From the NCBI GenBank assembly GCA_020845635.1, contig JADLFI010000001.1, positions 1,256 through 65,255 of the forward strand: 64,000 nt of DNA. Reading direction: 5' to 3'. Numbering within the stretch: the stretch's first letter is position 1; each line of letters starts with the position of its first letter. The notes beneath the pieces are model-generated. The model made no database searches, had not been told where the DNA came from, and was given only the letters and a program-made list of their open reading frames with translations. The translations under genes were made by a program, and so were the position numbers. Source of the stretch: Bacteroidia bacterium (GTDB lineage Bacteria > Bacteroidota > Bacteroidia > UBA4408). Below, piece after piece: positions 1 through 64,000 of this stretch.

Positions 1-33
1 AAGTTTAAGTTAAACAATAAACATAATTTATCT

Positions 34-1710
34 TTAATTTAATACCACCACTCTTTTAAAAACCACTTCATCATTACTTTTTAGGTTAAAAAAATAAATC
101 CCACTCGGAAAGTTTTGTATATCAACATTAAATTGTTTTGTGTTTTGTATTGTTGTTCCATAAACAAGTTTTCCCGAAATATTATAAATATAAACCTCGC
201 TATTTTCCTTTGGCGTTAATACCGTAAAAACTCCCTTGTTCGGGTTGGGAAATAATTCAATGGTATGTTCAGGTTGGTGGTACTGAACCCTCAATGCGGG
301 GTTTTCAGTTAGTTTCAGTATAACCATGCTCATGATTGGATAATTAAGAAAAACACTGTCGGTGCCAATAGAGAAATGGGTTGCGTCTGTACTATATGTA
401 AATACTGAATTATCATAAGTAACAATATCATACGCAAAGTCATCGTAATTACAGCCTATTTTTGTATAAGACATCAAATTACCATCAGTATCGAATCGTT
501 CAAGCAACATATCATAGCTACTTACACTATTAGCCAAAATTGTATCTCCCAATTCATTTACAACAGTACCCCAATATTCATTAAGCAAATAAATAAACGA
601 AATATTGTCAATGCTTAAATCAACGATGTTCGTGCCTGCATTAGTTGTGTTATGAAGTGTTTTTGCCCATAAACGATTTCCATCTGTGTCAAAACGGGTC
701 AAAAAAGAGCTTCTAAAACCAACATTCCCATTCTTATTTATAGGTAAAATACCGTTAGAAAATTTCAGTTCCGCGTTAGTAAAAAAGCCGCCCACGGCAA
801 TTGTGCCATCTTCTAAACATTCGAGAGCAGTTATTGTGCTCGAACCATATTCATTGTTAATTGTGCCTGAAGAACTGTACATATACCGCACCCACTGTAA
901 TATGCCGTCAGGCGAATATTTTGCCAGATAGGTTGGGGAAAAGCAGGGAACAGGGAACACGATTTGATACGAACCAAAATTGGCTGTATCGGCAGAGGCG
1001 TAGTGATACAATTTTCCCGCAGCATATATGTTGTTATTAATGTCGGTTGTAACTGCTGTTCCCTCATCCGATTTGCCTGAATCCGTTACGCCTGCCGTAT
1101 TATACCAAATTTCGTTTCCGTTTTCATCGTATTTGGTAATAAATACATCATCATTTTCGTTTTTCCCGGTAATAAGAATGTTGTTTTGTCCGTCAACGAC
1201 AAGTCCTTTATCTCCCAATTTGTTACTCCCTGCTACGGATGTTCTCCACAAACGAGTTCCCGATGAGTCTAACTTAATTAATTCAACATTGCTTGTACTT
1301 AAACTAGTTATATATATGGAATCATCATACTCCAGATTATTTCCACCACCCCAACCACTGCTGTATGCAATAACAGAGTTTCCGTTACTGTCTATATCAA
1401 TCATTATTTTAAGACCTGCATAGGAAGTTGGAGGATTAACGATTCTTGCCACCCTTTTTAGCCACAGTAAAGTAAGGTCATTGTCGAACTTTGCAAGATA
1501 AATTCCTGCATTTGTTATGACAGAATCCTGTATTTCAAAATTACCTCTATACGTGCCTGCTGCGTAAATATTTCCATTATTGTCAACCACCATATTGCGT
1601 TGTGCATAAATTTCATCGTTGCCCCCTGTGGTATATTTCTGCAACAAATAATCCTGCCCGAAGCAAACGCTTTTTGAGAATACAATTAATATAAGCAGTA
1701 ACTTTTTCAT
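34..1710 (-). CDS. T9SS type A sorting domain protein with SBBP-like beta-propeller repeats
   Basis: N-terminal signal peptide; repeated 'vdxxgNiYvaG...l.K(f/y)dxxG..lW' blades; C-terminal T9SS CTD (IELFPNPNKG...IYNISGKLV...SGIYFF...KRVVVLN). Confidence 0.8.
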   Translation of the reverse strand: MKKLLLILIVFSKSVCFGQDYLLQKYTTGGNDEIYAQRNMVVDNNGNIYAAGTYRGNFEIQDSVITNAGIYLAKFDNDLTLLWLKRVARIVNPPTSYAGLKIMIDIDSNGNSVIAYSSGWGGGNNLEYDDSIYITSLSTSNVELIKLDSSGTRLWRTSVAGSNKLGDKGLVVDGQNNILITGKNENDDVFITKYDENGNEIWYNTAGVTDSGKSDEGTAVTTDINNNIYAAGKLYHYASADTANFGSYQIVFPVPCFSPTYLAKYSPDGILQWVRYMYSSSGTINNEYGSSTITALECLEDGTIAVGGFFTNAELKFSNGILPINKNGNVGFRSSFLTRFDTDGNRLWAKTLHNTTNAGTNIVDLSIDNISFIYLLNEYWGTVVNELGDTILANSVSSYDMLLERFDTDGNLMSYTKIGCNYDDFAYDIVTYDNSVFTYSTDATHFSIGTDSVFLNYPIMSMVILKLTENPALRVQYHQPEHTIELFPNPNKGVFTVLTPKENSEVYIYNISGKLVYGTTIQNTKQFNVDIQNFPSGIYFFNLKSNDEVVFKRVVVLN

Positions 1711-2141
1711 TAAAATGTTGTTTTGTAAAATAATTTTTCTCGGGTGGGAGAGGTGGAAGCTCTTACCACAGCTTTGGCTTGCGGGGTGGTTTTGATATTT
1801 TCCCGTTTCAATTTTTCCTCTGTATGTGTTGCTCGGAATAAGTTTGCAGCTAATTCAGTACTCCCCATATGGTCGAGAATATTTTGGCTTTTCTTCAAAC
1901 CTTTTTTTGTATGAATTTCTTTTTCGCCTGAGCCTATTTCAACTAATTTCTCCACACGGTGAAAATGGTCATTCGGCTCTTGCCCTGAGTTTTTACAAGC
2001 CTGTTTTGCTTTGCCAATTACATTGAGAAATTTATCCCATTTAATGTATTCCAACACCTCAAACAACTCCCTCGCACTCCAATATTCTTGCCCTATTTCA
2101 TTGGTGTGTTTTATTGCTTCAAATTTAGTATGAGTTGCCAT
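1710..2141 (-). pseudogene. dinD: DNA-damage-inducible protein D remnant (internal in-frame deletion, replaced C-terminus)
   Basis: BRO-like N-terminus (WSAREL...AKQACKNSG...DHF...IGSG) joined directly to the DinD C-terminal motif KGLKKSQNILDHMGSTELAANLFRAT; 143 aa versus about 270 aa for E. coli DinD. Confidence 0.8.
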
Positions 2142-2142
2142 A

Positions 2143-2445
2143 TTACTTTCTTTTGGTCTTATTGTATTTTACCTTTTCTTCTGCCACCTGCAAAGTTTTT
2201 AAAGCCACATCTTCATCTGCAACTTCATATACCAATTTGTCAGATAGCCAAGAAATAAGTAGGTCAGTTTCTTTAACCTTAAAAAATTCGGCAAGTTTTA
2301 TTACCTGTTTACGGTTGGCATTGCGCTGTCCTCTTTCTATTTTACTTAAAATTGCCTGGTCAATATCAAGGAATGCAGCAACTGTACGTAGGGGCAATTC
2401 CTTGTCTTCCCTTAGTTTTCTTATCGTTTCGCCTAAGCTGTTCAT
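2143..2445 (-). CDS. XRE-family helix-turn-helix transcriptional regulator
   Basis: LGETIRKLRE...LRTVAAFLDIDQAILSKIERGQR HTH_3 pattern. Confidence 0.9.
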   Translation of the reverse strand: MNSLGETIRKLREDKELPLRTVAAFLDIDQAILSKIERGQRNANRKQVIKLAEFFKVKETDLLISWLSDKLVYEVADEDVALKTLQVAEEKVKYNKTKRK

Positions 2446-2499
2446 ATTTCGGTTTTAGTCAATACAGGTTTTGAACAAATTTATTTTGAATGATTTTGT

Positions 2500-2507
2500 C
2501 AAAAGTA
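2500..2507 (-). promoter_or_regulatory. Bacteroidota -7 promoter element for the XRE gene, overlapping an imperfect palindrome
   Basis: TACTTTTG (TAnnTTTG) about 55 nt upstream of the ATG; overlaps TTTTGTCAAAA (2494-2504), a possible operator. Confidence 0.45.
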
Positions 2508-2692
2508 CAAATTTCTTTGGGCGAAGCATCTGAAAAAGTCTCCTAAGTTTTAAACATTATTATCATTTTCAGGTGGGCAAAATTGGCTAGACACTCGTCA
2601 TTTTGCTAATGCACTTATGTGGCTTTATTGATTCTAAATATTTATAGTTTAATTTTTATAAGATGAAATGCATGTACTTATCGTTTAATTCC

Positions 2693-2700
2693 TAAATTTG
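2693..2700 (+). promoter_or_regulatory. Bacteroidota -7 promoter element for comEC
   Basis: TAAATTTG 26 nt upstream of the ATG. Confidence 0.55.
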
Positions 2701-2726
2701 CAATACTAATCATCTTTTCTTATCAG

Positions 2727-4814
2727 ATGAATGTATGGAACACTATTCCTTTTGTAAGATTATTGATTGCTTTTTTGAGCGGACTTTTATTAGCTGTTAA
2801 TTATAGCAGTTTACCTCAAGTGCCCTTTTATTATTTTGTTGTTCCTTTTGTTTTATATTATTTCAGCCATAAATATTTTACGAATAATTATCAATACCGC
2901 TTTGTTATTGGTTTTCCAATTGTATTGTTTTTTTTCCTTTTCGGAATAAAGTTGGTTCAAGTAAATACTGAAATTTATTATCCTAATCATTTTAGTAAGT
3001 TGATAGAAAATAACTATGTGATTAGGGTAAACGAACCTCCCGTATCAAAAAACAGTTCTTTAAAATTTATTGGAGAAGTGGTTCAAGTGCAAAAAGGTAA
3101 TGATTGGGTTGCTACTAAAGGAAAAATACTGATTTATCTTGCCAAAGATAGCCGGGCACTTAAAATTCAGTATGGCGACATTTTATTGTGTAATGCTACA
3201 ACTTACGAAACACCAGCGCCTAAGAACCCTTTTGAATTTGACTATAAAGAATATTTGGCTTTTCATCAAATTTACCATCAGTCATATATCAATTCAACAG
3301 CTTGGGTTTCTACAAATTTGAATGATGCTAATCCTATTCTGAAATTAGCTTATAACACTAGAAATTATTTCTTAAAAACCATTTCGGAACACCATATATC
3401 AGGCGATGAATTAGCTATAGGCTCGGCACTTATATTAGGTTATGAGGATGAACTATCCAATGAAGTTGTTAGCGCATTTGCTGCTACCGGTGCTTTACAT
3501 GTACTTAGTGTTTCGGGGCTTCACGTTGGAATAATTTTTATTGTTTTTAATTTCCTACTGAAGTTTATGGGCGAAAGCAAAACGGCTAAAATTATTCGCT
3601 TTATTTTGTTGCTTGCTATTTTATGGTTATACGCTATTCTAACAGGTTTATCCCCTTCGGTATGGCGGGCTTCGGCTATGTTTAGCTTAATAACCATCGG
3701 GAAATTTTTCAAGAAAGAAACCAATACCTTTAATATTATTGGATGTTCGGCATTTATATTATTATGTATTAAACCTTTTATGATAACGGAAGTAGGATTT
3801 CAGCTATCCTATTTGGCAGTTATAGGTATTATTGCATTGTATAAATATTTTTACGAGTTGTTTGTTTTTAAGAATTGGTTGGCCGATAATTTTTGGTCAA
3901 TAACCTGTGTATCTATTGCCGCCCAATTAGCAACATTTCCTTTGGGTTTATTGTATTTTCACCAGTTTCCAAACTATTTCTTATTTTCCAATTTGGTAAT
4001 TATCCCACTCTCAACCATTATTTTATATGGTGGGGTGCTTTTATTGGTAATTGCTAAAATACCTATAATAGGAGTAGTTACGGCCAAAATATTGTATTTC
4101 TTATTGTGGACACTTAAAAGCACGGTGGAGTTATTCGAAAAATTGCCTTTTGCTGTTGTTGAAGGTGTGGCTATTACTACCTTTCAAACATTCTTAATTT
4201 ACGGTCTTATCATTGGAATAATTTGTTTATGGCAATTAAAGAAAAGTGTTTTTTTGAAATCTTCTTTGGTTTTATCAGTATTGTTAAGTTCTTTGTTTAT
4301 CATTAATCAATGGCAATTAAATCAGCAGCATAAAATTGTAATTTATGCAATCAACAACAGCTCGGCTATTGATATTATTAAAGGTTCTGATAATGTACTT
4401 TTAGCCGATAGTGCCCTTTTGTCAAACAGCGATAAAATAAGGTTTCATCTTATCCCCAATTGGAATAATAATGGATTACGAAAAGTTCAGAAATATGTTG
4501 ATACGGTTACAACCATAGCAAATACTTCTTTTGTAAAAAAGCAGAATCATTATTTATTTTGTAATAATCTTACTGTATTATGTACACAAGCCGATATAAA
4601 AATGTTCAGCGATTTAAAATATAAACCTGACATTGTAATATTAAACAAAAGAAATAAAAAGCGATTCAGGTCATTATTTTATATCTTTCCTGAAGCCGAA
4701 TTTATTTGTGATGGAACTATCTCCGAGAACTTTTTGGCTTCATTAATAAAGCAAAACCCTCAATTAAAATTAAGAGGCGTTAACAAGGAAGGAGCAATTA
4801 GTATAAATATTTAA
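2727..4814 (+). CDS. comEC: ComEC/Rec2 family competence membrane protein
   Basis: DUF4131-like N-terminus, HVLSVSGLHVG and SVWRA motifs, VGFQLSY, multiple TM segments. Confidence 0.9.
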   Translation: MNVWNTIPFVRLLIAFLSGLLLAVNYSSLPQVPFYYFVVPFVLYYFSHKYFTNNYQYRFVIGFPIVLFFFLFGIKLVQVNTEIYYPNHFSKLIENNYVIRVNEPPVSKNSSLKFIGEVVQVQKGNDWVATKGKILIYLAKDSRALKIQYGDILLCNATTYETPAPKNPFEFDYKEYLAFHQIYHQSYINSTAWVSTNLNDANPILKLAYNTRNYFLKTISEHHISGDELAIGSALILGYEDELSNEVVSAFAATGALHVLSVSGLHVGIIFIVFNFLLKFMGESKTAKIIRFILLLAILWLYAILTGLSPSVWRASAMFSLITIGKFFKKETNTFNIIGCSAFILLCIKPFMITEVGFQLSYLAVIGIIALYKYFYELFVFKNWLADNFWSITCVSIAAQLATFPLGLLYFHQFPNYFLFSNLVIIPLSTIILYGGVLLLVIAKIPIIGVVTAKILYFLLWTLKSTVELFEKLPFAVVEGVAITTFQTFLIYGLIIGIICLWQLKKSVFLKSSLVLSVLLSSLFIINQWQLNQQHKIVIYAINNSSAIDIIKGSDNVLLADSALLSNSDKIRFHLIPNWNNNGLRKVQKYVDTVTTIANTSFVKKQNHYLFCNNLTVLCTQADIKMFSDLKYKPDIVILNKRNKKRFRSLFYIFPEAEFICDGTISENFLASLIKQNPQLKLRGVNKEGAISINI

Positions 4815-4829
4815 ATGAAGGTAAAAACA

Positions 4830-4849
4830 TCAAGCCCTCCTTTGCTTGA
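4830..4849 (-). terminator. possible intrinsic terminator between convergent comEC and lpxD
   Basis: TCAAGC/GCTTGA stem with an 8-nt loop, followed by a T-rich stretch on the minus strand. Confidence 0.3.
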
Positions 4850-4961
4850 GGCGATTGGAATGATTGTATAGTACAATACATTATTACATCAGGTTTTTAG
4901 CTATATATAATACTTGCTATTGTCTTGATTTTGTATGTTGTTTTAGGATATTCAATAACGA

Positions 4962-5897
4962 TTATTTATTCCTCAACTCTTCAATAATTTGAGGCAACTT
5001 CCTTATTAAAGCAAGTTCTTTCCATTTTTCACGCGCATCATCAACAGGAGCTCCAAAGTAGGTTTTTCCTCCCTCTAATGATTTTGAAATACCCGATTTT
5101 CCAAGAACTACCGCGCCTTTCCCAATGGTTAAATCCTTTTGTACTCCCACCTGCCCCCACAATATTACATTATCCTCAATGGTTACTACCCCGGCTATGC
5201 CCACTTGAGCGGCAAATAAACAGTTCTTTCCAATTTGTGTATCATGGCCAATGTGAATTTGATTATCGAGTTTAGAGCCACTCCCTATAATGGTATTCCC
5301 ACTAACTCCTTTATCAATAGAGCATAGTGCGCCTATCTCAACATTATCATGAATAATTACACGACCTGATGAAATCATTTTATCATAACCTTCAGGCTTT
5401 TTCTTAAAATAAAATGCATCACTGCCAATTACTGTTCCGGCATGTATTACAACATTATTACCAATAATGGTATTGTCGTATATGGTAACATTGGGGTGTA
5501 TTAAACAATGGTCTCCTATAACTACATTTTCGCCTAAAAATACGCCCGGTTGAATAATTGTATCAGCGCCTATTTTTGCAGTATTGCTTATTTTTTGATA
5601 GGCCGGAACAAACTTTACAAATTGTTTTACTAAATTATTATATGCATCAAAGGGCATATCGTTAAAGATTAGCGATTTTCCCTCAGGACACTTCATTCTT
5701 TTATTAATAATGACAACCGAGGCCTTTGAGTTTAGTGCTTTATCGTAATATTTGGGGTGATCTACAAAAGTAATATCACCAGGCTCAACCATGTGAATTT
5801 CATTAATGCCACTAATAGCGAGGTTTGGGTTGCCATCAAAATCGCTGTTAAGCATAGAGGCTATTTCTGAAAGTGAATAATCTCTTGGGAATTTCAT
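4962..5897 (-). CDS. lpxD: UDP-3-O-acylglucosamine N-acyltransferase (LpxD family)
   Basis: LpxD N-domain (GDITFVDHPKY), hexapeptide repeats, KLDNQIHIGHD motif. Confidence 0.9.
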   Translation of the reverse strand: MKFPRDYSLSEIASMLNSDFDGNPNLAISGINEIHMVEPGDITFVDHPKYYDKALNSKASVVIINKRMKCPEGKSLIFNDMPFDAYNNLVKQFVKFVPAYQKISNTAKIGADTIIQPGVFLGENVVIGDHCLIHPNVTIYDNTIIGNNVVIHAGTVIGSDAFYFKKKPEGYDKMISSGRVIIHDNVEIGALCSIDKGVSGNTIIGSGSKLDNQIHIGHDTQIGKNCLFAAQVGIAGVVTIEDNVILWGQVGVQKDLTIGKGAVVLGKSGISKSLEGGKTYFGAPVDDAREKWKELALIRKLPQIIEELRNK

Positions 5898-5941
5898 AAG
5901 AAAAAAAATAAAAAGAGGCTAAGAAAATTTTCTTAGCCTCT
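5898..5941 (-). terminator. rho-independent terminator after efp
   Basis: Perfect 28-bp palindrome AGAGGCTAAGAAAATTTTCTTAGCCTCT (5914-5941) followed by a long T tract on the minus strand. Confidence 0.8.
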
Positions 5942-5966
5942 ACAAAGTTATAAATATAATTGAATT

Positions 5967-6527
5967 TTATTTAACTCTTTCAACATAAGTTGATGTTCTT
6001 GTGTCAACTTTAATTTTATCGCCCTGATTGCAGAATAAAGGAACATTCACAATAGCACCTGTTTCAATAGTGGCTTGCTTTAGGGTGTTTGTAGCTGTAT
6101 CACCTTTAATTCCCGGCTCGGTATAGGTAATTTCTACTTCCACAAAAGTTGGTGCTTCGGCAGATATAGGTGTTTCATCTTCAAAAGCCACTTTCACTTC
6201 CATACCTTCTTTCATAAATTTTAAACCATTTCCAAATAAATCTGACGGAATACTTAATTGTTCAAAGGTTTCATTATCCATACAAATAATATCATTACCA
6301 TCACTGTAAATGTATTGTAATGTTTTATACTCAACGCGAGCTACAATTACTTCTTCACCACTTCTAAAACGGTATTCAACCGATTTTCCGGTTTTTAAAT
6401 TTTTCATCTTAGCTTGGTAAAATGCACGCAAATTGCCGGGTGTACGATGTTGGTATTCGGTAATTACACACAATTCATTATTAAATCTAATGATTGAACC
6501 TACGTTTATATCTCCTGTTGTAGCCAT
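5967..6527 (-). CDS. efp: translation elongation factor P (PGNLR loop variant)
   Basis: 186 aa; C-terminal PGIKGDTATNTLKQATIETGAIVNVPLF...KVDTRTSTYVERV signature. Confidence 0.95.
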   Translation of the reverse strand: MATTGDINVGSIIRFNNELCVITEYQHRTPGNLRAFYQAKMKNLKTGKSVEYRFRSGEEVIVARVEYKTLQYIYSDGNDIICMDNETFEQLSIPSDLFGNGLKFMKEGMEVKVAFEDETPISAEAPTFVEVEITYTEPGIKGDTATNTLKQATIETGAIVNVPLFCNQGDKIKVDTRTSTYVERVK

Positions 6528-6554
6528 TTTTTATTAATTATAAAATTAGAGGCG

Positions 6555-6562
6555 CGAAATTA
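6555..6562 (-). promoter_or_regulatory. -7 promoter element variant for efp
   Basis: TAATTTCG (TAnnTTCG) 27 nt upstream of the ATG. Confidence 0.45.
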
Positions 6563-6655
6563 ATTATTTTTATATTTTTATGCAAATTGCCTTAAAATAT
6601 TTTTTTAGAAACATGGGTATATTCCATAGTTGGAAAAGGCAACATTGCGTATAAA

Positions 6656-7909
6656 CTACTCGTTTCGCAAGGCTTCTACGGGGTCAAGACGAGCCGCTTT
6701 AACAGCAGGATAGTAGCCTGCAATAATGCCCACGCTTATACACATAATAAGTCCGCCTATAATCCACATCCAAGGGACAATAAAGCCTATTCCTATAAAA
6801 TAGGAAGTAATATTTCCTATTAAAATACCCAGTACAATACCAAATATTCCACCTAATAAACAAATAACTACTGCTTCTACCAAAAACTGAAAACGTATGG
6901 TAGAGCTATTTGCTCCCAAAGATTTCCTGATGCCTATCTCTCGGGTTCTTTCAGTTACCGATACCAGCATAATATTCATTAATCCAATGGTGGCCCCTAA
7001 AAGAGTAATCAGCCCAATAATAGTTGCAGCAACAGTAACATATTGTATATTTCCAATCAATATTTGAGCTAAACTATCACTTTTTATTATTTCAAAGGTA
7101 TTGGGCTGTCCTGCTTTTAAACGTCTTACTTTCCGCATCAAGCCAATAGCCTCGCCTTCGGCTATTTGCATTTCTTGAGGTGAGGTGGAAGTTACATTTA
7201 TAACATAATTCATGTTACTGCTACTAAAGTATTGTCGCCCGTTTGTTAAAGGGATAATAATTATTTTATCGCCCCCCATGCCCATACTACTGCCTTTTTC
7301 TTTTAAAGTTCCTATAACTTTGTATTTCTGCGGACCAATACTTACTACTTCATTCAAAACTTTCTTTTTATAGGTAAACAGCTTTTTTACTACTTCGCTA
7401 CCTAATATCACTACACCACTGCTTCCCGATATTTCTTTCTCGGTAAAGTTTCTACCCTGCAATAATTCATAGCCTCCACTGTGAAGATAATTTTCATCGC
7501 CTGCAAACACCCCAATATTTGGATTTGTTTTATTGCTTTGATATTTTACTGTAGCGGCTTGTCCAACAATAGATGACAGCGATACCAATGACTTAAAATT
7601 ATACAACTGTTTAAACTTTACAGCTTGGGCATAAGTAATTTCAGGATATTTTTTTGGCTTACGCCCGTCATGCCCTACACGCACTATAAGCTCTTTGTTG
7701 CGAATGGTAAAAGTATTGGCACCTAGGTTTGTAAAATTTGAATTAATACTTTGTTTTATGGCATCAATAGCAGTTAATATTCCAACCAAGGCAGTAATCC
7801 CCACCGCTATGATAAGCATTGTTATAATAGATCTGAGCAGATTGCTTTTTATGGCATTGAGTGCTATTTTTATATTTTCTTTAAACACTTTATAGGGTCT
7901 TTTAAGCAA
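6656..7909 (-). CDS. ABC transporter permease, MacB/FtsX family
   Basis: MacB periplasmic core; GLMNIMLVSVTERTREIGIRKSLGA; YYPAVKAARLDPVEALR. Confidence 0.9.
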   Translation of the reverse strand: MLKRPYKVFKENIKIALNAIKSNLLRSIITMLIIAVGITALVGILTAIDAIKQSINSNFTNLGANTFTIRNKELIVRVGHDGRKPKKYPEITYAQAVKFKQLYNFKSLVSLSSIVGQAATVKYQSNKTNPNIGVFAGDENYLHSGGYELLQGRNFTEKEISGSSGVVILGSEVVKKLFTYKKKVLNEVVSIGPQKYKVIGTLKEKGSSMGMGGDKIIIIPLTNGRQYFSSSNMNYVINVTSTSPQEMQIAEGEAIGLMRKVRRLKAGQPNTFEIIKSDSLAQILIGNIQYVTVAATIIGLITLLGATIGLMNIMLVSVTERTREIGIRKSLGANSSTIRFQFLVEAVVICLLGGIFGIVLGILIGNITSYFIGIGFIVPWMWIIGGLIMCISVGIIAGYYPAVKAARLDPVEALRNE

Positions 7910-7956
7910 TCAAAATAATGGGTAGTAAACTCTTGGGAGGTCACTATTGGTTTATA

Positions 7957-9447
7957 TTATGGGATTATAAGTTCTTCTGATTTAATAAAGTCCACACTTT
8001 TCTTCATTTCATTATACATTACAACATCATTCTCAATAAAGGCAATATTTTTTCTATACTTTTCCTTTAATTTTTCTATATATGGCGATGACTTTAGAGG
8101 TTTTCTAAAATCTAATGCTTGCATAGAATTAAGCAATTCAATACCTAAAATAGTATATACATTCTCTACAACCTGTGCACATTTTACGGCTGCATTGGCG
8201 CCCATGCTTACATGGTCTTCTTGTCCGTTGCTTGATACTATAGAGTCGGTTGAGGAAGGCATACTAAACTGCTTATTTTGACTGACAATAGAGGCAGCGG
8301 TGTATTGCGGAATCATAAAACCCGAGTTAAGCCCCGGCTTTGAAACCAGAAAGGCGGGTAAATTGCGTGTTCCCGAAATTAGTTGATAGGTTCTTCGCTC
8401 AGATATATTCCCTAATTCGCAGAGTGCCATACATAAAAAGTCAAGAGTAAGCGCTAATGGTTGCCCATGAAAATTGCCCCCCGAAATAATTTCATCTTCT
8501 TCGGGAAATACTGTTGGATTGTCGGTTACAGCATTAATTTCGGTTTCAAATATTTGCTCGGCATAAGTTATAGCATCTTTTGAAGCTCCGTGTACTTGGG
8601 GTATGCAGCGGAATGAGTAGGGGTCTTGAACATGCTCTTTTTTTTGTTTTATAAGTTCGCTGTTGGTCAGCAATTTTACTATATTGCTTGCTGTTGTAAT
8701 TTGTCCTTGATGTGGTCTAATACTGTGCAAGTAAGGTTTAAAAGGCTCAATACGACCGTCAAAAGCATCAATAGAAACTGCACCCACAATATCGGCTGCC
8801 AAACTTAATTTTTTTGCTTGCAAGATACACCACACGCCATAGGCACTCATAAACTGTGTGCCATTTAATAAAGCCAAACCTTCTTTTGATTTTAAGGTAA
8901 TAGGACTTAAATTTAACTTCTGTAAAACCTCGGCTGCTTCATATTTTTTGTTTTGATAATACACCTGACCCAATCCCAATAAGGGTAAACATAAATGTGC
9001 CAAAGGAGCTAAATCACCCGAAGCGCCAAGGGAACCTTGCTGATATACAACCGGATATATGCCTAAGTTATAAAAGTCAATGAGTCTTTCAACTGTAGAT
9101 AACTGTACTGCCGATTTACCATAACTTAATGATTGAACTTTGAGTAACAGCATTAGTTTTACAATGTCGCTTGGTACTTCATGGCCTGCTCCGCAAGCGT
9201 GCGACATGACTAAATTTTTTTGTAATTCCGATAAATCTTTGTCGGGTATTGAAACATTGCATAATGAGCCAAATCCGGTATTAATACCATAAATTGGTTC
9301 AGGATGATGTAATATTTTTTGTTCGAGATAATGTCGACAATCAACAATTTTCCTTTTGGCATCTTCCGAAAGTTGAATTTTCTGTCCGCTGCTCAATATT
9401 TGCTCAACTTGTTGGAGGCTAAGCTTAGTGTTAGATATTTGATGCAT
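7957..9447 (-). CDS. hutH: histidine ammonia-lyase
   Basis: YGINTGFG, ASG MIO-forming motif (SLGASGDLAPL), QDPYSFRCIPQV, NGQEDHVSMG. Confidence 0.95.
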   Translation of the reverse strand: MHQISNTKLSLQQVEQILSSGQKIQLSEDAKRKIVDCRHYLEQKILHHPEPIYGINTGFGSLCNVSIPDKDLSELQKNLVMSHACGAGHEVPSDIVKLMLLLKVQSLSYGKSAVQLSTVERLIDFYNLGIYPVVYQQGSLGASGDLAPLAHLCLPLLGLGQVYYQNKKYEAAEVLQKLNLSPITLKSKEGLALLNGTQFMSAYGVWCILQAKKLSLAADIVGAVSIDAFDGRIEPFKPYLHSIRPHQGQITTASNIVKLLTNSELIKQKKEHVQDPYSFRCIPQVHGASKDAITYAEQIFETEINAVTDNPTVFPEEDEIISGGNFHGQPLALTLDFLCMALCELGNISERRTYQLISGTRNLPAFLVSKPGLNSGFMIPQYTAASIVSQNKQFSMPSSTDSIVSSNGQEDHVSMGANAAVKCAQVVENVYTILGIELLNSMQALDFRKPLKSSPYIEKLKEKYRKNIAFIENDVVMYNEMKKSVDFIKSEELIIP

Positions 9448-9475
9448 GGGTTGATGATATTATAAGAAAGTAAAC

Positions 9476-10876
9476 TTATGAATTAGATTTTAACCTGCTT
9501 GTAAGCTGACTGATGGTAATCATCTCTTGTGTACCGGTTTTCATATTTTTGACAGATACTTTTTCTTGATTCACTTCTTCTTCTCCAATAATAACAACAT
9601 AGGGAATGTGTAACGAGTCGGCATATTCAAACTGCTTCTTCATTTTTACCTCCTCGGGATAATATATGGCCGATATTCCATGTTGTCGCAAACTAAATAG
9701 TAATTTCAAGTTGTTTGATTTATAAGTTTCACCAAAATTAGCAAGCATAGCCTTTGTACCATGACTGTACGATTCAGGAAATAGTTTTAATTCCTCAAGT
9801 ACATCATAAATACGGTCGGCCCCGAATGATATACCTACGCCCGAAAGTCCCGGTAAACCAAATATTCCGGTTAAATCATCATAGCGACCGCCACCTGAAA
9901 GACTACCGGTGAAATTACTTGATGGTTCGTTAAGTTTTACTTCAAAAATAGCTCCGGTGTAATAGTTCAAACCTCGTGCTAAAGTAATATCAAATTCAAA
10001 TCGAGCCGAGTGTAAAGGTATTTCCATAACCATATCAAAAATACTTTTTAACTCTTCAATTCCCTTTTTTCCTGTGGCTGTATTGCCTGTTAACTGATTA
10101 AGATATTCGCAGGTTTCATCGCCCATGGCAGTTATGGGTTTAAAGTGCAATAAGGGTTTTATTTTTTCTAAGGCATCACTGCTTAATCCCTTTTGTACCA
10201 ATTCTTCCACCACTTTGTCAAGTCCAATCTTATCTAATTTGTCAATGGCTACAGTAATATCGGTTATTTTATCGGAAGCGCCAATATACTCGGCAATACC
10301 TGAAAGAATTTTGCGGTTATTAACCTTAATGGTAACTCTTAAATTTAATTTGGTAAACACTTCATCAAGTATTTGTACCAGTTCAAATTCATTGAATAAT
10401 GAGTTACTTCCTATGATATCAGCATCGCACTGGTAAAACTCTCTGTATCGTCCTTTTTGTGGGCGGTCGGCACGCCATACCGGTTGTATCTGATAGCGCT
10501 TAAAAGGGAAACTTATTTCATGTTTGTGCATAACTACATACCGAGCAAAGGGCACCGTAAGATCATATCGCAAGGCTTTTTCCGAAATTAGAGGAAGTAT
10601 TTTTCGAGCGCTCTCGGCAGTTGACTCCATCTGTGTTGTATCTACCTTTTCCAGATAATTACCCGAGTTAAGCACTTTAAAAATAAGCCTGTCGCCTTCC
10701 TCGCCATATTTTCCGGTAAGCGTATTCAGGTTTTCCATGGCGGGTGTTTCTAAAGGTAAAAATCCATACCGTCCAAAACAGTTTTTAATAATCTCAAAAA
10801 TATAGTTTCTTTTAATCATCTCTGATGGGGAAAAATCCCGCATCCCTTTAGGTATTGATGGTTTTATGTTAGCCAC
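9476..10876 (-). CDS. hisS: histidine--tRNA ligase (GTG start)
   Basis: PKGMRDF, LRYDLTVPFAR, RADRPQKGRYREFYQCD, LARGLNYYTG, GGGRYD. Confidence 0.97.
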   Translation of the reverse strand: MANIKPSIPKGMRDFSPSEMIKRNYIFEIIKNCFGRYGFLPLETPAMENLNTLTGKYGEEGDRLIFKVLNSGNYLEKVDTTQMESTAESARKILPLISEKALRYDLTVPFARYVVMHKHEISFPFKRYQIQPVWRADRPQKGRYREFYQCDADIIGSNSLFNEFELVQILDEVFTKLNLRVTIKVNNRKILSGIAEYIGASDKITDITVAIDKLDKIGLDKVVEELVQKGLSSDALEKIKPLLHFKPITAMGDETCEYLNQLTGNTATGKKGIEELKSIFDMVMEIPLHSARFEFDITLARGLNYYTGAIFEVKLNEPSSNFTGSLSGGGRYDDLTGIFGLPGLSGVGISFGADRIYDVLEELKLFPESYSHGTKAMLANFGETYKSNNLKLLFSLRQHGISAIYYPEEVKMKKQFEYADSLHIPYVVIIGEEEVNQEKVSVKNMKTGTQEMITISQLTSRLKSNS

Positions 10877-10903
10877 AAACAGTTATTTTAATTATTACTG
10901 CTG

Positions 10904-10911
10904 CAAAAATA
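10904..10911 (-). promoter_or_regulatory. -7 promoter element for the hisS-hutH operon
   Basis: TATTTTTG 27 nt upstream of the GTG. Confidence 0.5.
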
Positions 10912-11071
10912 AGATTAAAATCTGAATAGAAATTAACATTTCTTATTTATCAATTCTCAAAATACTTTTACTGTTTTTACAAACTGCTTGCTATTTAACT
11001 ATGAAATTATTAGGGGAGAAAGCGGTCATCAACTTTAAAAAATATTAATACAAGTTGCCGTATTTATTGAT

Positions 11072-11079
11072 TAACTTTG
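11072..11079 (+). promoter_or_regulatory. -7 promoter element for the ABC exporter
   Basis: TAACTTTG just upstream of ATG 11090. Confidence 0.5.
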
Positions 11080-11089
11080 TCATATCTTT

Positions 11090-12889
11090 ATGAAAGCCCT
11101 AAAACATCTCAATAAATATTTTTATAAGTATAAGTATCATCTTTTGGGAGGAATAATATTTATTATTTGTTCCAACTTATTTGCTATTTATCCGGCACAG
11201 GTTACTCGATACACAATTGATTATTTGTATGAGGCTGTTTGGCTAAACAAACAAATTAACGGAACTAATTTATCTGACCATACTTTTCCGGTTTTCTTTA
11301 AGGTGTTTTTTGTATTCTTTCTTATCATTGTGGCTTCCACCTTAATTAAAGGCGTTTTTATGTTTTTTATGCGGCAAACTATTATTGTAATGAGCCGCCA
11401 TATTGAGTTTGACCTAAAAAATGAAATATATCATCACTATCAGGAACTTTCACTTTCGTTTTACAAAAAAAACAGAACGGGCGATTTGATGGCAAGAATT
11501 AGCGAGGATGTTAGTCAGGTTCGCATGTATATTGGTCCGGCAGTAATGTACACCATTAATTTAACCATGCTTTTTATATTGGTTATTTCCGTAATGATTA
11601 GTGTAAATTCGTATCTTACCTTTTTGGTATTGCTGCCTTTGCCTTTTTTATCCTTAAGCATTTATTTTATCAGTAATATCATTAACAGGCGCAGTAGTAG
11701 GGTACAGAAGCAGCTCTCCAACTTATCATCTGCCAGTCAAAGTGCCTTTGCCGGGATAAGAGTAATAAAATCTTTTAACCGCGAAGAACAAAGTATTCGT
11801 CAATATTTAACCGAATCGCTTTTATTTAAAAAACTGTCTTTGCGTTTAATGTTGGCCGATTCTTTATTTACTCCCTCCATTACTTTACTTATAGGTTTGA
11901 GCACCATTACTACTATTTACATAGGCGGTATGCTTTATATTGAAGGCAATATTAGCTTAGGAAATATTGCCGAATTTGTACTCTATGTGAATATGCTTAC
12001 TTGGCCCGTAACATCTATTGGTTGGGTAAGTTCAATTATTCAAAAGGCTTCGGTATCTCAACAAAGAATAAATGAGTTTTTGAATACCAAGGAAATTATC
12101 CCGAGCGGAAATATAGCTTTACCTGTTGATGCTGAAACCGAAATAGAGTTCAGAAATGTTTCGTTTACCTATCCTGAATCAGGTATTGCTGCTTTAAAAC
12201 AAGTAAGCTTTAAAATAAAAGCCGGAAGCAGTTTAGGAATTACCGGAAAAACAGGTTGTGGTAAAACCACCATAGCCTTGCTGTTAACACGTATGTATGA
12301 CCCCGATGAAGGCGAAATTCTAATTAATGACATAAATATTAAAGAGTACAAAATAACCGACCTGCGCAACTATATTGCCTATGTTCCGCAAGATGTATTT
12401 TTATTTTCTGATACGATATATAACAATATAGTTTTTGGCCTGACCGAAAGCGAGAAAGACAATATGCAGGCGGTGGAGAAAGCCGCACATGATGCTGATG
12501 TTTTAGATAATATCAAAGGCTTCCCTCAAGGTTTTGAAACTATGGTTGGCGAAAGAGGTGTTTCTTTGAGTGGTGGACAGAAACAGAGAATAAGCATAGC
12601 ACGTGCTTTAATAAAAAAATCTAAACTGTTAATTTTAGACGACTGTTTGAGTGCTGTAGATACGGGTACCGAAAATGTTATTCTGAATAATCTAATGAAT
12701 AAGTATGCCGATAGACAGGTTATTTATATAAGTCACCGAATAAGCACCTTGCAGCAGGCACACCACATATTGGTTATTGCCGATAATCGAATTAAAGAAC
12801 AAGGTAACCATAAACAACTTATGGCTTTGCAAGGCGAGTATTATGAACAATATATGGCGCAACAATTACATAGCGAAATTCAGGCTTAA
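11090..12889 (+). CDS. ABC exporter, fused permease/ATPase (MsbA/MdlA-like)
   Basis: TM domain, Walker A GKTGCGKT, LSGGQKQR signature, ILDD Walker B. Confidence 0.92.
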   Translation: MKALKHLNKYFYKYKYHLLGGIIFIICSNLFAIYPAQVTRYTIDYLYEAVWLNKQINGTNLSDHTFPVFFKVFFVFFLIIVASTLIKGVFMFFMRQTIIVMSRHIEFDLKNEIYHHYQELSLSFYKKNRTGDLMARISEDVSQVRMYIGPAVMYTINLTMLFILVISVMISVNSYLTFLVLLPLPFLSLSIYFISNIINRRSSRVQKQLSNLSSASQSAFAGIRVIKSFNREEQSIRQYLTESLLFKKLSLRLMLADSLFTPSITLLIGLSTITTIYIGGMLYIEGNISLGNIAEFVLYVNMLTWPVTSIGWVSSIIQKASVSQQRINEFLNTKEIIPSGNIALPVDAETEIEFRNVSFTYPESGIAALKQVSFKIKAGSSLGITGKTGCGKTTIALLLTRMYDPDEGEILINDINIKEYKITDLRNYIAYVPQDVFLFSDTIYNNIVFGLTESEKDNMQAVEKAAHDADVLDNIKGFPQGFETMVGERGVSLSGGQKQRISIARALIKKSKLLILDDCLSAVDTGTENVILNNLMNKYADRQVIYISHRISTLQQAHHILVIADNRIKEQGNHKQLMALQGEYYEQYMAQQLHSEIQA

Positions 12890-12985
12890 ATTCAAGAGTG
12901 GTGCAAAAAAATTTATTAATTATTTTCATCAATTTTATTTATTTGAAAATATATTTCAATATTCGCAGCTAAATATAAGCACCTC

Positions 12986-14425
12986 ATGAACCAAACCAAC
13001 CAACTGCAACAAACCAATTACAAAGCCTTAACATCATTGGTTACGGTATTCTTTTTTTGGGGCTTTGTAGCTGCCAGTAACGATATTTTAATTCCTGTAT
13101 TTAAAAGTGCATTCTCTTTAACCCAAAGGCAAAGTCAGTTGGTGTCTTTTGCGTTCTATATTGCTTACACTGTTGGTTCTATTATATATATGCTTATTTC
13201 TTTAGCGATAAAGCAAGATTTAATAAACAAAATGGGTTATAAAAATAGTTTGGCTTTGGGTTTATTTATTTCAGCTTTAGGTACTTTGTTGTTTTATCCG
13301 GCAGCAAACTTACATTCCTACCCATTAATGCTCATGGGCTTGTTTGTGGTGGCACTTGGTTTCTCATTACAGCAAACCGTGGCTAATCCCTTAGCTATTT
13401 CATTAGGCCCTCACCAAACCGGAGCCAACCGATTAACTTTGGCAGGAGGTATCAATAATTTTGGAACAAGTATAGGACCTTTAATTATCAGCTATGCTAT
13501 TTTTGGTTCTTCTACAAATACAGAAACCACAATGAACATTGAAGGGGTAAAAATTCCTTACCTTATTTTAGGCATTGCTTTTTTGTTGGTGGCGCTTATG
13601 TTGAAATTTTCTAAAATTCCCAACCACCCCGATGATGTTCAGGAAGATGTAAAAAGGAATGAACACGATCGCAAGTCGGCACTTCAATACCCGCAATTAG
13701 TGTTAGGAATGATAGCTATCTTTGTTTATGTTGGGGTAGAAGTTTCAACTGCAAGCAATTTGCCCTACTATATGGAACAAAAATTACATATAGAAACGCA
13801 GTACATTGCTCCTTATATTTCATTGTATTGGGCAAGTTTAATGATTGGTCGTTGGTCGGGTGCGGTGGAAGTATTAAGTGCCAAAAAGGAGGTTCAGCGC
13901 TTGTTGAAAATAGTTATGCCTTATTTGGCATTTGCAGCTTTTTTGCTTATAAACATTATTGCCGGCCATAACCTGGCGCCTTTTTATATGTATGCCGGTG
14001 TAATTATTTTATTGATTATTGCCGATATGATGAGTAATGGAAACCCTATACGTATGTTGTTGCTGTTTTCTATTATGGGGGCTTTGGGAATTCTTGTTGG
14101 AATGAATGCCGGGGGTATGATTAGTGTGTATGCCTTTACCAGCGTGGGTTTGTTTTGCAGCACTTTGTGGCCTTGCATTTTTGCACTCGCTATTAGCGGT
14201 TTAGGAAAAAATACAAGTCAGGGGAGCAGTTTTTTAATTATGATGATAATGGGTGGTGGAGTAGTTAGCTGGATACAAGGTTACGTAGCCGATAAAACAG
14301 ATATTGAAACAAGCTATTGGGTTGGTGTAATATGTTTCTTATATCTTATTTTTTATGCCATTGCCGTTAAACGCATTTTACATTTGCAAGGTATAAGTTA
14401 TGAAACCAACCAACTAAGCCACTAA
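12986..14425 (+). CDS. MFS sugar permease, FucP/GluP family
   Basis: VFFFWGF...NDILIP, LQQTVANP, YVGVEV, LWPCIFALA motifs; 12 or more TM segments. Confidence 0.88.
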   Translation: MNQTNQLQQTNYKALTSLVTVFFFWGFVAASNDILIPVFKSAFSLTQRQSQLVSFAFYIAYTVGSIIYMLISLAIKQDLINKMGYKNSLALGLFISALGTLLFYPAANLHSYPLMLMGLFVVALGFSLQQTVANPLAISLGPHQTGANRLTLAGGINNFGTSIGPLIISYAIFGSSTNTETTMNIEGVKIPYLILGIAFLLVALMLKFSKIPNHPDDVQEDVKRNEHDRKSALQYPQLVLGMIAIFVYVGVEVSTASNLPYYMEQKLHIETQYIAPYISLYWASLMIGRWSGAVEVLSAKKEVQRLLKIVMPYLAFAAFLLINIIAGHNLAPFYMYAGVIILLIIADMMSNGNPIRMLLLFSIMGALGILVGMNAGGMISVYAFTSVGLFCSTLWPCIFALAISGLGKNTSQGSSFLIMMIMGGGVVSWIQGYVADKTDIETSYWVGVICFLYLIFYAIAVKRILHLQGISYETNQLSH

Positions 14426-14514
14426 TTAATGCAATAAGAAGTATTGTCTGCCTTTTGATTGTGCGTTGGTGTTTGCCTTTTTTTCTTGTATGACTTGTTT
14501 GTTCTAATTTGTTC

Positions 14515-14633
14515 AATTACGAATTATTAATTATGAATTATGAATTACGAATTACGAATTGTTAATTACGAATTATGAATTACGAATTATGAATTATGAA
14601 TTACGAATTACGAATTATGAATTACGAATTACG
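14515..14633 (+). repeat. heptamer tandem array, 17 x AATTA(C/T)G-type units
   Basis: Parses cleanly into 17 units (aattacg, aattatg, plus one aattatt and one aattgtt); the last unit contains the TAA stop of the adjacent gene. Confidence 0.97.
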
Positions 14634-14982
14634 ATTTTTTTATTGTTGTTTGAATTTTTCCAATTATTCTACAAATTTCTTCACTGTCATTTATTAAACT
14701 ATCTGCCATTTCTTTCGACAAATAATCTGTTGCATATAGTAATTTTATCCAATACAAAGTTTCTCTAGCTTCTTTGTAGGCAATTGAAATTTTTGAAATA
14801 AAATCTGCTTTTGATTGCCCACCAATCGCTTCTTCTACATTTGCTCCAATAGATGTACCGCTTCGAAGCAGTTGTTTTGATAACACAAACTCTTTCTTTT
14901 CATTCCTTAAGATTTTATATGTGTTTACAATTCTAATTGCAAATGCAAAACTTTTTGTTTGAATAACGTTGTCCTCTTTCAT
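14629..14982 (-). CDS. four-helix-bundle protein (TIGR02436 / 23S-IVS-protein-like), copy 1, 117 aa
   Basis: KSFAFAIRIV...SKQLLRSGTSIGANVEEA...S.ADFISK.SI..KEARET.YWI.LL family pattern; start placed at ATG 14982 by alignment with copy 2. Confidence 0.9.
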   Translation of the reverse strand: MKEDNVIQTKSFAFAIRIVNTYKILRNEKKEFVLSKQLLRSGTSIGANVEEAIGGQSKADFISKISIAYKEARETLYWIKLLYATDYLSKEMADSLINDSEEICRIIGKIQTTIKKS

Positions 14983-14984
14983 TT

Positions 14985-15005
14985 CGTAATTTTTAATTCG
15001 TAATT
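14985..15005 (-). repeat. heptamer array, 3 units, inverted relative to 14515-14633
   Basis: Minus strand aattacg-aattaaa-aattacg, ending 2 nt before the ATG of copy 1. Confidence 0.85.
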
Positions 15006-15064
15006 GTTTCAACTCCCCAAACTTCACTGATTTTGTCTTTTATTTTTTGTTCAAAGATTTCAAA
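14993..15064 (-). pseudogene. orphan 3' end of a second M-S allele
   Basis: Translates as FEIFEQKIKDKISEVWGVETITN*, parallel to the M-S end ...QNQIKSVIDKVWGINENK*; an in-frame stop lies immediately upstream. Confidence 0.7.
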
Positions 15065-15069
15065 TTAAT

Positions 15070-15111
15070 AAATACGAATTACGAATTGTTAATTACGAAT
15101 TACGAATCACG
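15070..15111 (+). repeat. heptamer array, 6 units
   Basis: aaatacg-aattacg-aattgtt-aattacg-aattacg-aatcacg; the last unit contains the TGA stop of copy 2. Confidence 0.92.
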
Positions 15112-15460
15112 AGTGTTTCATTGTTATTTGAATTTTTCCGATAATTCTACAAATTTCTTCACAGTCATTTATTAAACTTTCTGCCATTTCTTTCGACAAA
15201 TAGTCTGTTGCATTTAGTAATTTTATCCAATACAAAGTTTCTCTAGCTTCTTTGTAGGTAATTGAAATTTTTGAAATAAAATCTGCTTTTGATTGCCCAC
15301 CAATGGCTTCTTCTACATTTGCTCCAATAGATGTACCGCTTCGAAGCAGTTGTTTTGATAACACAAACTCTTTCTTTTCATTCCTTAAGATTTTATATGT
15401 GTTTACAATTCTAATTGCAAATGCAAAAGACTTTTCTTGTATTACATTATTTGTTTTCAT
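15107..15460 (-). CDS. four-helix-bundle protein (TIGR02436-like), copy 2, 117 aa
   Basis: 107/117 aa identical to copy 1; its start overlaps the last 14 nt of the M-S frame. Confidence 0.9.
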   Translation of the reverse strand: MKTNNVIQEKSFAFAIRIVNTYKILRNEKKEFVLSKQLLRSGTSIGANVEEAIGGQSKADFISKISITYKEARETLYWIKLLNATDYLSKEMAESLINDCEEICRIIGKIQITMKHS

Positions 15461-15509
15461 TTATTCCCCAAACTTTATCAATTACAGATTTTATTTGATT
15501 TTGCTTCTC

Positions 15510-15537
15510 TGTAATTTTTAATTTGTAATTCGTAATT
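15510..15537 (-). repeat. heptamer array, 4 units, inside the M-S C-terminal helix (EITNYKLKITE)
   Basis: Minus strand aattacg-aattaca-aattaaa-aattaca. Confidence 0.85.
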
Positions 15538-16019
15538 TCTACCTCATAGCCTTCTATTTCGGCTACTATTTGTTGTTGTATTTCAAGTGGCGGAAGGGGG
15601 ATTTCTATTTCTGCTAAATCACTAGCAGTTATACTTGGATATTGTCCTTTACCACTCATCGCTACCATTTGTTCAACAATAACATCTTGATTTAATACAT
15701 AGTAAAGATACCTTCCTAAAACATTTTCATTTTCTGAAAGTACAGCAAACCCTGTTGAAGCAATGCAATTTTAGGAACATTTTCCATATATGCAAATGCT
15801 CTTAAATTTGGTCTTACTGTCGATACTAGAACATCACCATTTTTTACAACTCGTCTTGCTCTACTTGGCGCTTCATTAGGATTTATCCATTTGTTGAAAG
15901 AAACTTTTCCTGTTCCATTTTCAACTGCTTCAATATCGATATAAGCAAACGGCTCATTCTTAAAGATTTTTATTGGGTCAATTGCTTGTGAATTTATTTT
16001 GACAACATCACCAAGTTTC

Positions 16020-16054
16020 ACTAATTCGTAATTCGTAATTTTTAATTCTTCATT
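16020..16054 (-). repeat. heptamer array, 5 units, at the methyltransferase/TRD junction (NEELKITNYELV)
   Basis: Minus strand aatgaag-aattaaa-aattacg-aattacg-aattagt. Confidence 0.85.
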
Positions 16055-16135
16055 CTTAAAATACCTTTCACCACTCAACACCACATCTTTATTCGCTAAA
16101 ACCGTTTCCTTTTCAACCAAAGTTGCCATTTTTTC

Positions 16136-16241
16136 AATTACGAATGATGAATTACCAATTACGGTTTTCAAGGCAGTAAATATTTCATCTTTTGTAATTT
16201 CTAATTCGTAATTTGTAATTATTTCCTTGTAATTCGTAATT
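16136..16241. repeat. in-frame inverted heptamer pair inside hsdM (4-unit arm, 29-nt loop, 6-unit arm)
   Basis: Arms at 16136-16163 and 16193-16241; 22/28 matches in the inner register; translated AITNYKEIITNYELEITK...VIGNSSFVI. Confidence 0.85.
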
Positions 16242-16831
16242 GCCTCCAAAGCGGCAGGTAAATCGTTTTTATCAATTATTCTGCGTTGTGCTCCAAGGTC
16301 AAAACCATCGTTTTCAATTTTCAAAAACAAAATGTGTTGGCTTTTCTTCGCTAACTTTTTATCTAAAATCAATACACTTGTTTTTACTCCGCTATAGGGT
16401 TGAAACACGCCTGCGGGCAAACTAATCACGGCTATTAAACTATCTTGCACCAACATTTTTCGCAATTGTTTGTAAGCGGTTTGGCTGGTGGCTACTATGC
16501 CGTTGGGTACTACAATTCCTGCACGTCCGTTGCTGTTCAGGTGTTCGGCAATGTAATCGGTAAACAACACTTCGGCTTTGTTGGCTTGTACGCCAAATTT
16601 CTTGTGTGGTCGTATGCCACCTTTTGGTGTCATAAAGGGCGGGTTTGCCAATATCACATCAAAGGTTTCCTGCCAACGGTCTTCACTGCTCAAGGTATCG
16701 TATTCGTGTATTTGCGGTGTAGCAAAGCCGTGTAAATACATATTTGCTAAACTCAACCGCACCATATCGGGGCTAATGTCGTAACCCACTATGTTTTGCC
16801 CAAGTTTTCTGCGTTCGTCAGGTGTTAAGCC

Positions 16832-16907
16832 AATCACGAATTTAGAATTACGAATTGCGGGTTTGTTTTTGTCGCTGTTTGTAATTGGTAATTCGTCATT
16901 TTTAATT
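16832..16907. repeat. in-frame inverted heptamer pair inside hsdM (4-unit arm, 20-nt loop, 4-unit arm)
   Basis: Arms at 16832-16859 and 16880-16907; 19/28 matches; translated IKNDELPIT...AIRNSKFVI. Confidence 0.8.
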
Positions 16908-17509
16908 GAATTATTTAAGATGTGTTTGTATGCACTCAACAAGAAACCGGCCGTTCCGCAAGCAGGATCAAGCACAGTTTCGTTTTTCTGTGGGTTTACA
17001 CAAGCAGTTACAAAATCAATAATGTGTCGGGGTGTTCTAAACTGTCCTGCATCGCCTTGGCTTCCCATTACACTCAACAGATACTCAAAAGCATCGCCCA
17101 ACTTTTCGCTGTGGCTGTATTCGAACTCGTTGATGTATTTTAAAAATAGTTTCAGCGTGGCAGGGTCACGGTAGGGCAGGTAAGCATTTTTAAAAATGTT
17201 TCGGAACAGTTCGGGAATATTCGGATTGGTGTTTAGTTTTTCCAATGCCTCACTGTAAAGCGAAAGCATATCCTGTCCGCTTAATGATGGGTCGAATAAT
17301 TTACGCCAACCGTATTTGGCATAATTGCCTGTAAAAAACTTGGCTTTGCCTTTAAATTTCTCCACGGCTTCCTTATCCATATCGTCCATAAACTTATAGA
17401 TAAGAGCTAATGTAATTTGCTCAATTTGGCTTTTGGGGTCGGGCACTTTGCCTACCAGCACATCGCGGCAATCATCAATATTTTTTTTGGTTATGTTGTC
17501 GAGCATAGT

Positions 17510-18221
17510 CTGTTATAATCATTTCACCCCTTCGGGGTTTTATAATAATGTCAGCCCTTCGGGCTTTTTTGTTTATTCCATTACGTTTTTTTATAATCAT
17601 TTCTTTTTGTTTATTCCATTACGTTTTTTTTATAATCATTTCATTCTATAATCATTTCACCCCTTCGGGGTTATTGTTTATTCCTATATCATAATCCATA
17701 ATTATATCAGCCCTTCGGGCTTTTTTGTTTCATTATCTAATCCCGAAGGGATGATAATATTGTAACAAAAAATTCCCATACTGTTACCCAACCCCGAAGG
17801 GGTGGCATTATTCAATCCATTCAAACAAATATTTTTCATCATATTCCATTCCATAATTATATCAGCCCTTCGGGCTTTTTGTTTATTCCATTACGTTTTT
17901 TTTATAATCATTTCATTCTATAATCATTTCACCCCTCCGGGGTTTTTGTTTATTCCTATATCATAATCTATAATTATATCAGCCCTTCGGGCTTTTTTGT
18001 TTATTCCATTACGTTTTTTTTATAATCATTTCATTCTATAATCATTTCACCCCTTCGGGGTTATTGTTTATTCCTATATCATAATCTATAATTATATCAG
18101 CCCTTCGGGCTTTTATTCATTTCATCCCATCGGGTTTTTTGTTCCATTATCTAATCCCGAAGGGATGATAATATTGTAACAAAAAATTCCCATACTGTTA
18201 CCCAACCCCGTAGGGGTGGCA
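17510..18221. repeat. REP-like palindrome array (13 hairpins A(C/G/T)CCC-TTC/GAA-GGG(G/C/A)T plus one degenerate copy)
   Basis: ACCCCTTCGGGGT-type at 17526, 17659, 17931 (TCC loop), 18049; AGCCCTTCGGGCT at 17553, 17709, 17864, 17981, 18099; opposite-orientation ATCCCGAAGGGAT at 17740, 18154 and ACCCCG(A/T)AGGGGT at 17791, 18205; 117-118 bp higher-order period. Confidence 0.92.
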
Positions 18222-18683
18222 TTATTCAATCCATTCAAACAAATATTTTTCATCATGTTCAATCTCAAACTTCTTCAAAAAATCTATATACTCTTCCCTA
18301 AACGTTTTCACTTTATGATGTTCTTCCTGATTCAAAATGTAATTGTACACATTCTCAATATGCGAATGAGAATATGAAAACGCACCATAACCTTCTTGCC
18401 ATTGAAACTTTCCTTGTATCAACTTATTATCATTTATCCATTTGCTTGAGTTGTTTTTTATATCTCTAACCAAATCCGATATGAGCATAGATGGTTTCAA
18501 CCCAACAAAAACATGAATATGGTCGGGCATACCATTCACTATAATTGATTTCTGGTTCTTCGCTTTGATAATCCCTGCAATATATTTATGCAAATCATCT
18601 TTCCATGCCTTTCCAATTAAATTTGCTCTGCCTTTAACTGCAAAAACAATCTGAATATAAATTTGTGAAAATGTGCCTGACAT
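18222..18683 (-). mobile_element. IS200/IS605-like Y1 HUH transposase, probably REP-associated (RAYT)
   Basis: IQIVFAVKGR, DHIH (HUH), FQWQEGYGAFS, catalytic Y in YILNQEEHH; directly followed by the REP array; no tnpB. Confidence 0.88.
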
Positions 18684-18685
18684 AA

Positions 18686-21244
18686 TTAACTGTTTAAAAA
18701 TTTATTCAACGGAACGTATGTCTTAACATAGTTAGGCAGTTTGCTTTTCATTTCGTCCGGCACACGGTTAAAATCATCTACATTAAACGTTGGGTTGTGA
18801 TATAATTCGGTAAAATCTTGTTGGTCTATTATTTTTCTTACACTTGGATCGGTGATGTAGGCGTAAAAGAAATAGCGTAAACCTTGTAAATCATTAATGT
18901 CGGAAACATTGTTGGTGCTAAGGAATTTTTCAAATTCATCATTCAATAAATCGTCTTTCCCTTTTATTTGATTACCGAAATAAATAAGTTCCAACAATTC
19001 ACGCCAACTAATTTTACGGTCAATCTTTAACGATCTGCGAAGTTTTTCCAAATCAAAATATTCTTCGGGTTTGTTGTCGTATTTCTCTTTGGCTCTTGCT
19101 GTGGCGATTTCAACATCACCTGCTTCCATCAGTTGTTTTATTTCTTCATCGGTTTTTACTTTCTCCTCAAACTGCTGAAAAAACATTCGGTCAATCTTCA
19201 TTCCTGTAAAGTCAACTTGCTGTTCGTTCCAAGTGGCAATTTTGTCGTTCTCCTTGTATTCGTAACCGTCACGCTTTGGTTTTAGCGTATTGTCATCAAC
19301 TGTTGGAATGTCATCGCCTTGCTTAAAGTTTTTAGGCAGTTTTAATACTTGGTCGTACTGATATTTTTCTTCAAAGTATTCGCAAGTGGCAAAGAAGTCA
19401 AAGAGCTTAAAAGTGGCTTTGTCAATGGAAATTGTTTCTTCTTCTCCCAGTTCGTTTTTGAATTTATGCTCAAACGTGTGAACACGAGTTCCACGCCCTT
19501 TTATCTGTATAAATTCTGTTGGAGAAAATATCGGTCGCATTAAAGCTAAGTTCAAAATATTGGGGCAATCCCAACCTGTGGTCATCATGCCTACCGTTAC
19601 ACAAACTCTTGCTTTACTAGTTTTATAAGAATCTAAAATTTCATTGCCTTTTGCAAAATTGCTAAAGCCTAATAATTTGTCGTTACTGTAATCAACGGTC
19701 ATTTGCTGACTGTTTTGCACATTAGAAGTTACCTGAACGGCAAAGTCGCTTTGATACTTGCCGGGGAAATATTGATGTGCATATTCATTGAGTAATTGAG
19801 CCAATTTTGCAGCGTGATTTTGCGAAACGGCAAAAACTAAACTCTTTCCAAATTCTCCGTTAATCGGGTCTTTCAATCCATTTTCAATAAATGTTTTGCA
19901 AAACACTCGGTTGGTTTCATCGCTAAAAAATTTCCGCTCAAAGTGATTTTGTTTGTATTTCACTTCTTCCAAAACATCTTCCTGCTCGCTGGTGGCAACC
20001 GTAACCATTACGCCATAACCCTGCTCAGAAAGCAGTTTGGTAGTTACATCTGTTCTTGCATCCACAACAATAGGCTGTCGCAAATAGCCGTCTTTAGCAC
20101 CGTCCACAAGCGAATAACGATACGTTGGAATGCCACTCTCACAACCAAAGGTAGTGTAAGTGTCAAGCAACATTCTACGTTCAAGTTCTCTGGGGTCTTC
20201 AATATTTTCGGTGTCCAAATGTTTTAAATAGTCCTTTGGTGTGGCTGTCAAGCCCAATTTGTAACCCAAGAAATATTCAAACAAAGCTCGGCTGTTTCCA
20301 CCTCCTAACAATCGGTGCGATTCGTCAGAAATGATTAAATCAAAGTCGGTTGGTGAAAACAGTTTTTTGTATTTGTTATTCACCATTAACGATTGAATGG
20401 TAGTAACAACAATTTCTGCTTTTCTCCAGTCGTTGCGTTTTTCTTTGTAAACAACCGTTGTCAGGTCGTTCTTTAAATAGTTTGTAAAATCTTTTCTTGC
20501 TTGTTCTTCCAATTCCAAACGGTCAACCAAAAACAAAACTCGTCTTGCGTTGCCGGTTCTGTAAAACAATTTGATGATAGCAGCAGATGTCAGCGTTTTT
20601 CCTGTTCCTGTTGCCATTTCAAGCAAGAAACGTTTTTTGCCTTCGCTTACTGCTTTCTGAACGGCTTGAACTGCTTCAACTTGGTAATATCTTAAGAAGC
20701 GAAGTTTTAAATTGAAAATTAAGTCCTTCTTTTTCTGTTCGTCTTGAAACTCCGGTATTTGTTTGTAGTTTGGTAGCTGTGTCAATACAACATAGTCAGC
20801 ATTTACTTCTTCGCTAACTAATTTGTTCGGGTCGGGATTGAACTCATAATATTGTTTAATGGATTCCAATGTCGGGAAAACTTGAATTGGTTCAGGATTT
20901 CCGGATTCAATGTTCCATAAATAATGAAATGTGCCGTTAGATAGAATTACAAACTTTACTTTTTGCGACTTGGCGTAATTTCTTGCTTGTTCTTTTCCAA
21001 CAAGCGGATTCAGGCTTTCCTTTTTTGCTTCTAAAACAAGAACAGGATTTTGGTTTTCGTCAACTAATAAAAAGTCAATAAAGCCGTTTTTAGAATGTTC
21101 AAAATCTTCTCCTAAATCGTCCATTTTGATGGAAGATTCAAGTTTGATGGTGGCTTTACCTTTGTCCGTGTCAAAGAAACGCCAGCCAGCTTCTTCAAGC
21201 AGTTTGTTAATCTTAATTCTTGCCTTTGCTTCTTTTTCAGCCAT
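18686..21244 (-). CDS. hsdR: Type I restriction enzyme R subunit (EcoEI-like DEAD/DEAH helicase-nuclease)
   Basis: N-terminal PD-(D/E)xK (IDFLL...VLEAKK), MATGTGKT, DESHR, GLTATP, TTGWD, QIKGRGTR. Confidence 0.92.
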   Translation of the reverse strand: MAEKEAKARIKINKLLEEAGWRFFDTDKGKATIKLESSIKMDDLGEDFEHSKNGFIDFLLVDENQNPVLVLEAKKESLNPLVGKEQARNYAKSQKVKFVILSNGTFHYLWNIESGNPEPIQVFPTLESIKQYYEFNPDPNKLVSEEVNADYVVLTQLPNYKQIPEFQDEQKKKDLIFNLKLRFLRYYQVEAVQAVQKAVSEGKKRFLLEMATGTGKTLTSAAIIKLFYRTGNARRVLFLVDRLELEEQARKDFTNYLKNDLTTVVYKEKRNDWRKAEIVVTTIQSLMVNNKYKKLFSPTDFDLIISDESHRLLGGGNSRALFEYFLGYKLGLTATPKDYLKHLDTENIEDPRELERRMLLDTYTTFGCESGIPTYRYSLVDGAKDGYLRQPIVVDARTDVTTKLLSEQGYGVMVTVATSEQEDVLEEVKYKQNHFERKFFSDETNRVFCKTFIENGLKDPINGEFGKSLVFAVSQNHAAKLAQLLNEYAHQYFPGKYQSDFAVQVTSNVQNSQQMTVDYSNDKLLGFSNFAKGNEILDSYKTSKARVCVTVGMMTTGWDCPNILNLALMRPIFSPTEFIQIKGRGTRVHTFEHKFKNELGEEETISIDKATFKLFDFFATCEYFEEKYQYDQVLKLPKNFKQGDDIPTVDDNTLKPKRDGYEYKENDKIATWNEQQVDFTGMKIDRMFFQQFEEKVKTDEEIKQLMEAGDVEIATARAKEKYDNKPEEYFDLEKLRRSLKIDRKISWRELLELIYFGNQIKGKDDLLNDEFEKFLSTNNVSDINDLQGLRYFFYAYITDPSVRKIIDQQDFTELYHNPTFNVDDFNRVPDEMKSKLPNYVKTYVPLNKFLNS

Positions 21245-21385
21245 TTAGTTCAATACAAATTTTAGTCGGTTAAAATACGATTTTTTAACTAACAAACACA
21301 GAGAATATATAAGGATACCTGATTATTTGTTCGAAAAATCAAGAAAGTTTGTTTGTGGTATGAGAAAAAACGGTTTTAAAAGATA

Positions 21386-22699
21386 TTATTCTTTTACCAC
21401 ACCAAATAAGTCATAATCTTCGGCTCCTGTAATTTCAATAGAAGCAAAATCGCCCATACGTATATAATTACTGTTGGCATCAACCAGCACTTCATTATCA
21501 ACCTCCGGAGAATCGTATTCTGTACGACCTATAAAATAATCGCCTTCTTTTTTATCAAATAAAACTTTAAAAGTTTTTCCAATCTTTTCTTCGTTAAGTT
21601 CTTTTGATATTTCTTGTTGAATATTCATAATGTTATCGGCTCTTTCTTTTTTTACATTCATCGGAACATCATCATTCAAGTTGTAGGCATGTGTATTTTC
21701 TTCGTGCGAATAGGTAAAAACCCCTAATCTATCAAACCGGCTTTCACTAACCCATTGAGCCATTTCTTCATATTCTTTTTCGGTTTCGCCCGGATAACCG
21801 GTAATAAGTGTTGTTCTGATAGCCACATCAGGCACCTTGTCCCGTATCATATTCACCAAATCAATTGTTTTTTGTTTGGTTGTTCCTCTGCGCATACTCT
21901 TAAGAATTTTATCACTGATATGTTGTAAAGGCATATCAATATAATTACAAATCTTTTCATTATTTTTCATAAGGTCCAGCACATCTGTTGGAAACCCCGT
22001 AGGGAAGGCATAATGCAGACGCAACCATTCTATTCCTTCTACTTCATGTAAGGCGCTTAGCAGGTCAGCCAATCTTCGTTTCTTATAAATATCAAGACCG
22101 TAGTATGTCGTGTCCTGAGCTATTAGAATAAGCTCTTTTGTTCCATTTTTAGCTAAGCTTTTTGCACGTGCCACAAGCTCTTCAATAGGCACCGAAGTAT
22201 GTGTACCTCTCATTAATGGAATAGCACAAAAGGAACAGGGGCGGTCGCAACCTTCAGAAATTTTGAAATACGCAAAATGATGTGGAGTAGTCAGCAGTCT
22301 TTCGCCTAAAAGTTCTTGTTTGTAGTCGGCTTTAAGAGTCTTCAAAAGTCTTGGTAATTCGCGTGTGCCGAAATAAGCATTAACATTAGGAATTTCCTTT
22401 TCAAGTTCAGGTTTATATCTCTCGCTTAAACAACCTGTAACATATAATTTATCTATTAAGCCTTTCTTTTTGGCATCAGAATATCGCAAAATAGTGTCAA
22501 TACTTTCTTGTTTTGCATTATCTATAAACCCGCAAGTATTAATAATAATTATTGAGGCATCATTCTTAGTACTTTCATGTTCAACTTCAATATTATTGGC
22601 TCGTAACTGACCCATCAGCACTTCGCTGTCAACCACATTTTTAGAGCATCCTAAGGTAATAACATTAACCTTATTCCTTTTTTGAGTTTTGGTTTTCAT
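21386..22699 (-). CDS. rimO: ribosomal protein S12 methylthiotransferase
   Basis: TLGCSKNVVDSE, NTCGFID, radical SAM CxxxCxxC (GCDRPCSFC), TRAM domain (YDSPEVD). Confidence 0.95.
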   Translation of the reverse strand: MKTKTQKRNKVNVITLGCSKNVVDSEVLMGQLRANNIEVEHESTKNDASIIIINTCGFIDNAKQESIDTILRYSDAKKKGLIDKLYVTGCLSERYKPELEKEIPNVNAYFGTRELPRLLKTLKADYKQELLGERLLTTPHHFAYFKISEGCDRPCSFCAIPLMRGTHTSVPIEELVARAKSLAKNGTKELILIAQDTTYYGLDIYKKRRLADLLSALHEVEGIEWLRLHYAFPTGFPTDVLDLMKNNEKICNYIDMPLQHISDKILKSMRRGTTKQKTIDLVNMIRDKVPDVAIRTTLITGYPGETEKEYEEMAQWVSESRFDRLGVFTYSHEENTHAYNLNDDVPMNVKKERADNIMNIQQEISKELNEEKIGKTFKVLFDKKEGDYFIGRTEYDSPEVDNEVLVDANSNYIRMGDFASIEITGAEDYDLFGVVKE

Positions 22700-22703
22700 G
22701 GTG

Positions 22704-22711
22704 CAAAATTA
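22704..22711 (-). promoter_or_regulatory. -7 promoter element for rimO
   Basis: TAATTTTG 4 nt upstream of the ATG, implying a very short leader. Confidence 0.4.
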
Positions 22712-22901
22712 ATATTTATATCTAATCAACCGGTAATGCAAAAGAATAGCAAATAATATACAAAATAAATATGGGAAAGTATTAACTCTTATTGATAAGA
22801 TAAGTTTGGTAAAATTTCCATGATGTTTATTGCACACGTTTAACCCCCTTTATCTGGATATTTAGGTGTACCTTGAGGAAATAAAATATGTTCAAAAGCA
22901 A

Positions 22902-23318
22902 TTATTGAAAATATTTTTCAATAGCAGTGGTCAGTAAATCTTTGGTTAAAGGTTTAGGGAAATGCTCATCAAACCCAATTTCTAAGTACTTTTCGCGGTC
23001 ACCTTCTAAAACATATCCGGTAACTGCAAATACTCTGGTGTTTGTATGCCTTGTGTCGAGCCTAATAGACCTTAGTATATCAACACCGTCAACAGTTTCT
23101 TCGCCTAAATTTATATCCATTAACACCAAGTCAAAAGTATTGTTCTCGAGAAAACCGTATGCCTCTGAGCTAGAACGTGCATAAGTTACATCGAACAAGG
23201 TATCAAATACTTTTTGCATCATAAAAATATTTATAAAATCGTCTTCAACCATAAGCACAGAGATATTGTACTTGCGGGTGGTTGAATTTGAGAAAATATC
23301 TTTAAGATTATTATTCAT
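22902..23318 (-). CDS. single-domain response regulator receiver
   Basis: EDD, LMD (phospho-Asp), VTG and PKP conserved. Confidence 0.9.
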   Translation of the reverse strand: MNNNLKDIFSNSTTRKYNISVLMVEDDFINIFMMQKVFDTLFDVTYARSSSEAYGFLENNTFDLVLMDINLGEETVDGVDILRSIRLDTRHTNTRVFAVTGYVLEGDREKYLEIGFDEHFPKPLTKDLLTTAIEKYFQ

Positions 23319-23330
23319 AAAAATTGGTTA

Positions 23331-23732
23331 TTATTCATCTCTGAGTACTTTGTCCAAACATTCTAATAAATCTTTCTGCTCAAAAGGCCTTTTAATTGAC
23401 GAATCGAATTGATTTAATAACGAATCGTTTTCGTGACCCATTCCCGGCAAAGCTACTAATTTTATATGTTTTTCTTTTTGATTGTTTTTTATATATTTAA
23501 TTAAATCGTTTGCACTTAACCCAAAACTGTCGTATTCTGTATTTAACATAACCACATCTATACAATGCTCGTTAATAATCTTTACTACCTCGTGCGAATC
23601 TCTAGCATATAGCATTTTGAAATCATCTTCAAGATACTGTTTTAGCATATAGGAATTAATGAAATCGCCTTCTATAACGAGAATCTTTTTATCGCTGAAA
23701 CTTGATTTTATTTTCTCTTTTTCCATTGTCAT
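23331..23732 (-). CDS. degenerate (pseudo) receiver-domain protein
   Basis: Receiver fold pattern with the phospho-Asp replaced by Asn (VVMLN) and the Thr/Ser by Pro. Confidence 0.75.
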   Translation of the reverse strand: MTMEKEKIKSSFSDKKILVIEGDFINSYMLKQYLEDDFKMLYARDSHEVVKIINEHCIDVVMLNTEYDSFGLSANDLIKYIKNNQKEKHIKLVALPGMGHENDSLLNQFDSSIKRPFEQKDLLECLDKVLRDE

Positions 23733-23925
23733 AAAACAAAAATATAGCGATTTAAATCACAAAAAATAAAATTTATACTAAGCCCAAGTACATTTAGATA
23801 AACTAAAATTCTACTTATAGGTAAAAAAATGTTAAACAGCCGTTTAGTTTTACGATTTAACTGATGTTTTTGAGCCATTGTCGGACTAATTTAAAGTACG
23901 ATGAAATTTTATTACTATTTAAATT

Positions 23926-24765
23926 TTATATAGAATCTAGTGTTATGGTTTCATCAAGTCTTACTCCCTTGTCGGTTTGTTTCAATGAGCAACACTCAAT
24001 TTTAGGATCATGCTCAAAAAATAAAATAATGTTTTGTTCCATCGCTTTTTGAAGTATTTGTTGCTTCTCGTTTAAGGTAAGTAAAGGCCGTGTATCATAA
24101 GCCATTACATAGGGTAATGGAATATGTGCGGCTGACGGAAATAAATCGGCCACAAATAATATTTTATGATTATTATATTGAATAAGTGGTAACATCATAC
24201 TTTCGGTATGACCACTTACAATTTCGGCATTAAAATAAGACGGGAGGGTAGAGCCGGAATCAAAAAATTGCAACTGTCCACTTTCCTCAATAGGGAGAAT
24301 ATTTTCTTTTAAAAAAGATGCCTTTTCTCGGGCATTAGGTTTTACTGCCCATTGCCAATGTTTACTATGACTCCAGTAGGTTGCATTTTTAAAAGCAGGC
24401 TCATAAATATTTTTTTGACTATTAAAAATAATACTTCCCCCGCAATGATCAAAATGCAAATGGGTTAAAAATACATCGGTAATATCATCTTTGCTAAAAC
24501 CAAGGCTTGACAATGATTTTTCGAGTGAGTAATCGCCATGTAAATAATAATGACCAAAAAATTTGGCATCTTGCTTATTTCCCATTCCGTTATCAATCAA
24601 AATAAGCCTGTTACTATCTTCAATTAATAAGCAACGCATAGCCCATGAACACATGTTGTTTTCATCGGCAGGATTTAAGTTTTGCCATATTGATTTTGGG
24701 ACAACACCAAACATTGCGCCTCCATCAAGCTTAAACATTCCTGAATGTACTGTATGTAATTTCAT
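23926..24765 (-). CDS. MBL-fold metallo-hydrolase (YtnP-like)
   Basis: FKLDGGAMFGVVPK, THLHFDHCGG metal-binding motif. Confidence 0.9.
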   Translation of the reverse strand: MKLHTVHSGMFKLDGGAMFGVVPKSIWQNLNPADENNMCSWAMRCLLIEDSNRLILIDNGMGNKQDAKFFGHYYLHGDYSLEKSLSSLGFSKDDITDVFLTHLHFDHCGGSIIFNSQKNIYEPAFKNATYWSHSKHWQWAVKPNAREKASFLKENILPIEESGQLQFFDSGSTLPSYFNAEIVSGHTESMMLPLIQYNNHKILFVADLFPSAAHIPLPYVMAYDTRPLLTLNEKQQILQKAMEQNIILFFEHDPKIECCSLKQTDKGVRLDETITLDSI

Positions 24766-24871
24766 TTTACTTGATTAACGGGTAATTGTTTGAAACTTTG
24801 TAAAAGTGGAAAATAGTACTTGAAATAATTGATTTAAGTTAGCATAGTTTTAAACAAAATAAAGTTAATTA

Positions 24872-26236
24872 ATGAATGTTCATTTTATAGCCCTTGGTGG
24901 GAGTGCTATGCACAATTTGGCATTAGCCATGCATAAAAAAGGTTACAACGTAACCGGTTCGGATGATGAAATAGCAGAGCCTTCGTACAGCAGACTTAAA
25001 AATGCAGGGATTTTGCCCAATGCTATTGGATGGTTTCCGGAGAAACTTAATGCCAATATTGATGCTGTAATATTAGGAATGCATGCCCGTAAAGATAATC
25101 CTGAACTAATGGAAGCTCAACGCTTGGGGCTCAAAATATTTTCGTACCCTGAATACATTTATGAACAAACCAAAAACAAAACCAGAGTGGTAGTTGGAGG
25201 AAGCCATGGAAAAACAACTATTACAGCTATGATTTTACATGTTTTAAATTATTTTGATATAAAGTGTGATTTTATGGTAGGAGCTCAACTAAAAGGTTTT
25301 GACACTATGGTGCAGCTTACCCATGACGCACCAATTGCAGTAATTGAGGGTGATGAGTATTTATCTTCGCCTGTTGACCCACGCCCTAAGTTTCATTTGT
25401 ATATGCCCGATATTGCTATTCTTAGCGGTATTGCTTGGGATCATATTAATGTTTTTCCAACCTTTGAAAACTACAAAGAACAATTTGAAATTTATTGCAA
25501 TTTAATTAGTCAGGGCGGTACTTTAATATACTCGTGCGATGATCAGGCGGTTAACCAAATTGCAGCTCATACCAGAAGCGATATAAACCGCTTACCATAC
25601 AGTGTTCCGGCTCACAGAATTGAACAAGGAACAACTGTTTTGTTACATAAAAATAGAAATGTAAAATTAAAAATATTTGGTATTCATAATTTGCTCAACC
25701 TAAATGCAGCTCGTTTGGCATGTAATCAGTTAAATATTGCTGATGAGCAATTTTATGAAGCTATTCAGTTTTTTGAGGGAGCTGCCAAACGCCTCGAAAA
25801 AGTGTATGAAAATAAGGAGGCGGTTTTTTATAAAGATTTTGCTCATTCGCCCTCTAAATTAAAAGCAACTATTGCAGCCGTTAAAAGTCAGTACCCTGAT
25901 AGGAAGCTCACCGCATGCATTGAACTGCACACTTTCAGCAGCTTAAACCAAACTTTTTTGAATGAGTACAAAGATAGTATGATTGATGCTGATGTGGCGG
26001 TGGTTTATTACAACTTAAAAACTTTACAACATAAAAAGCTTCAAGAAATTTCAATTCAACAGGTAATTAATGCCTTTGGCAATAGTGGAAATTTACATGT
26101 ATTTACCGAAACTGATGAAATGATAATGTTCTTAAAACAAACATTTACTACCCCGCATAACTTGCTGATGATGAGTTCAGGCACGTTTAACGGTTTGGAC
26201 TTAAGCAGCTTGGCAAAAACTATATTTTTAGATTAA
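24872..26236 (+). CDS. mpl: murein peptide ligase (Mpl/MurC-like)
   Basis: HFIALGGSAM, GSHGKTT, IEGDEY, WDHINVF, DFAHSP. Confidence 0.75.
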   Translation: MNVHFIALGGSAMHNLALAMHKKGYNVTGSDDEIAEPSYSRLKNAGILPNAIGWFPEKLNANIDAVILGMHARKDNPELMEAQRLGLKIFSYPEYIYEQTKNKTRVVVGGSHGKTTITAMILHVLNYFDIKCDFMVGAQLKGFDTMVQLTHDAPIAVIEGDEYLSSPVDPRPKFHLYMPDIAILSGIAWDHINVFPTFENYKEQFEIYCNLISQGGTLIYSCDDQAVNQIAAHTRSDINRLPYSVPAHRIEQGTTVLLHKNRNVKLKIFGIHNLLNLNAARLACNQLNIADEQFYEAIQFFEGAAKRLEKVYENKEAVFYKDFAHSPSKLKATIAAVKSQYPDRKLTACIELHTFSSLNQTFLNEYKDSMIDADVAVVYYNLKTLQHKKLQEISIQQVINAFGNSGNLHVFTETDEMIMFLKQTFTTPHNLLMMSSGTFNGLDLSSLAKTIFLD

Positions 26237-26317
26237 AATCATTTTTTTTTGTAAATTAGCTGTTCATAGGAAGTTAGAAATTTTGTTTTTTTATTTGCAA
26301 TAAATTTTATTGATAAG

Positions 26318-27031
26318 ATGATATATAAGTTTCGAATTCATTTTGAGGATTATGATGATGTTTATAGAGATATTGAAATAAACTCTCAACAAAGTTTTGA
26401 GGATTTAAAGTTAGCAATTCTTAAATCTATAAATTTTGATACTATTCATGAGTGTATTTTCTTTATGAGTGATGATTCATGGCGCAAGGGACGGGATTTA
26501 ACCAAAAAGAAAGATGGTACACCTTTTGAACTTTCAAAAAGAATTATTTGCGACTTTGTAGAGGAACCACATCAAAGATTTTTGTTCATATACGACTTGA
26601 ATGTGCAATGGTCCTTTTTTGTTGAGTTGCTAAAAATATCCAAGTCCGACCCAAATGTTGTGTATCCATTAGTGGTTAAGAGTTTTGGCGCTGCACCTAA
26701 GCAATACAAACCGGTATATATTGCATCACCTAGCTTTGATGATGAGGATAGCCCTAAAAAAGGGAAGAGAGGTCGTAAACCCGGATCGGTAAAAGAGATT
26801 GAAAAAGATACTATTGATGATGAAGAAATTGATGATGATTCGGATGTTGAAATTGAAGAAGATATTTCCTATATTGAAGAGTCTGATATTGACGATGGCT
26901 TTGAAAGCAAAGATGATGATGACCCGGATGAAACAGGAGGGGAGGACGATATTGATGAATACGGTAATGGATATGATGATGAGAACGAAATGTACAACAA
27001 TCGTTATGATAATTCGGCCGATGATTATTAA
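26318..27031 (+). CDS. pRiA4b ORF-3/IS1096 passenger-like domain protein with basic motif and acidic tail
   Basis: YKFRI.FED..DVYRDIEI...F.DL..AI...F..YD..V.W.F.VEL pattern; KKGKRGRKPG; D/E-rich last ~80 aa. Confidence 0.65.
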   Translation: MIYKFRIHFEDYDDVYRDIEINSQQSFEDLKLAILKSINFDTIHECIFFMSDDSWRKGRDLTKKKDGTPFELSKRIICDFVEEPHQRFLFIYDLNVQWSFFVELLKISKSDPNVVYPLVVKSFGAAPKQYKPVYIASPSFDDEDSPKKGKRGRKPGSVKEIEKDTIDDEEIDDDSDVEIEEDISYIEESDIDDGFESKDDDDPDETGGEDDIDEYGNGYDDENEMYNNRYDNSADDY

Positions 27032-27039
27032 TAATTATA

Positions 27040-27948
27040 ATGTCTAATAAGCTTCTTGTAATTGCCGGTCCTACGGCTGTTGGGAAAACAGCACTAAGTA
27101 TTGAAATTGCATTAAAGTATCACACCGAAATTCTTTCAGCAGATTCCAGACAATTTTACCGTGAAATGAGTATTGGCACTGCCAAGCCAAGCATTGATGA
27201 ATTAAATGCATGCAAGCATCACTTCATAGGTCATGTTAGTGTTAAACAAAACTACACCGCCTCTAATTTTGAAACAGAAGCCTTTGAATTATTAGTTCAA
27301 TTGTTTGAAAAGCATAAGATATTACTGCTTAGTGGTGGTTCGGGTTTGTATATTGACGCACTTTGCAATGGTTTTGATGAAGTACCTGCCTCCAACATTG
27401 AAATAAGAGAACAACTGAAAGATTTATATCAAAAAGAAGGTATTAAAGCATTGCAGCATTTATTAATAAAATATGATGCAAGTTATGCGGCAAAAATCGA
27501 TATGAATAATCCACATCGACTAATTAGAGCTATTGAAATAAATCTAATTTCCGGAATGAATGTGGGTGAATTTTATAAAAAAAACAACAAGCAAAGACCT
27601 TTTGACATTATTAAAGTTTGTTTGACTATGGACAGAAAAAGACTTTATACGCGAATAAATAATAGGGTGGATGAGATGATTGAGAAAGGGCTTGAAGATG
27701 AGGCCTTGTCTCTTTATCACTTAAAACATATAAATTCCCTGCAAACTGTAGGCTATAAAGAGTTTTTTGACTACTTTGAAGGAAAAACAGATTATAATGA
27801 AGCAGTAGAAAAAATAAAACAAAATACCCGTAATTATGCTAAGCGTCAATTAACTTGGTTTAGGAGAGATAAAGCATATTATTGGTTTGACATAGATACA
27901 GAAAAAGAAGAATTGATGCAGTTTATTGAGTCAAAAATTAGAAGCTGA
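27040..27948 (+). CDS. miaA: tRNA dimethylallyltransferase
   Basis: GPTAVGKT, SADSRQFY, IGTAKP, GGSGLY, QTVGYKE, RNYAKRQLTWF. Confidence 0.96.
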   Translation: MSNKLLVIAGPTAVGKTALSIEIALKYHTEILSADSRQFYREMSIGTAKPSIDELNACKHHFIGHVSVKQNYTASNFETEAFELLVQLFEKHKILLLSGGSGLYIDALCNGFDEVPASNIEIREQLKDLYQKEGIKALQHLLIKYDASYAAKIDMNNPHRLIRAIEINLISGMNVGEFYKKNNKQRPFDIIKVCLTMDRKRLYTRINNRVDEMIEKGLEDEALSLYHLKHINSLQTVGYKEFFDYFEGKTDYNEAVEKIKQNTRNYAKRQLTWFRRDKAYYWFDIDTEKEELMQFIESKIRS

Positions 27949-28024
27949 TAATCAATTAGAAAATATAGGGAATTAGTTGATTTAATTTGGAATAAATAAG
28001 GAAAATAAAATAGAATTAAATGAA

Positions 28025-30037
28025 CTAAAAGTTACAGATAACATTGACAAAAAAACTTCTCCCCATTCTTGGGATTCTGTTCCAGTCGGCAAAGGTAGTG
28101 TAATATTTATCTAAAACATTTTCAACTCCGACTTTTAAGATGATAGAACTTTTATCCCAATTAAAAGATTTTGAAACAGATGAATTAAACACAGTATAGG
28201 CAGGAAGCGGCTGTTCTCCAAATGTCGGATTGTAATTTGATTGCTTTGTTGCGCCCGAAATACCTGCATTGGCCGAAAAACTACTTAGCGTATAAATAAT
28301 TTCTGAATGATAACTTAATGGCTGTATTAAGGGCAAATTAATATTGTTTGCACCTATACCTCTGCGGTACAATACTTTTCCGCTCCACTTTAAGTTGCTA
28401 TTATACCGATACACTAGTGATAAATTGGCATTGTACAAATGAGCATAACTTAACTGCTCATATATTCTCACCCCTGATGCTCCAATGGTCATTGCACTTA
28501 AATAACTCACCGGCATTCCAATAATATAATTGCTCATATAAAAATACGAGGTAGATAGCTTTGCATTAAAGTGTAATGATTTATAGTTCAATGAAGAATT
28601 CGCTGAAACAGATTTCTCATTTTTCATTTCCGGATTACCAATATAATCATAGCGATCAAAACTATTAAATAGATAATAACCGTAACCTTCAGAAACACTT
28701 GGTGCTCTTTCTCCATAGGCTATACCTGCCACAAAGTTCCACGGATTTTGTGTGTATTTAAAATTGACAGACAAACGTGGTAATAATCGCAATTTATTTC
28801 TTTCCAAATCATTGTAAAATATCTGAAGGCTTTGGAAACCCAAACTATCATATATTTCATTTAACTGCAGGGCAACCCCCGCATTAGCAATAGCTTCCCA
28901 ATTAAAGTTGATGGGAATAATATCTTCGGCATATAAATCCACATAATTGGTGTAAACACCCGGCCAGGTAAGCATATACATGTCCTTTTGTCCAACAATA
29001 TTTGAAAACATGGTCATCTCCGCTAAAGAATTGTTATGATGACCGCTTAGGTTTAATTTCCAGGAATGATCATCAAAAACACCTTCCAGCAAAGAGTAAA
29101 AGCCACCGGTACTACTTTTGCCCGGCATATCCATTCTAATAGGTACATTAGGACGTTTTGAGTCGTCCATAGCATGAGCAATAGTATTGTAATATACTTT
29201 TGTTCTCCACATCAACAAATTTTCGGAAATATGATGTTGCAAATATTCAACCGAGCCAATAAATGCTTTGGCATAAGCCACATCCATAGGTAATGCCGGA
29301 TAACCAATATTTATGGCGTGATCGTATATAAAGGATGATTCAATTTGTTTATGTTCAGTAATTTTTACTCCAATATTGGCCGAGGTATTAAACTTAGTAT
29401 ATTGCGAGTATGGAATCAATATTCCTTTACCTGCCTTGTAGTTTTCGGCATCTCTGAAAGTAAAATCAAAATCAGTATAAAAACGTTTGCTGCTTTGTGA
29501 TAAACCAAAGCCTCCTATTTTTTGTAAATTATTTGATTCCAAACCTCCAAATAGTAAACCTTTAAATTGTTTTTCACCAAAGCTGCTTTTTTTACGAACT
29601 AAATCAAGGCTTCCGGCAATCGTTGCTCCTCCTGTTGAGCCCGACTGTCCATGATGTAAATCGGCTTTCTCTAAATTTGTGATTTCAACATAAGAAGTAA
29701 CAGGATCCATTTTATCGGTACAGGCCGAGTAGATTCTCATGCCATCAATAGTAATAACACTGCGTTCTGTAGCCATTCCGTTAATATAAGGTTCAGAAGC
29801 ATAACTACCTCTTTGTATCATATTTACGGCATCGGTACTTTCCAGGTATTTTTCCAGATTTGATAATGGCTTGGTTGTTTTATCGCTTAAAGAGGTATTT
29901 GAAATGATAATTACTTCATCTAAATTCTGTCGTTTAAGTGTATCCCCTTGTGGGGCATTGTTTTGTCCAAATGCTACACTAATACTATGGCAAGCAATAA
30001 ATAAACAGATATATATATGAGGAAATTGAGATTTCAT
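28025..30037 (-). CDS. TonB-dependent receptor, probable copper-type (OprC-like motifs)
   Basis: Signal peptide, LDEVII, plug with C-x3-M (ACTDKMDP), HxM (HAMDD), RMDMPG; C-terminal GVENVLDKYY...GRSFFVNVICNF. Confidence 0.8.
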   Translation of the reverse strand: MKSQFPHIYICLFIACHSISVAFGQNNAPQGDTLKRQNLDEVIIISNTSLSDKTTKPLSNLEKYLESTDAVNMIQRGSYASEPYINGMATERSVITIDGMRIYSACTDKMDPVTSYVEITNLEKADLHHGQSGSTGGATIAGSLDLVRKKSSFGEKQFKGLLFGGLESNNLQKIGGFGLSQSSKRFYTDFDFTFRDAENYKAGKGILIPYSQYTKFNTSANIGVKITEHKQIESSFIYDHAINIGYPALPMDVAYAKAFIGSVEYLQHHISENLLMWRTKVYYNTIAHAMDDSKRPNVPIRMDMPGKSSTGGFYSLLEGVFDDHSWKLNLSGHHNNSLAEMTMFSNIVGQKDMYMLTWPGVYTNYVDLYAEDIIPINFNWEAIANAGVALQLNEIYDSLGFQSLQIFYNDLERNKLRLLPRLSVNFKYTQNPWNFVAGIAYGERAPSVSEGYGYYLFNSFDRYDYIGNPEMKNEKSVSANSSLNYKSLHFNAKLSTSYFYMSNYIIGMPVSYLSAMTIGASGVRIYEQLSYAHLYNANLSLVYRYNSNLKWSGKVLYRRGIGANNINLPLIQPLSYHSEIIYTLSSFSANAGISGATKQSNYNPTFGEQPLPAYTVFNSSVSKSFNWDKSSIILKVGVENVLDKYYTTFADWNRIPRMGRSFFVNVICNF

Positions 30038-30079
30038 GTAGAAACATAGTTAAGATGGAAAGATTTTAAAGTTAAATCA

Positions 30080-30991
30080 TTAAAATTCAATTTCAAAATA
30101 TATACTACTCTCTCCAACGGTTACAGAAATAGCTTCGCCTTTTAAAATATTTCCGTTAGAGTCTTCAAGAATTAAATTTATTTTCCAATAACCTGTCATG
30201 GTAAGATTTAGTTGACCATGATAAAACTCGGCATTAAGTTGTGTTAAGTTAACATTGTTAGGTGAGCTATGATTATTCATTCCAGGCATTCTTGGGTCAA
30301 TTAAAATTTTATAATTTGATACCGGAACAAAACTTGATTGGCTTTCCATTTTAAATAAAGCCGCTTTAATATTATTTACTCCTACTTTAGGAACACTTGG
30401 TTCTATTAGGGCAATAATATATTTATTATTATCACTTCCAACAAAGGAGACATACTTTTTTCTAGCAGATTCAACAATTTCTATTTTATCACTTACCGAA
30501 AAATTTGTACCGTTTACAACATAATTCAAAGTAAGAGTCCAAAATTCAGAACTATTGCCGGCCATTTGAAAAATAATATTACCGGTATATACCGTAGTTG
30601 AGTTAGGCTTCTTTTCAATTCCCGAAACCGGTGAGCCATGTGCCATTGAAGTCATTTCCATCCATGTTGACCAGGTGGCTGTGGCATTGTCAACATAAGA
30701 GCCATTAGGATTTTTAATGGTAAAATATACTTGATTATAACCGGTTTGAAACTTGCCGTTAGAAGTATAAAATTCAACCGTATGAGTACCATTATTCATT
30801 GATTTTATCAGTTGTAAACCTTCTGTTTCTGAAGGATAAATACAACTACCGTCATCTTTCTTGGCTTTTTTATTGTAGTTGCTTGCTTTTTCATCAGTAC
30901 ATCCCTCTTTTTTACAACCGGTAAATGAAACAAACATTACACTAATGAGTAGAGCTTTTATGAACACTGAGTATTTAATAGCTGATTTCAT
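30080..30991 (-). CDS. FixH/YtkA-like lipoprotein with Met/His motifs
   Basis: Lipobox FTGC; GCTDEKASNYN...DDGSC motif; MEMTSMAHGSP; DPRMPGMNNHSSPNN; LNLTMTGYWKINL. Confidence 0.7.
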   Translation of the reverse strand: MKSAIKYSVFIKALLISVMFVSFTGCKKEGCTDEKASNYNKKAKKDDGSCIYPSETEGLQLIKSMNNGTHTVEFYTSNGKFQTGYNQVYFTIKNPNGSYVDNATATWSTWMEMTSMAHGSPVSGIEKKPNSTTVYTGNIIFQMAGNSSEFWTLTLNYVVNGTNFSVSDKIEIVESARKKYVSFVGSDNNKYIIALIEPSVPKVGVNNIKAALFKMESQSSFVPVSNYKILIDPRMPGMNNHSSPNNVNLTQLNAEFYHGQLNLTMTGYWKINLILEDSNGNILKGEAISVTVGESSIYFEIEF

Positions 30992-31177
30992 TATTATTTG
31001 GTTTAATGATTTATTCTACAATAGTACCTTCAAAAAAATGTATATAAAATGACTAAAATCAGTAAAGAAATATATTATCATTCCTTAACAATTTTAAAGA
31101 ATTGTTATTTTTCAGAGATAAAACTCTCCGTAAGGAATCCTTTACTGTTGCAATTAATAACCTATAAAACAAACCAA

Positions 31178-31429
31178 TTATTCATTTTCGGTTTCGGGTT
31201 CGTACCATTCGCCACGATGTGGGCGTAGTTTATCGCGATATTCAATCATTTTCTCTTCCGGAACAATAAAATATGCAATAGAATACATGGAGCTTAATTC
31301 TTCAAAACCTACTAGGTTTTTTTCTACTTGATTATCTTCTGCAAATTCAGTTAAATGATGCGCATGATGCTCAGCAGTACCCCGTGCATCGGGTCCCCTA
31401 AAATCCCATATCAATTTAATTTTCTTCAT
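31178..31429 (-). CDS. hypothetical protein (83 aa)
   Basis: Clean ORF in the pyrD/HMG-CoA lyase run; IKLIWDFRG...TAEHHAHHL. Confidence 0.75.
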   Translation of the reverse strand: MKKIKLIWDFRGPDARGTAEHHAHHLTEFAEDNQVEKNLVGFEELSSMYSIAYFIVPEEKMIEYRDKLRPHRGEWYEPETENE

Positions 31430-31456
31430 ATCTAATGCTTGATTTGGTAAAAATAA

Positions 31457-32323
31457 TTATATCAACTTGCCAAAAACCTCTTTAGCCTTGGTGTAGGCGT
31501 AATTAAGTTCGGTATTATTTAAACCATGATTAATTTGGTGCTCCTCAAAAAACTGAATTAAACTTTCTGTAGCCAAGTTACCTGTAAGTTCTTCTTTTGC
31601 CATAGGACAACCCCCAATACCATGTATAGCACCATCAAATCTGCGACAACCTGACTCATAAGTAGCTTTAATTTTTTCAAAACGAGTTTCAGGAGTGGAG
31701 TGTAAGTGAGCTCCTATTTCGGCATTTTTAAACTCCGGAATAACTTTACCAAATAGGTCATTTATGTTTTCTTTGTTTGAACAACCTATAGTATCTGACA
31801 TAGCAAAAATTCTAATCCCTCTTTCATATAATTGGGCTGTATATTTTACTGCTATATCACCGTTCCATATATCTCCATAAGGATTCCCGAAGGCCATGGA
31901 AATGTATATCACCAGTTCTTTTCCATGTTTTAAACATAAGTTCTGAATATCTTCAACACGCCCTAACGATTCGGTTATACTCGAATTGGTATTACGTTGC
32001 TGAAAAGTTTCTGAAATAGAAAATGGGAATCCTAAATATTTAATTTCTTCAAAATGGCAAGCGTCTTCAGTACCCCTTTGATTAGCAATAATTGCTAATA
32101 ATTTTGATTGGGTTTTGCTTAAATCTAATAAACTTAAAACTTCTGCCGTATCGCGCAGTTGCGGTATAGCCTTAGGAGATACAAAACTACCAAAGTCAAT
32201 AGTGTCAAACCCTACTTTTAATAGTTGATTAATATAGTCGGCTTTTACCTGTGTGGGAATAAACTCATGAATTCCCTGCATAGCATCGCGCGGGCACTCA
32301 ATTAATTTAACTTCTGTGCTCAT
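31457..32323 (-). CDS. hmgL: hydroxymethylglutaryl-CoA lyase
   Basis: [38 protein letters not shown]. Confidence 0.9.
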
Positions 32324-33356
32324 AAATATTATTTCTTAAAATTTCATTATTAATCTCTTTAATTAGTCTTGGGCCTTCGTAAATAAATCCGGTGTAAAGT
32401 TGTATTAAACTTGCCCCGGCTTTTAGTTTATCAATCGCATCTTGTGCACTGTGTATGCCTCCAACTCCAATAATTGGAAATTTTCCCCCGGATTTTTCAT
32501 ATAAATATCTTATAACTTCTGTTGAGCGTTGTTTTAATGGTTTGCCGCTAATGCCACCTGTACCAAGTTTTAGGGCATTTTCTTTTTCGGCATGAAGCAA
32601 ATTCCGGTCAATAGTGGTATTGGTTGCAATAACACCATGAATTTTTGTTGTATTTACAATTTCTATAATATCATCAAGTTGCGAATTGCTGAGGTCGGGT
32701 GCAATCTTTAACAAAACTGGTTTTACTTTTTCTTTGGTATGGTTAAATTTCATTATTTGTTTCAAAATATTTGTCAAAGGTTCTTTCTCTTGCAAATCGC
32801 GCAGATTTGGGGTGTTAGGCGAACTTACATTGACCACAAAATAATCTACCACATCATATAAAGTTTCAAAACATTTCAGGTAATCATTTACAGCATCTTC
32901 GTTAGAGGTAATTTTATTCTTTCCAATATTACCGCCAATAATAATATCTGATTTATTCTCTTTTAATCGCATAGCGGCTGCCAACGAGCCCTCATTGTTG
33001 AAACCCATACGGTTTAGAAGTGCTTCTTCTTTGGGTAATCTGAACAGCCTTGGCTTGTCATTTCCAGGCTGAGCCAAAGGGGTTACCGTACCAATTTCAA
33101 TAAACCCAAAACCAAAATTTTTAAGTTGATGAAACATCTTGGCATCTTTGTCAAAACCTGCGGCTAAGCCTACTCTGTTCTTAAAACTTAACCCAAACAG
33201 GTTAACTCCTAGGTCGGTATTTTGTGTATAATATATTTTTCTACAAATCGTAGATGCTCCGGGAATTTTAAAAAGAACTTTAAGTAAGAAAAAAGTAAAA
33301 TAATGTGCTTTTTCCGGTGTAAGCAGAAAAAGAAACCATCTTATAAATTTATACAT
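32307..33356 (-). CDS. pyrD: quinone-dependent dihydroorotate dehydrogenase
   Basis: [41 protein letters not shown]. Confidence 0.96.
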
Positions 33357-33368
33357 AATGGCATTTTC

Positions 33369-35165
33369 CTATTTATTAATACAAATCTTTTTGGTGTATT
33401 GTGACTGACTTGTATTGAACACTATATGATATACACCGGCATCATAAGATGTGCAATTAATGAATAAATTTTTGCTCCCTGCTTGAATTTCTCCGTTGAA
33501 TAACTCGTCAATCTTACGCCCAACCATATCATATACCGCAACATTCAAGGAGGTACTTGAGTTACTATAAACCGGAATACAACTAATGGCATTACCCGGA
33601 TTAGGATAAATATCTTTAATCTCAAATTCGTTTTCAACTCCAAAAATATGAGCAGTGGTTATATCAACATTAAATTTCCAGTAGCCCAAGGGAGCAGTTA
33701 TAGGTCTTACCTGGTGCTTGCCGGAATGGCTAACAGCATCAATATAATAATATACTGTTGAACCTGCTGCTTGAGCAGGTATATAGCCGGTCCAGTTGTT
33801 ATTGGCGGCATTGGTTAAAGTCATGGGTACTGATTGATAACCTTGGGAAGTATCGGTAGTAAAATATATGGCTGCCTGCTGAATACCGCTCTTGTGTTTA
33901 ATAAAAGCATCAACCTGATAAGGAGTTGAACTATTACCGGTATTGGGTAAAGGTTGATGACTTATTAATAAAGGATTGTAGGCACCAACTGTATTGGTAA
34001 TACAGTGTATAGCTCCCAATTGAGAAATTATGTTCGATGATGAATTATCACAGTCTATTCCAACAATATTATAGCCGGGCAAAGCATTTCCTAATATTCG
34101 GGCAGCAATAGTATCGTACTCCTGACGATAATAAGGAACTATTACAGTTTTATTGATAAATACACAATTAGTGTAAGTGCGATAAGAAGCGTTTCCAAAA
34201 GGACTTCCGGGATTAGCCCCTGAACTACTTGGAGGCATAGGTATGCGTATAACTTTATAAGGAGTACCAAAAATAGAATTAAAATTGCTCAATACATATT
34301 GTAGGTTAGCCTCTATTTGCGGACCATCGGAAATACCCTGAGGATATTCTCCTACCAAAAGTGTTTCTTCGTCAAGTAATTTTATATGCATATCAATATG
34401 ATGTATCACATCATACGGTAATGCTTCCATTTTTATATAGCGATTTATACCTTGAAATTTTTTTACAATAGTATCAATCTGTGCTTCAGTTTTGGCACTT
34501 ACACCATACGGATTTCCGGCTTCATTTTCGTTTAATATAAGCTTTGAGGCAAAGGCTGTCCCAAAGCCATCAACCATCCAATTGCCACCGGTATTCACAA
34601 GGTCATTAGGTGCTTGAGTAGTGCTGTACAAAGGAATTCCCATAAAGTTCATTTGTGCCACAGGCATTATATCATCATCAGGTCTTGGTCGGTTATAAAT
34701 CCATTCTACCATAATGAGCGAGTCAACATCGTTAAGATATGCTGTGTGAGCACTATAATCACGAAGCCATATACTATTAAATGATGTAATCAAATATTTC
34801 ACATTAGTAAGCGGTATGTTTTGTTGGATTAAATAATTTTTTACTTGGTTTGAGTCTGTGCAACTGATTATAACTTCACATTCTTCCTGTGCAGCATCAA
34901 CTATTTGTGATAAAATTGAGGGAAATCCTGTCCAGGTAATCAGCAATGCTTGTACTTCTTCCCACTCGGCTGCGGTACGTACCGGCAAGGTAGGAGGGCT
35001 GGTAATACTATTGATACCTCTATGAGGAGTTGTTAAATTCAAAGGAAGCTTTTGTATTTCATCCTGAGTAAGAAAATGAGGTAAATTTTCTTGTGCCCTA
35101 ACAGTCATACTAACTATAATAAAAAGTGCTATAATTGTATAAAATTTAGTATTCCGATTAATCAT
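33369..35165 (-). CDS. agmatine/peptidylarginine deiminase family protein with T9SS type A CTD
   Basis: AEWEE, WLRDY, GGN, HHIDM, GAIHCIT (catalytic Cys); CTD IYPNP...YDMVGRKI...GVYHI. Confidence 0.88.
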   Translation of the reverse strand: MINRNTKFYTIIALFIIVSMTVRAQENLPHFLTQDEIQKLPLNLTTPHRGINSITSPPTLPVRTAAEWEEVQALLITWTGFPSILSQIVDAAQEECEVIISCTDSNQVKNYLIQQNIPLTNVKYLITSFNSIWLRDYSAHTAYLNDVDSLIMVEWIYNRPRPDDDIMPVAQMNFMGIPLYSTTQAPNDLVNTGGNWMVDGFGTAFASKLILNENEAGNPYGVSAKTEAQIDTIVKKFQGINRYIKMEALPYDVIHHIDMHIKLLDEETLLVGEYPQGISDGPQIEANLQYVLSNFNSIFGTPYKVIRIPMPPSSSGANPGSPFGNASYRTYTNCVFINKTVIVPYYRQEYDTIAARILGNALPGYNIVGIDCDNSSSNIISQLGAIHCITNTVGAYNPLLISHQPLPNTGNSSTPYQVDAFIKHKSGIQQAAIYFTTDTSQGYQSVPMTLTNAANNNWTGYIPAQAAGSTVYYYIDAVSHSGKHQVRPITAPLGYWKFNVDITTAHIFGVENEFEIKDIYPNPGNAISCIPVYSNSSTSLNVAVYDMVGRKIDELFNGEIQAGSKNLFINCTSYDAGVYHIVFNTSQSQYTKKICINK

Positions 35166-35203
35166 TGTTTTTTATTTTTATTGGTTAAAATTAAATATTT
35201 ATT

Positions 35204-36139
35204 TTGAAATATCAGTCCTTATCAGTATACAAATATTTTATACTTATTAACCTTGGCTTGGCAATGTTTTTGTGCGGAGTTAAACATGCAAATGCCCGGC
35301 AAAGTGATACGGCAGTTGTTAATAACAAACGACTTAGAAATGTTGTTATAGCTGAAAGTTCTATATATGGACTTAGCATGACCGGTCTGTACCAGTTGTG
35401 GTATAAAGGTTACCCGAAAGAGTCATTTCATTTTTTTAATGATAACAACGAGTGGTTACAGATGGACAAATTAGGTCATGCATTTTCTGCATATTATGTG
35501 GGATTGGTAGGAATGGAGGCACTTAGGTGGTCAGGCGTTGATAAAACAAAAAGTATTTGGCTTGGTGGGGGGTTGGGTTTTATTTTCTTATCAACCATTG
35601 AGGTGTTTGACGGATTTTCAGGTGGTTGGGGCTTTTCTACGGGTGATATGATGGCTAATTTGGGTGGGTATTTATTATGCGCAGGGCAGCAGCAGTGGTT
35701 GAATAAGCAAATAGTAATGCTTAAGTTTAGTTATTCTCCAAGTCCTTACGCTACAGCTAGACCTAATGTATTGGGTTCAAACTATGTTCAGAGCCTGTTT
35801 AAAGATTACAACGGACAAACCTATTGGTTAAGTTTTGCCCCGGCCGATTTTATGGCTGAGGATATTAAGTTTCCAAAATGGTTGTCTTTAGCGGTTGGTT
35901 ATAGTGCCTCAGGCATGTATGGTGGGTTTAATAATATTTGGGAATCGAAAGGAGTAAGCTATGATTTTAGTAGTGTAGAACGAAAAAGAGAATTGTTATT
36001 TTCATTGGATATAAATTTATGGCGGGTAAAAACTCGTAACAGAACTCTGAACAATGTTTTAAAAACCATTGGATTTATAAAAGTTCCTTTTCCGGCTTAT
36101 GAATTTATGTCAAAGAAATTTTATCCTTTTTATTTCTAA
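35204..36139 (+). CDS. DUF2279/YfiM-family membrane protein
   Basis: FHFFNDNNEWLQMDKLGH, GFS.GD..AN, KDYNGQTYWLS. Confidence 0.8.
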   Translation: MKYQSLSVYKYFILINLGLAMFLCGVKHANARQSDTAVVNNKRLRNVVIAESSIYGLSMTGLYQLWYKGYPKESFHFFNDNNEWLQMDKLGHAFSAYYVGLVGMEALRWSGVDKTKSIWLGGGLGFIFLSTIEVFDGFSGGWGFSTGDMMANLGGYLLCAGQQQWLNKQIVMLKFSYSPSPYATARPNVLGSNYVQSLFKDYNGQTYWLSFAPADFMAEDIKFPKWLSLAVGYSASGMYGGFNNIWESKGVSYDFSSVERKRELLFSLDINLWRVKTRNRTLNNVLKTIGFIKVPFPAYEFMSKKFYPFYF

Positions 36140-36146
36140 GAAAATT

Positions 36147-38159
36147 TTATTCAACTGTAATACTAACCTTATCAAGCCAAATTTTTTCTTTCCCTGAATT
36201 GCTAAAATATAAATTACATTTTCGCGAGTTTATCAGATTAATATTTTCTTTTAAGACAATTTGGTAGCTACTAAAATTTGAGTGTTTTTTTACCGGAATT
36301 TTTCCCAAATTAAAATCATTTAACTTTATGTTTAACTCGCCTTCATTTATTGGACAGCTCATACTTAATATTATTTTACTTCCTTTCTTTAAATTTCCAT
36401 TAGCTGTAAACGCAATGTTTAACGAACTGTCAATAACAGCGGCCGTAGTATAATCTATGTAATCATTACTACTTTTACTTTGTGTTATTATATTTTGACT
36501 GTATAGCTCAGCTTCAAGAATTACATTTTTACTCCAATAATAGGGATGTTTGTACTCATGCCATTGGTCTAATTGATAAAATACAGGCTTGTCTTCTTCA
36601 CTGTAAATGTAAACACTTCCTTGTCTGCGCGCCTTAACATTGATTGACTTGTGACCTAAATTTACACTGATATTTTTTTCAAACCCTATACCTTTATTAT
36701 AATTAGTTCCTGTTTGCCAAGTGCAGGCTATTAACCATACTTTCTTTTGATTCATTTTTCTGATAACCACCGGGACATCGCTTTCAGGGTATTGAATAAT
36801 TTCATTAGTGTTAGTAATTTTTCCCTGGCGAAGAATTTCTTCATAAAATGAGGTTATGGCTTGTGCATACGCTGGTATAACAGCCTGCCATACGTAATTT
36901 TCGGGAATTGCTACATGTTTTCCGGTATTAAAAAATCCGGTATAGTAAAATTCAGCTCCCATGGCGCCCAACAGTTTAAGTAGTCCCAACCATTGCGCTG
37001 GTCGTATATTGTTGGTTTCAACACTATCCCAACCGGCAGCTACAAAGGGCGAAAATAGGTTGTCTCCTAAATCAATTTCGGTTTTACGACTTATTTCCAG
37101 CCATTTTAATCCATGCCAAGGTCCTTTCCATGTTTTCCAATTATCGGGATAACGCGGGTAAAAGTCAGGGGTTGAATAATATTGATTATTGATTTTAGAG
37201 TTAGACTCACGTACAATTTTGTAATCATGTCTGAATTTATTTTGACCGTCAATAGCGTACACCGTATAAAGGCAGTTGGCCAAAGGAGCCTTATTCATAA
37301 ATGAATTTCTGAAAGCCAGCTCTTTCTCTAATCTTTTTTTTGCCTGATATTCATTCCAACTTAAATCAGGATATTTATTTTTATCGGAAACAACTCTTTT
37401 GTCTTGCGAAAGCATTTTGTCATCATAAAGTCTAAAAACCTCACCATTATCATTAATCATTTGTAATGGTCTTTTCAAGGCACTTAATAATGAGTCAACA
37501 TACATTGATTGGGTTAAAAAATCGCATTTAAGTGATGAAATTGAAGTTATAGGACTGGAGTATTTTTTATCCAACAATTTTCCATTGCTGTCATGTAAAT
37601 AACAGCTATCGGGGAGTTGATGATTGGTAACAAAGGGATATTTGCTGTCGCAACCAATTATGCCTGATTTTACCGGTTGCACCTGCGCCCAAAAACTTAT
37701 CGCAGCAGTGGGCAATTCAGGGTGTTTATTGGCATAGTTTACCCACAAACCAATACTTGAGCTATCTCGGTAATTTTTGTATTGTTTTAAATTATTGCTT
37801 ACTAAAAAATAATAATTCCAATGATAGGCCAACTCGCTTTGTATCATTGTTGATAGAGAATAACAATCTTTAATCTTATATCCTTTTTGTAGAAGTCCAC
37901 CCAAATACAAAGGATCCATCCATAAAAAATTGGGCAATAAACCATGATTTTCTTTAAATTGAGGGTTGGGGAAACTCCTCAATTGGTCTAAAGCACTAAT
38001 ATTTACCTTCGGATGTCCGGGAGCATATTCAAGACTATCAATTTCAGAATTACTTAAAGAGTTTTTAATATTTTGGTATAAATTTTCGGGGCATGACAGT
38101 AGAAATACTGTAATGATAGTTAATGTTATTGATATTTTAACGATTCCCGGGTAAACCAA
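36147..38159 (-). CDS. secreted hypothetical protein (670 aa), possible carbohydrate-active enzyme with C-terminal beta-sandwich
   Basis: Long ORF with N-terminal hydrophobic segment and lipobox-like LLSC; W/Y-rich; family not recognised. Confidence 0.55.
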   Translation of the reverse strand: MVYPGIVKISITLTIITVFLLSCPENLYQNIKNSLSNSEIDSLEYAPGHPKVNISALDQLRSFPNPQFKENHGLLPNFLWMDPLYLGGLLQKGYKIKDCYSLSTMIQSELAYHWNYYFLVSNNLKQYKNYRDSSSIGLWVNYANKHPELPTAAISFWAQVQPVKSGIIGCDSKYPFVTNHQLPDSCYLHDSNGKLLDKKYSSPITSISSLKCDFLTQSMYVDSLLSALKRPLQMINDNGEVFRLYDDKMLSQDKRVVSDKNKYPDLSWNEYQAKKRLEKELAFRNSFMNKAPLANCLYTVYAIDGQNKFRHDYKIVRESNSKINNQYYSTPDFYPRYPDNWKTWKGPWHGLKWLEISRKTEIDLGDNLFSPFVAAGWDSVETNNIRPAQWLGLLKLLGAMGAEFYYTGFFNTGKHVAIPENYVWQAVIPAYAQAITSFYEEILRQGKITNTNEIIQYPESDVPVVIRKMNQKKVWLIACTWQTGTNYNKGIGFEKNISVNLGHKSINVKARRQGSVYIYSEEDKPVFYQLDQWHEYKHPYYWSKNVILEAELYSQNIITQSKSSNDYIDYTTAAVIDSSLNIAFTANGNLKKGSKIILSMSCPINEGELNIKLNDFNLGKIPVKKHSNFSSYQIVLKENINLINSRKCNLYFSNSGKEKIWLDKVSITVE

Positions 38160-38262
38160 AATATTGAAGATTTAATTCAAATAAAGTTTGGTTGATTATA
38201 TTGCTGATAACCACTTTTAAGTATTACGAGAGAAAAAAAATAATAAAAGGAATAAAATTTTT

Positions 38263-39225
38263 TTAATCATAAGCATAGCAGCGTTCTTTTTCATCAAGAC
38301 CATCAGCATCCTTCCTACAAAATCTGTATCCAATTATTATTTCGTGCGAATTAGCTGCGCCATATCTAACCTTTGAGGTTACATAATCAAATGCATAACC
38401 TAATTGAAATTTCTTAACCCTGAACTGAACTAAGGCACATACAGCATCTCTTTTTCTGTAAATAAATCCCCATCTGAAAACATCATTATAATCAATCAAA
38501 AAGCCAACATCTAAACCAATAGGAGCGCCCATTGCATATTTTACATTAATAGATGGTAAGTACGAAAACTCTTTCCTATTACCCGGAATACTTGCACCTG
38601 TTGTAAAGTAATGAGTACGATCCAGAGCACTATTAAAACCATAAACAGCATTTAATTTTCTTTGTAGTGCATATTTCATTGAATATCCTAGGAAAAAGTT
38701 CGGATTATAAAGCATAATACCCGGATTAAGGTCGGGATAAATAATAACTTTTTTTGATGCTCCAATGGCAGGGTCATCGCCTCTGGTTAAGGTTACATTA
38801 TCACGTATAAAGCCATATTGAATTAAACCTGCAAAAACTCCTGTAGATAAATAAAAATCACTCGAAAGAGGCACATGAAAAGAATAATTTAAATTAAAAG
38901 AATTGCGTGTAGTAGGACCTGTCATGTCACGCTCTTGATAAAAGCCCAAAACATTTTTCCTCTTATTGTAAGGGGTTTTATTTTTTAGTACCCCGTGAAC
39001 GCTGAAGAACTGATCAACAGGTGCACCCTCAAAACCCCACCATTGCTTTCGATATCCGACTTTGGATTGAAGACATTTAGTTGAGCCGCCTGCGGCCGGA
39101 TTTACCCCAAAGTAATTAAGTATATATTGAGTATATTGTGATGTTTGCTGTGCTTTAACATGGAAAACGCCCAAAAACAAAAATAATACAAGTGTTATGC
39201 TTATTGTTTTTATGGATAGCCTCAT
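38263..39225 (-). CDS. type IX secretion system membrane protein PorP/SprF
   Basis: QQ.SQY.QY..NYF.VNPA.GG, YRKQW.GFEGAP, GYAFD, SHEIIIGYRF. Confidence 0.92.
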   Translation of the reverse strand: MRLSIKTISITLVLFLFLGVFHVKAQQTSQYTQYILNYFGVNPAAGGSTKCLQSKVGYRKQWWGFEGAPVDQFFSVHGVLKNKTPYNKRKNVLGFYQERDMTGPTTRNSFNLNYSFHVPLSSDFYLSTGVFAGLIQYGFIRDNVTLTRGDDPAIGASKKVIIYPDLNPGIMLYNPNFFLGYSMKYALQRKLNAVYGFNSALDRTHYFTTGASIPGNRKEFSYLPSINVKYAMGAPIGLDVGFLIDYNDVFRWGFIYRKRDAVCALVQFRVKKFQLGYAFDYVTSKVRYGAANSHEIIIGYRFCRKDADGLDEKERCYAYD

Positions 39226-39255
39226 ATTGATTAATTTTTTATTCTTTTCTTGAAC

Positions 39256-40572
39256 TTATCTAATAATTGTAATTCCACCGGTGTATTCATACACTTTATC
39301 TTCTTTAGGGTATTTGAATCTTAAAACGTAGTAATAGGTTGCATCAGGAAGAGAAGCACCATCCCATTCATTACCTGTTTTATAGTCTTTTACATAGTAC
39401 ACCTTATCGCCCCAGCGATTATATACATTCAATTCTACATTTTCGTAATATTCAGTATTGGTAATTATCCAAATATCGTTAATTCCATCACCGTTAGGGG
39501 TAAAAGTGTTAGGTATTTTAATTAAAGGGATTACCCTTACTGTTATTCTGTCTTTACACATACATCCTTCGCTTGTTAAGGTTGTAAAAGTATAGGTGGT
39601 AGTAGTATTGGGATACGCTATAGGCGACAATAATGAAGAGTCACTTAAACTTTCGCTCGGTGACCAGTAAAATTTATTACCAATTCCTTTGGTAGCGTTA
39701 AGTTGTACATTCTGACCAAAAAAAATAGTTACATCAGGGCCGGCCTCACAATCAGTAAGCTCCACAAGACTTCCTTGCATTTGTACTGTTTTTGAGAAAG
39801 TACAGTTGTTATTATCTGTGATAGTTACTGTATATACCCCTTCAAACAAATTATTAAACGTGTTGTTAGAGGTAGGAGAAGAATTATTCACAGAATATTT
39901 ATATGGAGCTGTACCTCCGGTAACACTTGTTATTTTTATTATTCCTAAGGCACCTTTACAAGCAATTGGTGTAACCTCAATTGTAGCATCAGTAATAGGA
40001 GAGGGAGTAGATATAACAATATTATTAATGGTGAAAGGACAACCATTGTTATCTTCAAGAATAACACTATATGTTCCTGCCGGTAAATTGTTGAATACTC
40101 CGGTGGTGTTATTTTGTACTCCCGGGCTTAATATATAGTTGCCTATTGTAACTGATGAGGGTTGATGCGAAACTGTTATTGTGCCTGTATTACCGTTACA
40201 AGAGGTGGGCGTTGTTGCTGCTGAAGCTGAGCTAACACCTCCGGTTACCGAAACTGTTATATTTACGGTAGTATCGCAGGTTCCATCAGAAATGGTAACC
40301 GCATATACACCACCCGACAGGTTAGAGTAAGTATGATTGTTGGGAGGGGCAGAAGGAGGAATAAAAGGTCCGCCCAATAAAGAAAAAGTGTAGTTGCTTG
40401 TTCCGCCTACAACATTGTTAATGCTTATAGTTCCATCTGCATTTAGGCAGGTGGCATCCGTTGAGCTTACGGTAAACTGAAATATATTATTACATTGTGC
40501 CTGAACAGAACTATTCTGAAACACTAATAGTCCTAAAACAATAACTACAAATCTTATGTATGCTTTAAACAT
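39256..40572 (-). CDS. gliding-motility-associated type B CTD protein with SprB-like repeats
   Basis: GGT.PY.YS...F..L..G.Y.V.I.D.N.C repeats; IPNTFTPNGDGINDIW...YNRWG...W.G..LPD.TYYY. Confidence 0.92.
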   Translation of the reverse strand: MFKAYIRFVVIVLGLLVFQNSSVQAQCNNIFQFTVSSTDATCLNADGTISINNVVGGTSNYTFSLLGGPFIPPSAPPNNHTYSNLSGGVYAVTISDGTCDTTVNITVSVTGGVSSASAATTPTSCNGNTGTITVSHQPSSVTIGNYILSPGVQNNTTGVFNNLPAGTYSVILEDNNGCPFTINNIVISTPSPITDATIEVTPIACKGALGIIKITSVTGGTAPYKYSVNNSSPTSNNTFNNLFEGVYTVTITDNNNCTFSKTVQMQGSLVELTDCEAGPDVTIFFGQNVQLNATKGIGNKFYWSPSESLSDSSLLSPIAYPNTTTTYTFTTLTSEGCMCKDRITVRVIPLIKIPNTFTPNGDGINDIWIITNTEYYENVELNVYNRWGDKVYYVKDYKTGNEWDGASLPDATYYYVLRFKYPKEDKVYEYTGGITIIR

Positions 40573-40698
40573 TTACAATTACTTTTTACTTTTATTTTTT
40601 GAATATAACAACAAACTTAATTGTTTTTTTGTGAACTCGAATCTTTTTTGTAAACTTATTTAAGGGCTTAAATATAAAAATAAAGATTTAATAATCTT

Positions 40699-42570
40699 TT
40701 ATTTTGATTTATGATCTAAGCTTTCATAAATTGAATTATTACTGACGTACTCTGAAACAATTGCTTTTAATTGCTGAACTATTTTCATATTATCTTGGTT
40801 TTGATATAGATTTATTAATTTAATAATTTCAGGGTTAACCTTTTCATAATTCTGGGCATTTATTTTAGCAATCATAATTTGTTTATTATGTGTTGGTAGG
40901 GTATTTTCCGAATTATTCAACAATTCTTCATATAGTTTTTCTCCCGGGCGCAACCCGGTGTACACTATTTCTATATCTTTTCCTAAAGTTAAGCCGCTTA
41001 AACGTACCATTTTTATGGCCAAATCTTTAATTTTAACCGATTCACCCATATCGAAAATATATATTTCGCCACCATTGCCCATACATCCGGCCTCGAGCAC
41101 CAACTGACATGCTTCGGGAATGGTCATAAAATAGCGTGTTATGTCGGGGTGAGTTATGGTTATTGGGCCTCCATACTCTATTTGTCTTTTAAATAAAGGA
41201 ATAACCGAGCCATTTGAGCCTAACACATTTCCAAATCGGGTTATAATAAATTTTGTACTTCCAGTTTGACTTAATGCCTGGGTGTAAATCTCTGCGGCTC
41301 TTTTTGATGCTCCCATAACACTGGTTGGATTTACTGCTTTATCGGTTGATACCAGCACAAATTTTTCTACCTTATGTTTTACGGCAAGGTCTGCTACAAT
41401 CTTAGTTCCACCTACATTAGTATAAATAGCCTCTGAGGGATTCATTTCCATAAGTGGAACATGCTTATATGCTGCGGCATGATATACAATTTGTGGTTTA
41501 AAATGTTGAAAAACATTTTCCATGCGTGTTAGGTTAGTAATGTCGGCAATTACTTCTTCAAATGATGTTTTTTTAAATTCATTCAATTCATTAACCAAAT
41601 CATATATGGCACTTTCGGCCTGGTCAAGTAAAATTATTTTTTGGGGACTGAAATTAATTATTTGTCTTACCAATTCGCTGCCTATTGAACCTGCTGCACC
41701 TGTTACTAAAACTATTTTATTTTTTAACTGGGTCAATATTTTTTCTTTATCCAAAACTATCTCATCGCGCTCTAATAATTCTTCTATACGTATTTTTTTG
41801 ATTTGCTTAAAACTCAATTGCCCGTTTATCCAGTTGGCTATTGGGGGCACATTTAGTACTCGGGTGTTGTATTTTAAACATTTTTCAACCAATATTTGTT
41901 TCTTTGATGCCGGAATATGAACAGAAGAAATGATAATAAAAGTGATATCCATATTCTCTAATAAAGAATCCAACTCATCAGTATGATATATTTTTACCCC
42001 TTCAATTTTTTTACCTTTCTTTTTCCGGTTATCATCAATAAATGCTACAACTTTATATTTAGTTCCTGCATCTTTATCAAGTGTTCTTAAAGTAATTACT
42101 CCGGCCTCACCGGCTCCATAAACTATCACTTTGGTTTTGGCTCTACTCGGATTTTTTAATTCATAATACAATACCTTAACCAAGGTGCGCGATGCTATTA
42201 AAAAGAAAATTGAAGTAATAAAATCAAGTATGATAATAGAGGTAGGTATAATAAACTTAGCTTTAGTTAAATATGAAATGACATCAATAAATACAAAAAC
42301 TAAAGAACCTAGGGTAATAACCGTAAAAATCTTTTGTGCATCTTTTAAACTGGTGTACCTTATTATACCTGAATAGGTTTTTCCTATAAAAAAACTGATA
42401 CTTCTTACGGCTATGATTACACTAATTACAATTGGCATATCAGCCAAATCAACAGCCGGAATATTAAAATTAAATCTTAGTAAATAGGATAAGAAAATGG
42501 AGAAAAAGCAAATTGTTATGTCCAGAACAAAAACAATCCATCTTGGTGTATTTTTTTTAGGAATAATCAT
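40699..42570 (-). CDS. nucleoside-diphosphate sugar epimerase/dehydratase (CapD/PglF/WbpM family)
   Basis: N-terminal TMs, YGAGEAG, GAAGSIGSEL, HAAAYKHVPLME, STDKAVNP, RFGNVLGSNGSV. Confidence 0.93.
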   Translation of the reverse strand: MIIPKKNTPRWIVFVLDITICFFSIFLSYLLRFNFNIPAVDLADMPIVISVIIAVRSISFFIGKTYSGIIRYTSLKDAQKIFTVITLGSLVFVFIDVISYLTKAKFIIPTSIIILDFITSIFFLIASRTLVKVLYYELKNPSRAKTKVIVYGAGEAGVITLRTLDKDAGTKYKVVAFIDDNRKKKGKKIEGVKIYHTDELDSLLENMDITFIIISSVHIPASKKQILVEKCLKYNTRVLNVPPIANWINGQLSFKQIKKIRIEELLERDEIVLDKEKILTQLKNKIVLVTGAAGSIGSELVRQIINFSPQKIILLDQAESAIYDLVNELNEFKKTSFEEVIADITNLTRMENVFQHFKPQIVYHAAAYKHVPLMEMNPSEAIYTNVGGTKIVADLAVKHKVEKFVLVSTDKAVNPTSVMGASKRAAEIYTQALSQTGSTKFIITRFGNVLGSNGSVIPLFKRQIEYGGPITITHPDITRYFMTIPEACQLVLEAGCMGNGGEIYIFDMGESVKIKDLAIKMVRLSGLTLGKDIEIVYTGLRPGEKLYEELLNNSENTLPTHNKQIMIAKINAQNYEKVNPEIIKLINLYQNQDNMKIVQQLKAIVSEYVSNNSIYESLDHKSK

Positions 42571-42580
42571 TATTGCTTTA

Positions 42581-43423
42581 TTATATATTAAAGAGTTGCA
42601 TCAATTGTTTCATATCTTTTACCTTTTGCTTGGCCCCAAACTTATCAAATGAAAATATCAAATTGTTTACCATTCTTTTTATTATTTCTACATGGCTGCA
42701 TGGATAAAAATAATTATCGTTGGGTGCAAGTTTTAAGTGATTTAAGTAGGTTGTTATTTCAGCACGATTAAAGATGACCCCACGACTAAATGCGTTAATA
42801 TAAAAAAGTACCTCATTATTATCTTCAGAAACAAATGCCAATACAAAATGTTGTGGTAAATTTACACCATAAACAGGAACATTTAATTGACGGGCTACTA
42901 ACATATATAATAGTGATATAGAAAGTGGGTTTCCTTTTTTGGATTCCATAACTATATTTATAAAAGAATTGTTGGGATTATGAAAATCAGAATTATTTCC
43001 CGAAAAACCATGAACCTCAAACAAAATATGATTAAAAATTTTAACTTGCTCCAAGGCCGTTAAATGCGGAGTAAGTTCAATCCAAACATCTTGTACCAGT
43101 TGCTCAATATATTTATTGATTTTGTTTTCGTTTAAGTCAGGAAACTGATATTTGGAAATAATAAGCGCACCTTCTAATAGATTTTTTCCACCAGATTCAA
43201 TCCAACTCTTTAATTTACTTTGTGTTTGTTGAAATTGGATCTTTTGAATGAGGTTTTCAATCCTCTGCTGTTGCAGAATACTTTTACTATTCTCCCAAGC
43301 ATTCTCCAAATCTACAATAGTGTTTACACCTTCTGCCAATATTTTCTCATTAACTTGTCTGAAAATACTTTCATCAGGGTCATCCAATAAGCTAATAAGA
43401 GCATTTAACTCGTTGTTGTTCAT
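42581..43423 (-). CDS. SirB1/transglutaminase-like (Transglut_core2) protein
   Basis: KKGNPLSISLLY...YGVNLPQHF...YINAFSRG. Confidence 0.85.
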   Translation of the reverse strand: MNNNELNALISLLDDPDESIFRQVNEKILAEGVNTIVDLENAWENSKSILQQQRIENLIQKIQFQQTQSKLKSWIESGGKNLLEGALIISKYQFPDLNENKINKYIEQLVQDVWIELTPHLTALEQVKIFNHILFEVHGFSGNNSDFHNPNNSFINIVMESKKGNPLSISLLYMLVARQLNVPVYGVNLPQHFVLAFVSEDNNEVLFYINAFSRGVIFNRAEITTYLNHLKLAPNDNYFYPCSHVEIIKRMVNNLIFSFDKFGAKQKVKDMKQLMQLFNI

Positions 43424-43486
43424 TCTGTAATATTTTTTAATAAAATATTAAGTATATTTTATTAGGTAAATATCTAAGAAAAACAG

Positions 43487-44362
43487 CTATGAAATGCTTA
43501 ACCTCTGTAATATTATTTTAACTAACTTATCAACAGTAATTTTATAATCCTTACTGTACTCCTTTTTTATTCTGTTAGCTATAATAGCACAAGCCGTAAT
43601 GGCCTCATGTCCAAGTAACTTACTCAGTCCAAGCAAGGCCGAGGTTTCCATTTCAAAATTTGTAATTTGTTTGTCTTTGTATTTAAAGCAGGTAAGTTTT
43701 TCGTTTAAATCACTTATGGCAGTGTTTAGCCTTAACTTTCTACCTTGCGGACCATAGAACCCACAGGCAGTTGCTGTAATTCCTGTATTCATCCCTTCTT
43801 TTAAAAGATTAAATAAAGTAATACTACTTTTAACCAAATAGGGATGATTTAGAGGGCTTTGCCATTGTGTTTGTTGAATAAACTCTTGCAATAATACTTC
43901 TTCTTCAGTAAAATTATGTTTGTAAAAATGCAACAAACCATCCATGCCTAAGCCGTACTCCGAGAGAACAAAGGAGTCAACATCAATATTAGCCTGCAAA
44001 GCACCTGAGGTGCCAATTCTAATTAATCTTAAGGCAGTATGTTCAGGCTTAGGAGTTCTGTTGATTAAATCAATATTAACCAAAGCATCTAATTCATTAA
44101 TTACAATATCTATATTATCGGTACCAATACCTGTACTTACCACACTAAAACGAGTTTTGTTATAATAACCGGTATGAGTAACAAATTCTCGGTTGCTTAC
44201 TTTATGTTCTATTTTATCAAAATTTCCCGAGACCATTTCAACACGACCCGGATCGCCCACTAAAATAACGGTATGCGCCAACTGTTCGGGCAATAAATGT
44301 AAATGAAATATGCTTCCATCGGGATTTATTATTAATTCAGAATCTGGAATTTTGTTTGCCAT
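43487..44362 (-). CDS. nucleoside (uridine) phosphorylase family protein
   Basis: LVGDPGRV, STGIGTDN, RIGTSG, GFYGPQGR, NFEMET. Confidence 0.92.
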   Translation of the reverse strand: MANKIPDSELIINPDGSIFHLHLLPEQLAHTVILVGDPGRVEMVSGNFDKIEHKVSNREFVTHTGYYNKTRFSVVSTGIGTDNIDIVINELDALVNIDLINRTPKPEHTALRLIRIGTSGALQANIDVDSFVLSEYGLGMDGLLHFYKHNFTEEEVLLQEFIQQTQWQSPLNHPYLVKSSITLFNLLKEGMNTGITATACGFYGPQGRKLRLNTAISDLNEKLTCFKYKDKQITNFEMETSALLGLSKLLGHEAITACAIIANRIKKEYSKDYKITVDKLVKIILQRLSIS

Positions 44363-44434
44363 ATAGATATTTATTTATATTTTGTTTTGTTTCTGATTTA
44401 TATCTAAGATATTTGCCAAAAATATTCATTTTTT

Positions 44435-45283
44435 ATGATTAACCCTAATTTTAGAATATTAGTTTCACTTGATTTAACTGAGCAGTCAATACATGCTGTT
44501 AATTACGCTTGTGTTTTATCTAATCAACTTGGGGCATCGGTTTATTTTTTATATGTTGTTGAAAATGAAAAAGCACCTTTGGAACAGGAGAATAGTAAAT
44601 CAACTGAATATATCAACAAGGTGCTCTCAAAATTAAAACCCTTCTTAGAACATTGCAATAATGCCAAGCATTTTAAACCTTCTAATATTTTTGTAGAGTA
44701 TGGCAAAGTATATGAGCAAATTACCTTAAAAATCAATGAAGTTAAAGCTAATTTATTGATTATGGGCTGTAATAGCACTGATAATAGCAAAAATCGTTTC
44801 TTAGGTTCAAACACCCTAAGAATTATGCGAAGCAGCGAAGTGCCTGTAATTACCTGTAATGCATATAGTCGCTTGCAACAGTTTAATAGAATAGTTTTAC
44901 CGGTTGATTTAACCAAAAATTCTAATTCTAAACTACAAAAAGCAATTTCATTTATTAAATTAAATCCAGATATTATATTAAGTATAATATCTGTGGTGTT
45001 TGATGCCGATGAGTTTTTAATTAATCGTTTAGGTCAACAAATGGTTAGTATTAAAAATATTTTAGAGAAAAATAATATTAAATTTACTGCCGAAATTATT
45101 AAAGCCTCATTAGGCTACGAGTCGTTGGGAGAAATATTAACTGATTATGCCCGTAAAGTTGAAGGAGATACTATCATGTTAATATCGCAACAAGAAATAA
45201 GCAATACCCCATATTTTGTAAGTTCATTGGCTCAAGAAATTATTAATATTTCTGAAGTTCCGGTAATGACTTTTGTACCTTAA
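44435..45283 (+). CDS. universal stress protein (tandem UspA domains)
   Basis: ILVSLDLTEQS, LIMG...FLGSNTLRIMRSSEVPV, second domain VLPVDL...EVPVM. Confidence 0.85.
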   Translation: MINPNFRILVSLDLTEQSIHAVNYACVLSNQLGASVYFLYVVENEKAPLEQENSKSTEYINKVLSKLKPFLEHCNNAKHFKPSNIFVEYGKVYEQITLKINEVKANLLIMGCNSTDNSKNRFLGSNTLRIMRSSEVPVITCNAYSRLQQFNRIVLPVDLTKNSNSKLQKAISFIKLNPDIILSIISVVFDADEFLINRLGQQMVSIKNILEKNNIKFTAEIIKASLGYESLGEILTDYARKVEGDTIMLISQQEISNTPYFVSSLAQEIINISEVPVMTFVP

Positions 45284-45301
45284 AAATATCTTTTCTTGTT
45301 C

Positions 45302-45333
45302 TGCTTAATATGAATAATTCTTCATATTAAGCA
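45302..45333. terminator. 13-bp perfect inverted repeat (terminator or operator)
   Basis: TGCTTAATATGAA-taattc-TTCATATTAAGCA, 18 nt after the usp stop. Confidence 0.5.
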
Positions 45334-45482
45334 TTCTAAACAAGTAGGAATAGATGTATAGAAAAATGTGTCTTTTAAAATATGTATTATTTCCTAATTA
45401 ACAAACTGCGGTTTATAACTTAATAACAGTATTTTACACATATACCAAATATAGTAATAATATTGTTCTTAAAATTAAAACT

Positions 45483-46043
45483 ATGGTTATGAAACATTTT
45501 TCATCATTAATTATTTTTGTTTTAACCTTATTGTGTGTAACAAAAACTCAAGCCCAAAAATCTAAAGAAGAGAGTGCTAGTGATGATTTTCTTGTCATTC
45601 AAGGAATAGTGGTGGATAATGAAACAAGATTGCAAGGAGTTACCATTAGATTGTTTAAAGGAAACTCAAAAATTGACTCTGTTTATACCGGGAAAAACGG
45701 GGCCTTTCAGTTTAATTTAGGAAAAGATTATTTATATGCTATTGAATATAGTAGAGTAGGATATGAAAACACTTGCGTACTTATAAATACAAATCGTTGG
45801 GATGTTGATGCTCAAGATGAGGATAACGGCTACCAAATAGATTTTGAAGTTGAACTTATTCCTGAAATTAGTAATAAGAACACTATGGGTTTATCCCCTG
45901 AAGATATAGATATACTTGACTTTCCGAAAGTATTAATTGGATATAAATCGGGCGAAGATGAAGGTTTCTATAGTGATAAGAAGTATGTTAAGTCCGTAAA
46001 AGAATCATTGAAAAAAATAAAAACCGCTTCCAAGAAAAAATAA
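45483..46043 (+). CDS. secreted protein with carboxypeptidase-regulatory-like beta-sandwich
   Basis: Signal peptide; IQG.V.D...RL.GV.I......TG.NG.F.F.L pattern. Confidence 0.65.
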   Translation: MVMKHFSSLIIFVLTLLCVTKTQAQKSKEESASDDFLVIQGIVVDNETRLQGVTIRLFKGNSKIDSVYTGKNGAFQFNLGKDYLYAIEYSRVGYENTCVLINTNRWDVDAQDEDNGYQIDFEVELIPEISNKNTMGLSPEDIDILDFPKVLIGYKSGEDEGFYSDKKYVKSVKESLKKIKTASKKK

Positions 46044-46094
46044 TTTTTTTACTTCATTTTCTTTTTAACTTTGCTTTAGGGTAAATTAATCCAT

Positions 46095-48407
46095 ATGATT
46101 AACCATAAAGTAAATCTAAAATACATATATAATATATTAATTGTATTATTATTATTTTGCTTTATTAAAGGGTATTCTCAACAAAATTATACACTGTATA
46201 ATATGAATAGTATTAGTCAGAGTATTTATTGTAACCCTTCAGTTTTTCCAATCAATACCATTAATGTAGGACTACCCTTATTATCATCTAATTACTTAAG
46301 TTTTTCTAACTCTGCATTTAGTTATAACGACTTTATTTATAAACGTAATGATGACTCATTGGTTTTTGATATGAATAAGGCCATTGGAAAAATGAAAGAT
46401 AGCAACTATTTGTTAGCACAAGGGCAAGTTGATTTGCTATCGGTTGGATTTATTATTAAAAAAAACTATTTTAATATTTCCATTATTGACAAGTATAGTG
46501 GTATATTAAATTATTCAAGGAACGTTTTTGATTTTTTTTGGAATGGTAATGGATCTGACATAGGCGAGACTATCAACCTCAATTTAGGATTGCAATATAG
46601 CCACTACAGAGAGTATGGAGTAAACTATGTACGCAAAATAACCCCAAATTTAACTGCCGGGGTTAAACTTAAGTTTTTACAAGGATTCGAAAACATTAAT
46701 ACGCAAAGTTCAGATTTTGCATTATATACCGATCCTAACGATTATTCCCTTTTTATCCAAAGCAATATTTTAATTAATAGTTCCGGGGTACTAAAAAACA
46801 CTTTAGATGATTATCGTTTTACAAAGTCAGCTTTACGCTTTGAAAATACAGGTACTGCTTTTGATTTTGGAGCACGCTATAAGTTTAATAATAAAATTGA
46901 GGCAAACTTTTCGTTGATTGATTTTGGCAGAATAGATTGGAAGGAAAACACTAAGAATTATGTTACTTCTAATACCGGTGGTAAATATAAATATTCAGGG
47001 CTTTATATTGCTGATGTGTTAAATGATACTACCTCCATCAATAAGGCCTTTAACATGGTTCTCGATTCGGCTTATGCTTCACTAAAAATTGATACAACTT
47101 ATAACTCCTATAGTACAAAACTTAATAAACAAATATTCATTGGAGGTACTTATCATTTTAATGAGGACTATCAGGCCGGATTATTAATTCATAATACATT
47201 TATAGAAGGAAAGTCAAGGATGGGTTTCAGTGCTTCGGTGGGTGGTCGTTTAGGCAATTGGGTGCATTTAGGCCTAAGTTATTCAATATTTAATAAAACA
47301 TATACTAATATCGGGTGCGGGATATCGCTTAATAGCCCAGGGGGAACCCAATTTTATTTGGTTACCGACAACCTGAACGCATATATTTTACCACAAAAAA
47401 CTAAATCTGTAAATATACGTTTTGGTATGAACCTACGGTTTGGAAAAGATCCTTACTCTGATGATGCTGATGGAGATGGTATTCCTGATATTGATGACAA
47501 CTGTCCGGATGTTAGAGGTTCATTGTTTATGAAAGGCTGCCCTGATAGAGATAATGACGGAATAGCCGATTTTGAAGATTTATGCCCTGACGAGTATGGA
47601 TTACAAAAGCATCAAGGCTGCCCAGATAGAGATAATGACGGAGTAATTGATAAATTTGATTTATGCCCCGATGAGCCTGGCCAAGCGCGCTTAAAAGGCT
47701 GCCCTGACAGAGATAATGATGGTGTAATAGATAAAGAAGATGAGTGCCCTGATGAACCTGGTTCTGCTGAAACTAAAGGCTGTCCTGATTCTGATGGTGA
47801 CGGGATAATTGACCGATTAGATAAATGCCCTGACTTATTTGGCACACCCGAAAATAATGGTTGCCCTACCGACACTGATGGTGATGGAGTGCCTGATATT
47901 GACGATATGTGCCCTACCGTTCCGGGATTAAAAGAAAACAAAGGTTGCCCAGATATTGATACCGATAGAGATGGCTTGTTAGATAAAGAAGATGAATGTC
48001 CGCTTACTCCGGGTACTGCAGCAAATAAAGGTTGCCCAATACCTACCGAAAATGAATTGAAAATAGTCAAGGCTGCTTCAGATTCTATAAAGTTTGAACT
48101 CGGAAGTACCGAAGTTAAAAGCGTTTCGTACATACATCTAGATAAGCTGTACAAAATGCTAGAATCAAACCCAACAATGATTCTTAAAATAGCTGTTTAT
48201 ACCGATAATTCTTATAGCGATTCAGAAGCATTAATTTTAACCAAAGACAGAGCAAATGTATTGCAAAGTTATTTTGTGAAAAAAAGGATAGATAAGGATA
48301 GATTAAAAATGACTCCGGAAGGCGCTCAACATAACATTGCTGATAGTAATACCAAAGAAGGAAAGGATTTGAATAATAGAATAGTGATAAATATAACTTA
48401 CCAATAA
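46095..48407 (+). CDS. DUF5723-type beta-barrel with 7 thrombospondin type 3 repeats and an OmpA-like C-terminal domain
   Basis: Seven D.D.DG(I/V/L).D..D.CP repeats; C-terminal I.FE.GS...YTDN...NRIVI. Confidence 0.8.
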   Translation: MINHKVNLKYIYNILIVLLLFCFIKGYSQQNYTLYNMNSISQSIYCNPSVFPINTINVGLPLLSSNYLSFSNSAFSYNDFIYKRNDDSLVFDMNKAIGKMKDSNYLLAQGQVDLLSVGFIIKKNYFNISIIDKYSGILNYSRNVFDFFWNGNGSDIGETINLNLGLQYSHYREYGVNYVRKITPNLTAGVKLKFLQGFENINTQSSDFALYTDPNDYSLFIQSNILINSSGVLKNTLDDYRFTKSALRFENTGTAFDFGARYKFNNKIEANFSLIDFGRIDWKENTKNYVTSNTGGKYKYSGLYIADVLNDTTSINKAFNMVLDSAYASLKIDTTYNSYSTKLNKQIFIGGTYHFNEDYQAGLLIHNTFIEGKSRMGFSASVGGRLGNWVHLGLSYSIFNKTYTNIGCGISLNSPGGTQFYLVTDNLNAYILPQKTKSVNIRFGMNLRFGKDPYSDDADGDGIPDIDDNCPDVRGSLFMKGCPDRDNDGIADFEDLCPDEYGLQKHQGCPDRDNDGVIDKFDLCPDEPGQARLKGCPDRDNDGVIDKEDECPDEPGSAETKGCPDSDGDGIIDRLDKCPDLFGTPENNGCPTDTDGDGVPDIDDMCPTVPGLKENKGCPDIDTDRDGLLDKEDECPLTPGTAANKGCPIPTENELKIVKAASDSIKFELGSTEVKSVSYIHLDKLYKMLESNPTMILKIAVYTDNSYSDSEALILTKDRANVLQSYFVKKRIDKDRLKMTPEGAQHNIADSNTKEGKDLNNRIVINITYQ
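47461..48040 (+). repeat. TSP3 coding repeats
   Basis: AAGGCTGCCC(T/A)GA(T/C)AGAGATAATGA at about 47533, 47614 and 47695 (81-nt period). Confidence 0.85.
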
Positions 48408-48471
48408 TGATTCAATTTGTTATCTTGGCTTAGTTTTTGCTTAGAAATTATATAAATGATTTTATTTTGAC

Positions 48472-48858
48472 ATGAAAAGGCTTTTATTATCCATTGTTTT
48501 TATAGCAAGCATTAGCTTTTTTGTTTTTGCTGATATTTTCTCTGATATCAATTCCTCTATGAAAGATGGAAATTTTAAACTTATTGCTTCCTATTTTAAT
48601 ACCTCTATAGAACTGAATATACCGGGGGCTGATGGTTTGTATAGTAAAGCACAAGCCGAACTTTTAATGAAAGATTTTTTTACCAGAAATACACCACGAA
48701 AATTTGTTATTAAACATAATGGCGATTCTCAAGATGGTTCTAAATATTTTATCGGAATTTTAGAAACCGGCAGTGGGAATTTTAGGACTTATTATTATGT
48801 GAAGAATAATAATGGAAACTATCTCATCAAAGAGCTTAGAATTGAGCGAGATAGATAG
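48472..48858 (+). CDS. DUF4783 domain protein
   Basis: Signal peptide; YSKAQAELLMKDFF....P..F...H.G. Confidence 0.8.
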   Translation: MKRLLLSIVFIASISFFVFADIFSDINSSMKDGNFKLIASYFNTSIELNIPGADGLYSKAQAELLMKDFFTRNTPRKFVIKHNGDSQDGSKYFIGILETGSGNFRTYYYVKNNNGNYLIKELRIERDR

Positions 48859-48978
48859 AACAAATAAGACTTTAAGCATTTTATCCTCTTAAAACTTAAT
48901 GGTGTTATAAATATTCTTTTTATCAAAGGTATTTTTGGTAACATTGCAGTAATAATAATAGAAAAACAAATAAACTGT

Positions 48979-49821
48979 ATGGATAATAGTATTGATACAT
49001 TTATTAAACAAGCACTCATTGAGGATGTTGGAAACGGTGACTATACCTCTTTGTCGTGCATTGATAATAATCAACAATCAAAAGCCCAACTTTTAGCTAA
49101 AGAAAATGGTATATTATCAGGTGTTGAAATAGCTCAAAGAACTTTTTTTATTGTTGATTCAACACTTGAGATAGAAATTTTAAAAGCTTCGGGCAATACA
49201 GTAAATAAAGGTGATGTAGTATTGACAGTAAGTGGTAATGCACAATCTATATTAAAGGCAGAGCGTTTAGTGCTCAATATTATGCAACGTATGTCGGGGA
49301 TAGCTACTTTTACACACCAAACCTCACAACTAATAGCACATACTAAATGTAAATTATTAGATACCCGCAAAACTACACCCGGATTTCGACTTTTTGAGAA
49401 AATGGCCGTAAAACACGGGGGGGGTGTTAATCACAGATTTGGCTTATACGATATGATAATGATTAAAGATAATCATATTGACTACGCAGGGGGAATAGAA
49501 AATGCCCTGAAGCGAGTAGAAAAATTTTTAAGTGAAAACCAACTGAATTTGAATATAGAAATTGAGACCAGAAATATTAAAGAAGTAGAAGAAGTACTAA
49601 AAAGTAAAGTTACCGTACAGCGCATAATGCTTGATAATTATAGCCCACATCAAATTGTAGAAGCGCTGGCTTTAATTCAAGGGTGTTGCGAAACAGAGGC
49701 CTCAGGAGGAATTAATATTAACACCATAAAAGAATATGCCGAAACGGGTGTTGATTTTATATCTATGGGAGCACTCACACATTCATATAAGAGTTTGGAC
49801 CTTAGCCTTAAAGCCATTTAA
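48979..49821 (+). CDS. nadC: nicotinate-nucleotide diphosphorylase (carboxylating)
   Basis: ALIEDVG.GD.T, ERLVLNIMQRMSGIAT, DTRKTTPG, HRFGLYD, IKDNH, EASGG. Confidence 0.96.
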   Translation: MDNSIDTFIKQALIEDVGNGDYTSLSCIDNNQQSKAQLLAKENGILSGVEIAQRTFFIVDSTLEIEILKASGNTVNKGDVVLTVSGNAQSILKAERLVLNIMQRMSGIATFTHQTSQLIAHTKCKLLDTRKTTPGFRLFEKMAVKHGGGVNHRFGLYDMIMIKDNHIDYAGGIENALKRVEKFLSENQLNLNIEIETRNIKEVEEVLKSKVTVQRIMLDNYSPHQIVEALALIQGCCETEASGGININTIKEYAETGVDFISMGALTHSYKSLDLSLKAI

Positions 49822-49822
49822 T

Positions 49823-50764
49823 ATGCTAAATATCAAAGAATGGAAAAGCAAATTATTAAACAATAAGTTAATAGTACTCTCATTAGCACTGAGTAAGAAA
49901 ATTATTTTGCCGGGTTTTGAAAGAGTTCCCTTGTACTACGTTATTGATTTTTTTATTCAAGGATTAAAAAGTTCTGCCTTGGGCACACAGGCAGCTTCGC
50001 TTTCGTTCAGATTTTTTTTAGCTATTTTTCCCGGACTAATTTTTTTGTTTACACTCATTCCTTATATCCCGGTTCCTGACTTTCAAGAACAATTATTATT
50101 GCTTTTAAAGGGCTTAATGCCCCATGCTGCTTTTGAAGCCACAAGAGATACATTTGAAGATTTAATTAATAATAAACAAGGGGGATTACTCTCATTTGGC
50201 TTCATTTTTGCCCTATATTTGGCTACTGACGGAGTAAATGCCATGATGCAGGGATTTAATCAAAGCAATCATATTGAGGAAAAAAGATCGGGATTTAAAA
50301 TACGTTTAATTTCAATTATGTTGGTGGTAATTATTACCGTTTTAATTACCATTTCTATTGCTATTATTGTTATGAGCAATTGGTTTTCCGACTATTTGCT
50401 CGAACATCAGCTTATCAGTAAAGGAATATCTTATTATGCTTTATTAGCCGGAAAATGGTTAGTATTGTTATGTTTGTTGTTTACGGCTATTTCCTTCCTG
50501 TATTATTTTGGCCCAAGCGGAAAAGTCCATTACAAATTTATCTCGGCAGGAAGTACATTAGCCACTATTTTTATCATTATTGTTTCTTCCGGATTTGCTT
50601 TTTATGTTAATAATTTTGCCAGCTATAATAAACTTTACGGTTCTATTGGTACAATTATAGTGGTTATGCTATTAATAAATTTTAATGTATTTGTTGTTTT
50701 GCTGGGTTACGAACTAAATAAAAGTATTTATTTAGCCAAACAAGAACAAATACCACAAACATAA
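49823..50764 (+). CDS. YihY/virulence factor BrkB family protein
   Basis: A.LSFRFFLAIFP, YNKLYGSIG; start placed at ATG 49823, just after the nadC stop. Confidence 0.88.
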   Translation: MLNIKEWKSKLLNNKLIVLSLALSKKIILPGFERVPLYYVIDFFIQGLKSSALGTQAASLSFRFFLAIFPGLIFLFTLIPYIPVPDFQEQLLLLLKGLMPHAAFEATRDTFEDLINNKQGGLLSFGFIFALYLATDGVNAMMQGFNQSNHIEEKRSGFKIRLISIMLVVIITVLITISIAIIVMSNWFSDYLLEHQLISKGISYYALLAGKWLVLLCLLFTAISFLYYFGPSGKVHYKFISAGSTLATIFIIIVSSGFAFYVNNFASYNKLYGSIGTIIVVMLLINFNVFVVLLGYELNKSIYLAKQEQIPQT

Positions 50765-50792
50765 TTTAACACCTTAGCATTTTTAGCCTTTA

Positions 50793-50800
50793 TAAATTTG
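50793..50800 (+). promoter_or_regulatory. -7 promoter element
   Basis: TAAATTTG 16 nt upstream of ATG 50817. Confidence 0.5.
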
Positions 50801-50816
50801 CACAAAATATACAACC

Positions 50817-51674
50817 ATGAAATATAGTTTAATTCTATTATCTACAATTTTGTTTGCACTGACTGCCTGCAATAACAAACCCGAAAATGAAGGAAACCCA
50901 TTGGCTGATAGCTTAAGCCAAGTAAACGATGGTTTAAAACAAGTAGTAAGTCAAAAAGATTCAAGCATAGAGTCTTTTATTGTTGCTTTTAATGAAATTC
51001 AGGAAAATTTGAATGAGATTAAGGCTAAACAAAAAATGATTAGCAGCAATTCATCTGGAAGTGATGTAAAGAAAAATATGAAAGAGCAAATCATTGAAGA
51101 CATTCAAAGCATCAACTCCTTAATGGAATTAAACAAACAAAAAATTGCTGCTTTACAAGGAAAACTTTCAAAAACAAACGGCAAGGTTGATGAGTTGGAA
51201 AAAATGATAACTTTTTTAAATCAACAATTAGAAGAGAAAGATCTAGAAATTACGGATTTACGAAACCAATTAGAGAGGTTGAATATTGAACTTACCGATT
51301 TAACTGTAAAATATCAGGAAAAGGCAGAAGAAAGCAACAAAAAGACTGAACAACTGAACTCCGCTTATTATGCTATTGGAACCAGTAAAGAACTAAAAGA
51401 AAAGGGTGTATTAACACGCGAAGGCGGATTTATTGGTATCGGAAAATCTAAAAAGCTTTCTGATGATTTAAATAAAAGTTATTTTACTAAAATTGATATT
51501 ACACAAAATAAGAGTTTTGTGATAGGTGCCAAAAAGGCAAAATTAATAACTTCACATCCAACTACCTCATATAAATTTGAAGGAGACAAGAAAAGAGTTG
51601 ATAAACTAATTATCTTAAACCCACAAGAGTTTTGGAGTGTCAGCAAATATATGGTTATATTGGTTGATAATTAA
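50817..51674 (+). CDS. coiled-coil lipoprotein
   Basis: Lipobox LTAC, long heptad region, C-terminal YYAIGT.KEL...GV...GGF.G.G...SHP..SY...FWS.SKY domain. Confidence 0.75.
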   Translation: MKYSLILLSTILFALTACNNKPENEGNPLADSLSQVNDGLKQVVSQKDSSIESFIVAFNEIQENLNEIKAKQKMISSNSSGSDVKKNMKEQIIEDIQSINSLMELNKQKIAALQGKLSKTNGKVDELEKMITFLNQQLEEKDLEITDLRNQLERLNIELTDLTVKYQEKAEESNKKTEQLNSAYYAIGTSKELKEKGVLTREGGFIGIGKSKKLSDDLNKSYFTKIDITQNKSFVIGAKKAKLITSHPTTSYKFEGDKKRVDKLIILNPQEFWSVSKYMVILVDN

Positions 51675-51682
51675 TATTTGTT

Positions 51683-52981
51683 TTATAGGGTATTTAGCAA
51701 ATCGGCCAATCGTTTGGCCTGATGCTCACGGCTAAAGAAGTAAACGTTTTCGGCACTTAAATCGGTTTTTAACTTTATGCCTTTTGTGTATAAATCGTAG
51801 GCATGCTTAAGAAATTCAAAAATTTCTTCTTGGGTGTTAGCTATTTTTCCGCAACCACTTTGTGTAAGTATTTTATCTACCTCACCATTATCACCGGGAG
51901 CTACCATAATATAGGTGCCACTGCTAATGTATTCGTATATTTTACTAGGTATAATGCCATTAAAGCCTTTCCATGCCGGATATAAAAGCAAATGACTTTT
52001 TACTTCTATTTCCAATATTTTGTCTTTTGATGTACGCTCTGTACCTTCAAAGTAATTTTCGTAGCCGGCCATAATATTGGCTATCCTTTGAAATTGGTCT
52101 TTATGAAATGCCAAACCTGGAAATAATAACTTTACATTATCAGTTTTTATATGATTAATAAATTGTATAAAAGCTTGACAAAACAACTCAATTTGTTGGC
52201 CATGATATAATGTCCCAATATAGGTAACCGTAAACTTATCGAAAGGCTTTAAATCCTTGAGATCATCAAATTCACCTAATTCAAATCCATTAGGAATCCA
52301 CTTTCCCGGAACGCCAACCAAATTAGTAAGGTTTTTTAAAATAGGCTCTGAAACCGAGGTTATAGCAGAGGCAGTGCCAACCCACTTTTTTTCAGAGGCT
52401 ACATCAGAGGCCCTGATATATTTGAACATGGTACCACGCGCTATTAAGTCAATCTCAGAAGTAGTCCAGGCATCACGATAATCCGCAATCCATTTAGTAC
52501 CGTATTTTTTGTTTAATTGATATCCAAACTTAAACTGTATGTATGGATTGCCCGAAATAATTACTTTCTTTATATCTCTATTCTTTTTGATAAAATCATC
52601 GGCAAAAGCACCCATATTGTTAAAAGGAATAAACAAATTAGAGTAGCGTTGCATAATAAGTTCTATCATACTCAATGCACGCCTTAGGGTAACAAACTTT
52701 TTGTTTCCGTATTTAGTATATATTCTATCTTTTAAGTTAGGTAAATAGGGTACTAAGTACGATTCATAATTCTCATGCTTTTCATAAAGCACTTCCTTGG
52801 GGGTGGCGTGCGAAAGGTCAGATAAATTTTTAATATTGATATCCCATCTGCGGCTTACTACTATTGGATAATATCCAAACTTATTTAAATGCCTGGCCCA
52901 TGAATTAACTCTTTCGGCAGCGGTTAAATTGCAAGGAGGAAAAAAATAAGATATTAATAATATTCTTTGCATAAACCACAA
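51683..52981 (-). CDS. glycosyltransferase family 4
   Basis: ILLISYFFPP, DYRDAW, IPNGF, TYIGTLY, PSKIYEY. Confidence 0.88.
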   Translation of the reverse strand: MWFMQRILLISYFFPPCNLTAAERVNSWARHLNKFGYYPIVVSRRWDINIKNLSDLSHATPKEVLYEKHENYESYLVPYLPNLKDRIYTKYGNKKFVTLRRALSMIELIMQRYSNLFIPFNNMGAFADDFIKKNRDIKKVIISGNPYIQFKFGYQLNKKYGTKWIADYRDAWTTSEIDLIARGTMFKYIRASDVASEKKWVGTASAITSVSEPILKNLTNLVGVPGKWIPNGFELGEFDDLKDLKPFDKFTVTYIGTLYHGQQIELFCQAFIQFINHIKTDNVKLLFPGLAFHKDQFQRIANIMAGYENYFEGTERTSKDKILEIEVKSHLLLYPAWKGFNGIIPSKIYEYISSGTYIMVAPGDNGEVDKILTQSGCGKIANTQEEIFEFLKHAYDLYTKGIKLKTDLSAENVYFFSREHQAKRLADLLNTL

Positions 52982-53080
52982 ATACTAAAAACGACTAAAG
53001 ATATTAAATAAATAAGTAGCTAATCAACATTTTTTATTAACAGTTAAAATCAGAATTATTCTTACCAAATTGTAATTTTA

Positions 53081-53797
53081 TTAGCTACTGCTTACATTGC
53101 GAACAGGTTGAATTTTGAATGGAGAAAAGTGATATTGAAAACCTAACCCAAAAGTAAAGTAGCTGTTAAATTTACCCATCTGGGGGTAGTAATTAACCGT
53201 GCTATTTAAAACATTGAAATAATAAGGATAAGGATTAAAGGCAATAAACTGGTAATGATAACCCAGATTGATTCCGAATGATAAATTTTCATCAGTAAAC
53301 AAGCTTACATAACCCGTTAGAGCCAATTCATTGAAATGCTGCGATAGTGGGGGATATGGTGTAGTTACAGTATCCGGAACTAAACTTCGTGTGTATTTCC
53401 CAAAAGAACTTAAATAACAAAAATCTATTCCGGCAATCATTCTACCTCCGTTATTATATTCATAACCAACACCGGCCAAAGGCGAAATAATGTGATGCTT
53501 CACTTCAAAAACACTAAGATTGAAATTGCGGCTATTGGCAGTTTTATTTTGCACATAGTGTGTTCCAATTTTTCCATACAATCCCTTTTTTGTATGTACA
53601 TTAAACGATAAATTGGTAGATACTATACCACTGAAAATGTTACGGTAGGCCGGGCTGTTTAGTAAATTAGGAATTGAAAAATTACCCTGAATACTGTATT
53701 TGTTAAGCGGTATTTGAGCATTGGCATTAATACTTCCAATTGAAAACAACAACATAACCACCATAAATTTAATGATGGTTATAAATTGCTTAATCAT
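53081..53797 (-). CDS. putative outer-membrane beta-barrel protein
   Basis: Signal peptide; alternating aromatic strands; C-terminal FTFGLGFQYHF. Confidence 0.6.
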   Translation of the reverse strand: MIKQFITIIKFMVVMLLFSIGSINANAQIPLNKYSIQGNFSIPNLLNSPAYRNIFSGIVSTNLSFNVHTKKGLYGKIGTHYVQNKTANSRNFNLSVFEVKHHIISPLAGVGYEYNNGGRMIAGIDFCYLSSFGKYTRSLVPDTVTTPYPPLSQHFNELALTGYVSLFTDENLSFGINLGYHYQFIAFNPYPYYFNVLNSTVNYYPQMGKFNSYFTFGLGFQYHFSPFKIQPVRNVSSS

Positions 53798-53814
53798 ATA
53801 TAAAAGAATTAAAA

Positions 53815-54636
53815 TTACTTGGCTGATTTTTCAAAATCTTCAATCAATGAAGTAGTTACTCCTGTGCTGGAATAGCCACCATCATGATATAAATTTTGCA
53901 TAGTAACCATTTTGGTTAAATCGCTGAATAGCGTAATACAATAATCAGCACAAGCTTCGGCACTGGCATTGCCTAATGGCGATTGCTTGTCGGCAAAATT
54001 ATAGAAAGTGTCAAAACCTTTAATTCCTGTACCGGCCGTTGTTTTAGTTGGCGACTGCGATACTGAGTTTATACGCACCTTATTTCTTACTCCGTAATGA
54101 TAGCCGAAAGTGCGGCAAATTGATTCAAGTAAAGCTTTAATATCAGCCATATCTGTATAAAAAGGATAGGCTCTTTGTGCTGCTATATAGGTTAGAGCTA
54201 CAACTGAACCCCAATCATTTATCGCATCCATACGGTATGCAACATTCAACATTTTATGAAGAGACAATGCGCTAACATCAATACCTTTATTAAAATAATC
54301 ATAATTTGATTCAGCATAGGAAATACCTTTTCTGATATTAACTGACATCCCTATTGAATGTAATACAAAATCAATTTTACCACCTAAAACTTCCATTGAT
54401 TTACTATAAAGATTTTCAATGTCGGGAATAGAGGTGGCATCGGCCGGAATAATAGTGGCGTTACACTTTTCGGCAAGTTTATTAATTTCACCCATACGCA
54501 TGGCAATGGGGGCATTGGTTAAGGTAAATATAGCTCCTTGCTCATGGGCTTTTTCTGCAACTTTCCAGGCTATTGAATTACTGTCGAGTGCTCCTGTTAT
54601 TATTCCTCTTTTTCCTTTTAGTAGATTATAACTCAT
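53815..54636 (-). CDS. fabI: enoyl-[ACP] reductase
   Basis: LLKGKRGII.GALD..SIAW, HSIGMS, Y..M...KA.LES, VN..SQSP. Confidence 0.92.
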   Translation of the reverse strand: MSYNLLKGKRGIITGALDSNSIAWKVAEKAHEQGAIFTLTNAPIAMRMGEINKLAEKCNATIIPADATSIPDIENLYSKSMEVLGGKIDFVLHSIGMSVNIRKGISYAESNYDYFNKGIDVSALSLHKMLNVAYRMDAINDWGSVVALTYIAAQRAYPFYTDMADIKALLESICRTFGYHYGVRNKVRINSVSQSPTKTTAGTGIKGFDTFYNFADKQSPLGNASAEACADYCITLFSDLTKMVTMQNLYHDGGYSSTGVTTSLIEDFEKSAK

Positions 54637-54984
54637 TGCTTTGTTTTTTATGAATGTTCAAAAATAGCAATTTTTTATTATAGAAGTTCAATCGAAAAAA
54701 TATTAATTAAATATAACCCTAATGAATATTATAACAATACTTAGTAAATACATTAATTCTTTGTAACTCATCATCTAAGACAGAAAATATAACAAAGACT
54801 ATAATTATTATTTGTTACTACACTTTTGAGGGCATTTGCAACAAAAGCAAAATATGCCTTTTGTAAACACTACATAGCTACTCTACGAAAAACTGAAAAT
54901 ATTAATAGTGATTCAAAAAAATTATTTTAATATTTGTTCTTTGTGTAATTTTTTGTTTTTGATAAAATACTTGGTTTTAAAAAT

Positions 54985-54992
54985 TACATTTG
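54985..54992 (+). promoter_or_regulatory. -7 promoter element
   Basis: TACATTTG 17 nt upstream of ATG 55010, supporting that start. Confidence 0.5.
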
Positions 54993-55009
54993 CTGCATAT
55001 TTGTTAAGT

Positions 55010-55522
55010 ATGAATTACTGTTATAGATTACTTTTTATTATAGGAATAATTTTTTCTTTTGGAGTTAATAGAGTTAATGCACAATATAATTTGGTTATTA
55101 CCAATCTTAACTCTAAATCGGAAATAGTTCTTCATAAAAATGAAAGTTTTTATTTTGGTCTTCATAACACACGCGAGAAATTTAAGGGGAAACTTGAACA
55201 TGTAAATGCCAACTCAATTGTTATTGATGGAAAAACATATAATCCTTCCGAAATTCAATGGATAGATTTTAAAGGAAATTCATTAAAAAAAAATAATATA
55301 AAGATTGCTCAGGTGCTTAGTTATTTTGGTGGCGGATTATTAGGTTTTTCAATTTATGAATATACCGAAGTAAAAGATAAAAACACAGCTATAATTGCTG
55401 GTGCTGCCGGAGCTACTTTATTAACCGGAGCCTTGCTCTTTTGGGTGCTCCCAAAACAACCACTATATGATTTTACCACCAAACATTTATTAGAAATTGT
55501 ACCTGAGCAGGAAACAAAATAA
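55010..55522 (+). CDS. hypothetical membrane protein
   Basis: Signal peptide ending NAQ, Sm-like beta region, two C-terminal TM helices. Confidence 0.65.
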   Translation: MNYCYRLLFIIGIIFSFGVNRVNAQYNLVITNLNSKSEIVLHKNESFYFGLHNTREKFKGKLEHVNANSIVIDGKTYNPSEIQWIDFKGNSLKKNNIKIAQVLSYFGGGLLGFSIYEYTEVKDKNTAIIAGAAGATLLTGALLFWVLPKQPLYDFTTKHLLEIVPEQETK

Positions 55523-55574
55523 ATTTAAATACGTATATAGATTATTGTAAGGAAAGTTTACTTAGTTATACGTT

Positions 55575-56213
55575 ATGTCAGAAAAATTTAAGGTATTTAT
55601 ATTAGACGATCATCAAATGTTGATTGATGGTATTAAGTCGTTATTAATAAATAATAACCGTTATCGGGTTATTGGAGAAGAAACAGAAGGTTTTAAAGCT
55701 TTAGAAAAAATAAAAATTTTACAACCCGATATTGTTATTTCTGACATAAATATGCCGGGTATGGGCGGAATAGAATTTACCAAAAGATTGAGAACTTTGA
55801 GTAAAGATATTAAGATTTGTGTTTTATCAATGTATAGCGAAAAATCGGTAATAAGCGAAGTTATAAAAAGCGGAGCAAATGGCTATGTGCTTAAAAATAC
55901 CGGAATGCACGAGTTTGTAGAAGCGCTTGATAAAATTATGAATAATCAGATTTATATTAGTAATAATATAGCGCTGAATTTTATTTTTAATGATGAAGAA
56001 AGTGAGAAACAAATAAATAAAGGCAGCCTAACTGAGCGCGAATTAGAGATATTGCAATTAATGGCTAAAGAACTTTCCAACCAGCAAATAGCCAATACCT
56101 TATTTATAAGCGAAAGAACAGTTGAAACGCATCGTAAAAATATTTTCAGAAAAACCCAAACAAAGACACTTGTTGGCCTAATGAAATACGCTATGGAGTG
56201 TAAAATTATATAA
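55575..56213 (+). CDS. NarL/LuxR-family response regulator
   Basis: DDHQML, SDINMP, LTERELEIL...IA..L.ISERTVETHRKNI. Confidence 0.95.
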   Translation: MSEKFKVFILDDHQMLIDGIKSLLINNNRYRVIGEETEGFKALEKIKILQPDIVISDINMPGMGGIEFTKRLRTLSKDIKICVLSMYSEKSVISEVIKSGANGYVLKNTGMHEFVEALDKIMNNQIYISNNIALNFIFNDEESEKQINKGSLTERELEILQLMAKELSNQQIANTLFISERTVETHRKNIFRKTQTKTLVGLMKYAMECKII

Positions 56214-56214
56214 A

Positions 56215-56727
56215 ATGGTAATTTTTCTGTTAGGATTTATGGGAAGTGGTAAAACCACTTATGGTAAAAAGTTGGCCAAGTCCTTAACATATAATTTCAT
56301 TGACTTGGATATGGCTATTGAGAAAGAAGAAAACGCAAGTATAGCTTTTATCTTTGAAACCAAAGGCGAAGAGTATTTCAGAACTATTGAACATCAAAAG
56401 TTAAAATCGTTGCTTACTCTTAAAAACACTGTTATAGCATGCGGTGGCGGTACTCCATGTTTTTTTAATAATATTGATTTGATGAATAAGTATGGCTTAA
56501 CCGTGTATTTAGAACTTAAGGTTGATATAATATATAGCCGTCTAAAACAAAATAAGGAGCAAAGACCCTTGATAAAACAATTGAAAGAAGATGATTTGCA
56601 CAGTTTTATTCGAAATGAATTAGATAAAAGAAAGGCAGATTATTTAAAATCTGCCTTAGTTGTAGATGGGTTAAATTTAAAAATTAAAAATTTAACCGAG
56701 AAAATAAAAAACTTTATGATTGCTTAA
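56215..56727 (+). CDS. aroK: shikimate kinase
   Basis: GFMGSGKTT, FIDLD, GE..FR, ACGGGTPC, RPL. Confidence 0.94.
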   Translation: MVIFLLGFMGSGKTTYGKKLAKSLTYNFIDLDMAIEKEENASIAFIFETKGEEYFRTIEHQKLKSLLTLKNTVIACGGGTPCFFNNIDLMNKYGLTVYLELKVDIIYSRLKQNKEQRPLIKQLKEDDLHSFIRNELDKRKADYLKSALVVDGLNLKIKNLTEKIKNFMIA

Positions 56728-58781
56728 TTAATCATCATTGATTTAACTATTGTTTGTCCTTTATTATCAGACAATCGGTAAAAATATTTACCAGGTGCAA
56801 AGTTATTTGTATTCAATTCAATTTTATCTGTACCTTTATTTACATTTCTTGAGTAAACCGTTTTTCCGGTAATATCAATCAATTCAAAACTCATGTTCTG
56901 GTTAACATTATCCAATTCAATGCTGGTATTACCACGGCTTGGGTTGGGATAGTTCTGACTCATTTGTGATAATATTTTTCCAATTTCATCTATAGAGGCA
57001 GTTCCCTGATATCCGTAGAACCAATCGTGTGCTCTTTTTAAAATTTCATTAGCGTTAGCGGTATTTAACATTTCCATTCCCGGAGCTATATATACAACCT
57101 TATAATTAGCGGTTTGAGCTCTTATACCACCTACACGTGCACTAGTACCGTATTTAAAAATTACAGTGGCCGAGGTATCTGCCGTGTTTATTTGATCAGG
57201 ATAGAGATAAGTACCACCATAGAAATTATTGATAGTGGCAGTTGCCATATCAGGGAAAATAGCATCGGTAGGTACAGCGTTTAAGGTTGCGTTGGTAGAA
57301 CCACCATCATCTATATAGGTTGCATGCAAATAGTCTTTGTAGAAATTTTGTTTTTCAGGAGTAACATAGGTTGAGGTAGCAGCATCATTAACCTCCCAAC
57401 CAATGTCCTGACCTGCAATAAATAAATTACCGCCATTATCCATAAAGTTTTGCAGGGCAGCAACTACCTCATTGGTTAAGCCAGGAAAAGTCCATCCGGC
57501 ATTGTAATACACATTTTTTATGCCTGTAAAAGCAGCGTTATTAATAGCTTTGTAAAGCACAATTTCATTGGTAGAGGCGTATCCCTGATTGTTGGCAGCA
57601 ATTAAACCATTGGTATAAACTGTACCCCAATTTGATGCATTACCTTGTGTAACCCCATCACCAATAAACCCGGTATTGTTCACAATTAAATCGGTTACAC
57701 CTGAAATAACATAAACTTTTTTAGACATTAAAGGAGTACCCGGGTTAGTTGCAGAGCTTACGCTTAGCGTATAAGTAGCTACACCACGAGTATTTCCAGG
57801 AGTAACATTGATCGTAATATTATTTGTAATTCCGGCAGCAACTGTTATGGTAGCAGTGCTTGTATAATTATTGGAATTTATAGAGAATTCAGCATTCCAA
57901 TCAGATGGAGCGTCACTCGTTAGGGTATAAATAAAATCTTCATCTGAGTTTCCTGTATTGCCTGAACTTAAACTAAAAGAGGTATTGGTATTGGCGGGTA
58001 CATTTGTAACTTCAACAGTTGGCGATGATAAGGAATAGTTAATAATAGGATCGGAAGTACTTCCTGAATTTAAAATCTCTTTGGTGCTGCTATTTTGTAA
58101 GAATGAAACTACTTTGACATTAGCCGCAACCCAGTTTGGGTCAACATTATAGGTGTAGGTAAAAGTTACCGAACTACCTATAGCCGGAATGGTTATACTT
58201 TCTCCTGAATCATTAGGGTACATTTTTCTAAAAACATTAGGAAAATGGGTTTCACCATTATTTCCCGGAGGGCTTGAATAATCTCTTGGGTTTTCAATTA
58301 CCGCAGTATATAATTTATAATTACCTGTAGGTACGTTTCCAACGGTTTTAACCACTACGGTTACATCACGAGTAGCACCATTGTCAACTTCTGAAACTTC
58401 AACTTTTACAGGGCTTCCCATAGAGAATACAGCATCAACATCAGCTTGTGTCATACTTCCCGGGGAACCACTTTTGTAATTTCCGCCTAAGAATATGGTA
58501 GGAACACCGTTAACACCGTAGTAATTTACCCTTGTTGATACTTCGGTAGGGTTAGCAGCATTCATCTCGTCAACCCCCGGCCATGAGGTATGATAAGCTA
58601 TATGTTTCACAATCTGAGGGTTGGGAGTAAGTATTCCATTTTCAAAAGCAGGGTTTTGTTGTGCGCAAGGACCACAACTAGCCTGAGTAAAGTGCTCAAA
58701 CAATGCAAATCGAGGAGCTTGAGCATAAGATAGGAAAGTAGTAAACAAGCCACATATTAGTAGTAGATTTCTTTTTTTCAT
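56724..58781 (-). CDS. Omp28-related thioredoxin-like protein with T9SS type A CTD
   Basis: EHFTQASCGPC, YHTSWPG.D.M, R..YYGV.GVP; CTD QNYPNP...L.DITGK...G.YFY; start at ATG 58781 supported by TACATTTG at 58805-58812. Confidence 0.85.
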   Translation of the reverse strand: MKKRNLLLICGLFTTFLSYAQAPRFALFEHFTQASCGPCAQQNPAFENGILTPNPQIVKHIAYHTSWPGVDEMNAANPTEVSTRVNYYGVNGVPTIFLGGNYKSGSPGSMTQADVDAVFSMGSPVKVEVSEVDNGATRDVTVVVKTVGNVPTGNYKLYTAVIENPRDYSSPPGNNGETHFPNVFRKMYPNDSGESITIPAIGSSVTFTYTYNVDPNWVAANVKVVSFLQNSSTKEILNSGSTSDPIINYSLSSPTVEVTNVPANTNTSFSLSSGNTGNSDEDFIYTLTSDAPSDWNAEFSINSNNYTSTATITVAAGITNNITINVTPGNTRGVATYTLSVSSATNPGTPLMSKKVYVISGVTDLIVNNTGFIGDGVTQGNASNWGTVYTNGLIAANNQGYASTNEIVLYKAINNAAFTGIKNVYYNAGWTFPGLTNEVVAALQNFMDNGGNLFIAGQDIGWEVNDAATSTYVTPEKQNFYKDYLHATYIDDGGSTNATLNAVPTDAIFPDMATATINNFYGGTYLYPDQINTADTSATVIFKYGTSARVGGIRAQTANYKVVYIAPGMEMLNTANANEILKRAHDWFYGYQGTASIDEIGKILSQMSQNYPNPSRGNTSIELDNVNQNMSFELIDITGKTVYSRNVNKGTDKIELNTNNFAPGKYFYRLSDNKGQTIVKSMMIN

Positions 58782-58878
58782 TTTACTTTTTTTTGGTTTA
58801 TATACAAATGTAAAAAAGTATTTACATAATATCATAAAAAATGTTTTTATTCAGGTAATTTAATATAAATTTACCGAA

Positions 58879-60177
58879 TTGAATTTTATGAAAAACGCAG
58901 CCATGAGTATATCCAAAAAAAGAAACACAACTGATTCTGATTCAGATAGTTTTAGCAAAAAAGTATATGGAAAGAGAGTAAGAGCATCAGTAGGAACTAA
59001 CAAAAATAAAAAAGTTAAAACTGATGAAAGTGGATTTTCTACAAAAAAAGAGGAAGCCTTTAAGCCCATTAGAGGAAAAAAGGCCTTTACTCAGAAGAAT
59101 GATGCACCTTATGGTAAATCTCGAGAAAAAGAATCTAAAGGTTTTTCGGAATACACAGAAACATGGAGTGATAATTTTTCATCGCACCCGGCAAAAAGTA
59201 ATACCGGGAATAAACCTTATAAAAAGCCTAGCACCGATTCATATAATAAAACCAATAAGCCCCAAAAGTCAGGTGCAGGCACTAAAACTAATGTGAGAAG
59301 AAGAAATAATGAAGATGAATTTTTGAGTAATTTCAGTGAGTTTGAGTCATACAACTATAAAAAAGACAATGACAGAAGAAGTTATAATAAAGCTTCTTTC
59401 AAGAAAGAGAGCTTTAAGCCCAAAGAAAGGAAAGGTATAAAACAGCAAAGTACCGGCACCGAAGACGATTTGATTCGATTAAACAAATTTATTGCCAATG
59501 CCGGTATTTGCAGTAGGCGAGAGGCAGATGAGCTAATTAAAGCCGGTGCAGTTACCGTTAATGGTAAAATAATTACCGAAATGGGGTATAAGGTAAAAAG
59601 AACTGATATGGTAAGTTATGGCGGTCAAGGTTTACGACCCGAAAAACATGTTTATATTTTACTGAACAAACCTAAAGATTATATAACCACATCAGACGAC
59701 CCACAGGAAAGAAAAACTGTAATGCAGTTGATTAAAGGGGCTTGCAAGCAAAGAGTATATCCAGTAGGCCGTTTGGATAGAAATACTACCGGACTGCTAT
59801 TGCTTACAAATGATGGCGAAATGACGGATAAAATAACTCACCCTTCATTCAAACAAAAAAAGATATATCATGTTGAATTAGATAAACCGGTTAAAAAGGA
59901 ACATTTGAATATGATAATAAATGGTTTTGAATTGGAAGATGGTTTTATCAAAGCTGATGATATTGATTACGTTGAACAAGGAAGCAAAAACGAAGTAGGA
60001 ATTACATTACACTCAGGACGCAATAGAATAGTACGCAGAATATTTGAACATTTGGAGTATAAAGTAAAAAAGCTCGATAGAGTGTATTTTGCCGGATTGA
60101 CAAAAAAAGACTTACCACGTGGAAAATGGCGCTTATTAACCCCTATGGAAGTGAATATGCTTAAAATGATTCAATAA
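58879..60177 (+). CDS. RNA pseudouridine synthase (RsuA/RluB family) with S4 domain and long basic N-terminal extension
   Basis: RLNKFIANAGICSRREAD, LLNKPKD, PVGRLDRNTTGLLLLTNDG, GRNRIVRR. Confidence 0.93.
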   Translation: MNFMKNAAMSISKKRNTTDSDSDSFSKKVYGKRVRASVGTNKNKKVKTDESGFSTKKEEAFKPIRGKKAFTQKNDAPYGKSREKESKGFSEYTETWSDNFSSHPAKSNTGNKPYKKPSTDSYNKTNKPQKSGAGTKTNVRRRNNEDEFLSNFSEFESYNYKKDNDRRSYNKASFKKESFKPKERKGIKQQSTGTEDDLIRLNKFIANAGICSRREADELIKAGAVTVNGKIITEMGYKVKRTDMVSYGGQGLRPEKHVYILLNKPKDYITTSDDPQERKTVMQLIKGACKQRVYPVGRLDRNTTGLLLLTNDGEMTDKITHPSFKQKKIYHVELDKPVKKEHLNMIINGFELEDGFIKADDIDYVEQGSKNEVGITLHSGRNRIVRRIFEHLEYKVKKLDRVYFAGLTKKDLPRGKWRLLTPMEVNMLKMIQ

Positions 60178-60200
60178 GAAATTAAAATAATTTAAAACAA

Positions 60201-60208
60201 TATATTTG
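60201..60208 (+). promoter_or_regulatory. -7 promoter element
   Basis: TATATTTG 22 nt upstream of ATG 60231. Confidence 0.5.
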
Positions 60209-60230
60209 TACATAAATCCTTAATGAAAAT

Positions 60231-61781
60231 ATGGCAATTATTGGTTCAATATTATCAAGAGTTATAGAACTGAGAAAGAATTTACCGAAAGTACCGGTAA
60301 ACAAAAGTCCTTATAGGTTACAAAAAACTAGTTTTAACAAATTGCTTACCAAAGCCTCAAATACTGCTTTTGGCCGTCATTATAATTTTGAACGAATATT
60401 ACTTTCGCCAAACCCAATGCGCGAGTTCCAGAAAACAGTGCCCATACATGATTACAACAAAATGTACAATGACTGGTGGCACAGAACCATAGAAAACGAA
60501 CGTAATGTATGCTGGCCCGGAACAGTTAAGTATTTTGCTTTAAGTTCAGGCACTTCTGAGGCTGCCAGCAAGCAAATCCCGATTACTGCAGCCATGTTGC
60601 GTTCTATTAAAAGAACCAGTATAAAGCAATTGCTTACACTGGCTAAGTATGAAATACCTGAAGATCTTTTGCATAGAGGTTTTTTAATGATTGGAGGAAG
60701 TACCGACCTGAATAACCAAGGCTCGTATTTTGAGGGTGATTTGTCGGGGATTACTACTTCAAACATACCCTTGTGGTTTCAAGGATTCTACAAACCGGGA
60801 CCCGAAATAGCCCACGAAAGAGATTGGAATGTTAAGTTAGATAAAATTGTGAAAAATGCCCGAAATTGGGATATTGGTTTTATAGTAGGTGTACCCGCAT
60901 GGATACAAATAGTGATGGAAAGGGTTATAAAATTCTACCAAGTAAAGAATATACATGAAGTATGGCCTAATCTTACTATTTTTGTACATGGAGGTGTTTC
61001 TTTTGAACCGTATAAAAAGGGATTTGAGGCACTTTTAGGTAAACCTTTAATTTATATTGAAACTTATTTGGCATCTGAAGGTTTTTTAGCCTATCAAAAC
61101 AGACCTGATACTAACTCAATGCGCCTCTCATTAAATCAAGGTATTTTTTTTGAATTTATTCCGTTTACCCCCGACAATTTTGGGTCTGATGGTAATCTTG
61201 TGGCTAACCCTAAAGTAATGCTAATTGATGAAATACAGGAAGGCAAAGAGTATGCCCCGCTGATAAGCACTAATGCCGGAGCTTGGAGATATTTGATTGG
61301 CGATACCATCAAATTTACTTCTAAATCTAAGTGCGAAATTATTATCACTGGCCGTACAAAGCACTTTTTAAGTTTGTGTGGTGAACATTTAAGTGTGGAG
61401 AACATGAACAATGCTATTAAATACAGTTCAGAAATATTAAATATTGCCATTCCTGAATATACTGTACATGGTATTAGTCATGGTAGTTTATTTGCTCATT
61501 ATTGGTATATTGCATGTGATAATGCTGTTGATGTAAATGATTTGCGAAATCTTATTGATGAGAGATTGAAAGAAATAAACGATGACTATAAGACAGAAAG
61601 AGCCCATGCCTTAAAAGATGTTACAGTGGAGGTATTACCTATTAAGGTTTTCAACGACTGGATGGACTCAAAAGGTAAATCGGGTGGGCAGCATAAATTT
61701 CCGAGAGTAATGAAAGGTGCTTTGCTGGACGACTGGAAAGCTTTTGTTGAAAAATCAAGAAAGCTTCATAAAAATGATTAA
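60231..61781 (+). CDS. GH3 auxin-responsive promoter family (acyl-acid amido synthetase-like) protein
   Basis: FALSSGTSEAASKQIP, TYLASEGF, AWRYLIGDT, GGQHKFPR. Confidence 0.9.
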   Translation: MAIIGSILSRVIELRKNLPKVPVNKSPYRLQKTSFNKLLTKASNTAFGRHYNFERILLSPNPMREFQKTVPIHDYNKMYNDWWHRTIENERNVCWPGTVKYFALSSGTSEAASKQIPITAAMLRSIKRTSIKQLLTLAKYEIPEDLLHRGFLMIGGSTDLNNQGSYFEGDLSGITTSNIPLWFQGFYKPGPEIAHERDWNVKLDKIVKNARNWDIGFIVGVPAWIQIVMERVIKFYQVKNIHEVWPNLTIFVHGGVSFEPYKKGFEALLGKPLIYIETYLASEGFLAYQNRPDTNSMRLSLNQGIFFEFIPFTPDNFGSDGNLVANPKVMLIDEIQEGKEYAPLISTNAGAWRYLIGDTIKFTSKSKCEIIITGRTKHFLSLCGEHLSVENMNNAIKYSSEILNIAIPEYTVHGISHGSLFAHYWYIACDNAVDVNDLRNLIDERLKEINDDYKTERAHALKDVTVEVLPIKVFNDWMDSKGKSGGQHKFPRVMKGALLDDWKAFVEKSRKLHKND

Positions 61782-62397
61782 TGCTTTTTTTAGTGGAATT
61801 GTTCCGGGGCTTATTCTAAGTGCAGCTATTGGTCCTGTTTTTTTTCTGTTGGTTCAAACCAGCATACAAAGGGGCTTTAAACTTGCCATGATTATGGAGT
61901 TTGGTATAGTTCTTAGCGACTCGTTTTGCATTTTTCTAGCCTATTTAGGATTAGCCTCTTTTTTTCAAAATCCCGAGTATAAAGAGTTAATTTTTATTGC
62001 AGGTAGTATTGTCTTGGTTGTTTTTGGTGTTTTTATGTTTTTATCGCATAAAAAATCAACATTTGAAGTAGATGAAGAAATGAGGAAAGGAGATAGAATG
62101 AAATTGTTCTGGAAAGGGTTCTTCTTTAATATTTCCAATCCTTCAGTTATATTCTTTTGGATGGGATTTGTAGGGTTAACCATACCAAGTTATGTTGGCA
62201 ATAAGTTAAACTTGTTAGCCTATTTCATTGGGACATTATTAACCGTGTTCTCTATTGATGTTTTAAAAGCCTGGAGTGCGCATAAAATTAAGGTATATAT
62301 GACCCCAAAAGCCATGTCTAATTTTAATAAAATATCAGGAATAGGTATAGCTACTTTTGGTGTTTTTGTTTTTGTTAAAGAAATTTTATTCAAGTAA
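61774..62397 (+). CDS. LysE-family translocator
   Basis: GPVFFLLVQTSI.RGF, GFF.N.SNP.VI.FW; start placed at ATG 61774. Confidence 0.88.
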   Translation: MINAFFSGIVPGLILSAAIGPVFFLLVQTSIQRGFKLAMIMEFGIVLSDSFCIFLAYLGLASFFQNPEYKELIFIAGSIVLVVFGVFMFLSHKKSTFEVDEEMRKGDRMKLFWKGFFFNISNPSVIFFWMGFVGLTIPSYVGNKLNLLAYFIGTLLTVFSIDVLKAWSAHKIKVYMTPKAMSNFNKISGIGIATFGVFVFVKEILFK

Positions 62398-62870
62398 TGA
62401 GCAAAGTTGATACTATAGTTCTTAAAGTATTTGAAGGCAACACACGCCAAAAAATTTTATTTATGGCATATTGTCTTTTCTTAGTTGTTTTCTTTATATT
62501 AAGAGTTATTAGGAACAATCAGGAATTTCTGTTCTTCAGCGGTGTATTGGCCTCTTTGTATTATTTCTATAATAATGAAATTTTTAAGTTCAAATATTTA
62601 AAAAGAGTTTATTTTACACTCGATTCGTTTTTATCTACTATTTTTATTGTTATTGGCAAAGAAACTATTTCAATGCTATTTCCTTTAACAACTTTTATTC
62701 TACTTTTTTGTGGACGTTTTATATTTTTAAAAATTAAAAATCGTGAACCTAATTTGGATATTCTGTTACATAAAGATAGCGACAGATTATACTCGCTTAT
62801 AATCTTTGCGTGTGCTGTTTTATGTTGGATTATTGTGCTAATTAAATATATGGATCATGATATAGTGTAA
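62397..62870 (+). CDS. hypothetical integral membrane protein
   Basis: Five hydrophobic segments; 1-nt overlap with the lysE stop. Confidence 0.65.
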   Translation: MSKVDTIVLKVFEGNTRQKILFMAYCLFLVVFFILRVIRNNQEFLFFSGVLASLYYFYNNEIFKFKYLKRVYFTLDSFLSTIFIVIGKETISMLFPLTTFILLFCGRFIFLKIKNREPNLDILLHKDSDRLYSLIIFACAVLCWIIVLIKYMDHDIV

Positions 62871-62886
62871 CCGAATTTTTATTTCA

Positions 62887-63795
62887 ATGACAAATTTACC
62901 TCTCCAAAGTATTACCATTACCAAAAGCCTAGCTAAAAGCGCATTAGGTTTTACTGCTTCAGATAAAACAGAGTATATTTTTTTGACACAATATTTCGAT
63001 AATCAAAAAAATAAGATTAAAGAAATAATAATGAATGAAGAGGGAGAAGAAGAGCAAATAATTGAGTTTACTTATAGTAAAGATAACAGGATTTTAACCG
63101 AAACACATCATTTCCCTTTTGATGAGATAAAAGAATTTACTGAGTTTATATACGATAACGGGTTGCTTACAAAAAAGGTCAAGCATTATAGTTATGGAAG
63201 TGTGGAAAATACAGTATGGACTTATAACGAATATCAATTACCTTTGTCAATAATAGTAATGGACGAAGACGGTTTGGAGGAAGAAAGCGAATGGTTTGAA
63301 TATCAAGGAAAGAATTTAACTCATTATTTAAAGAAAAATGCTTTGATAGGTAAAGATACCGAACTGTGGTTGAGCTATGATGATAAGAATAGGGTAATGG
63401 AAGAAAAAAGATGGAGCAACACCAACATGAAAACATTAACAACCCGGTATGATTACAGTAAGAACGAAGAAGAGCCGGATATGAAGGTGATAAATGAGAA
63501 AGGAGAAATTATTGAAGCTCATATCAAAGATTTTGATGATAAGAATAGATTGGTACGATATGAAGTTCAGTACGTAAATAATGGATTAAAATACAACATT
63601 AGCACTTTTGAGTATAATGATGAAAACGCAGTGGTATATACCGAAACCATTGATCAGAACGAGAATGTGCAACGAAAAATTACTTCAGAGTATGATGAAA
63701 AAGGACTGTTAAAATCAGAATTAAAATCAGAATATGAAGTGGAATTAGGAGGATTAAACACCTACACATTAAATTATACATATACTTTTTTCTAA
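62887..63795 (+). CDS. YD/RHS-like repeat protein
   Basis: Recurring (F/Y)xY(D/N)xxG..L..E...Y units, acidic. Confidence 0.6.
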   Translation: MTNLPLQSITITKSLAKSALGFTASDKTEYIFLTQYFDNQKNKIKEIIMNEEGEEEQIIEFTYSKDNRILTETHHFPFDEIKEFTEFIYDNGLLTKKVKHYSYGSVENTVWTYNEYQLPLSIIVMDEDGLEEESEWFEYQGKNLTHYLKKNALIGKDTELWLSYDDKNRVMEEKRWSNTNMKTLTTRYDYSKNEEEPDMKVINEKGEIIEAHIKDFDDKNRLVRYEVQYVNNGLKYNISTFEYNDENAVVYTETIDQNENVQRKITSEYDEKGLLKSELKSEYEVELGGLNTYTLNYTYTFF

Positions 63796-63799
63796 TATA

Positions 63800-64000
63800 A
63801 TGAAACCAAATAGTTTTCTATACTCAGTTTTACTAATATTTATTATAAGCAATGTTTACGCCCAAAGAGGGAAAAATGGTGCTAAAATTATTACCGCCAC
63901 CGAGATAGTAAATGAGTATGCTGTGCTCACTGCTAATGCTGTTGCAAACGATGTTTCAATTACGGTTGACAATAATACATTAAATGCGAATAATAGGTTT
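63800..64000 (+). CDS. secreted protein, 5' part only (runs off the window)
   Basis: Open from ATG 63800: MKPNSFLYSVLLIFIISNVYAQRGKNG... Confidence 0.7.
   Translation, partial: MKPNSFLYSVLLIFIISNVYAQRGKNGAKIITATEIVNEYAVLTANAVANDVSITVDNNTLNANNRF

Follow-up and report, generated by a model that had tools for sequence, protein, structure and literature searches.

In the 23S rRNA intervening sequence (IVS) of Coxiella, two to three GACAGAT repeats lie immediately 5' of the ATG of S23p, a PF05635 gene; the repeat copy number varies between strains, the stem measures 28 bp, RNase III cleavage has been mapped to the first repeat, and the open reading frame (ORF) is apparently untranslated and decaying (PMC4990558). 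Excision by RNase III has been demonstrated only for rRNA IVSs. A PF05635-related, pentameric four-helix-bundle (4HB) fold is also found in Avd, the DGR accessory protein (PMC10053308). Heptanucleotide repeats have been described separately, namely as the GGGAATC "G-quadruplex" repeats of Xanthomonas, which form 70-75 convergent inverted pairs per genome in intergenic positions (PMC4692102). Tandem heptanucleotide repeats have likewise been published from cyanobacteria under the name STRR. Mrazek et al. are said to have found an excess of heptamer SSRs in prokaryotes. In the literature we found nothing that ties such heptamer repeats to PF05635/TIGR02436 genes, nor did we find a report of the general rule set out below. 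The original prediction for the locus presented here, which had called the arrangement undescribed, is therefore too broad with regard to the Coxiella IVS heptamers, the Xanthomonas pairs and the STRR, all of which are published, but it stands insofar as these have been connected neither to one another nor to PF05635 genes.

The window, a 64-kb stretch of DNA from a Bacteroidia bacterium, contains 31 matches to AATTACGAATTACG at up to two mismatches on both strands, all of them within 14515-16901, compared with 0.97 expected by chance from shuffles (largest shuffle, 5). A rotation-independent scan resolved nine AATTACG-type arrays in these 2.4 kb, as had been predicted, and isolated single heptamers only in the rest of the window (Table 1). 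A chance clustering of unrelated AT-rich microsatellites would be favored by the composition of the genome (34% GC) and by the frequency of period-7 SSRs, which are common in prokaryotes; however, the confinement of all matches to 2.4 kb, together with the inverted pairing, covariation and enrichment beside homologues in approximately 100 loci described below, refutes this explanation for practical purposes. The nine arrays comprise two inverted pairs around 4HB genes, two ORF-less pairs and one solo array, and every pair is AATTACG-first and none CGTAATT-first. The prediction that an AATTACG arm comes first on the transcribed strand thus holds for every pair, but an inverted repeat reads this way on either strand, so that the order is a symmetry tautology and carries no information on gene orientation; what is not trivial is that all pairs belong to one class. 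As also predicted, four of the five minus-strand AATTACG arms share AATTAAAAAT(T/G)AC, as read off the sequence. A stop-free 5' arm combined with a 3' arm closing all frames was considered as the reason for the AATTACG-first class and rejected: AATTACG behaves in this way, but a 5' unit free of stops was found in only 29 of 75 loci, and distinct units show no bias. No Rfam family matched in a search of 14300-18400.

Table 1. Features of the heptamer-array locus and its host genes (window coordinates).
Feature	Position	Strand	Description
AATTACG-type arrays (+ strand reading)	14515-14634, 15070-15112, 16136-16164, 16836-16860		
CGTAATT-type arrays (+ strand reading)	14983-15008, 15510-15541, 16020-16048, 16194-16243, 16878-16901		
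3' arm, cassette 1	14515-14634	-	17 units CGTAATT/CATAATT (minus-strand reading); holds stop codon of 4HB gene 1
4HB gene 1	14629-14982	-	117 aa, ATG at 14982; tblastn 14982-14632
5' arm, cassette 1	14983-15008	-	AATTACGAATTAAAAATTACGAA; abuts ATG of 4HB gene 1 directly
Remnant of original M-S C-terminus	15009-15069	-	Non-coding, CR2 tail FEIFEQKIKDKISEVWGVE; orthologous to M-S end of L100
3' arm, cassette 2	15070-15112	-	Holds stop codon of 4HB gene 2
4HB gene 2	15107-15460	-	117 aa
Leader, cassette 2	15447-15509	-	Final 20 M-S codons (EKQNQIKSVIDKVWGINENK, then stop); overlaps start of 4HB gene 2
5' arm, cassette 2	15510-15541	-	Read in frame within M-S conserved-region helix (EITNYKLKIT)
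Type I M-S fusion gene	15447-17506	-	HsdM + one TRD + one conserved region
Solo array	16020-16048	-	In frame, TRD1 start (ELKITNYEL)
ORF-less inverted pair	16136-16243	-	M/S linker, translated in frame (ITNYKEIITNYELEIT ... VIGNSSFVIE)
ORF-less inverted pair	16836-16901	-	Variable loop of methyltransferase domain
hsdR, same R-M system	18686-21244	-	ResIII, HSDR_N_2; PADLOC REase_I

Each cassette is a compact, promoter-less unit made up of a PF05635/TIGR02436 ORF, the start and stop codons of which abut or lie inside the inverted arrays. The long-range pairs anticipated from the sequence (15005-14985 with 14633-14515, and 15537-15510 with 15111-15070) indeed flank the two minus-strand PF05635 genes, and both ORFs lie on the strand of the M-S gene, that is, in sense orientation to the host transcript. 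The 3' arm of cassette 1 was resolved by TRF into a period of 7 with 17.1 copies and a super-period of 21 nt with 5.7 copies, and the MFE fold of cassette 2 pairs 15510-15541 with 15070-15112 (z = -3.27). The GTG listed as the start of 4HB gene 1 (15027) extends the gene upstream across the arm. The two genes are 91% identical, and their products score as family members with both PF05635 (97.4 and 96.9 bits, cut-off 33.8) and TIGR02436 (105.7 and 104.7 bits, cut-off 24), while PDB entry 2RLD, with five chains, matches residues 4-115 of the 117-aa protein (E = 1e-35). The protein is under purifying selection (dN/dS ~0.07-0.1); no nuclease, recombinase or polymerase domain was detectable in domain and profile searches, and PADLOC has no model for it.

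The host gene is identified by Pfam (N6_Mtase, HsdM_N, Methylase_S) and by PADLOC (MTase_I, 304 bits), and HsdM (N6_Mtase) together with HsdR, which has a helicase/ResIII part and an N-terminal nuclease region, defines a Type I R-M system; the match of hsdR to the EcoAI-family R subunit model is below the curated cut-off. An intact specificity module would comprise a pair each of TRDs and conserved regions; here a single TRD and a broken frame are found, as the M-S gene is interrupted by a 1-nt deletion in the A-run 15769-15772 (A4 vs A5 in the close relative L100), and this frameshift recurs in independent assemblies. Intact full-length M-S proteins of 846-858 aa are present in the relatives L012, L029 and L100 (858 aa in L100). 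Phase variation driven by SSRs is well known in Type I and Type III R-M genes, and by this precedent slippage of 7-nt units could shift the M-S frame and switch R-M specificity or expression, all the more since seven is not a multiple of three, the M-S ORF has arrays both internally and at its 3' end, and orthologous cassettes of related species, e.g. L054 and L056, contain different numbers of units. However, the arrays within the ORF are imperfect, with at most two identical consecutive units rather than a perfect tract, the M-S region is gap-free across nine independent assemblies (two MAGs and at least seven read-set assemblies), the actual frameshift is in the A-run and not in an array, and the arrays go with 4HB genes in operons of all kinds, so that phase variation is largely refuted as the primary explanation and is highly improbable.

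Relative to L100, L012, L029, L014 and L019, the cassette sits at the position of TRD2. By this comparison, one cassette has replaced TRD2 of the M-S fusion, with the 20-codon leader supplying a substitute C-terminal helix, and by this replacement the two-TRD specificity module has become a half-S, which in this genome is also frameshifted. The M-TRD1-CR half-size form is intact in L014 and L019, which share the arrangement of the leader, and in L100 the homologue of the leader is a free-standing mini-ORF 5' of the 4HB gene. The expected variant alleles were found as forms with and without arms or TRD2. Contigs L095-L099, which carry one chimeric 4HB gene, were rejected as proof of a deletion allele, as a 125-nt identical core permits an assembly artefact.

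Within the M-S gene, the solo array stands in for an L100 segment of near-equal length (3 nt shorter). At the M/S linker, the arm pair is also present in L029, degenerate in L012 and absent in L014, L019 and L100; a second, different hairpin at the L100 linker was discarded, its fold being no better than shuffles (z = -1.2). The pair at 16836-16901, which folds into a hairpin (z = -3.1), has arms of 30 and 24 nt around 23 nt that can be aligned with L100 host sequence; simple insertion of a ready-made hairpin fails to explain this pair. No target-site duplication is visible at the insertion compared with L100.

The cassette architecture recurs far beyond this locus: inverted heptanucleotide arrays surround 4HB homologues at 80 genome loci from more than 10 phyla, at 18 plasmid loci and in Xanthomonadales accB-accC operons. 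Among the 75 evaluable homologues of the 80 genome loci, a period-7 array accompanies 71 on one or both sides, and 44 of these are flanked on both. As many as 61% of all arrays fall within 200 nt of a 4HB gene, which amounts to 9% of the sequence, and arrays are enriched ~15-fold adjoining 4HB homologues, so that a check proposed with the original prediction gave a positive result. The spacing of paired arms peaks at 340-420 nt, which is the length of the ORF, the 3' array contains the 4HB stop codon in 47 of 77 loci, and the upstream gene is co-oriented with the cassette in 54 of 58 loci and divergent in none. The PF05635/TIGR02436 family comprises at least 8000 clusters at 90% identity; its profile reached XCC0516 only at E = 0.05, therefore an XCC0516 fragment was used as a query of its own, and GGGAATC-type arrays were found to bracket an XCC0516-type 4HB gene between accB and accC. 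That the cassette is defined by its coupling to the specificity end of R-M genes, as had been proposed, is contradicted by its occurrence in many other contexts, among them RND efflux operons, accB-accC, cas1/cas2 and helicase/methylase; the R-M link is incidental in kind, real in effect. No recombinase or reverse transcriptase accompanies the cassettes. An adjacent IS200/IS605-type Y1 transposase was rejected as the mobilizer, as it goes with a separate GC-hairpin repeat cluster and hardly any other cassette locus has it.

The recurrence of the cassettes at fixed places could mean that the hairpin and the small protein form a domesticated regulatory module, which is inherited vertically or with its operon rather than being mobile and which serves the host operon by translational coupling, mRNA stabilization, insulation or control of defence genes. 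Its position is kept across families in accB-accC (Xanthomonas, Rhodanobacter) and between RND adaptor and pump (several Bacteroidota), defence operons are a frequent location, the protein is under purifying selection, and the GC3 of the 4HB ORF follows host GC (r = 0.90), an amelioration that implies long residence. On the other hand, the host contexts are extremely diverse and unrelated, proteins of 60-85% identity are spread over more than 10 phyla, arm pairs are present or absent between close relatives, the cassette has been replaced at one site, and ORF-less pairs lie within coding sequence, which makes domestication improbable.

The repeat units vary between loci (AATTACG, AATTAGG, CAATTCG, AAGTCGG, GGGAATC and others), and the unit tracks the clade of the protein rather than the host or its GC content, also within one organism, as in Nostoc plasmids; no case of two diverged 4HB clades at one locus was available, and the Nostoc plasmids were compared organism-wide instead. 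Arm GC correlates with host GC only at r = 0.22. Distant homologues (34-57% identity) and the XCC0516 subfamily have wholly different units, which are still complementary. This conservation of the unit within protein clades, whatever the composition of the host, suggests that the arrays are probably recognition sites of the encoded, presumably pentameric protein.

At the homologues, the arms are complementary and covary, an outcome in favor of the original prediction. Because unit sequence and arm length are too variable for one alignment, unit- and duplex-level tests were used. The 5' unit lies at a Hamming distance of 0.81 from the reverse-complemented 3' unit; with permuted partners the distance is 1.42, and the lowest value in 2000 permutations was 1.15. 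Cognate flanks form a duplex of -34.8 kcal/mol, whereas non-cognate flanks reach -25.5 and shuffled ones -20.4. In 32 of 86 loci, against an expectation of 6.6, each of 12 random partners was inferior to the cognate one. A wobble-asymmetry test on 72 stems counted 42 G.U against 61 A.C mismatches and gave no sign of selection on the sense RNA, with G.U exceeding A.C in 12 loci and the reverse in 25. The complementarity of the arms could be kept by DNA-level processes.

A rival explanation is a DNA-level element, in which the arrays would be terminal repeats or binding sites for the 4HB protein or a host factor on single- or double-stranded DNA, would act in insertion, copy-back synthesis or recombination, and the RNA stem would be an unprocessed by-product. 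The lack of a G.U excess on the sense strand and the conservation of the unit with the protein clade despite drift of host GC would fit, as would the unequal and variable copy number of the arms, which reach up to 17-37 units, the arm pair around a probable host segment and the coincidence of M-S rearrangement junctions with heptamer arrays. Furthermore, at one site the cassette has a dS of ~1.1 and is far more diverged than its flanks, which are ~93% identical at the nucleotide level, and exchange is thus implied. In contrast, upstream co-orientation and arms that abut start and stop codons are what is expected at the transcript level, the stem of the homologous rRNA IVS is demonstrably cut by RNase III, and the 117-aa protein is without a detectable nuclease, recombinase or polymerase domain. 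A purely DNA-level element is hence considered rather unlikely, although it is the rival to be taken most seriously.

By analogy with rRNA IVSs, we infer that mRNA-borne cassettes pair and are processed at the RNA level, and the two cassettes are probably an IVS-type selfish element living in mRNAs, of the same type as the ORF-bearing 23S rRNA IVS. Transcription would reach a cassette from the host gene upstream of it, the arms would pair into a stem of ~30 bp with the ORF enclosed in the loop, and cleavage of this stem by RNase III would separate the ORF RNA from the rest of the transcript, as in an rRNA IVS. The arrays may in addition be bound by the encoded, presumably pentameric protein and would be recombinogenic, with cassettes being duplicated, exchanged and lost there. 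Closure of the stem must span 350-400 nt of translated RNA, a consideration that counts against this explanation. The recurrent boxed-gene design points to one widespread, largely unrecognized selfish element. A wider reading, which we put forward tentatively and regard as doubtful, is that heptamer arrays and a PF05635 gene constitute a single pan-bacterial class of selfish elements with the rRNA IVS as a special case, in which every clade of Avd-like pentamers would recognize a cognate unit of its own in DNA or RNA and maintain it, possibly via templated repeat addition or copy-back, and ORF-less pairs are the non-autonomous form served in trans. If true, the class would explain much of the prokaryotic excess of heptanucleotide repeats, including the cyanobacterial STRR and the Xanthomonas GGGAATC pairs, and would remodel host genes in frame, R-M specificity subunits included.

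In Bacteroidota, Cyanobacteria and many further phyla, few small proteins without an explanation are as common as those of PF05635/TIGR02436. Heptanucleotide arrays, inverted heptamer pairs and ORF-bearing rRNA IVSs had been described apart from one another, each without an assigned function, and the comparative data unite the three in one architecture with simple, testable predictions, namely RNase III-dependent ends in the arrays and cognate binding between protein and repeat. The element is also a source of in-frame protein variation and operon remodeling; in this R-M family, the cassette marks the switch between two-TRD and half-size forms, which matters for methylomes and for defence islands, where cassettes are frequent. 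In practical terms, the arrays disrupt short-read assemblies and misguide gene callers, giving rise to spurious ITNYELR ORFs and extended start codons.

Several known systems share parts of this architecture. Truncated HsdS subunits can act as dimers, and TRDs are reshuffled in Type I R-M systems; half-size HsdS shares with the present gene the loss of TRD2 between two conserved regions, leaving M-TRD1-CR, but here a heptamer array is the deletion junction and the cassette leader the new C-terminal helix. Prokaryotic heptanucleotide SSRs have in common with the cassettes their tandem 7-nt units, often in convergent inverted pairs, yet in the STRR and GGGAATC papers such repeats are regarded as SSRs or G4 motifs, without a connection to PF05635 genes. 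The direct repeats of TAACTGA in Beggiatoaceae are of another kind. Rickettsia palindromic elements and MITE/REP repeats are short palindromic units without a transposase of their own, some of which are inserted in frame in genes and translated. The two ORF-less M-S pairs resemble them in this in-frame translated insertion, and ORF-carrying and ORF-less forms are reminiscent of an autonomous element and its MITE; however, the arms here are tandem heptamer arrays that vary in length and lack a fixed sequence, no duplication of the target site could be seen, one arm pair flanks host sequence, and the cassette holds no transposase, its "autonomous" form encoding a 117-aa helical bundle. Avd is related in fold to PF05635, consistent with the five chains of 2RLD, although Avd in PDB was beyond the reach of the 4HB family profile; for a DGR, no reverse transcriptase domain is encoded by genes within 6 kb on either side and no TR/VR was found, the neighborhood consisting of hutH, hisS, transporters and R-M genes. 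The closest match is the ORF-bearing rRNA IVS, to which the original prediction had linked the "ORF in a stem", a link borne out by Coxiella, where heptamers run into the S23p start and RNase III cuts the stem (PMC4990558). Like the rRNA IVS, both cassettes have a PF05635 ORF in sense orientation of the host transcript that is closed by terminal inverted repeats, AATTACG units reach the ATG of 4HB gene 1 just as the Coxiella heptamers run into the start of their ORF, and versions without an ORF exist in both cases. In contrast to insertion in a 23S or 16S rRNA helix, the cassettes are located within or behind the protein-coding M-S gene, their arms are longer arrays, and the 4HB gene, rather than decaying as in Coxiella, is under strong purifying selection.

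The restriction-modification (R-M) region of the window is encoded entirely on the minus strand and includes an HsdM-HsdS fusion gene (M-S) and two four-helix-bundle (4HB) genes, which are 91% identical to each other and have 2RLD as the best match of their product among solved structures (E=1e-35). Both 4HB genes are exactly enclosed by inverted heptanucleotide arrays (arms), and a 4HB gene with its arms is referred to here as a cassette. The 5' array leads directly into the ATG of 4HB gene 1 and ends 50 nt upstream of 4HB gene 2, while the stop codon (..AAA TCG TAA) of both genes lies inside the 3' array. The M-S reading frame, which has a single target-recognition domain (TRD), holds three more arrays or pairs, translated as ITNYEL-type peptides.

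Genes and heptanucleotide arrays of the R-M and cassette region
Feature	Position	Strand	Basis
hsdR	18686-21244	-	gene annotation
IS200-type Y1 transposase gene	18222-18683	-	gene annotation
HsdM-HsdS fusion (M-S)	17506 down to 15447	-	gene annotation
4HB gene 2, PF05635/TIGR02436, 117 aa	15107-15460	-	family models
4HB gene 1, PF05635/TIGR02436, 117 aa	14629-14982	-	family models
AATTACG-type array, 17 units	14515-14634	+ strand reading	TRF
AATTACG-type arrays	15070-15112, 16136-16164, 16836-16860	+ strand reading	rotation-independent scan
CGTAATT-type arrays	14983-15008, 15510-15541, 16020-16048, 16194-16243, 16878-16901	+ strand reading	rotation-independent scan

The clustering of nine such arrays within 2.4 kb, and nowhere else in the window, had been noted from the sequence alone and was confirmed, as all nine were distinguished by a rotation-independent scan, and the 31 matches to AATTACGAATTACG (up to two mismatches) in the 64-kb window all fall within 14515-16900, against 0.97 expected from shuffles; chance is hardly conceivable as an explanation. 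The original prediction had also stressed that an AATTACG arm precedes a CGTAATT arm, an order that any inverted repeat shows; what is informative is that the inverted pairs of the window belong without exception to the AATTACG-first class, with the arrays ordered as A[gene]B, A[gene]B, B, A-B, A-B (A, AATTACG-type; B, CGTAATT-type). In the 17-unit array, TRF also resolves a 21-nt super-period (AATTACG AATTACG AATTATG; 5.7 copies, 87% matches), equal to three units and to two turns of B-DNA, and since this array is non-coding, codon constraint does not explain the period.

With each species represented by one genome, a scan yielded more than 560 relatives; the 80 best (59-85% identity) were analysed, so that the sample is biased to the best matches. 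These 80 derive from Bacteroidota, Cyanobacteria, Patescibacteria, Chloroflexota, Planctomycetota, Verrucomicrobiota, Acidobacteriota, several proteobacterial classes and others, and the bracketed-gene design is present in nearly all of their flanks. With a conservative array detector, a period-7 array was found on at least one side of 71 of the 75 evaluable 4HB genes and on both sides of 44, and of the 249 arrays, 153 are no more than 200 nt away from a 4HB gene, a zone that makes up 9% of the sequence, an enrichment that the original prediction had anticipated. Paired arms are most often 340-420 nt apart, about ten pairs lack an ORF, and the arms of the genome loci comprise a median of 4.3 and a maximum of 22 units. 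Plasmid-borne homologues (34-57% identity) all have arms, built from very different units (5'/3': TACCAGT/ACTGGTC, AATTCAA/TTTGAAT, AAGTCGG/CGACTTC, ATTTTAG/CTAAAAT, GATGAAG/TTCATAA, CAATTCG/CGAATTG and GTAAAAA/CTTTTTA, as well as CCCCAAT+CGTAAAT mirrored by ACGATTT+GGGATTT). In the XCC0516 subfamily, whose profile match to the window family reaches only E=0.05, the 4HB gene is located within the essential accB-accC operon of Xanthomonas and Rhodanobacter (L106-L110, from Xanthomonas arboricola and Rhodanobacter), with GGGAATC-type arrays, the published 'G-quadruplex' heptamer repeats, upstream and their complement downstream, where the 3' array terminates at the accC start codon.

Host contexts range over RND adaptor/pump, accB/accC, cas2/cas1, hsdS/hsdR, helicase/methylase and DUF1156/HEPN genes, a tRNA gene and many housekeeping operons, hence the element is not R-M specific, and the R-M specificity end was not borne out as its general host class. 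R-M or defence neighbours are over-represented (about 9 of 80 genome loci and half of ten annotated plasmid loci) in a rough count that ignores shared ancestry. Across these contexts, a domesticated operon module appears an unlikely description of the cassette. Placement in CRISPR adaptation modules is recurrent, with GTAAAAA-clade cassettes that separate cas2 from cas1 and lie on the opposite strand, and another just upstream of cas1 (L082, L116, L118; Anabaena, Nostoc and Pseudanabaena plasmids). On Nostoc plasmids (L112, L113, L115), the CAATTCG-clade cassette has a small ORF on either side, one of which carries the annotation of a DNA cytosine methyltransferase fragment, and this cassette may split a gene. 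Several loci vary the design: 32 AATTACG units between hsdR and M-S pair with a CCTAATT array, and the 63-aa ORF enclosed by the two is something other than a 4HB gene (L012, 1848-2386); 37 units follow a 4HB gene (L114, 1032-1291); heptamer arms of only about two units lie inside a perfect, non-repetitive inverted repeat of 25 nt that extends the stem (L117, 520-600 and 970-1030); and one cassette begins about 20 nt past a tRNA-Ser gene, with five more CCTAATT arrays in the 1.2 kb upstream (L076, 4871-5002). Some cassettes (L020, L008, L010, L023, L012) have an additional local A-B hairpin immediately before or after the 4HB gene, so that an arm could find its partner nearby or in the distant arm, in mutually exclusive structures.

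The two arms of a locus covary. Between the 5' unit and the reverse-complemented 3' unit, a mean of 0.81 positions differ, compared with 2.60 in direct comparison and 1.42 when partners are exchanged between loci (lowest value in 2000 permutations, 1.15); the duplexes of cognate flanks are also better than those of non-cognate or shuffled flanks, and in 32 of 86 loci (6.6 expected) the cognate pair outscores all 12 random partners. The view that the arrays are phase-variable SSRs is very improbable. Beyond pairing, the unit sequence is, by sequence comparison, constrained and moves with the protein clade, as arms remain AT-rich AATT-type units even at a host GC of 60-67% (r=0.22) and each of three Nostoc 4HB protein clades has its own heptamer unit; two clades with two units occur in single organisms (N. 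punctiforme pNPUN01 vs pNPUN02, ATCC 53789 plasmids b vs c, and C057 plasmids F vs G). The GC and GC3 of the ORFs track host GC (r=0.93 and 0.90; GC3 0.10 to 0.79). We infer that the encoded 4HB protein recognises its cognate array. Purifying selection on the 4HB genes of the window (dN/dS 0.07-0.1 against L100, the R-M locus of a close relative, or the homologous locus L001; dS about 1) indicates a functional protein.

The upstream gene is co-oriented with the cassette in 54 of 58 loci and the gene downstream shares the cassette's orientation in 36 and is convergent in 18, with no divergent arrangement among the 58 (orientations from raw ORFs), and the cassette thus looks promoter-less, riding on or ending a host transcript. 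Co-orientation, the position of arms at start and stop codons, the precedent of the Coxiella intervening sequence (IVS) of 23S rRNA and predicted folds favour an RNA stem; cassette 2 is predicted to fold with its arms paired (-96 kcal/mol, z=-3.27), and the ORF-less pairs are predicted to fold as hairpins. A purely DNA-level element is a less likely possibility, supported by the absence of a G.U excess on the sense strand in 72 cognate stems (42 G.U vs 61 A.C mismatches; median span 30 nt, 1924 Watson-Crick pairs), so that the classical signature of transcribed-strand selection is lacking; the arm pair around a probable host sequence (16836-16901) counts against an RNA stem or is neutral to it. 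Both levels may be at work. On balance, we consider the cassette to be probably a selfish element of the IVS type in an mRNA context, in which transcription of the host gene would cover the cassette, the heptamer-array stem would close it and RNase III would probably cleave this stem, while the arrays would probably also bind the encoded pentamer and would act as recombination substrates.

Within the R-M family of the window, arrays coincide with remodelling of M-S. Its TRD1 is broken by a 1-base deletion in an A-run at 15769-15772 (A4 vs A5 in L100; ..VPKNC..), and hsdR is intact; the locus is identical across 12.3 kb in two public MAG assemblies, and as the frameshift is present in these and in several independent read-set assemblies, it is real and not a sequencing error. 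In L100, whose methylase part has about 93% nucleotide identity, hsdR and the same Y1 gene are accompanied by an M-S of 858 aa that is intact and has both TRDs, and by a single cassette; in the alignment, cassette 1 is the positional equivalent of the latter. In the window, a 5' arm, a 20-codon leader, 4HB gene 2 and a 3' arm have replaced TRD2 and the beginning of conserved region 2, and the tail of conserved region 2 is kept as a non-coding remnant (15009-15069), followed by cassette 1. The new C-terminus of M-S comes from the cassette leader EKQNQIKSVIDKVWGINENK, the L100 homologue of which is a free mini-ORF ahead of the 4HB gene. An L100 segment of similar length is replaced both at the linker, by the arm pair at 16136-16243, and at 16020-16048, by the solo array, and the arms of the pair at 16836-16901 (30 and 24 nt) surround a 23-nt segment that matches L100 host sequence at only 16 of 23 positions. 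Among more distant family members (59-62% identity), both states are found: L012 and L029 have a full two-TRD gene followed by a cassette, and L014 and L019 have an intact half-size M-S with the same junction (EIEGYQ-EEITNYELEIT-K..KI..I..VWGEDE*), followed by a cassette and then a conserved region 2 remnant. By these comparisons, cassette and arrays are located at junctions of specificity-module remodelling, hence the predicted coupling to the specificity end holds for this R-M family but, given the diverse host contexts elsewhere, not in general.

The 4HB genes are much more diverged from L100 than the neighbouring methylase gene is, and the two window copies are almost identical across the central 280 nt, which suggests that cassettes have been exchanged at a fixed site, and duplicated or converted inside a genome. 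Five Logan contigs (L095-L099), compared with window positions 17580-14588, have one chimeric 4HB gene, which joins the 5' part of gene 2 to the 3' part of gene 1, and the long array, either a deletion allele from tandem-copy recombination or an assembly artefact across a 125-nt identical core. In the spacer between the Y1 gene and M-S (17513-18180), which it fills, a REP-like unit of ~28 nt, TATAATCATTTCACCCCTTCGGGGTTTT, is repeated at least 13 times. The unit is a small GC hairpin that is absent elsewhere in the window (11 core matches vs 0.7 expected); together with the Y1 gene, which lies between hsdR and M-S also in L100, these copies look like a REP/RAYT-type pair lodged in the R-M operon.

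Heptanucleotide repeats have been described before as cyanobacterial STRR, and the excess of heptanucleotide SSRs in prokaryotes and the homology of PF05635 to Avd are likewise known. Convergent GGGAATC pairs were reported in Xanthomonas, with 55% of adjoining genes 'hypothetical' and without a link to an element (PMC4692102). PF05635 ORFs in rRNA IVSs and their excision by RNase III are also established, so the label 'undescribed' applies only in part: a literature search found no paper with the present repeat strings and no general link between heptamer arrays and PF05635 outside rRNA, although absence there is not proof. The proposed ORF-in-a-stem likeness to 23S rRNA IVSs was upheld, as the Coxiella IVS has a PF05635 ORF preceded by two to three GACAGAT repeats, in strain-variable number, and forms a 28-bp terminal stem; RNase III excises this IVS and makes its 5' cut at the first repeat (PMC4990558). 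The cassettes of the window thus have the structural features of ORF-bearing rRNA IVSs in common with them, but differ in lacking the defining insertion in rRNA.

Follow-up and report, generated by a model that had tools for sequence, protein, structure and literature searches.

An orphan M~S tail between two four-helix-bundle genes as the probable displaced end of a two-TRD gene

The window, the whole 64-kb stretch of DNA that was analysed, contains between two four-helix-bundle (4HB) genes an orphan canonical tail of a type I restriction-modification (R-M) methylase-specificity (M~S) fusion gene on the minus strand (14993-15064). The stretch corresponds to the final 22 codons, with their stop, of the C-terminal dimerisation helix (D2) as found in M~S genes with two target-recognition domains (TRDs). 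This untranslated tail is probably the displaced 3' end of an ancestral two-TRD M~S gene, in which TRD2, together with the central helix before it and part of the last helix after it, would have given way to a 4HB cassette with a surrogate tail. Because the tail is cut off from its gene by a 4HB cassette, it is taken as a record of the remodelling of the locus and not as a working part of it. The homology of the orphan, the architecture of the locus and the recurrence of the arrangement elsewhere are direct observations. On this reading, the orphan would date and orient the remodelling of a type I R-M specificity gene, a natural conversion from two TRDs to one in which the replacement gene end derives from the leader of an inserted small gene cassette.

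Identity of the orphan tail

Retranslation of the minus strand at 14993-15064 gives FEIFEQKIKDKISEVWGVETITN* (the asterisk marking the stop), exactly the peptide recorded in a preliminary description of the window that was made without database searches. The stretch lies between two PF05635/TIGR02436 4HB genes, copy A (15107-15460) and copy B (14629-14982). The preliminary description had read the peptide as an M~S C-terminus, a reading that a lack of hits to M~S or HsdS C-termini would have spoken against, and such hits were found. The 17-mer EIFEQKIKDKISEVWGV of the orphan tail is matched exactly, at 17 of 17 positions, in 11 of the best 120 M~S homologues and with three or fewer mismatches in 93 of the same 120, always 0-29 residues from the C-terminus. 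The peptide matches M~S homologues with E=3.8e-7 (tblastn), while the DNA shares 90% identity with the functioning 3' end of the M~S gene in the related locus L004 (8507-8577) over 71 of its 72 nt, stop included (blastn, E=3e-22), and 87% identical to the 3' end of the P0039 gene in L001. By these sequence comparisons the resemblance to an M~S C-terminus is far beyond chance, and the homology and the identical stop position assign the orphan to the C-terminal dimerisation helix of the type I R-M HsdS and M~S proteins.

The S subunit is organised as S1-D1~S2-D2, with an IPLPP motif before each dimerisation helix (PMC3874165). Aligned to this established architecture, the orphan tail corresponds to the distal two-thirds of helix D2 from a two-TRD protein (PMC3874165). 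It does not form part of an expressed S module, in which one frame would hold a TRD and the IPLPP motif. A TAA in the same frame stands right before the orphan, and the preceding 48 nt (15065-15112), an array of the AATTCGT type, place stops in three of three frames ahead of it. No in-frame ATG, GTG or TTG occurs in the 72-nt stretch, no TRD2 sequence was found between 15065 and 15447, and a search by eye detected no Bacteroidota-type promoter inside the tail.

The orphan might instead be a functional alternative end, reached through phase variation, RNA-level removal of the cassette or recoding, so that M~S switches between C-termini. The inverted arrays flanking cassette A could loop that cassette out, and the orphan occupies the loop of a predicted hairpin formed by the 3' array of cassette A and the 5' array of cassette B (RNA fold -29.8 kcal/mol, z=-3.5). 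Type I hsdS loci are also well known for switching (PMC7672463). Such a use is nevertheless very improbable, given that the orphan, directly oriented and lacking a TRD, would leave specificity unchanged, that a Y1 transposase is present but no invertase or integrase, and that M~S is frameshifted everywhere. No evidence for use of the orphan was found, and no supported alternative joint appears in the contigs of four DNA and four RNA runs, which are of low coverage. An inversion between the arrays of cassette A was also considered and rejected, as it would not join M~S to the orphan. Taken alone, the orphan tail is regarded as a relic for which a function is not likely.

Support for the junction in metagenome data

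A 182-nt unitig (14921-15102) is identical in four independent metagenome runs from wastewater, biofilm and activated sludge. Since this unitig spans the start of 4HB copy B, the orphan tail and the 3' array of cassette A, the junction of the orphan tail is real. Unitigs with the A-type and the B-type leaders have similar, single-copy depth. About 28 nt are common to the two 3' arrays, which makes the k-mer paths locally ambiguous, and the evidence from the runs is short-read assembly through repeats. The assembled layout alone offers a linear path through every piece, and it agrees with independent assemblies from other organisms.

A chance resemblance or an assembly artefact is effectively refuted by these data. 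What would suit an artefact is the high AT and repeat content of this part of a metagenome assembly, together with De Bruijn paths that are ambiguous over the nucleotides common to the arrays. Against this stand the protein and DNA E-values given above, the unitig shared by all four runs, and the same layout in the independent assemblies L003, L006, L098 and L099.

A supported alternative joint was sought in the four DNA runs and none was seen among their contigs, which are weak evidence of absence; metatranscriptome contigs over the locus are sparse. One joint in run X2 (15063>15565) was considered as an excision product and is read instead as another two-TRD allele in that sample, its short side being only 26 nt and its two sides being separated by unread letters. 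As a separate observation, k-mer depth over the array at 14496-14640 reaches about 4000 in run X2 and about 590 in run X4, in comparison to 4-12 for the flanking single-copy sequence. The heptamer arrays are extremely abundant across the community, and 4HB/heptamer cassettes are dispersed and very abundant in wastewater Bacteroidota.

The current M~S gene and its tail

The M~S fusion gene (15447-17506, minus strand; Pfam N6_Mtase and Methylase_S) consists of an HsdM domain, a linker, one TRD and a tail, here called tail A. A one-base frameshift inside TRD1, located in an A4 run at 15769-15772 (minus strand), breaks the gene into ORFs of 596 and 73 aa; homologues were searched with a 686-aa query read through the frameshift from the HsdM domain to the tail. 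The frameshift is seen in all DNA contigs of the four runs, in a contig of one RNA run and in five further Logan contigs (L100-L104). As it occurs in every sample examined, the gene is a fixed pseudogene and the frameshift is not a sequencing error. The R-M system is probably inactive, judging from the broken reading frame; the hsdR of the locus is full length (852 aa).

Tail A (15447-15560, minus strand), with the sequence EIEGYEVEITNYKLKITEKQNQIKSVIDKVWGINENK*, is a short-form dimerisation helix of the one-TRD kind that is physically linked with the 4HB gene. Its alignment to the tails of P0007, P0053 and P0071, all one-TRD family members, is free of gaps, and the tails of P0052 and P0058 are nearly the same. 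The TRD1 of the window is that of the two-TRD proteins P0002 and P0003, and homology to both ends right after EIEGYQ. The DNA of the tail A leader shares 81-91% identity with the leader in L003, L006 and L004, the highest value being that to L004. Orphan tail and tail A form a direct repeat with 72% identity over 32 nt (15014-15045 and 15465-15496).

The preliminary description proposed that a new specificity end had been added upstream and the tail of the older allele left behind. The second half of this proposal agrees with the present analysis, in which the downstream tail is the displaced one. The first half does not, because both tails are conserved dimerisation helix and not TRD, so that no specificity was added. 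Judged by sequence against the closest relative, the net change would be the loss of TRD2 to give a one-TRD gene, and the arrival upstream would be a 4HB cassette with a short-form tail leader. With its single TRD and tail A, the M~S product would be predicted to form a homodimer and to recognise a symmetric site.

Several further repeats are found within and beside the M~S gene. Two 'empty' inverted heptamer-array pairs lie in frame within the ORF, at 16836-16905 (..PITNS..AIRNSKFVIG..) and 16140-16245 (..AITNYKEIITNYELEIT..VIGNSSFVIE..), and a solo array lies at 16020-16045. In the empty pairs the would-be TAA codons have been mutated away, and similar inserts occur at the same loop positions in homologues; these pairs resemble translated palindromic-element insertions. 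A minor strain in runs X1 and X2 lacks 123 nt (16790-16912) around one empty pair. L004, L007 and L008 share with the window a Y1/IS200-like transposase gene (18222-18683 in the window) between hsdR and M~S. Next to this gene, at 17513-18114, GC-rich hairpins (..CACCCCTTCGGGC..) occur in tandem repeats of 19-118 nt, which show an approximately 100-fold excess depth in metagenomes and may be REP-like elements.

Four-helix-bundle genes, cassettes and heptamer arrays

Both 4HB genes encode proteins of 117 aa on the minus strand and are full-length members of their families. Copy A scores 96.9 bits against PF05635 (E=1e-27) and 104.7 bits against TIGR02436 (E=2.9e-30), and copy B scores 97.9 bits (E=4.9e-28) and 106.2 bits, respectively, with cut-offs of 33.8 bits for PF05635 and 24 bits for TIGR02436. 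The ATG of copy A overlaps the end of the M~S frame. A PADLOC search with the 4HB proteins returned no model, and an Rfam search of 14000-18700 returned no match.

Each 4HB gene is enclosed by arrays of a 7-nt unit. The unit ATTACGA encodes the heptad peptide ITNYELR in all three frames, while its reverse, TCGTAAT, places a TAA in all three. With a unit that is open in one direction and closed by TAA in the other, one side of a cassette is readable and the other always stops translation. Matches to the heptamer are concentrated at the locus, 28 of the 30 in the 64-kb window falling within 14515-16896, where 1.1 would be expected by chance.

In cassette A, the 5' array (15511-15548, minus strand, ATTACGA orientation) is open in all frames and lies inside the M~S frame. 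The 3' array (15065-15112, minus strand, AATTCGT orientation) has TAA in every frame and forms, with its distal end, the upstream junction of the orphan tail. The two pair as inverted repeats over 27 nt (15077-15103 with 15511-15537, 81% complementary). In cassette B, the 5' array (14983-15005, minus strand) supplies the last codons (ITN*) of the orphan tail and reaches the ATG of 4HB copy B. It pairs in inverted orientation with 14564-14628 (91% complementary), part of a long 3' array (14515-14637, minus strand) of about 17 units. With regard to phase variation by simple sequence repeats, the arrays within the M~S ORF are short and imperfect, and no length variants were seen in Logan contigs, which drop rare variants.

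Two cassette forms can be distinguished, as the arrangement of the leader differs among L001, L003, L004, L006, L008 and the window. In the type B cassette (L001, L008 and copy B of the window), the 5' array is followed directly by the ATG, whereas in the type A cassette (L003, L004, L006 and copy A of the window) tail A stands between the 5' array and the ATG. The preliminary description saw in the locus two tandem modules, each of an M~S tail, a 4HB gene and an array. This layout is indeed present twice, but the order of the parts is array-tail-ATG in module A and tail-array-ATG in module B.

Over about 190 nt starting at codon 11 (14762-14950 and 15240-15428), the identity of the two 4HB genes is 100%, and beyond this tract it is about 97%, in comparison to about 83% for orthologues. 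A direct repeat of 300 nt is present at a spacing of 478 nt. The first 10 codons of the two genes differ, and their leaders are unrelated and not collinear. This sharp 5' boundary suggests that the identity of the bodies likely reflects gene conversion between neighbouring copies and not a simple tandem duplication, although the near-identity is compatible with local duplication too.

It is quite unlikely, on balance, that unequal crossing-over or slippage between arrays copied tail, 4HB gene and array in place, with the upstream copy diverging afterwards. The near-identical bodies and the spacing of the direct repeat fit such a local tandem duplication, as do array-associated examples elsewhere, namely L091, where tail and array are doubled around a 4HB gene, and L097 and L094, where 4HB 3' fragments and arrays are repeated. 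The non-collinear leaders and the different first 10 codons do not fit it, and the identical bodies are explained by gene conversion. Moreover, the two tails are 72% identical over 32 nt only, and the orthologues of tail A (81-91% identity) are the tail A copies of L003, L006 and L004 and not the orphan.

Outside R-M loci, close 4HB homologues are dispersed across housekeeping contexts. In L097 (4340-4800) and L094 (4360-4660), on the mraZ side of such a context, an intact 4HB gene is followed by four to five tandem repeats of a short 4HB 3' fragment and a heptamer array. The arrays appear to drive local duplication at these two loci.

Related loci and the recurrence of displaced tails

Two TRDs and a length of at least 780 aa characterise 111 of the best 120 M~S homologues, and proteins with the canonical tail are about 840 aa long. 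Nearly all two-TRD homologues among these 120 end in ...LVNANKRLIEIFEQKIKDKISEVWGVKEEVETV. One-TRD members of the M~S family occur naturally and across phyla. L004 is the nearest locus throughout, with identities of 90% for hsdR, 93% for the Y1 transposase, 90% for TRD1 and 90% for the orphan tail.

The preliminary description had suggested looking for intact M~S alleles that share the end of the orphan and are followed by a 4HB gene. Such alleles exist in L001/L002 (P0039) and L004/L005 (P0003), with the common ending ...IEIFEQKIK(D/N)KI(S/G)EVWGV(E/K)TI(T/A)N*. The intact gene of L001 ends in ...GEVWGVETITN*, giving the same junction with the 5' heptamer array and the downstream 4HB gene as is found in the orphan. 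In L004/L005, the complete two-TRD gene ends in ...ISEVWGVKTIAN* and is followed by the 5' array and by an untranslated KITEKQNQIKSVIGKVWGINENE* that overlaps the 4HB ATG. In L004 this leader is 91% identical in DNA to tail A of the window, though it lies outside M~S there.

In L003, L006 and L098/L099, the tail A leader is fused in frame to a one-TRD M~S. The TRD1 of L003 and that of L006/L098/L099 differ from the TRD1 of the window and from each other. All loci found that combine one TRD with tail A also have an orphan canonical tail, placed immediately behind the 3' array of the cassette. The orphan begins with ALVNGNKKLIALFEQ... (ALVNG..) in L003, with ANKRLIEIFEQ... in L006 and L098/L099, the junction of the latter pair repeating that of L006, and with EIFEQ... 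in the window. No orphan tail is present at L007, which has one TRD and the TRD1 of the window but no cassette. L013, tried as a further one-TRD locus with an orphan, was rejected, as it encodes a normal two-TRD protein of 845 aa.

Second tails also occur beside two-TRD genes. In L008, a partial second tail lies beyond an inserted 4HB gene, the copies being FEKKIKEKIGEVWGG* and FEQKIKEKIGEVWGVKEEVETAI*, and L091 is a second case of this kind. A metagenome scan for a 3' array followed by FEQKIK yielded four stretches, of which L091 alone was relevant. In a genome scan that sampled species across phyla, 10 of 80 species loci carry a direct second copy of the tail downstream of M~S. Between the copies lie a 4HB gene (L008), an AIPR abortive-infection gene (L028), genes without assigned function of 258 aa (L056, with three tail copies) and 242 aa (L050, with a one-TRD M~S upstream), a 61-aa ORF (L048), short non-coding inserts (L038 and L069), about 200 nt of AT-rich sequence (L037), 3 kb (L033), or almost nothing (L045, likewise with a one-TRD M~S upstream). 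Since second tails recur among these 80 species loci, the 3' end of M~S is a recurrent insertion point and a displaced tail copy its usual scar. In several Bacteroidota loci, M~S and 4HB are followed by a conserved gene pair of 258 aa (no family match) and 156 aa (weak PIN match, E=1.4e-4), located at 8967-10206 in L001, 9108-10347 in L004, 3226-4465 in L006 and 2503-3742 in L098 and absent from the window.

Remnants of M~S are also found apart from R-M systems. Five assemblies (L092-L096; about 3270-4660 in L094) contain a decayed M~S 3' remnant that retains the end of TRD2 and the canonical tail and is interrupted by a stop. After it come long arrays, a 3' fragment of a 4HB gene and then an intact one, the whole being flanked by lactamase_B and valS in a neighbourhood where other R-M genes are absent. 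As M~S 3' remnants thus adjoin 4HB cassettes where no R-M system is present, the tail fragment of the window could have come with cassette B and not be a local relic; fragment and cassette would then have moved together as one mobile or recombining module, with the M~S 3' fragment on its upstream side. The clear association of tail A with the 4HB gene in L004 and the scatter of close 4HB homologues in housekeeping contexts also speak for such a route. It is nonetheless unlikely, since the fragment sits exactly where the end of a two-TRD gene would be and is closest to the tail of L004, the nearest relative across the locus. In addition, the intact gene in L001 has the same ETITN*/array/4HB junction, and L092-L096 can equally be the remains of a deleted R-M locus.

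History of the locus and its significance

On the preferred reading, in which the orphan is the displaced end of a resident two-TRD gene, the order of events and the recombination mechanism are inferred from the comparisons above. The ancestor would have resembled L001 and L004, with an M domain, TRD1, the central helix, TRD2 and a C-terminal helix ending in ...IEIFEQKIKDKISEVWGVETITN*, followed by a 4HB cassette. A gene like that of L001, with two TRDs, a tail ending in ETITN* and cassette B, would have received a module like that of L006, consisting of a short-form tail and cassette A. In the incoming type A cassette, the 4HB ORF would have been preceded by a 5' heptamer array and about 20 codons for a short-form dimerisation helix, and followed by a 3' heptamer array. 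The left crossover may have taken place in the conserved IPLPPLEIQQQIVAEIEGY stretch after TRD1 (roughly 60 nt, IPLPP...EGY), and the right join, presumably non-homologous, inside the region coding for D2; the right junction has no obvious homology.

By this exchange, TRD2 would have been lost along with the remainder of the central helix and the first part of D2, roughly 190 codons as judged against P0003. M~S would have come to end in the cassette's own tail, giving the one-TRD form, while the last 22 codons, the stop and the resident cassette B would have stayed downstream. The two 4HB bodies would have been homogenised later by gene conversion. A deletion between the TRD2-proximal ITNYE site and the downstream 5' array was rejected as an alternative route, as it would leave IIDGAKQ..NYKP residues, which the window does not have. 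No direct ancestor or intermediate of the strain was found in the genome collection, a collection that does not include the window's own genome. The differing junctions of L003, L006 and the window could reflect erosion and not independent events, which would count against the relic model.

A wider and more tentative proposal is that the 4HB-heptamer cassettes are self-complementing modules that insert into M~S genes where these code for coiled coils. The 3' end of M~S would then be an insertion site with the cargo bracketed by tail repeats, and the orphan would be the downstream 'attachment-site' copy and not random debris. Some cassettes carry a ready-made replacement dimerisation helix, and on this proposal their insertion would regenerate a complete gene end. 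Insertion could in this way turn a two-TRD enzyme with an asymmetric site into a one-TRD enzyme with a symmetric site. The cargo found between tail repeats includes 4HB genes, an AIPR abortive-infection gene and genes without assigned function, and this wider pattern is relevant to the rebuilding of specificity genes and defence islands. For annotation, short HsdS-like ORFs beside 4HB genes should be regarded as remnants.

Truncated one-TRD S subunits, the shuffling of TRDs and silent hsdS fragments are already well known (PMC3874165; PMC7672463). What is new is the agent, a 4HB gene between inverted 7-nt arrays that sometimes brings a replacement dimerisation helix, and the frequency of duplicated tails around cargo in the M~S family. 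A literature search for the tail-duplication and cassette pattern found no description of it in the library of papers covered, and one for PF05635, TIGR02436 or 4HB proteins in an R-M context returned only DGR/Avd and incidental mentions.

Comparison with known systems

The closest parallels to the current gene are half-length HsdS proteins. Truncated S subunits with one TRD homodimerise and recognise symmetric bipartite sites (PMC3874165). Like the half HsdS of EcoR124I-delta, EcoDXXI-delta and NgoAV and the homodimeric M~S gamma-methyltransferases, the gene of the window has one TRD and a single dimerisation helix. Unlike the half HsdS, it adjoins the unused end of a former two-TRD gene, and its new end comes from the leader of an inserted 4HB cassette. 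The gene of the window is also frameshifted.

In phase-variable hsdS loci, such as the SpnD39III ivr locus and the type I R-M system of Bacteroides fragilis, hsdS-derived sequence that is partial and has no promoter lies downstream of the expressed gene (PMC7672463; PMC7641763). The window likewise has partial hsdS-derived sequence downstream of a specificity gene. However, the orphan is direct and not inverted, consists of 22 codons of conserved helix with no TRD, and the inverted repeats of the window are heptamer arrays and not hsdS sequence. The window has no silent inverted copy of an alternative TRD, and no site-specific recombinase is adjacent, the only recombinase-like gene being the Y1/IS200-type transposase at 18222-18683. 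Heterogeneity of arrangement was not seen in the contigs of the four runs.

Certain integrative elements, such as tRNA- and tmRNA-targeting islands and prophages, insert at the 3' end of their target gene and bring along a surrogate for it. The topology of the window is alike, with a gene, a surrogate end, inserted DNA and a displaced native end in succession, and direct repeats of the gene end bracket the insert in the window as well as in L008, L091, L056, L028, L038 and L069. In the window this duplication amounts to the 72% identity over 32 nt between the two tails, and it is clearer in L008, L038, L069 and L056. Unlike these elements, there is no integrase in the cassettes or their flanks, the repeats vary in length (about 40-130 bp), and the positions of the junctions differ between loci; no precise excision or empty site is in evidence. 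In the window, insertion is further coupled to the loss of an internal domain.

The cargo itself recalls the intervening sequences of 23S rRNA and the Avd proteins of DGRs, Avd being a homologue of the PF05635 family (PMC10053308). The cargo gene of the window is PF05635/TIGR02436, the rRNA intervening sequences likewise encode PF05635 proteins, and their ORFs, like the 4HB gene, lie between inverted repeats that could form a long stem. The window differs in having a protein-coding R-M gene as the host and tandem arrays of a 7-nt unit as the flanks, and in having no reverse transcriptase or other DGR parts.

Follow-up and report, generated by a model that had tools for sequence, protein, structure and literature searches.

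The window examined here, a stretch of 64,000 nucleotides from a Bacteroidia genome, carries a type I restriction-modification (RM) operon in which the methyltransferase and specificity subunits are fused in a single M-S gene; the relevant Pfam families (PF02384, PF12161 and PF01420 in the fusion, ResIII and HSDR_N_2 in the neighboring HsdR) were all found (Table 1). An earlier, sequence-only reading of this DNA had assigned a single target recognition domain (TRD) to the gene, and this is borne out by Pfam, which resolves it into N6_Mtase and Methylase_S moieties with one TRD. The same fusion occurs in more than 100 relatives, one of which (P0058) has an M-S gene recognized by the PADLOC models MTase_I and Specificity_I. 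In the window copy the frame is broken inside the TRD by the loss of one A from a run at 15769-15772, which splits the gene into ORFs at 17506..15716 and 15668..15447. The corresponding 596-aa and 73-aa ORFs recur in 5 independent assemblies and the deletion is fixed in all assemblies and metagenome contigs examined; with this 1-nt deletion the window copy lacks the intact frame of a functional M-S enzyme. Directly downstream of it are two PF05635 genes for four-helix-bundle proteins, termed 4HB genes below, which the sequence-only reading had not tied to the repeats of the locus.

Table 1. Features of the M-S locus, with coordinates in the window
Feature	Position	Strand	Remarks
3' arm of cassette 2	14515..14634	+	heptamer array, 17 copies; reverse on the gene strand
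4HB gene 2	14629..14982	-	91% identical to 4HB gene 1
5' arm of cassette 2	14983..15005	-	heptamer array; contains the third AATTAAAAATTAC copy
Remnant of two-TRD S C-terminus, 76 nt	14993..15068	-	(L)IEIFEQKIKDKISEVWGVETITN*; abuts the 3' arm of cassette 1
3' arm of cassette 1	15070..15112	+	heptamer array; reverse on the gene strand, starts at the 4HB stop codon
4HB gene 1, 117 aa	15107..15460	-	PF05635 1e-27; TIGR02436; PDB 2RLD 1e-35
hsdM-hsdS fusion, single TRD, pseudogene	15447..17506	-	Pfam N6_Mtase, HsdM_N, Methylase_S
C-side forward array (5' arm of cassette 1)	15510..15538	-	translated EITNYKLKIT, last helix of S moiety; pairs with 15070-15112 in MFE and centroid folds
Conserved helix start after TRD1, EIPLPPLEIQQQIVAEIEGY	15547..15605	-	similarity to two-TRD relatives L006, L012, L015 ends at 15546-15547
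TRD1, cluster 0 allele	15606..16005	-	blastn breakpoints against L010, L011, L012: 16005/16017 and 15605
N-side forward array	16021..16059	-	heptamer array; encodes KNEELKITNYEL directly ahead of TRD start VKLGD
ORF-less arm pair	16136..16241	-	M-to-TRD linker; forward 16191-16241, reverse 16136-16162
Heptamer array	16136..16162	+
Heptamer array	16191..16241	-
ORF-less arm pair	16839..16900	-	variable loop after methyltransferase motif I; fold z = -4.8
Heptamer array	16839..16858	+
Heptamer array	16881..16900	-
IS200-like Y1 transposase (Y1_Tnp)	18222..18683		between hsdR and hsdM, 700 nt from hsdM
hsdR, 852 aa, same operon	18686..21244	-	Pfam ResIII, HSDR_N_2; PADLOC REase_I

Allowing up to 2 mismatches, the heptamer AATTACGAATTAC has 39 matches in the window, where 5.7 would be expected and shuffles reached 12 at most. 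All but two of the 39, namely 37, fall within 14515-16900, at this one locus, where they form nine arrays in both orientations. Two of the nine bracket the TRD, and the observations that the sequence-only reading had made on this pair hold. Both are AATTACG-type arrays on the gene strand, they are direct repeats with a 13-nt identity in the same reading frame, and they are translated as NEELKITNYELV followed by KLGDV (N-side array) and as EITNYKLKITE (C-side array). The shared 13-mer, AATTAAAAATTAC, lies at 16035-16047 and 15511-15523 and, in a third copy, at 14986-14998; three copies compare with 0.08 expected, and no shuffle reached this number. Alignment with array-less alleles shows that the N-side array stands in place of the usual linker ETVKSQTEFEL with almost unchanged length. 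AATTACG repeats are open in three frames and encode the heptad ITNYELR, so that the C-side array is read through as part of the last S helix. We considered freedom from stops in all frames as a rule for forward arrays and rejected it, as it is true of AATTACG and the common units AATTAAG and AATTAGG contain stops.

Each of the two 4HB genes is in turn bracketed by inverted arrays, with a forward array upstream and a reverse array from the stop codon, and the C-side array of the TRD is the upstream arm of 4HB gene 1, the first 14 nt of which are also the last 14 nt of the S reading frame. An arm-arm stem closes both of these cassettes in the predicted MFE and centroid RNA folds (z = -3.5 and -3.1). 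4HB gene 2 forms the second unit of a 478-nt tandem duplication (14579-14878 versus 15057-15356, 92%). The locus is transcribed, as metatranscriptome contigs cover it and one of them runs across the S/4HB junction (15309-15597), these contigs being unstranded and DNA carry-over being possible.

With a PF05635/TIGR02436 ORF and terminal inverted repeats closing it in a predicted stem, the element resembles the intervening sequences (IVS) of 23S rRNA with an S23p ORF known from Coxiella burnetii, Leptospira, Xanthomonas and others, in which a PF05635 ORF likewise lies in the loop of a long inverted-repeat stem. In the Coxiella burnetii IVS the S23p ORF is preceded by tandem GACAGAT heptamers in variable number, and the terminal stem is cut by RNase III (PMC4990558). 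Unlike these IVS, the window element resides in a protein-coding operon rather than in rRNA helix 25 or 45, an Rfam search of 14000-18400 giving no match at E <= 1. Further differences are that both of its arms are tandem heptamer arrays, that the 5' arm is translated in the host protein, that in-frame arm pairs devoid of an ORF are present in hsdM, and that the stem is known here from predicted folds. In the literature outside subscription journals the Coxiella IVS was the only prior description of heptamer-flanked PF05635 genes that we found. A diversity-generating retroelement (DGR) context, in which the gene would encode an Avd accessory protein, was also considered for the 4HB genes; none of the genes within 10 kb encodes an RT domain, and the repeats are heptamer arrays and not a TR/VR pair. 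A role of the 4HB protein as a defence system was set aside, no PADLOC model matching it.

The association of arrays with 4HB genes extends far beyond this locus. We collected 80 loci with relatives of this 4HB gene, from 80 genomes of many phyla, representing the PF05635 subfamily reached by two peptide patterns and not the whole family. A period-7 array was found within 200 nt upstream of the 4HB gene in 64 of the 80 and within 200 nt downstream in 68, about one fifth having no detectable array on one side. Near the 4HB gene 144 of 176 TRF rows have periods of 7, 14, 21, 28 or 35, while in the far flanks 101 of about 300 do, which corresponds to a roughly 15-fold higher density of such rows near the gene. 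Moreover, the two arms covary: in 49 of 55 loci their units are reverse complements of each other with at most 1 mismatch (34 exactly), versus a mean of 23 and a maximum of 32 in 2000 permutations, and these arms belong to 23 unit families. The 63 genes found upstream of the cassettes represent 106 Pfam families, and the operons are of every kind. Within the M-S family itself all 7 loci with a 4HB gene have adjoining arrays, and AATT-type arrays occur in 4 of the 79 without one (hypergeometric probability about 6e-8, for loci that are not independent).

Based on these observations we consider it probable that the arrays of the window belong to a small selfish cassette whose only gene encodes an S23p/Avd-like 4HB protein (PF05635, TIGR02436), some of them as its stem-forming arms and others as copies derived from these arms. 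The cassette consists of a forward heptamer array, a 4HB ORF and reverse-complement heptamers beginning at its stop codon, and the window has two such units in tandem. By analogy with the 23S rRNA intervening sequences, the arms would pair in the transcript, enclose the ORF and be cut by RNase III; as tandem heptamers could pair in many registers, the stem would therefore survive slippage. Like this RNA processing, the movement of the cassette and the action of its 4HB protein are inferred. The arms could also have kept their covariation through template switching at the DNA level, as in a quasi-palindrome, with no need for selection on an RNA stem.

A different use of such repeats would be as simple-sequence contingency tracts, in which the M-S gene would be turned on or off whenever a 7-nt unit is added or lost, in the manner of a phasevarion. 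The unit length is not a multiple of 3, so that a change by one unit shifts the frame, the non-coding arms range from about 3 copies at some loci to more than 17 at others, and the Coxiella IVS heptamers vary between strains (PMC4990558). However, the coding arrays are imperfect (AATTACG/AATTACA/AATTAAA) and of equal length in every carrier (EITNYKLKIT, EITNYKLRIT, EIANYKLKIT and EITNYELEIT on the C-side; KN[DE]ELKITNYEL on the N-side); no array insertions or deletions were seen in contigs of 8 metagenomes, an assembly product that drops rare variants; and the actual frameshift of the M-S gene sits in the A-run of the TRD and not in an array. Given the equal lengths in carriers and the lack of array indels in these contigs, we rejected phase variation by unit number as extremely improbable.

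The selfish cassette reading gains further weight from the junctions of cassette 1. Similarity between the window and two-TRD relatives is lost at 15546/7 and resumes at about 15068, and an arm lies directly against each of these edges. Beyond the second edge lies the 76-nt remnant of a two-TRD S C-terminus, for comparison with which the C-terminus of relative P0003 ends in EIFEQKIKDKISEVWGVKTIAN. Taken together, the sequence comparisons indicate that cassette 1 replaced TRD2 of an ancestral two-TRD HsdM-HsdS fusion. The parts replaced would be the distal central conserved helix, TRD2 and the proximal last helix, leaving a single-TRD or 'half-S' enzyme to which the cassette would supply an S-like tail of its own (EKQNQIKSVIDKVWGINENK*). 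Comparable arrangements, with a single-TRD M-S gene bearing an arm in its last helix, followed by a 4HB gene, a reverse arm and a remnant, were found in L010, L011, L050, L109 (Pontiella) and L118 (a betaproteobacterium). In L010, L011, L109 and L118 the same arm and an overlapping 4HB gene are present. The remnants of the helix after TRD2 in these five, which belong to different lineages, have different start points, and C-terminus remnants analogous to that of the window occur in the five and in L012. No pair of otherwise identical genomes with an empty and a filled site was found. Single-TRD relatives devoid of a cassette also exist (L176 and L178), and TRD2 loss therefore does not always depend on a resident cassette. 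A decayed array scar may be present at the junction of the array-less single-TRD relatives P0071 and P0007; in L176 the 7-nt periodicity is weak and could reflect codon bias.

This situation is reminiscent of EcoDXXI hsdS::Tn5, which Meister et al. are said to have described in EMBO J in 1993 and in which the truncated half-S reportedly dimerises and recognises a symmetric site. In both cases an insertion removes TRD2 of a two-TRD S subunit and results in a single-TRD protein. In contrast to the Tn5 mutant, the TRD2 loss seen here arose in nature and did so repeatedly (at least 6 loci in 4 phyla). In addition, a proper S-like C-terminal tail comes with the inserted element, S is fused to M, and the window copy is frameshifted. 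Recurrent TRD2 replacement would be a natural counterpart of the half-S enzymes made by Tn5, and a way for type I specificity to change. More broadly, we tentatively raise the possibility that heptamer-armed 4HB cassettes form an unrecognized, cross-phylum class of IVS-like mobile elements. These would reside within operons and in some cases within reading frames, have arms that co-evolve as complementary 7-nt arrays, and in type I systems have repeatedly entered the S moiety, replacing TRD2 and providing a substitute C-terminus to yield half-S enzymes. If this is true, a bipartite asymmetric specificity would have given way to that of a half-S, presumably palindromic, and a selfish element would offer a route to new restriction specificities.

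Two further arm pairs, devoid of an ORF, are found in hsdM. The one in the M-to-TRD linker is translated in frame as AITNYKEIITNYELEIT...GNSSFVIE and adds about 17 aa compared with alleles that lack arrays (fold z = -2.2). The one in the loop after motif I, translated in frame as NDELPITN...IRNSKFVIG, makes this loop about 18 aa longer than in the QNTDKRQGDKLKPDD allele. At the latter site relatives carry other heptamer units, such as ATGAGTT/AACTCAT in L006, the cassette of which has the same unit AACTCAT as the in-frame hairpin in its hsdM loop. The N-side array is likewise an arm-derived tract. Together with the two hsdM pairs it would represent arm copies that reached nearby variable linkers and loops, where they are tolerated, probably through conversion or insertion. 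Rickettsia palindromic elements are likewise hairpin repeats, which functional proteins accommodate in frame within their variable surface segments. Unlike these, the window arms are variable-unit heptamer arrays that share their unit with a neighboring cassette.

Alternatively, the coding arrays might be selected at the protein level as heptad repeats of the S coiled-coil spacer, with the DNA periodicity as a by-product. Spacer length in EcoR124-type enzymes is set by repeats in the central conserved region, three heptamers make 21 nt or one heptad, and the C-side array falls in a helix of the S coiled coil whose length is conserved. Yet the same units are also found non-coding and reverse-oriented, in 17 tandem copies downstream; at one and the same protein site different relatives have unrelated arm units that are nevertheless complementary to each other; and identical arrays accompany 4HB genes whose neighbors are unrelated housekeeping genes. 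We accordingly regard protein-level selection as a very unlikely source of the arrays.

The sequence-only reading had proposed that the two arrays around the TRD may serve as crossover sites, in effect portable tracts of homology, for TRD1 deletion or replacement without a dedicated invertase. That TRDs are swapped in this family is clear from the 25 TRD1 clusters among about 95 close relatives, and array carriers differ in their TRD: the N-side array, present in 7 of about 96 M-S relatives, is joined to 4 TRD1 clusters with the break directly after the array, and the C-side array to 3. As direct repeats with an in-frame 13-nt identity, the arrays could by crossover yield an in-frame M protein without a TRD, and one TRD loss, that of TRD2, has both of its junctions beside arrays. 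However, the TRD boundaries are independent of the arrays, as array-less alleles use the same ones (L178 versus L010) and TRD1 clusters 0, 12 and 18 each occur both with and without the N-side array. The window's own TRD1 allele is also found in P0001-P0009, P0013, P0014, P0023 and P0028. On the C-side the alleles break at 15605, the start of EIPLPPLEIQQQ and 67 nt upstream of the array, and on the N-side at a conserved ELVK(L/I)G(D/E) motif common to all alleles. Furthermore, the longest identity shared by the two arrays, inside imperfect arrays of 28-38 nt, is 13 nt, and this is far below the length for efficient RecA-dependent exchange in E. coli. The predicted deletion of about 500 bp between the arrays left no joint in Logan contigs of 8 DNA metagenome runs containing the strain, in which the TRD is invariant; contigs drop rare variants and this is weak negative evidence. 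Apparent deletion joints in these contigs proved to be other array-bearing loci or related strains with other modules. Finally, arrays of this kind are not specific to RM genes, as most of them lie outside such genes, flanking 4HB relatives in operons of every kind.

Hence, the proposed crossover role stands in part, in that TRDs are shuffled and the TRD2 junctions lie near arrays, but as an explanation of the arrays it is unlikely. As the arrays are not RM-specific and the TRD boundaries are shared by array-less alleles, the bracketing of the TRD is a by-product, one flank being occupied by a cassette arm and the other by a tract derived from an arm. Exchange of TRD1 alleles would not rely on the arrays but on ordinary homologous recombination within the long conserved stretches on either side (the M/linker region and the EIPLPPLEIQQQIVAEIEGY helix), though the N-side array, which abuts the TRD1 boundary, may contribute to some exchanges. 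The arrays should thus not be taken as a recombinase-free TRD shuffling device, TRD exchange requiring only long conserved flanks. Phase-variable type I hsdS systems (SpnD39III inversions, SSR-controlled hsdS/hsdM) resemble the window in that repeats in or beside hsdS accompany TRD changes (PMC4948785, PMC7394358, PMC7383803). Unlike them, the window has no second hsdS, inverted hsdS repeats, recombinase within 10 kb or length polymorphism of coding arrays; at the locus there is one S moiety and the 76-nt remnant, with no second hsdS copy or half-gene with inverted repeats.

The sequence-only reading had also stated that no invertase is present. Pfam indeed gives no integrase or invertase match, and no site-specific recombinase of an SpnD39III-type hsdS shufflon, within about 10 kb on either side, but one mobile-element gene, the only one found, is present, namely that of the Y1 transposase. 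Its protein scores below the cut-off of NCBIfam REP_Tyr_transpos, and the gene forms a region at 17513-18683 with an adjoining field of G+C-rich hairpins. Y1 transposases act on DNA hairpins, and insertions of this type between hsdR and hsdM recur in L015, L178, L017, L074, L079 and L091. The arrays might therefore be viewed as the hairpin ends of a DNA transposon or MITE moved in trans by this enzyme (RAYT). Against this, relatives of the window's Y1 transposase are absent within 3 kb at all 80 4HB loci, the hairpins beside the transposase gene are of another type (GCCCGAAGGGC), and no Y1 gene is present in the examined stretch of the cassette-bearing M-S loci L006, L010, L011 and L012. In view of its absence near the 80 loci, we rejected a link of the arrays to the transposase, which has very little probability.

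The PF05635/TIGR02436 genes are among the commonest unexplained small genes of bacterial operons, including RM, CRISPR and DGR loci, and covarying inverted heptamer arms give them a testable identity as IVS-like cassettes. Cassette arms would also account for the presence, in annotated proteins, of odd peptides of low complexity such as ITNYELRITNYE. Heptanucleotide repeats of the STRR/TAACTGA type are patchily distributed in cyanobacteria, Beggiatoaceae and Bacteroidetes, most of them forward-oriented and located shortly before start codons and a few reverse sets directly following stop codons, and a function in translational regulation has been proposed for them (PMC4679880). That work makes no link to PF05635 genes or to paired inverted arms, and the cassette architecture ties these patchy repeats of Bacteroidota, cyanobacteria and sulfur bacteria to a specific gene. 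At one of the 4HB loci studied here (L145) the downstream arm is itself made of TAACTGA.

The two heptamer arrays that the sequence-only reading placed on either side of the TRD of a fused hsdM-hsdS (M-S) gene are correctly positioned on the gene strand and share AATTAAAAATTAC, and they are two of nine such arrays in the window (see table). A third copy of this 13-mer occurs at 14986-14998 (expected number 0.08; no shuffle gave 3), and AATTACGAATTAC has 39 matches with at most 2 mismatches against 5.7 expected, 37 of the 39 falling within 14515-16900. Inverted arrays flank both of the tandem genes encoding four-helix-bundle (4HB) proteins, with the reverse array beginning at the stop codon, and in both cases an arm-arm stem encloses the ORF in the MFE and centroid predictions (z = -3.5 and -3.1). 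The arrays are the paired arms of a cassette consisting of a forward array, a 4HB ORF and a reverse array. Two ORF-less array pairs within hsdM are also predicted to form hairpins (z = -4.8 in the motif I loop and -2.2 in the linker), and no Rfam family matched the cassette and array region of the window. The two cassettes are related by a 478-nt tandem duplication (14579-15356, 92% identity) comprising an S-like tail, the 4HB gene and the reverse arm, and the downstream arm of the duplicated copy is expanded to 17 heptamers with a 21-nt super-period.

Features of the restriction-modification locus and its heptamer arrays (window coordinates)
Feature	Coordinates	Strand or reading	Remarks
Type I restriction-modification operon	within window	-	profile matches
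hsdR	21244..18686	-	first operon gene; full length
IS200-like Y1 transposase gene	18683..18222	-	between hsdR and hsdM
G+C-rich hairpin repeat field	~18200..17513		between Y1 gene and hsdM-hsdS
Fused hsdM-hsdS, single TRD	17506..15447	-	
4HB gene 1	15460..15107	-	PF05635 '23S rRNA intervening sequence protein', TIGR02436 'four helix bundle protein'
4HB gene 2	14982..14629	-	PF05635/TIGR02436; tandem with gene 1
Array pair	forward 16900-16881, reverse 16858-16839	gene-strand reading	loop after methyltransferase motif I
Array pair	forward 16241-16191, reverse 16162-16136	gene-strand reading	M-to-TRD linker
N-side array	16059-16021	forward on gene strand	before TRD
C-side array	15538-15510	forward on gene strand	after TRD, before 4HB gene 1
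Cassette 1 reverse array	15112-15070	reverse on gene strand	after 4HB gene 1
Cassette 2 forward array	15005-14983	forward on gene strand	before 4HB gene 2
Cassette 2 reverse array	14634-14515	reverse on gene strand	after 4HB gene 2; 17 copies

The same bracketing of the 4HB gene by forward and reverse arrays is seen in the four related M-S loci obtained through exact-protein look-ups (L006, L010, L011 and L012), and L006 uses a different unit, AACTCAT/ATGAGTT, which also forms an in-frame hairpin in the loop of its hsdM. Among 80 more distant metagenomic M-S relatives period-7 arrays are rare, and an array lies beside a 4HB gene only in L050 and L059, the two that possess one; AATT-type arrays occur in four distant M-S loci with no visible 4HB gene. 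We further collected 80 loci from named genomes (L096-L175) encoding 4HB relatives at 55-85% identity, from Bacteroidota, Ignavibacteria, Verrucomicrobiota, Kiritimatiellota, Planctomycetota, CPR, Proteobacteria, Firmicutes and others. A period-7 array is found within 200 nt upstream of the 4HB ORF in 64/80 of these and within 200 nt downstream in 68/80, and of the 176 tandem-repeat rows near the gene 144 have a period divisible by 7, as against 101 of ~300 in the far flanks, such rows being roughly 15 times as dense near the gene. In 49 of the 55 two-sided loci the downstream unit is the reverse complement of the upstream unit with at most one mismatch (exactly so in 34), whereas shuffling the pairings among loci gave a mean of 23 and a maximum no higher than 32 in 2000 trials. 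The arms belong to 23 unit families (e.g. AATTACG, AATTAGG, AATTAAG, ATGACAG, TAACAAA, CAATGCA). The two arms covary, with the predicted ability to pair conserved and the sequence not.

Cassettes are present in unrelated operons across phyla: the 63 genes upstream of them represent 106 Pfam families, including glyQ, mreB, lpxC, pdxJ, mutS and nuoD, and the commonest hosts are RM methylase or S genes, yet these number just 4-5. Their G+C content averages 9 points below the flanks and correlates with that of the host (r = 0.87). The 117-aa 4HB protein keeps 55-85% identity between phyla as distant as Bacteroidota, CPR, Verrucomicrobiota, Firmicutes and Proteobacteria, suggesting that its gene is often transferred horizontally. 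Many host proteins carry array-encoded C-terminal tails, e.g. ITNYGLRIKN or TNYELQITNYEL.

M-S relatives mostly span 810-920 aa with TRD1, a central conserved helix, TRD2 and a C-terminal helix; single-TRD forms of 640-666 aa are a minority. Two-TRD relatives (L006, L012 and L015) match the window DNA up to 15546/7, the end of AEIEGY and 9 nt before the C-side array, and resume at ~15068, abutting the reverse arm of cassette 1. The intervening 478 nt begin with the forward arm (translated as EVEITNYKLKIT) and continue with an S-like tail (EKQNQIKSVIDKVWGINENK and a stop), then 4HB gene 1, which has its ATG 14 nt ahead of the S stop, and lastly the reverse arm. Beyond the cassette the DNA encodes (L)IEIFEQKIKDKISEVWGVETITN and a stop, the end of a two-TRD S moiety (compare EIFEQKIKDKISEVWGVKTIAN at the end of the relative P0003). 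These match edges, together with the downstream S-moiety end, place the cassette, by sequence comparison, where TRD2 would be. The same layout recurs in L010 and L011, two close relatives with different TRD1 alleles, and in L050, L109 (a Pontiella MAG) and L118 (a betaproteobacterial MAG), where an AT-rich forward arm lies within a G+C-rich host gene. Since the remnants begin at different points along the helix following TRD2 and come from different lineages, they suggest recurrent replacement events; erosion following a single event is another conceivable source of the differing remnants. In L012 the two-TRD gene is intact and the cassette lies after it, with the S 3' end present a second time behind the reverse arm, and no 4HB gene was found in the single-TRD relatives L176 and L178, which have no array-bearing helix. 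Reportedly, a laboratory precedent exists in EcoDXXI::Tn5, where an insertion leaves a half-S in place of a two-TRD S. In L010 the 21-nt unit TTCGCAATTCAGTAAGCAGGA is repeated 18 times (4081-4467) beyond the cassette remnant, reaching the contig end.

The two arrays had been proposed as crossover sites for TRD replacement or deletion in the absence of an invertase. Cutting 120 M-S relatives at conserved anchors and clustering TRD1 gave 25 clusters among the ~95 proteins that could be parsed; TRD shuffling is thus real, and the TRD is not invariant among array carriers, as the N-side array (KN[DE]ELKI[TAS]NYE[LF]) occurs in 7 proteins of four clusters (0, 10, 12 and 18) and the C-side array in three proteins of three clusters, all three with an overlapping 4HB gene. 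However, clusters 0, 12 and 18 also occur without the N-side array, and array-less linkers, e.g. ETVKSQTEFELVK, are likewise joined to several TRD1 clusters. Alleles with different TRD1 part from the window DNA at 16005-16017, the conserved ELVK(L/I)G(D/E) that starts every TRD, which is also the break in array-less pairs such as L178/L010, and they reconverge at 15605, 67 nt ahead of the C-side array. The N-side array substitutes for the usual linker with length nearly unchanged, and forms one longer haplotype with the upstream hairpin. In contigs of 8 metagenomes containing this strain the TRD is invariant and the two arrays are never joined as they would be after a ~500 bp deletion, though contigs miss rare variants. 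On this evidence TRD shuffling is independent of the arrays, and one TRD loss, that of TRD2, is tied to the cassette; the observation underlying the earlier proposal stands and its interpretation is only partly supported.

The M-S frame is disrupted within the TRD, where the A-run at 15769-15772 is short by one A; restoring it yields a 686-aa protein colinear with its relatives. Identical broken ORFs in the MAG GCA_009612875.1 and four independent Logan assemblies, with no indel at this run in the contigs of the 8 metagenomes, indicate that the frameshift is real. All assemblies and contigs inspected carry it as a fixed loss, so this strain probably no longer has a working RM system, despite a full-length hsdR. 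The hairpin repeats in the ~700 nt field beside the Y1 gene are of the type GCCCGAAGGGC / ACCCCTTCGGGGT, one unit of 118 nt being present 2.2 times, and the same insertion point is used in the relatives L015, L178, L017, L074, L079 and L091. The Y1 gene and the field together look like a REP/RAYT pair, but the NCBIfam REP_Tyr_transpos score is under the cut-off. The cassette has no transposase gene of its own, and we rejected the neighboring Y1 transposase as its partner because none of the 80 4HB loci has a relative of it within 3 kb. In L015 (8660-8956) the final ~60 nt of the S frame are duplicated around inserted G+C-rich hairpins (GACCCCGCAGGGGTC) with no visible 4HB gene, so that a duplicated host-gene 3' end accompanies REP-like insertions too. 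In the single-TRD relative L176 (4882-7877) two genes that come directly after the RM operon, one NACHT/iREase-like and one with a RelA_SpoT domain, are suggestive of a defence island.

The closest known counterpart of the cassette is the S23p-type IVS, with which it shares the gene family, the closing stem (predicted here) and the heptamers; unlike the window cassette, the S23p-type IVS sits in rRNA. The Coxiella IVS has a variable number of tandem heptamers ahead of its ORF (PMC4990558). PF05635 proteins are also similar to the Avd protein of diversity-generating retroelements (PMC10053308), and they have been observed within CRISPR-cas loci (PMC3936711). No reverse transcriptase was found within 10 kb of the window cassettes. 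Heptanucleotide repeats of equally patchy distribution are known from work that did not link them to a 4HB gene (PMC4679880). In a CPR (Shapirobacteria) locus (L145, ~1342-1370) the downstream arm of the 4HB gene consists of TAACTGA repeats; this heptamer has been reported as abundant, with its role unexplained, from Beggiatoaceae, cyanobacteria and Bacteroidetes. A general description of heptamer-armed PF05635 cassettes was not found in the non-subscription literature, and a prior description may exist elsewhere. We consider the feature best filed as a putative IVS-like 4HB cassette with covarying heptamer-array arms, lodged in an RM operon in place of TRD2.

Cassettes are co-oriented with host genes, overlapping the host-gene end in the M-S case, and the locus is transcribed, as a metatranscriptome contig spans the S/4HB junction (unstranded, with DNA carry-over possible). 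The arms may pair in the transcript and be cut by RNase III, as happens with the 23S rRNA intervening sequences bearing the same gene; tandem heptamers could pair in many registers, so that the stem would tolerate slippage. AATTACG repeats are stop-free in all frames and encode the heptad ITNYELR, making the forward arm readable as part of a helix or loop, and the reverse complement CGTAATT brings a stop in each frame within 21 nt. The CGTAATT arrays inside hsdM are mutated (GNSSFVIE, IRNSKFVIG). Over the long AATTACG array (14528-14641) word depth in contigs of four runs (X1, X12, X15 and X17) reaches 1000-6600 against 5-50 in the flanks, indicating a very high abundance of such arrays in communities of wastewater and activated sludge.
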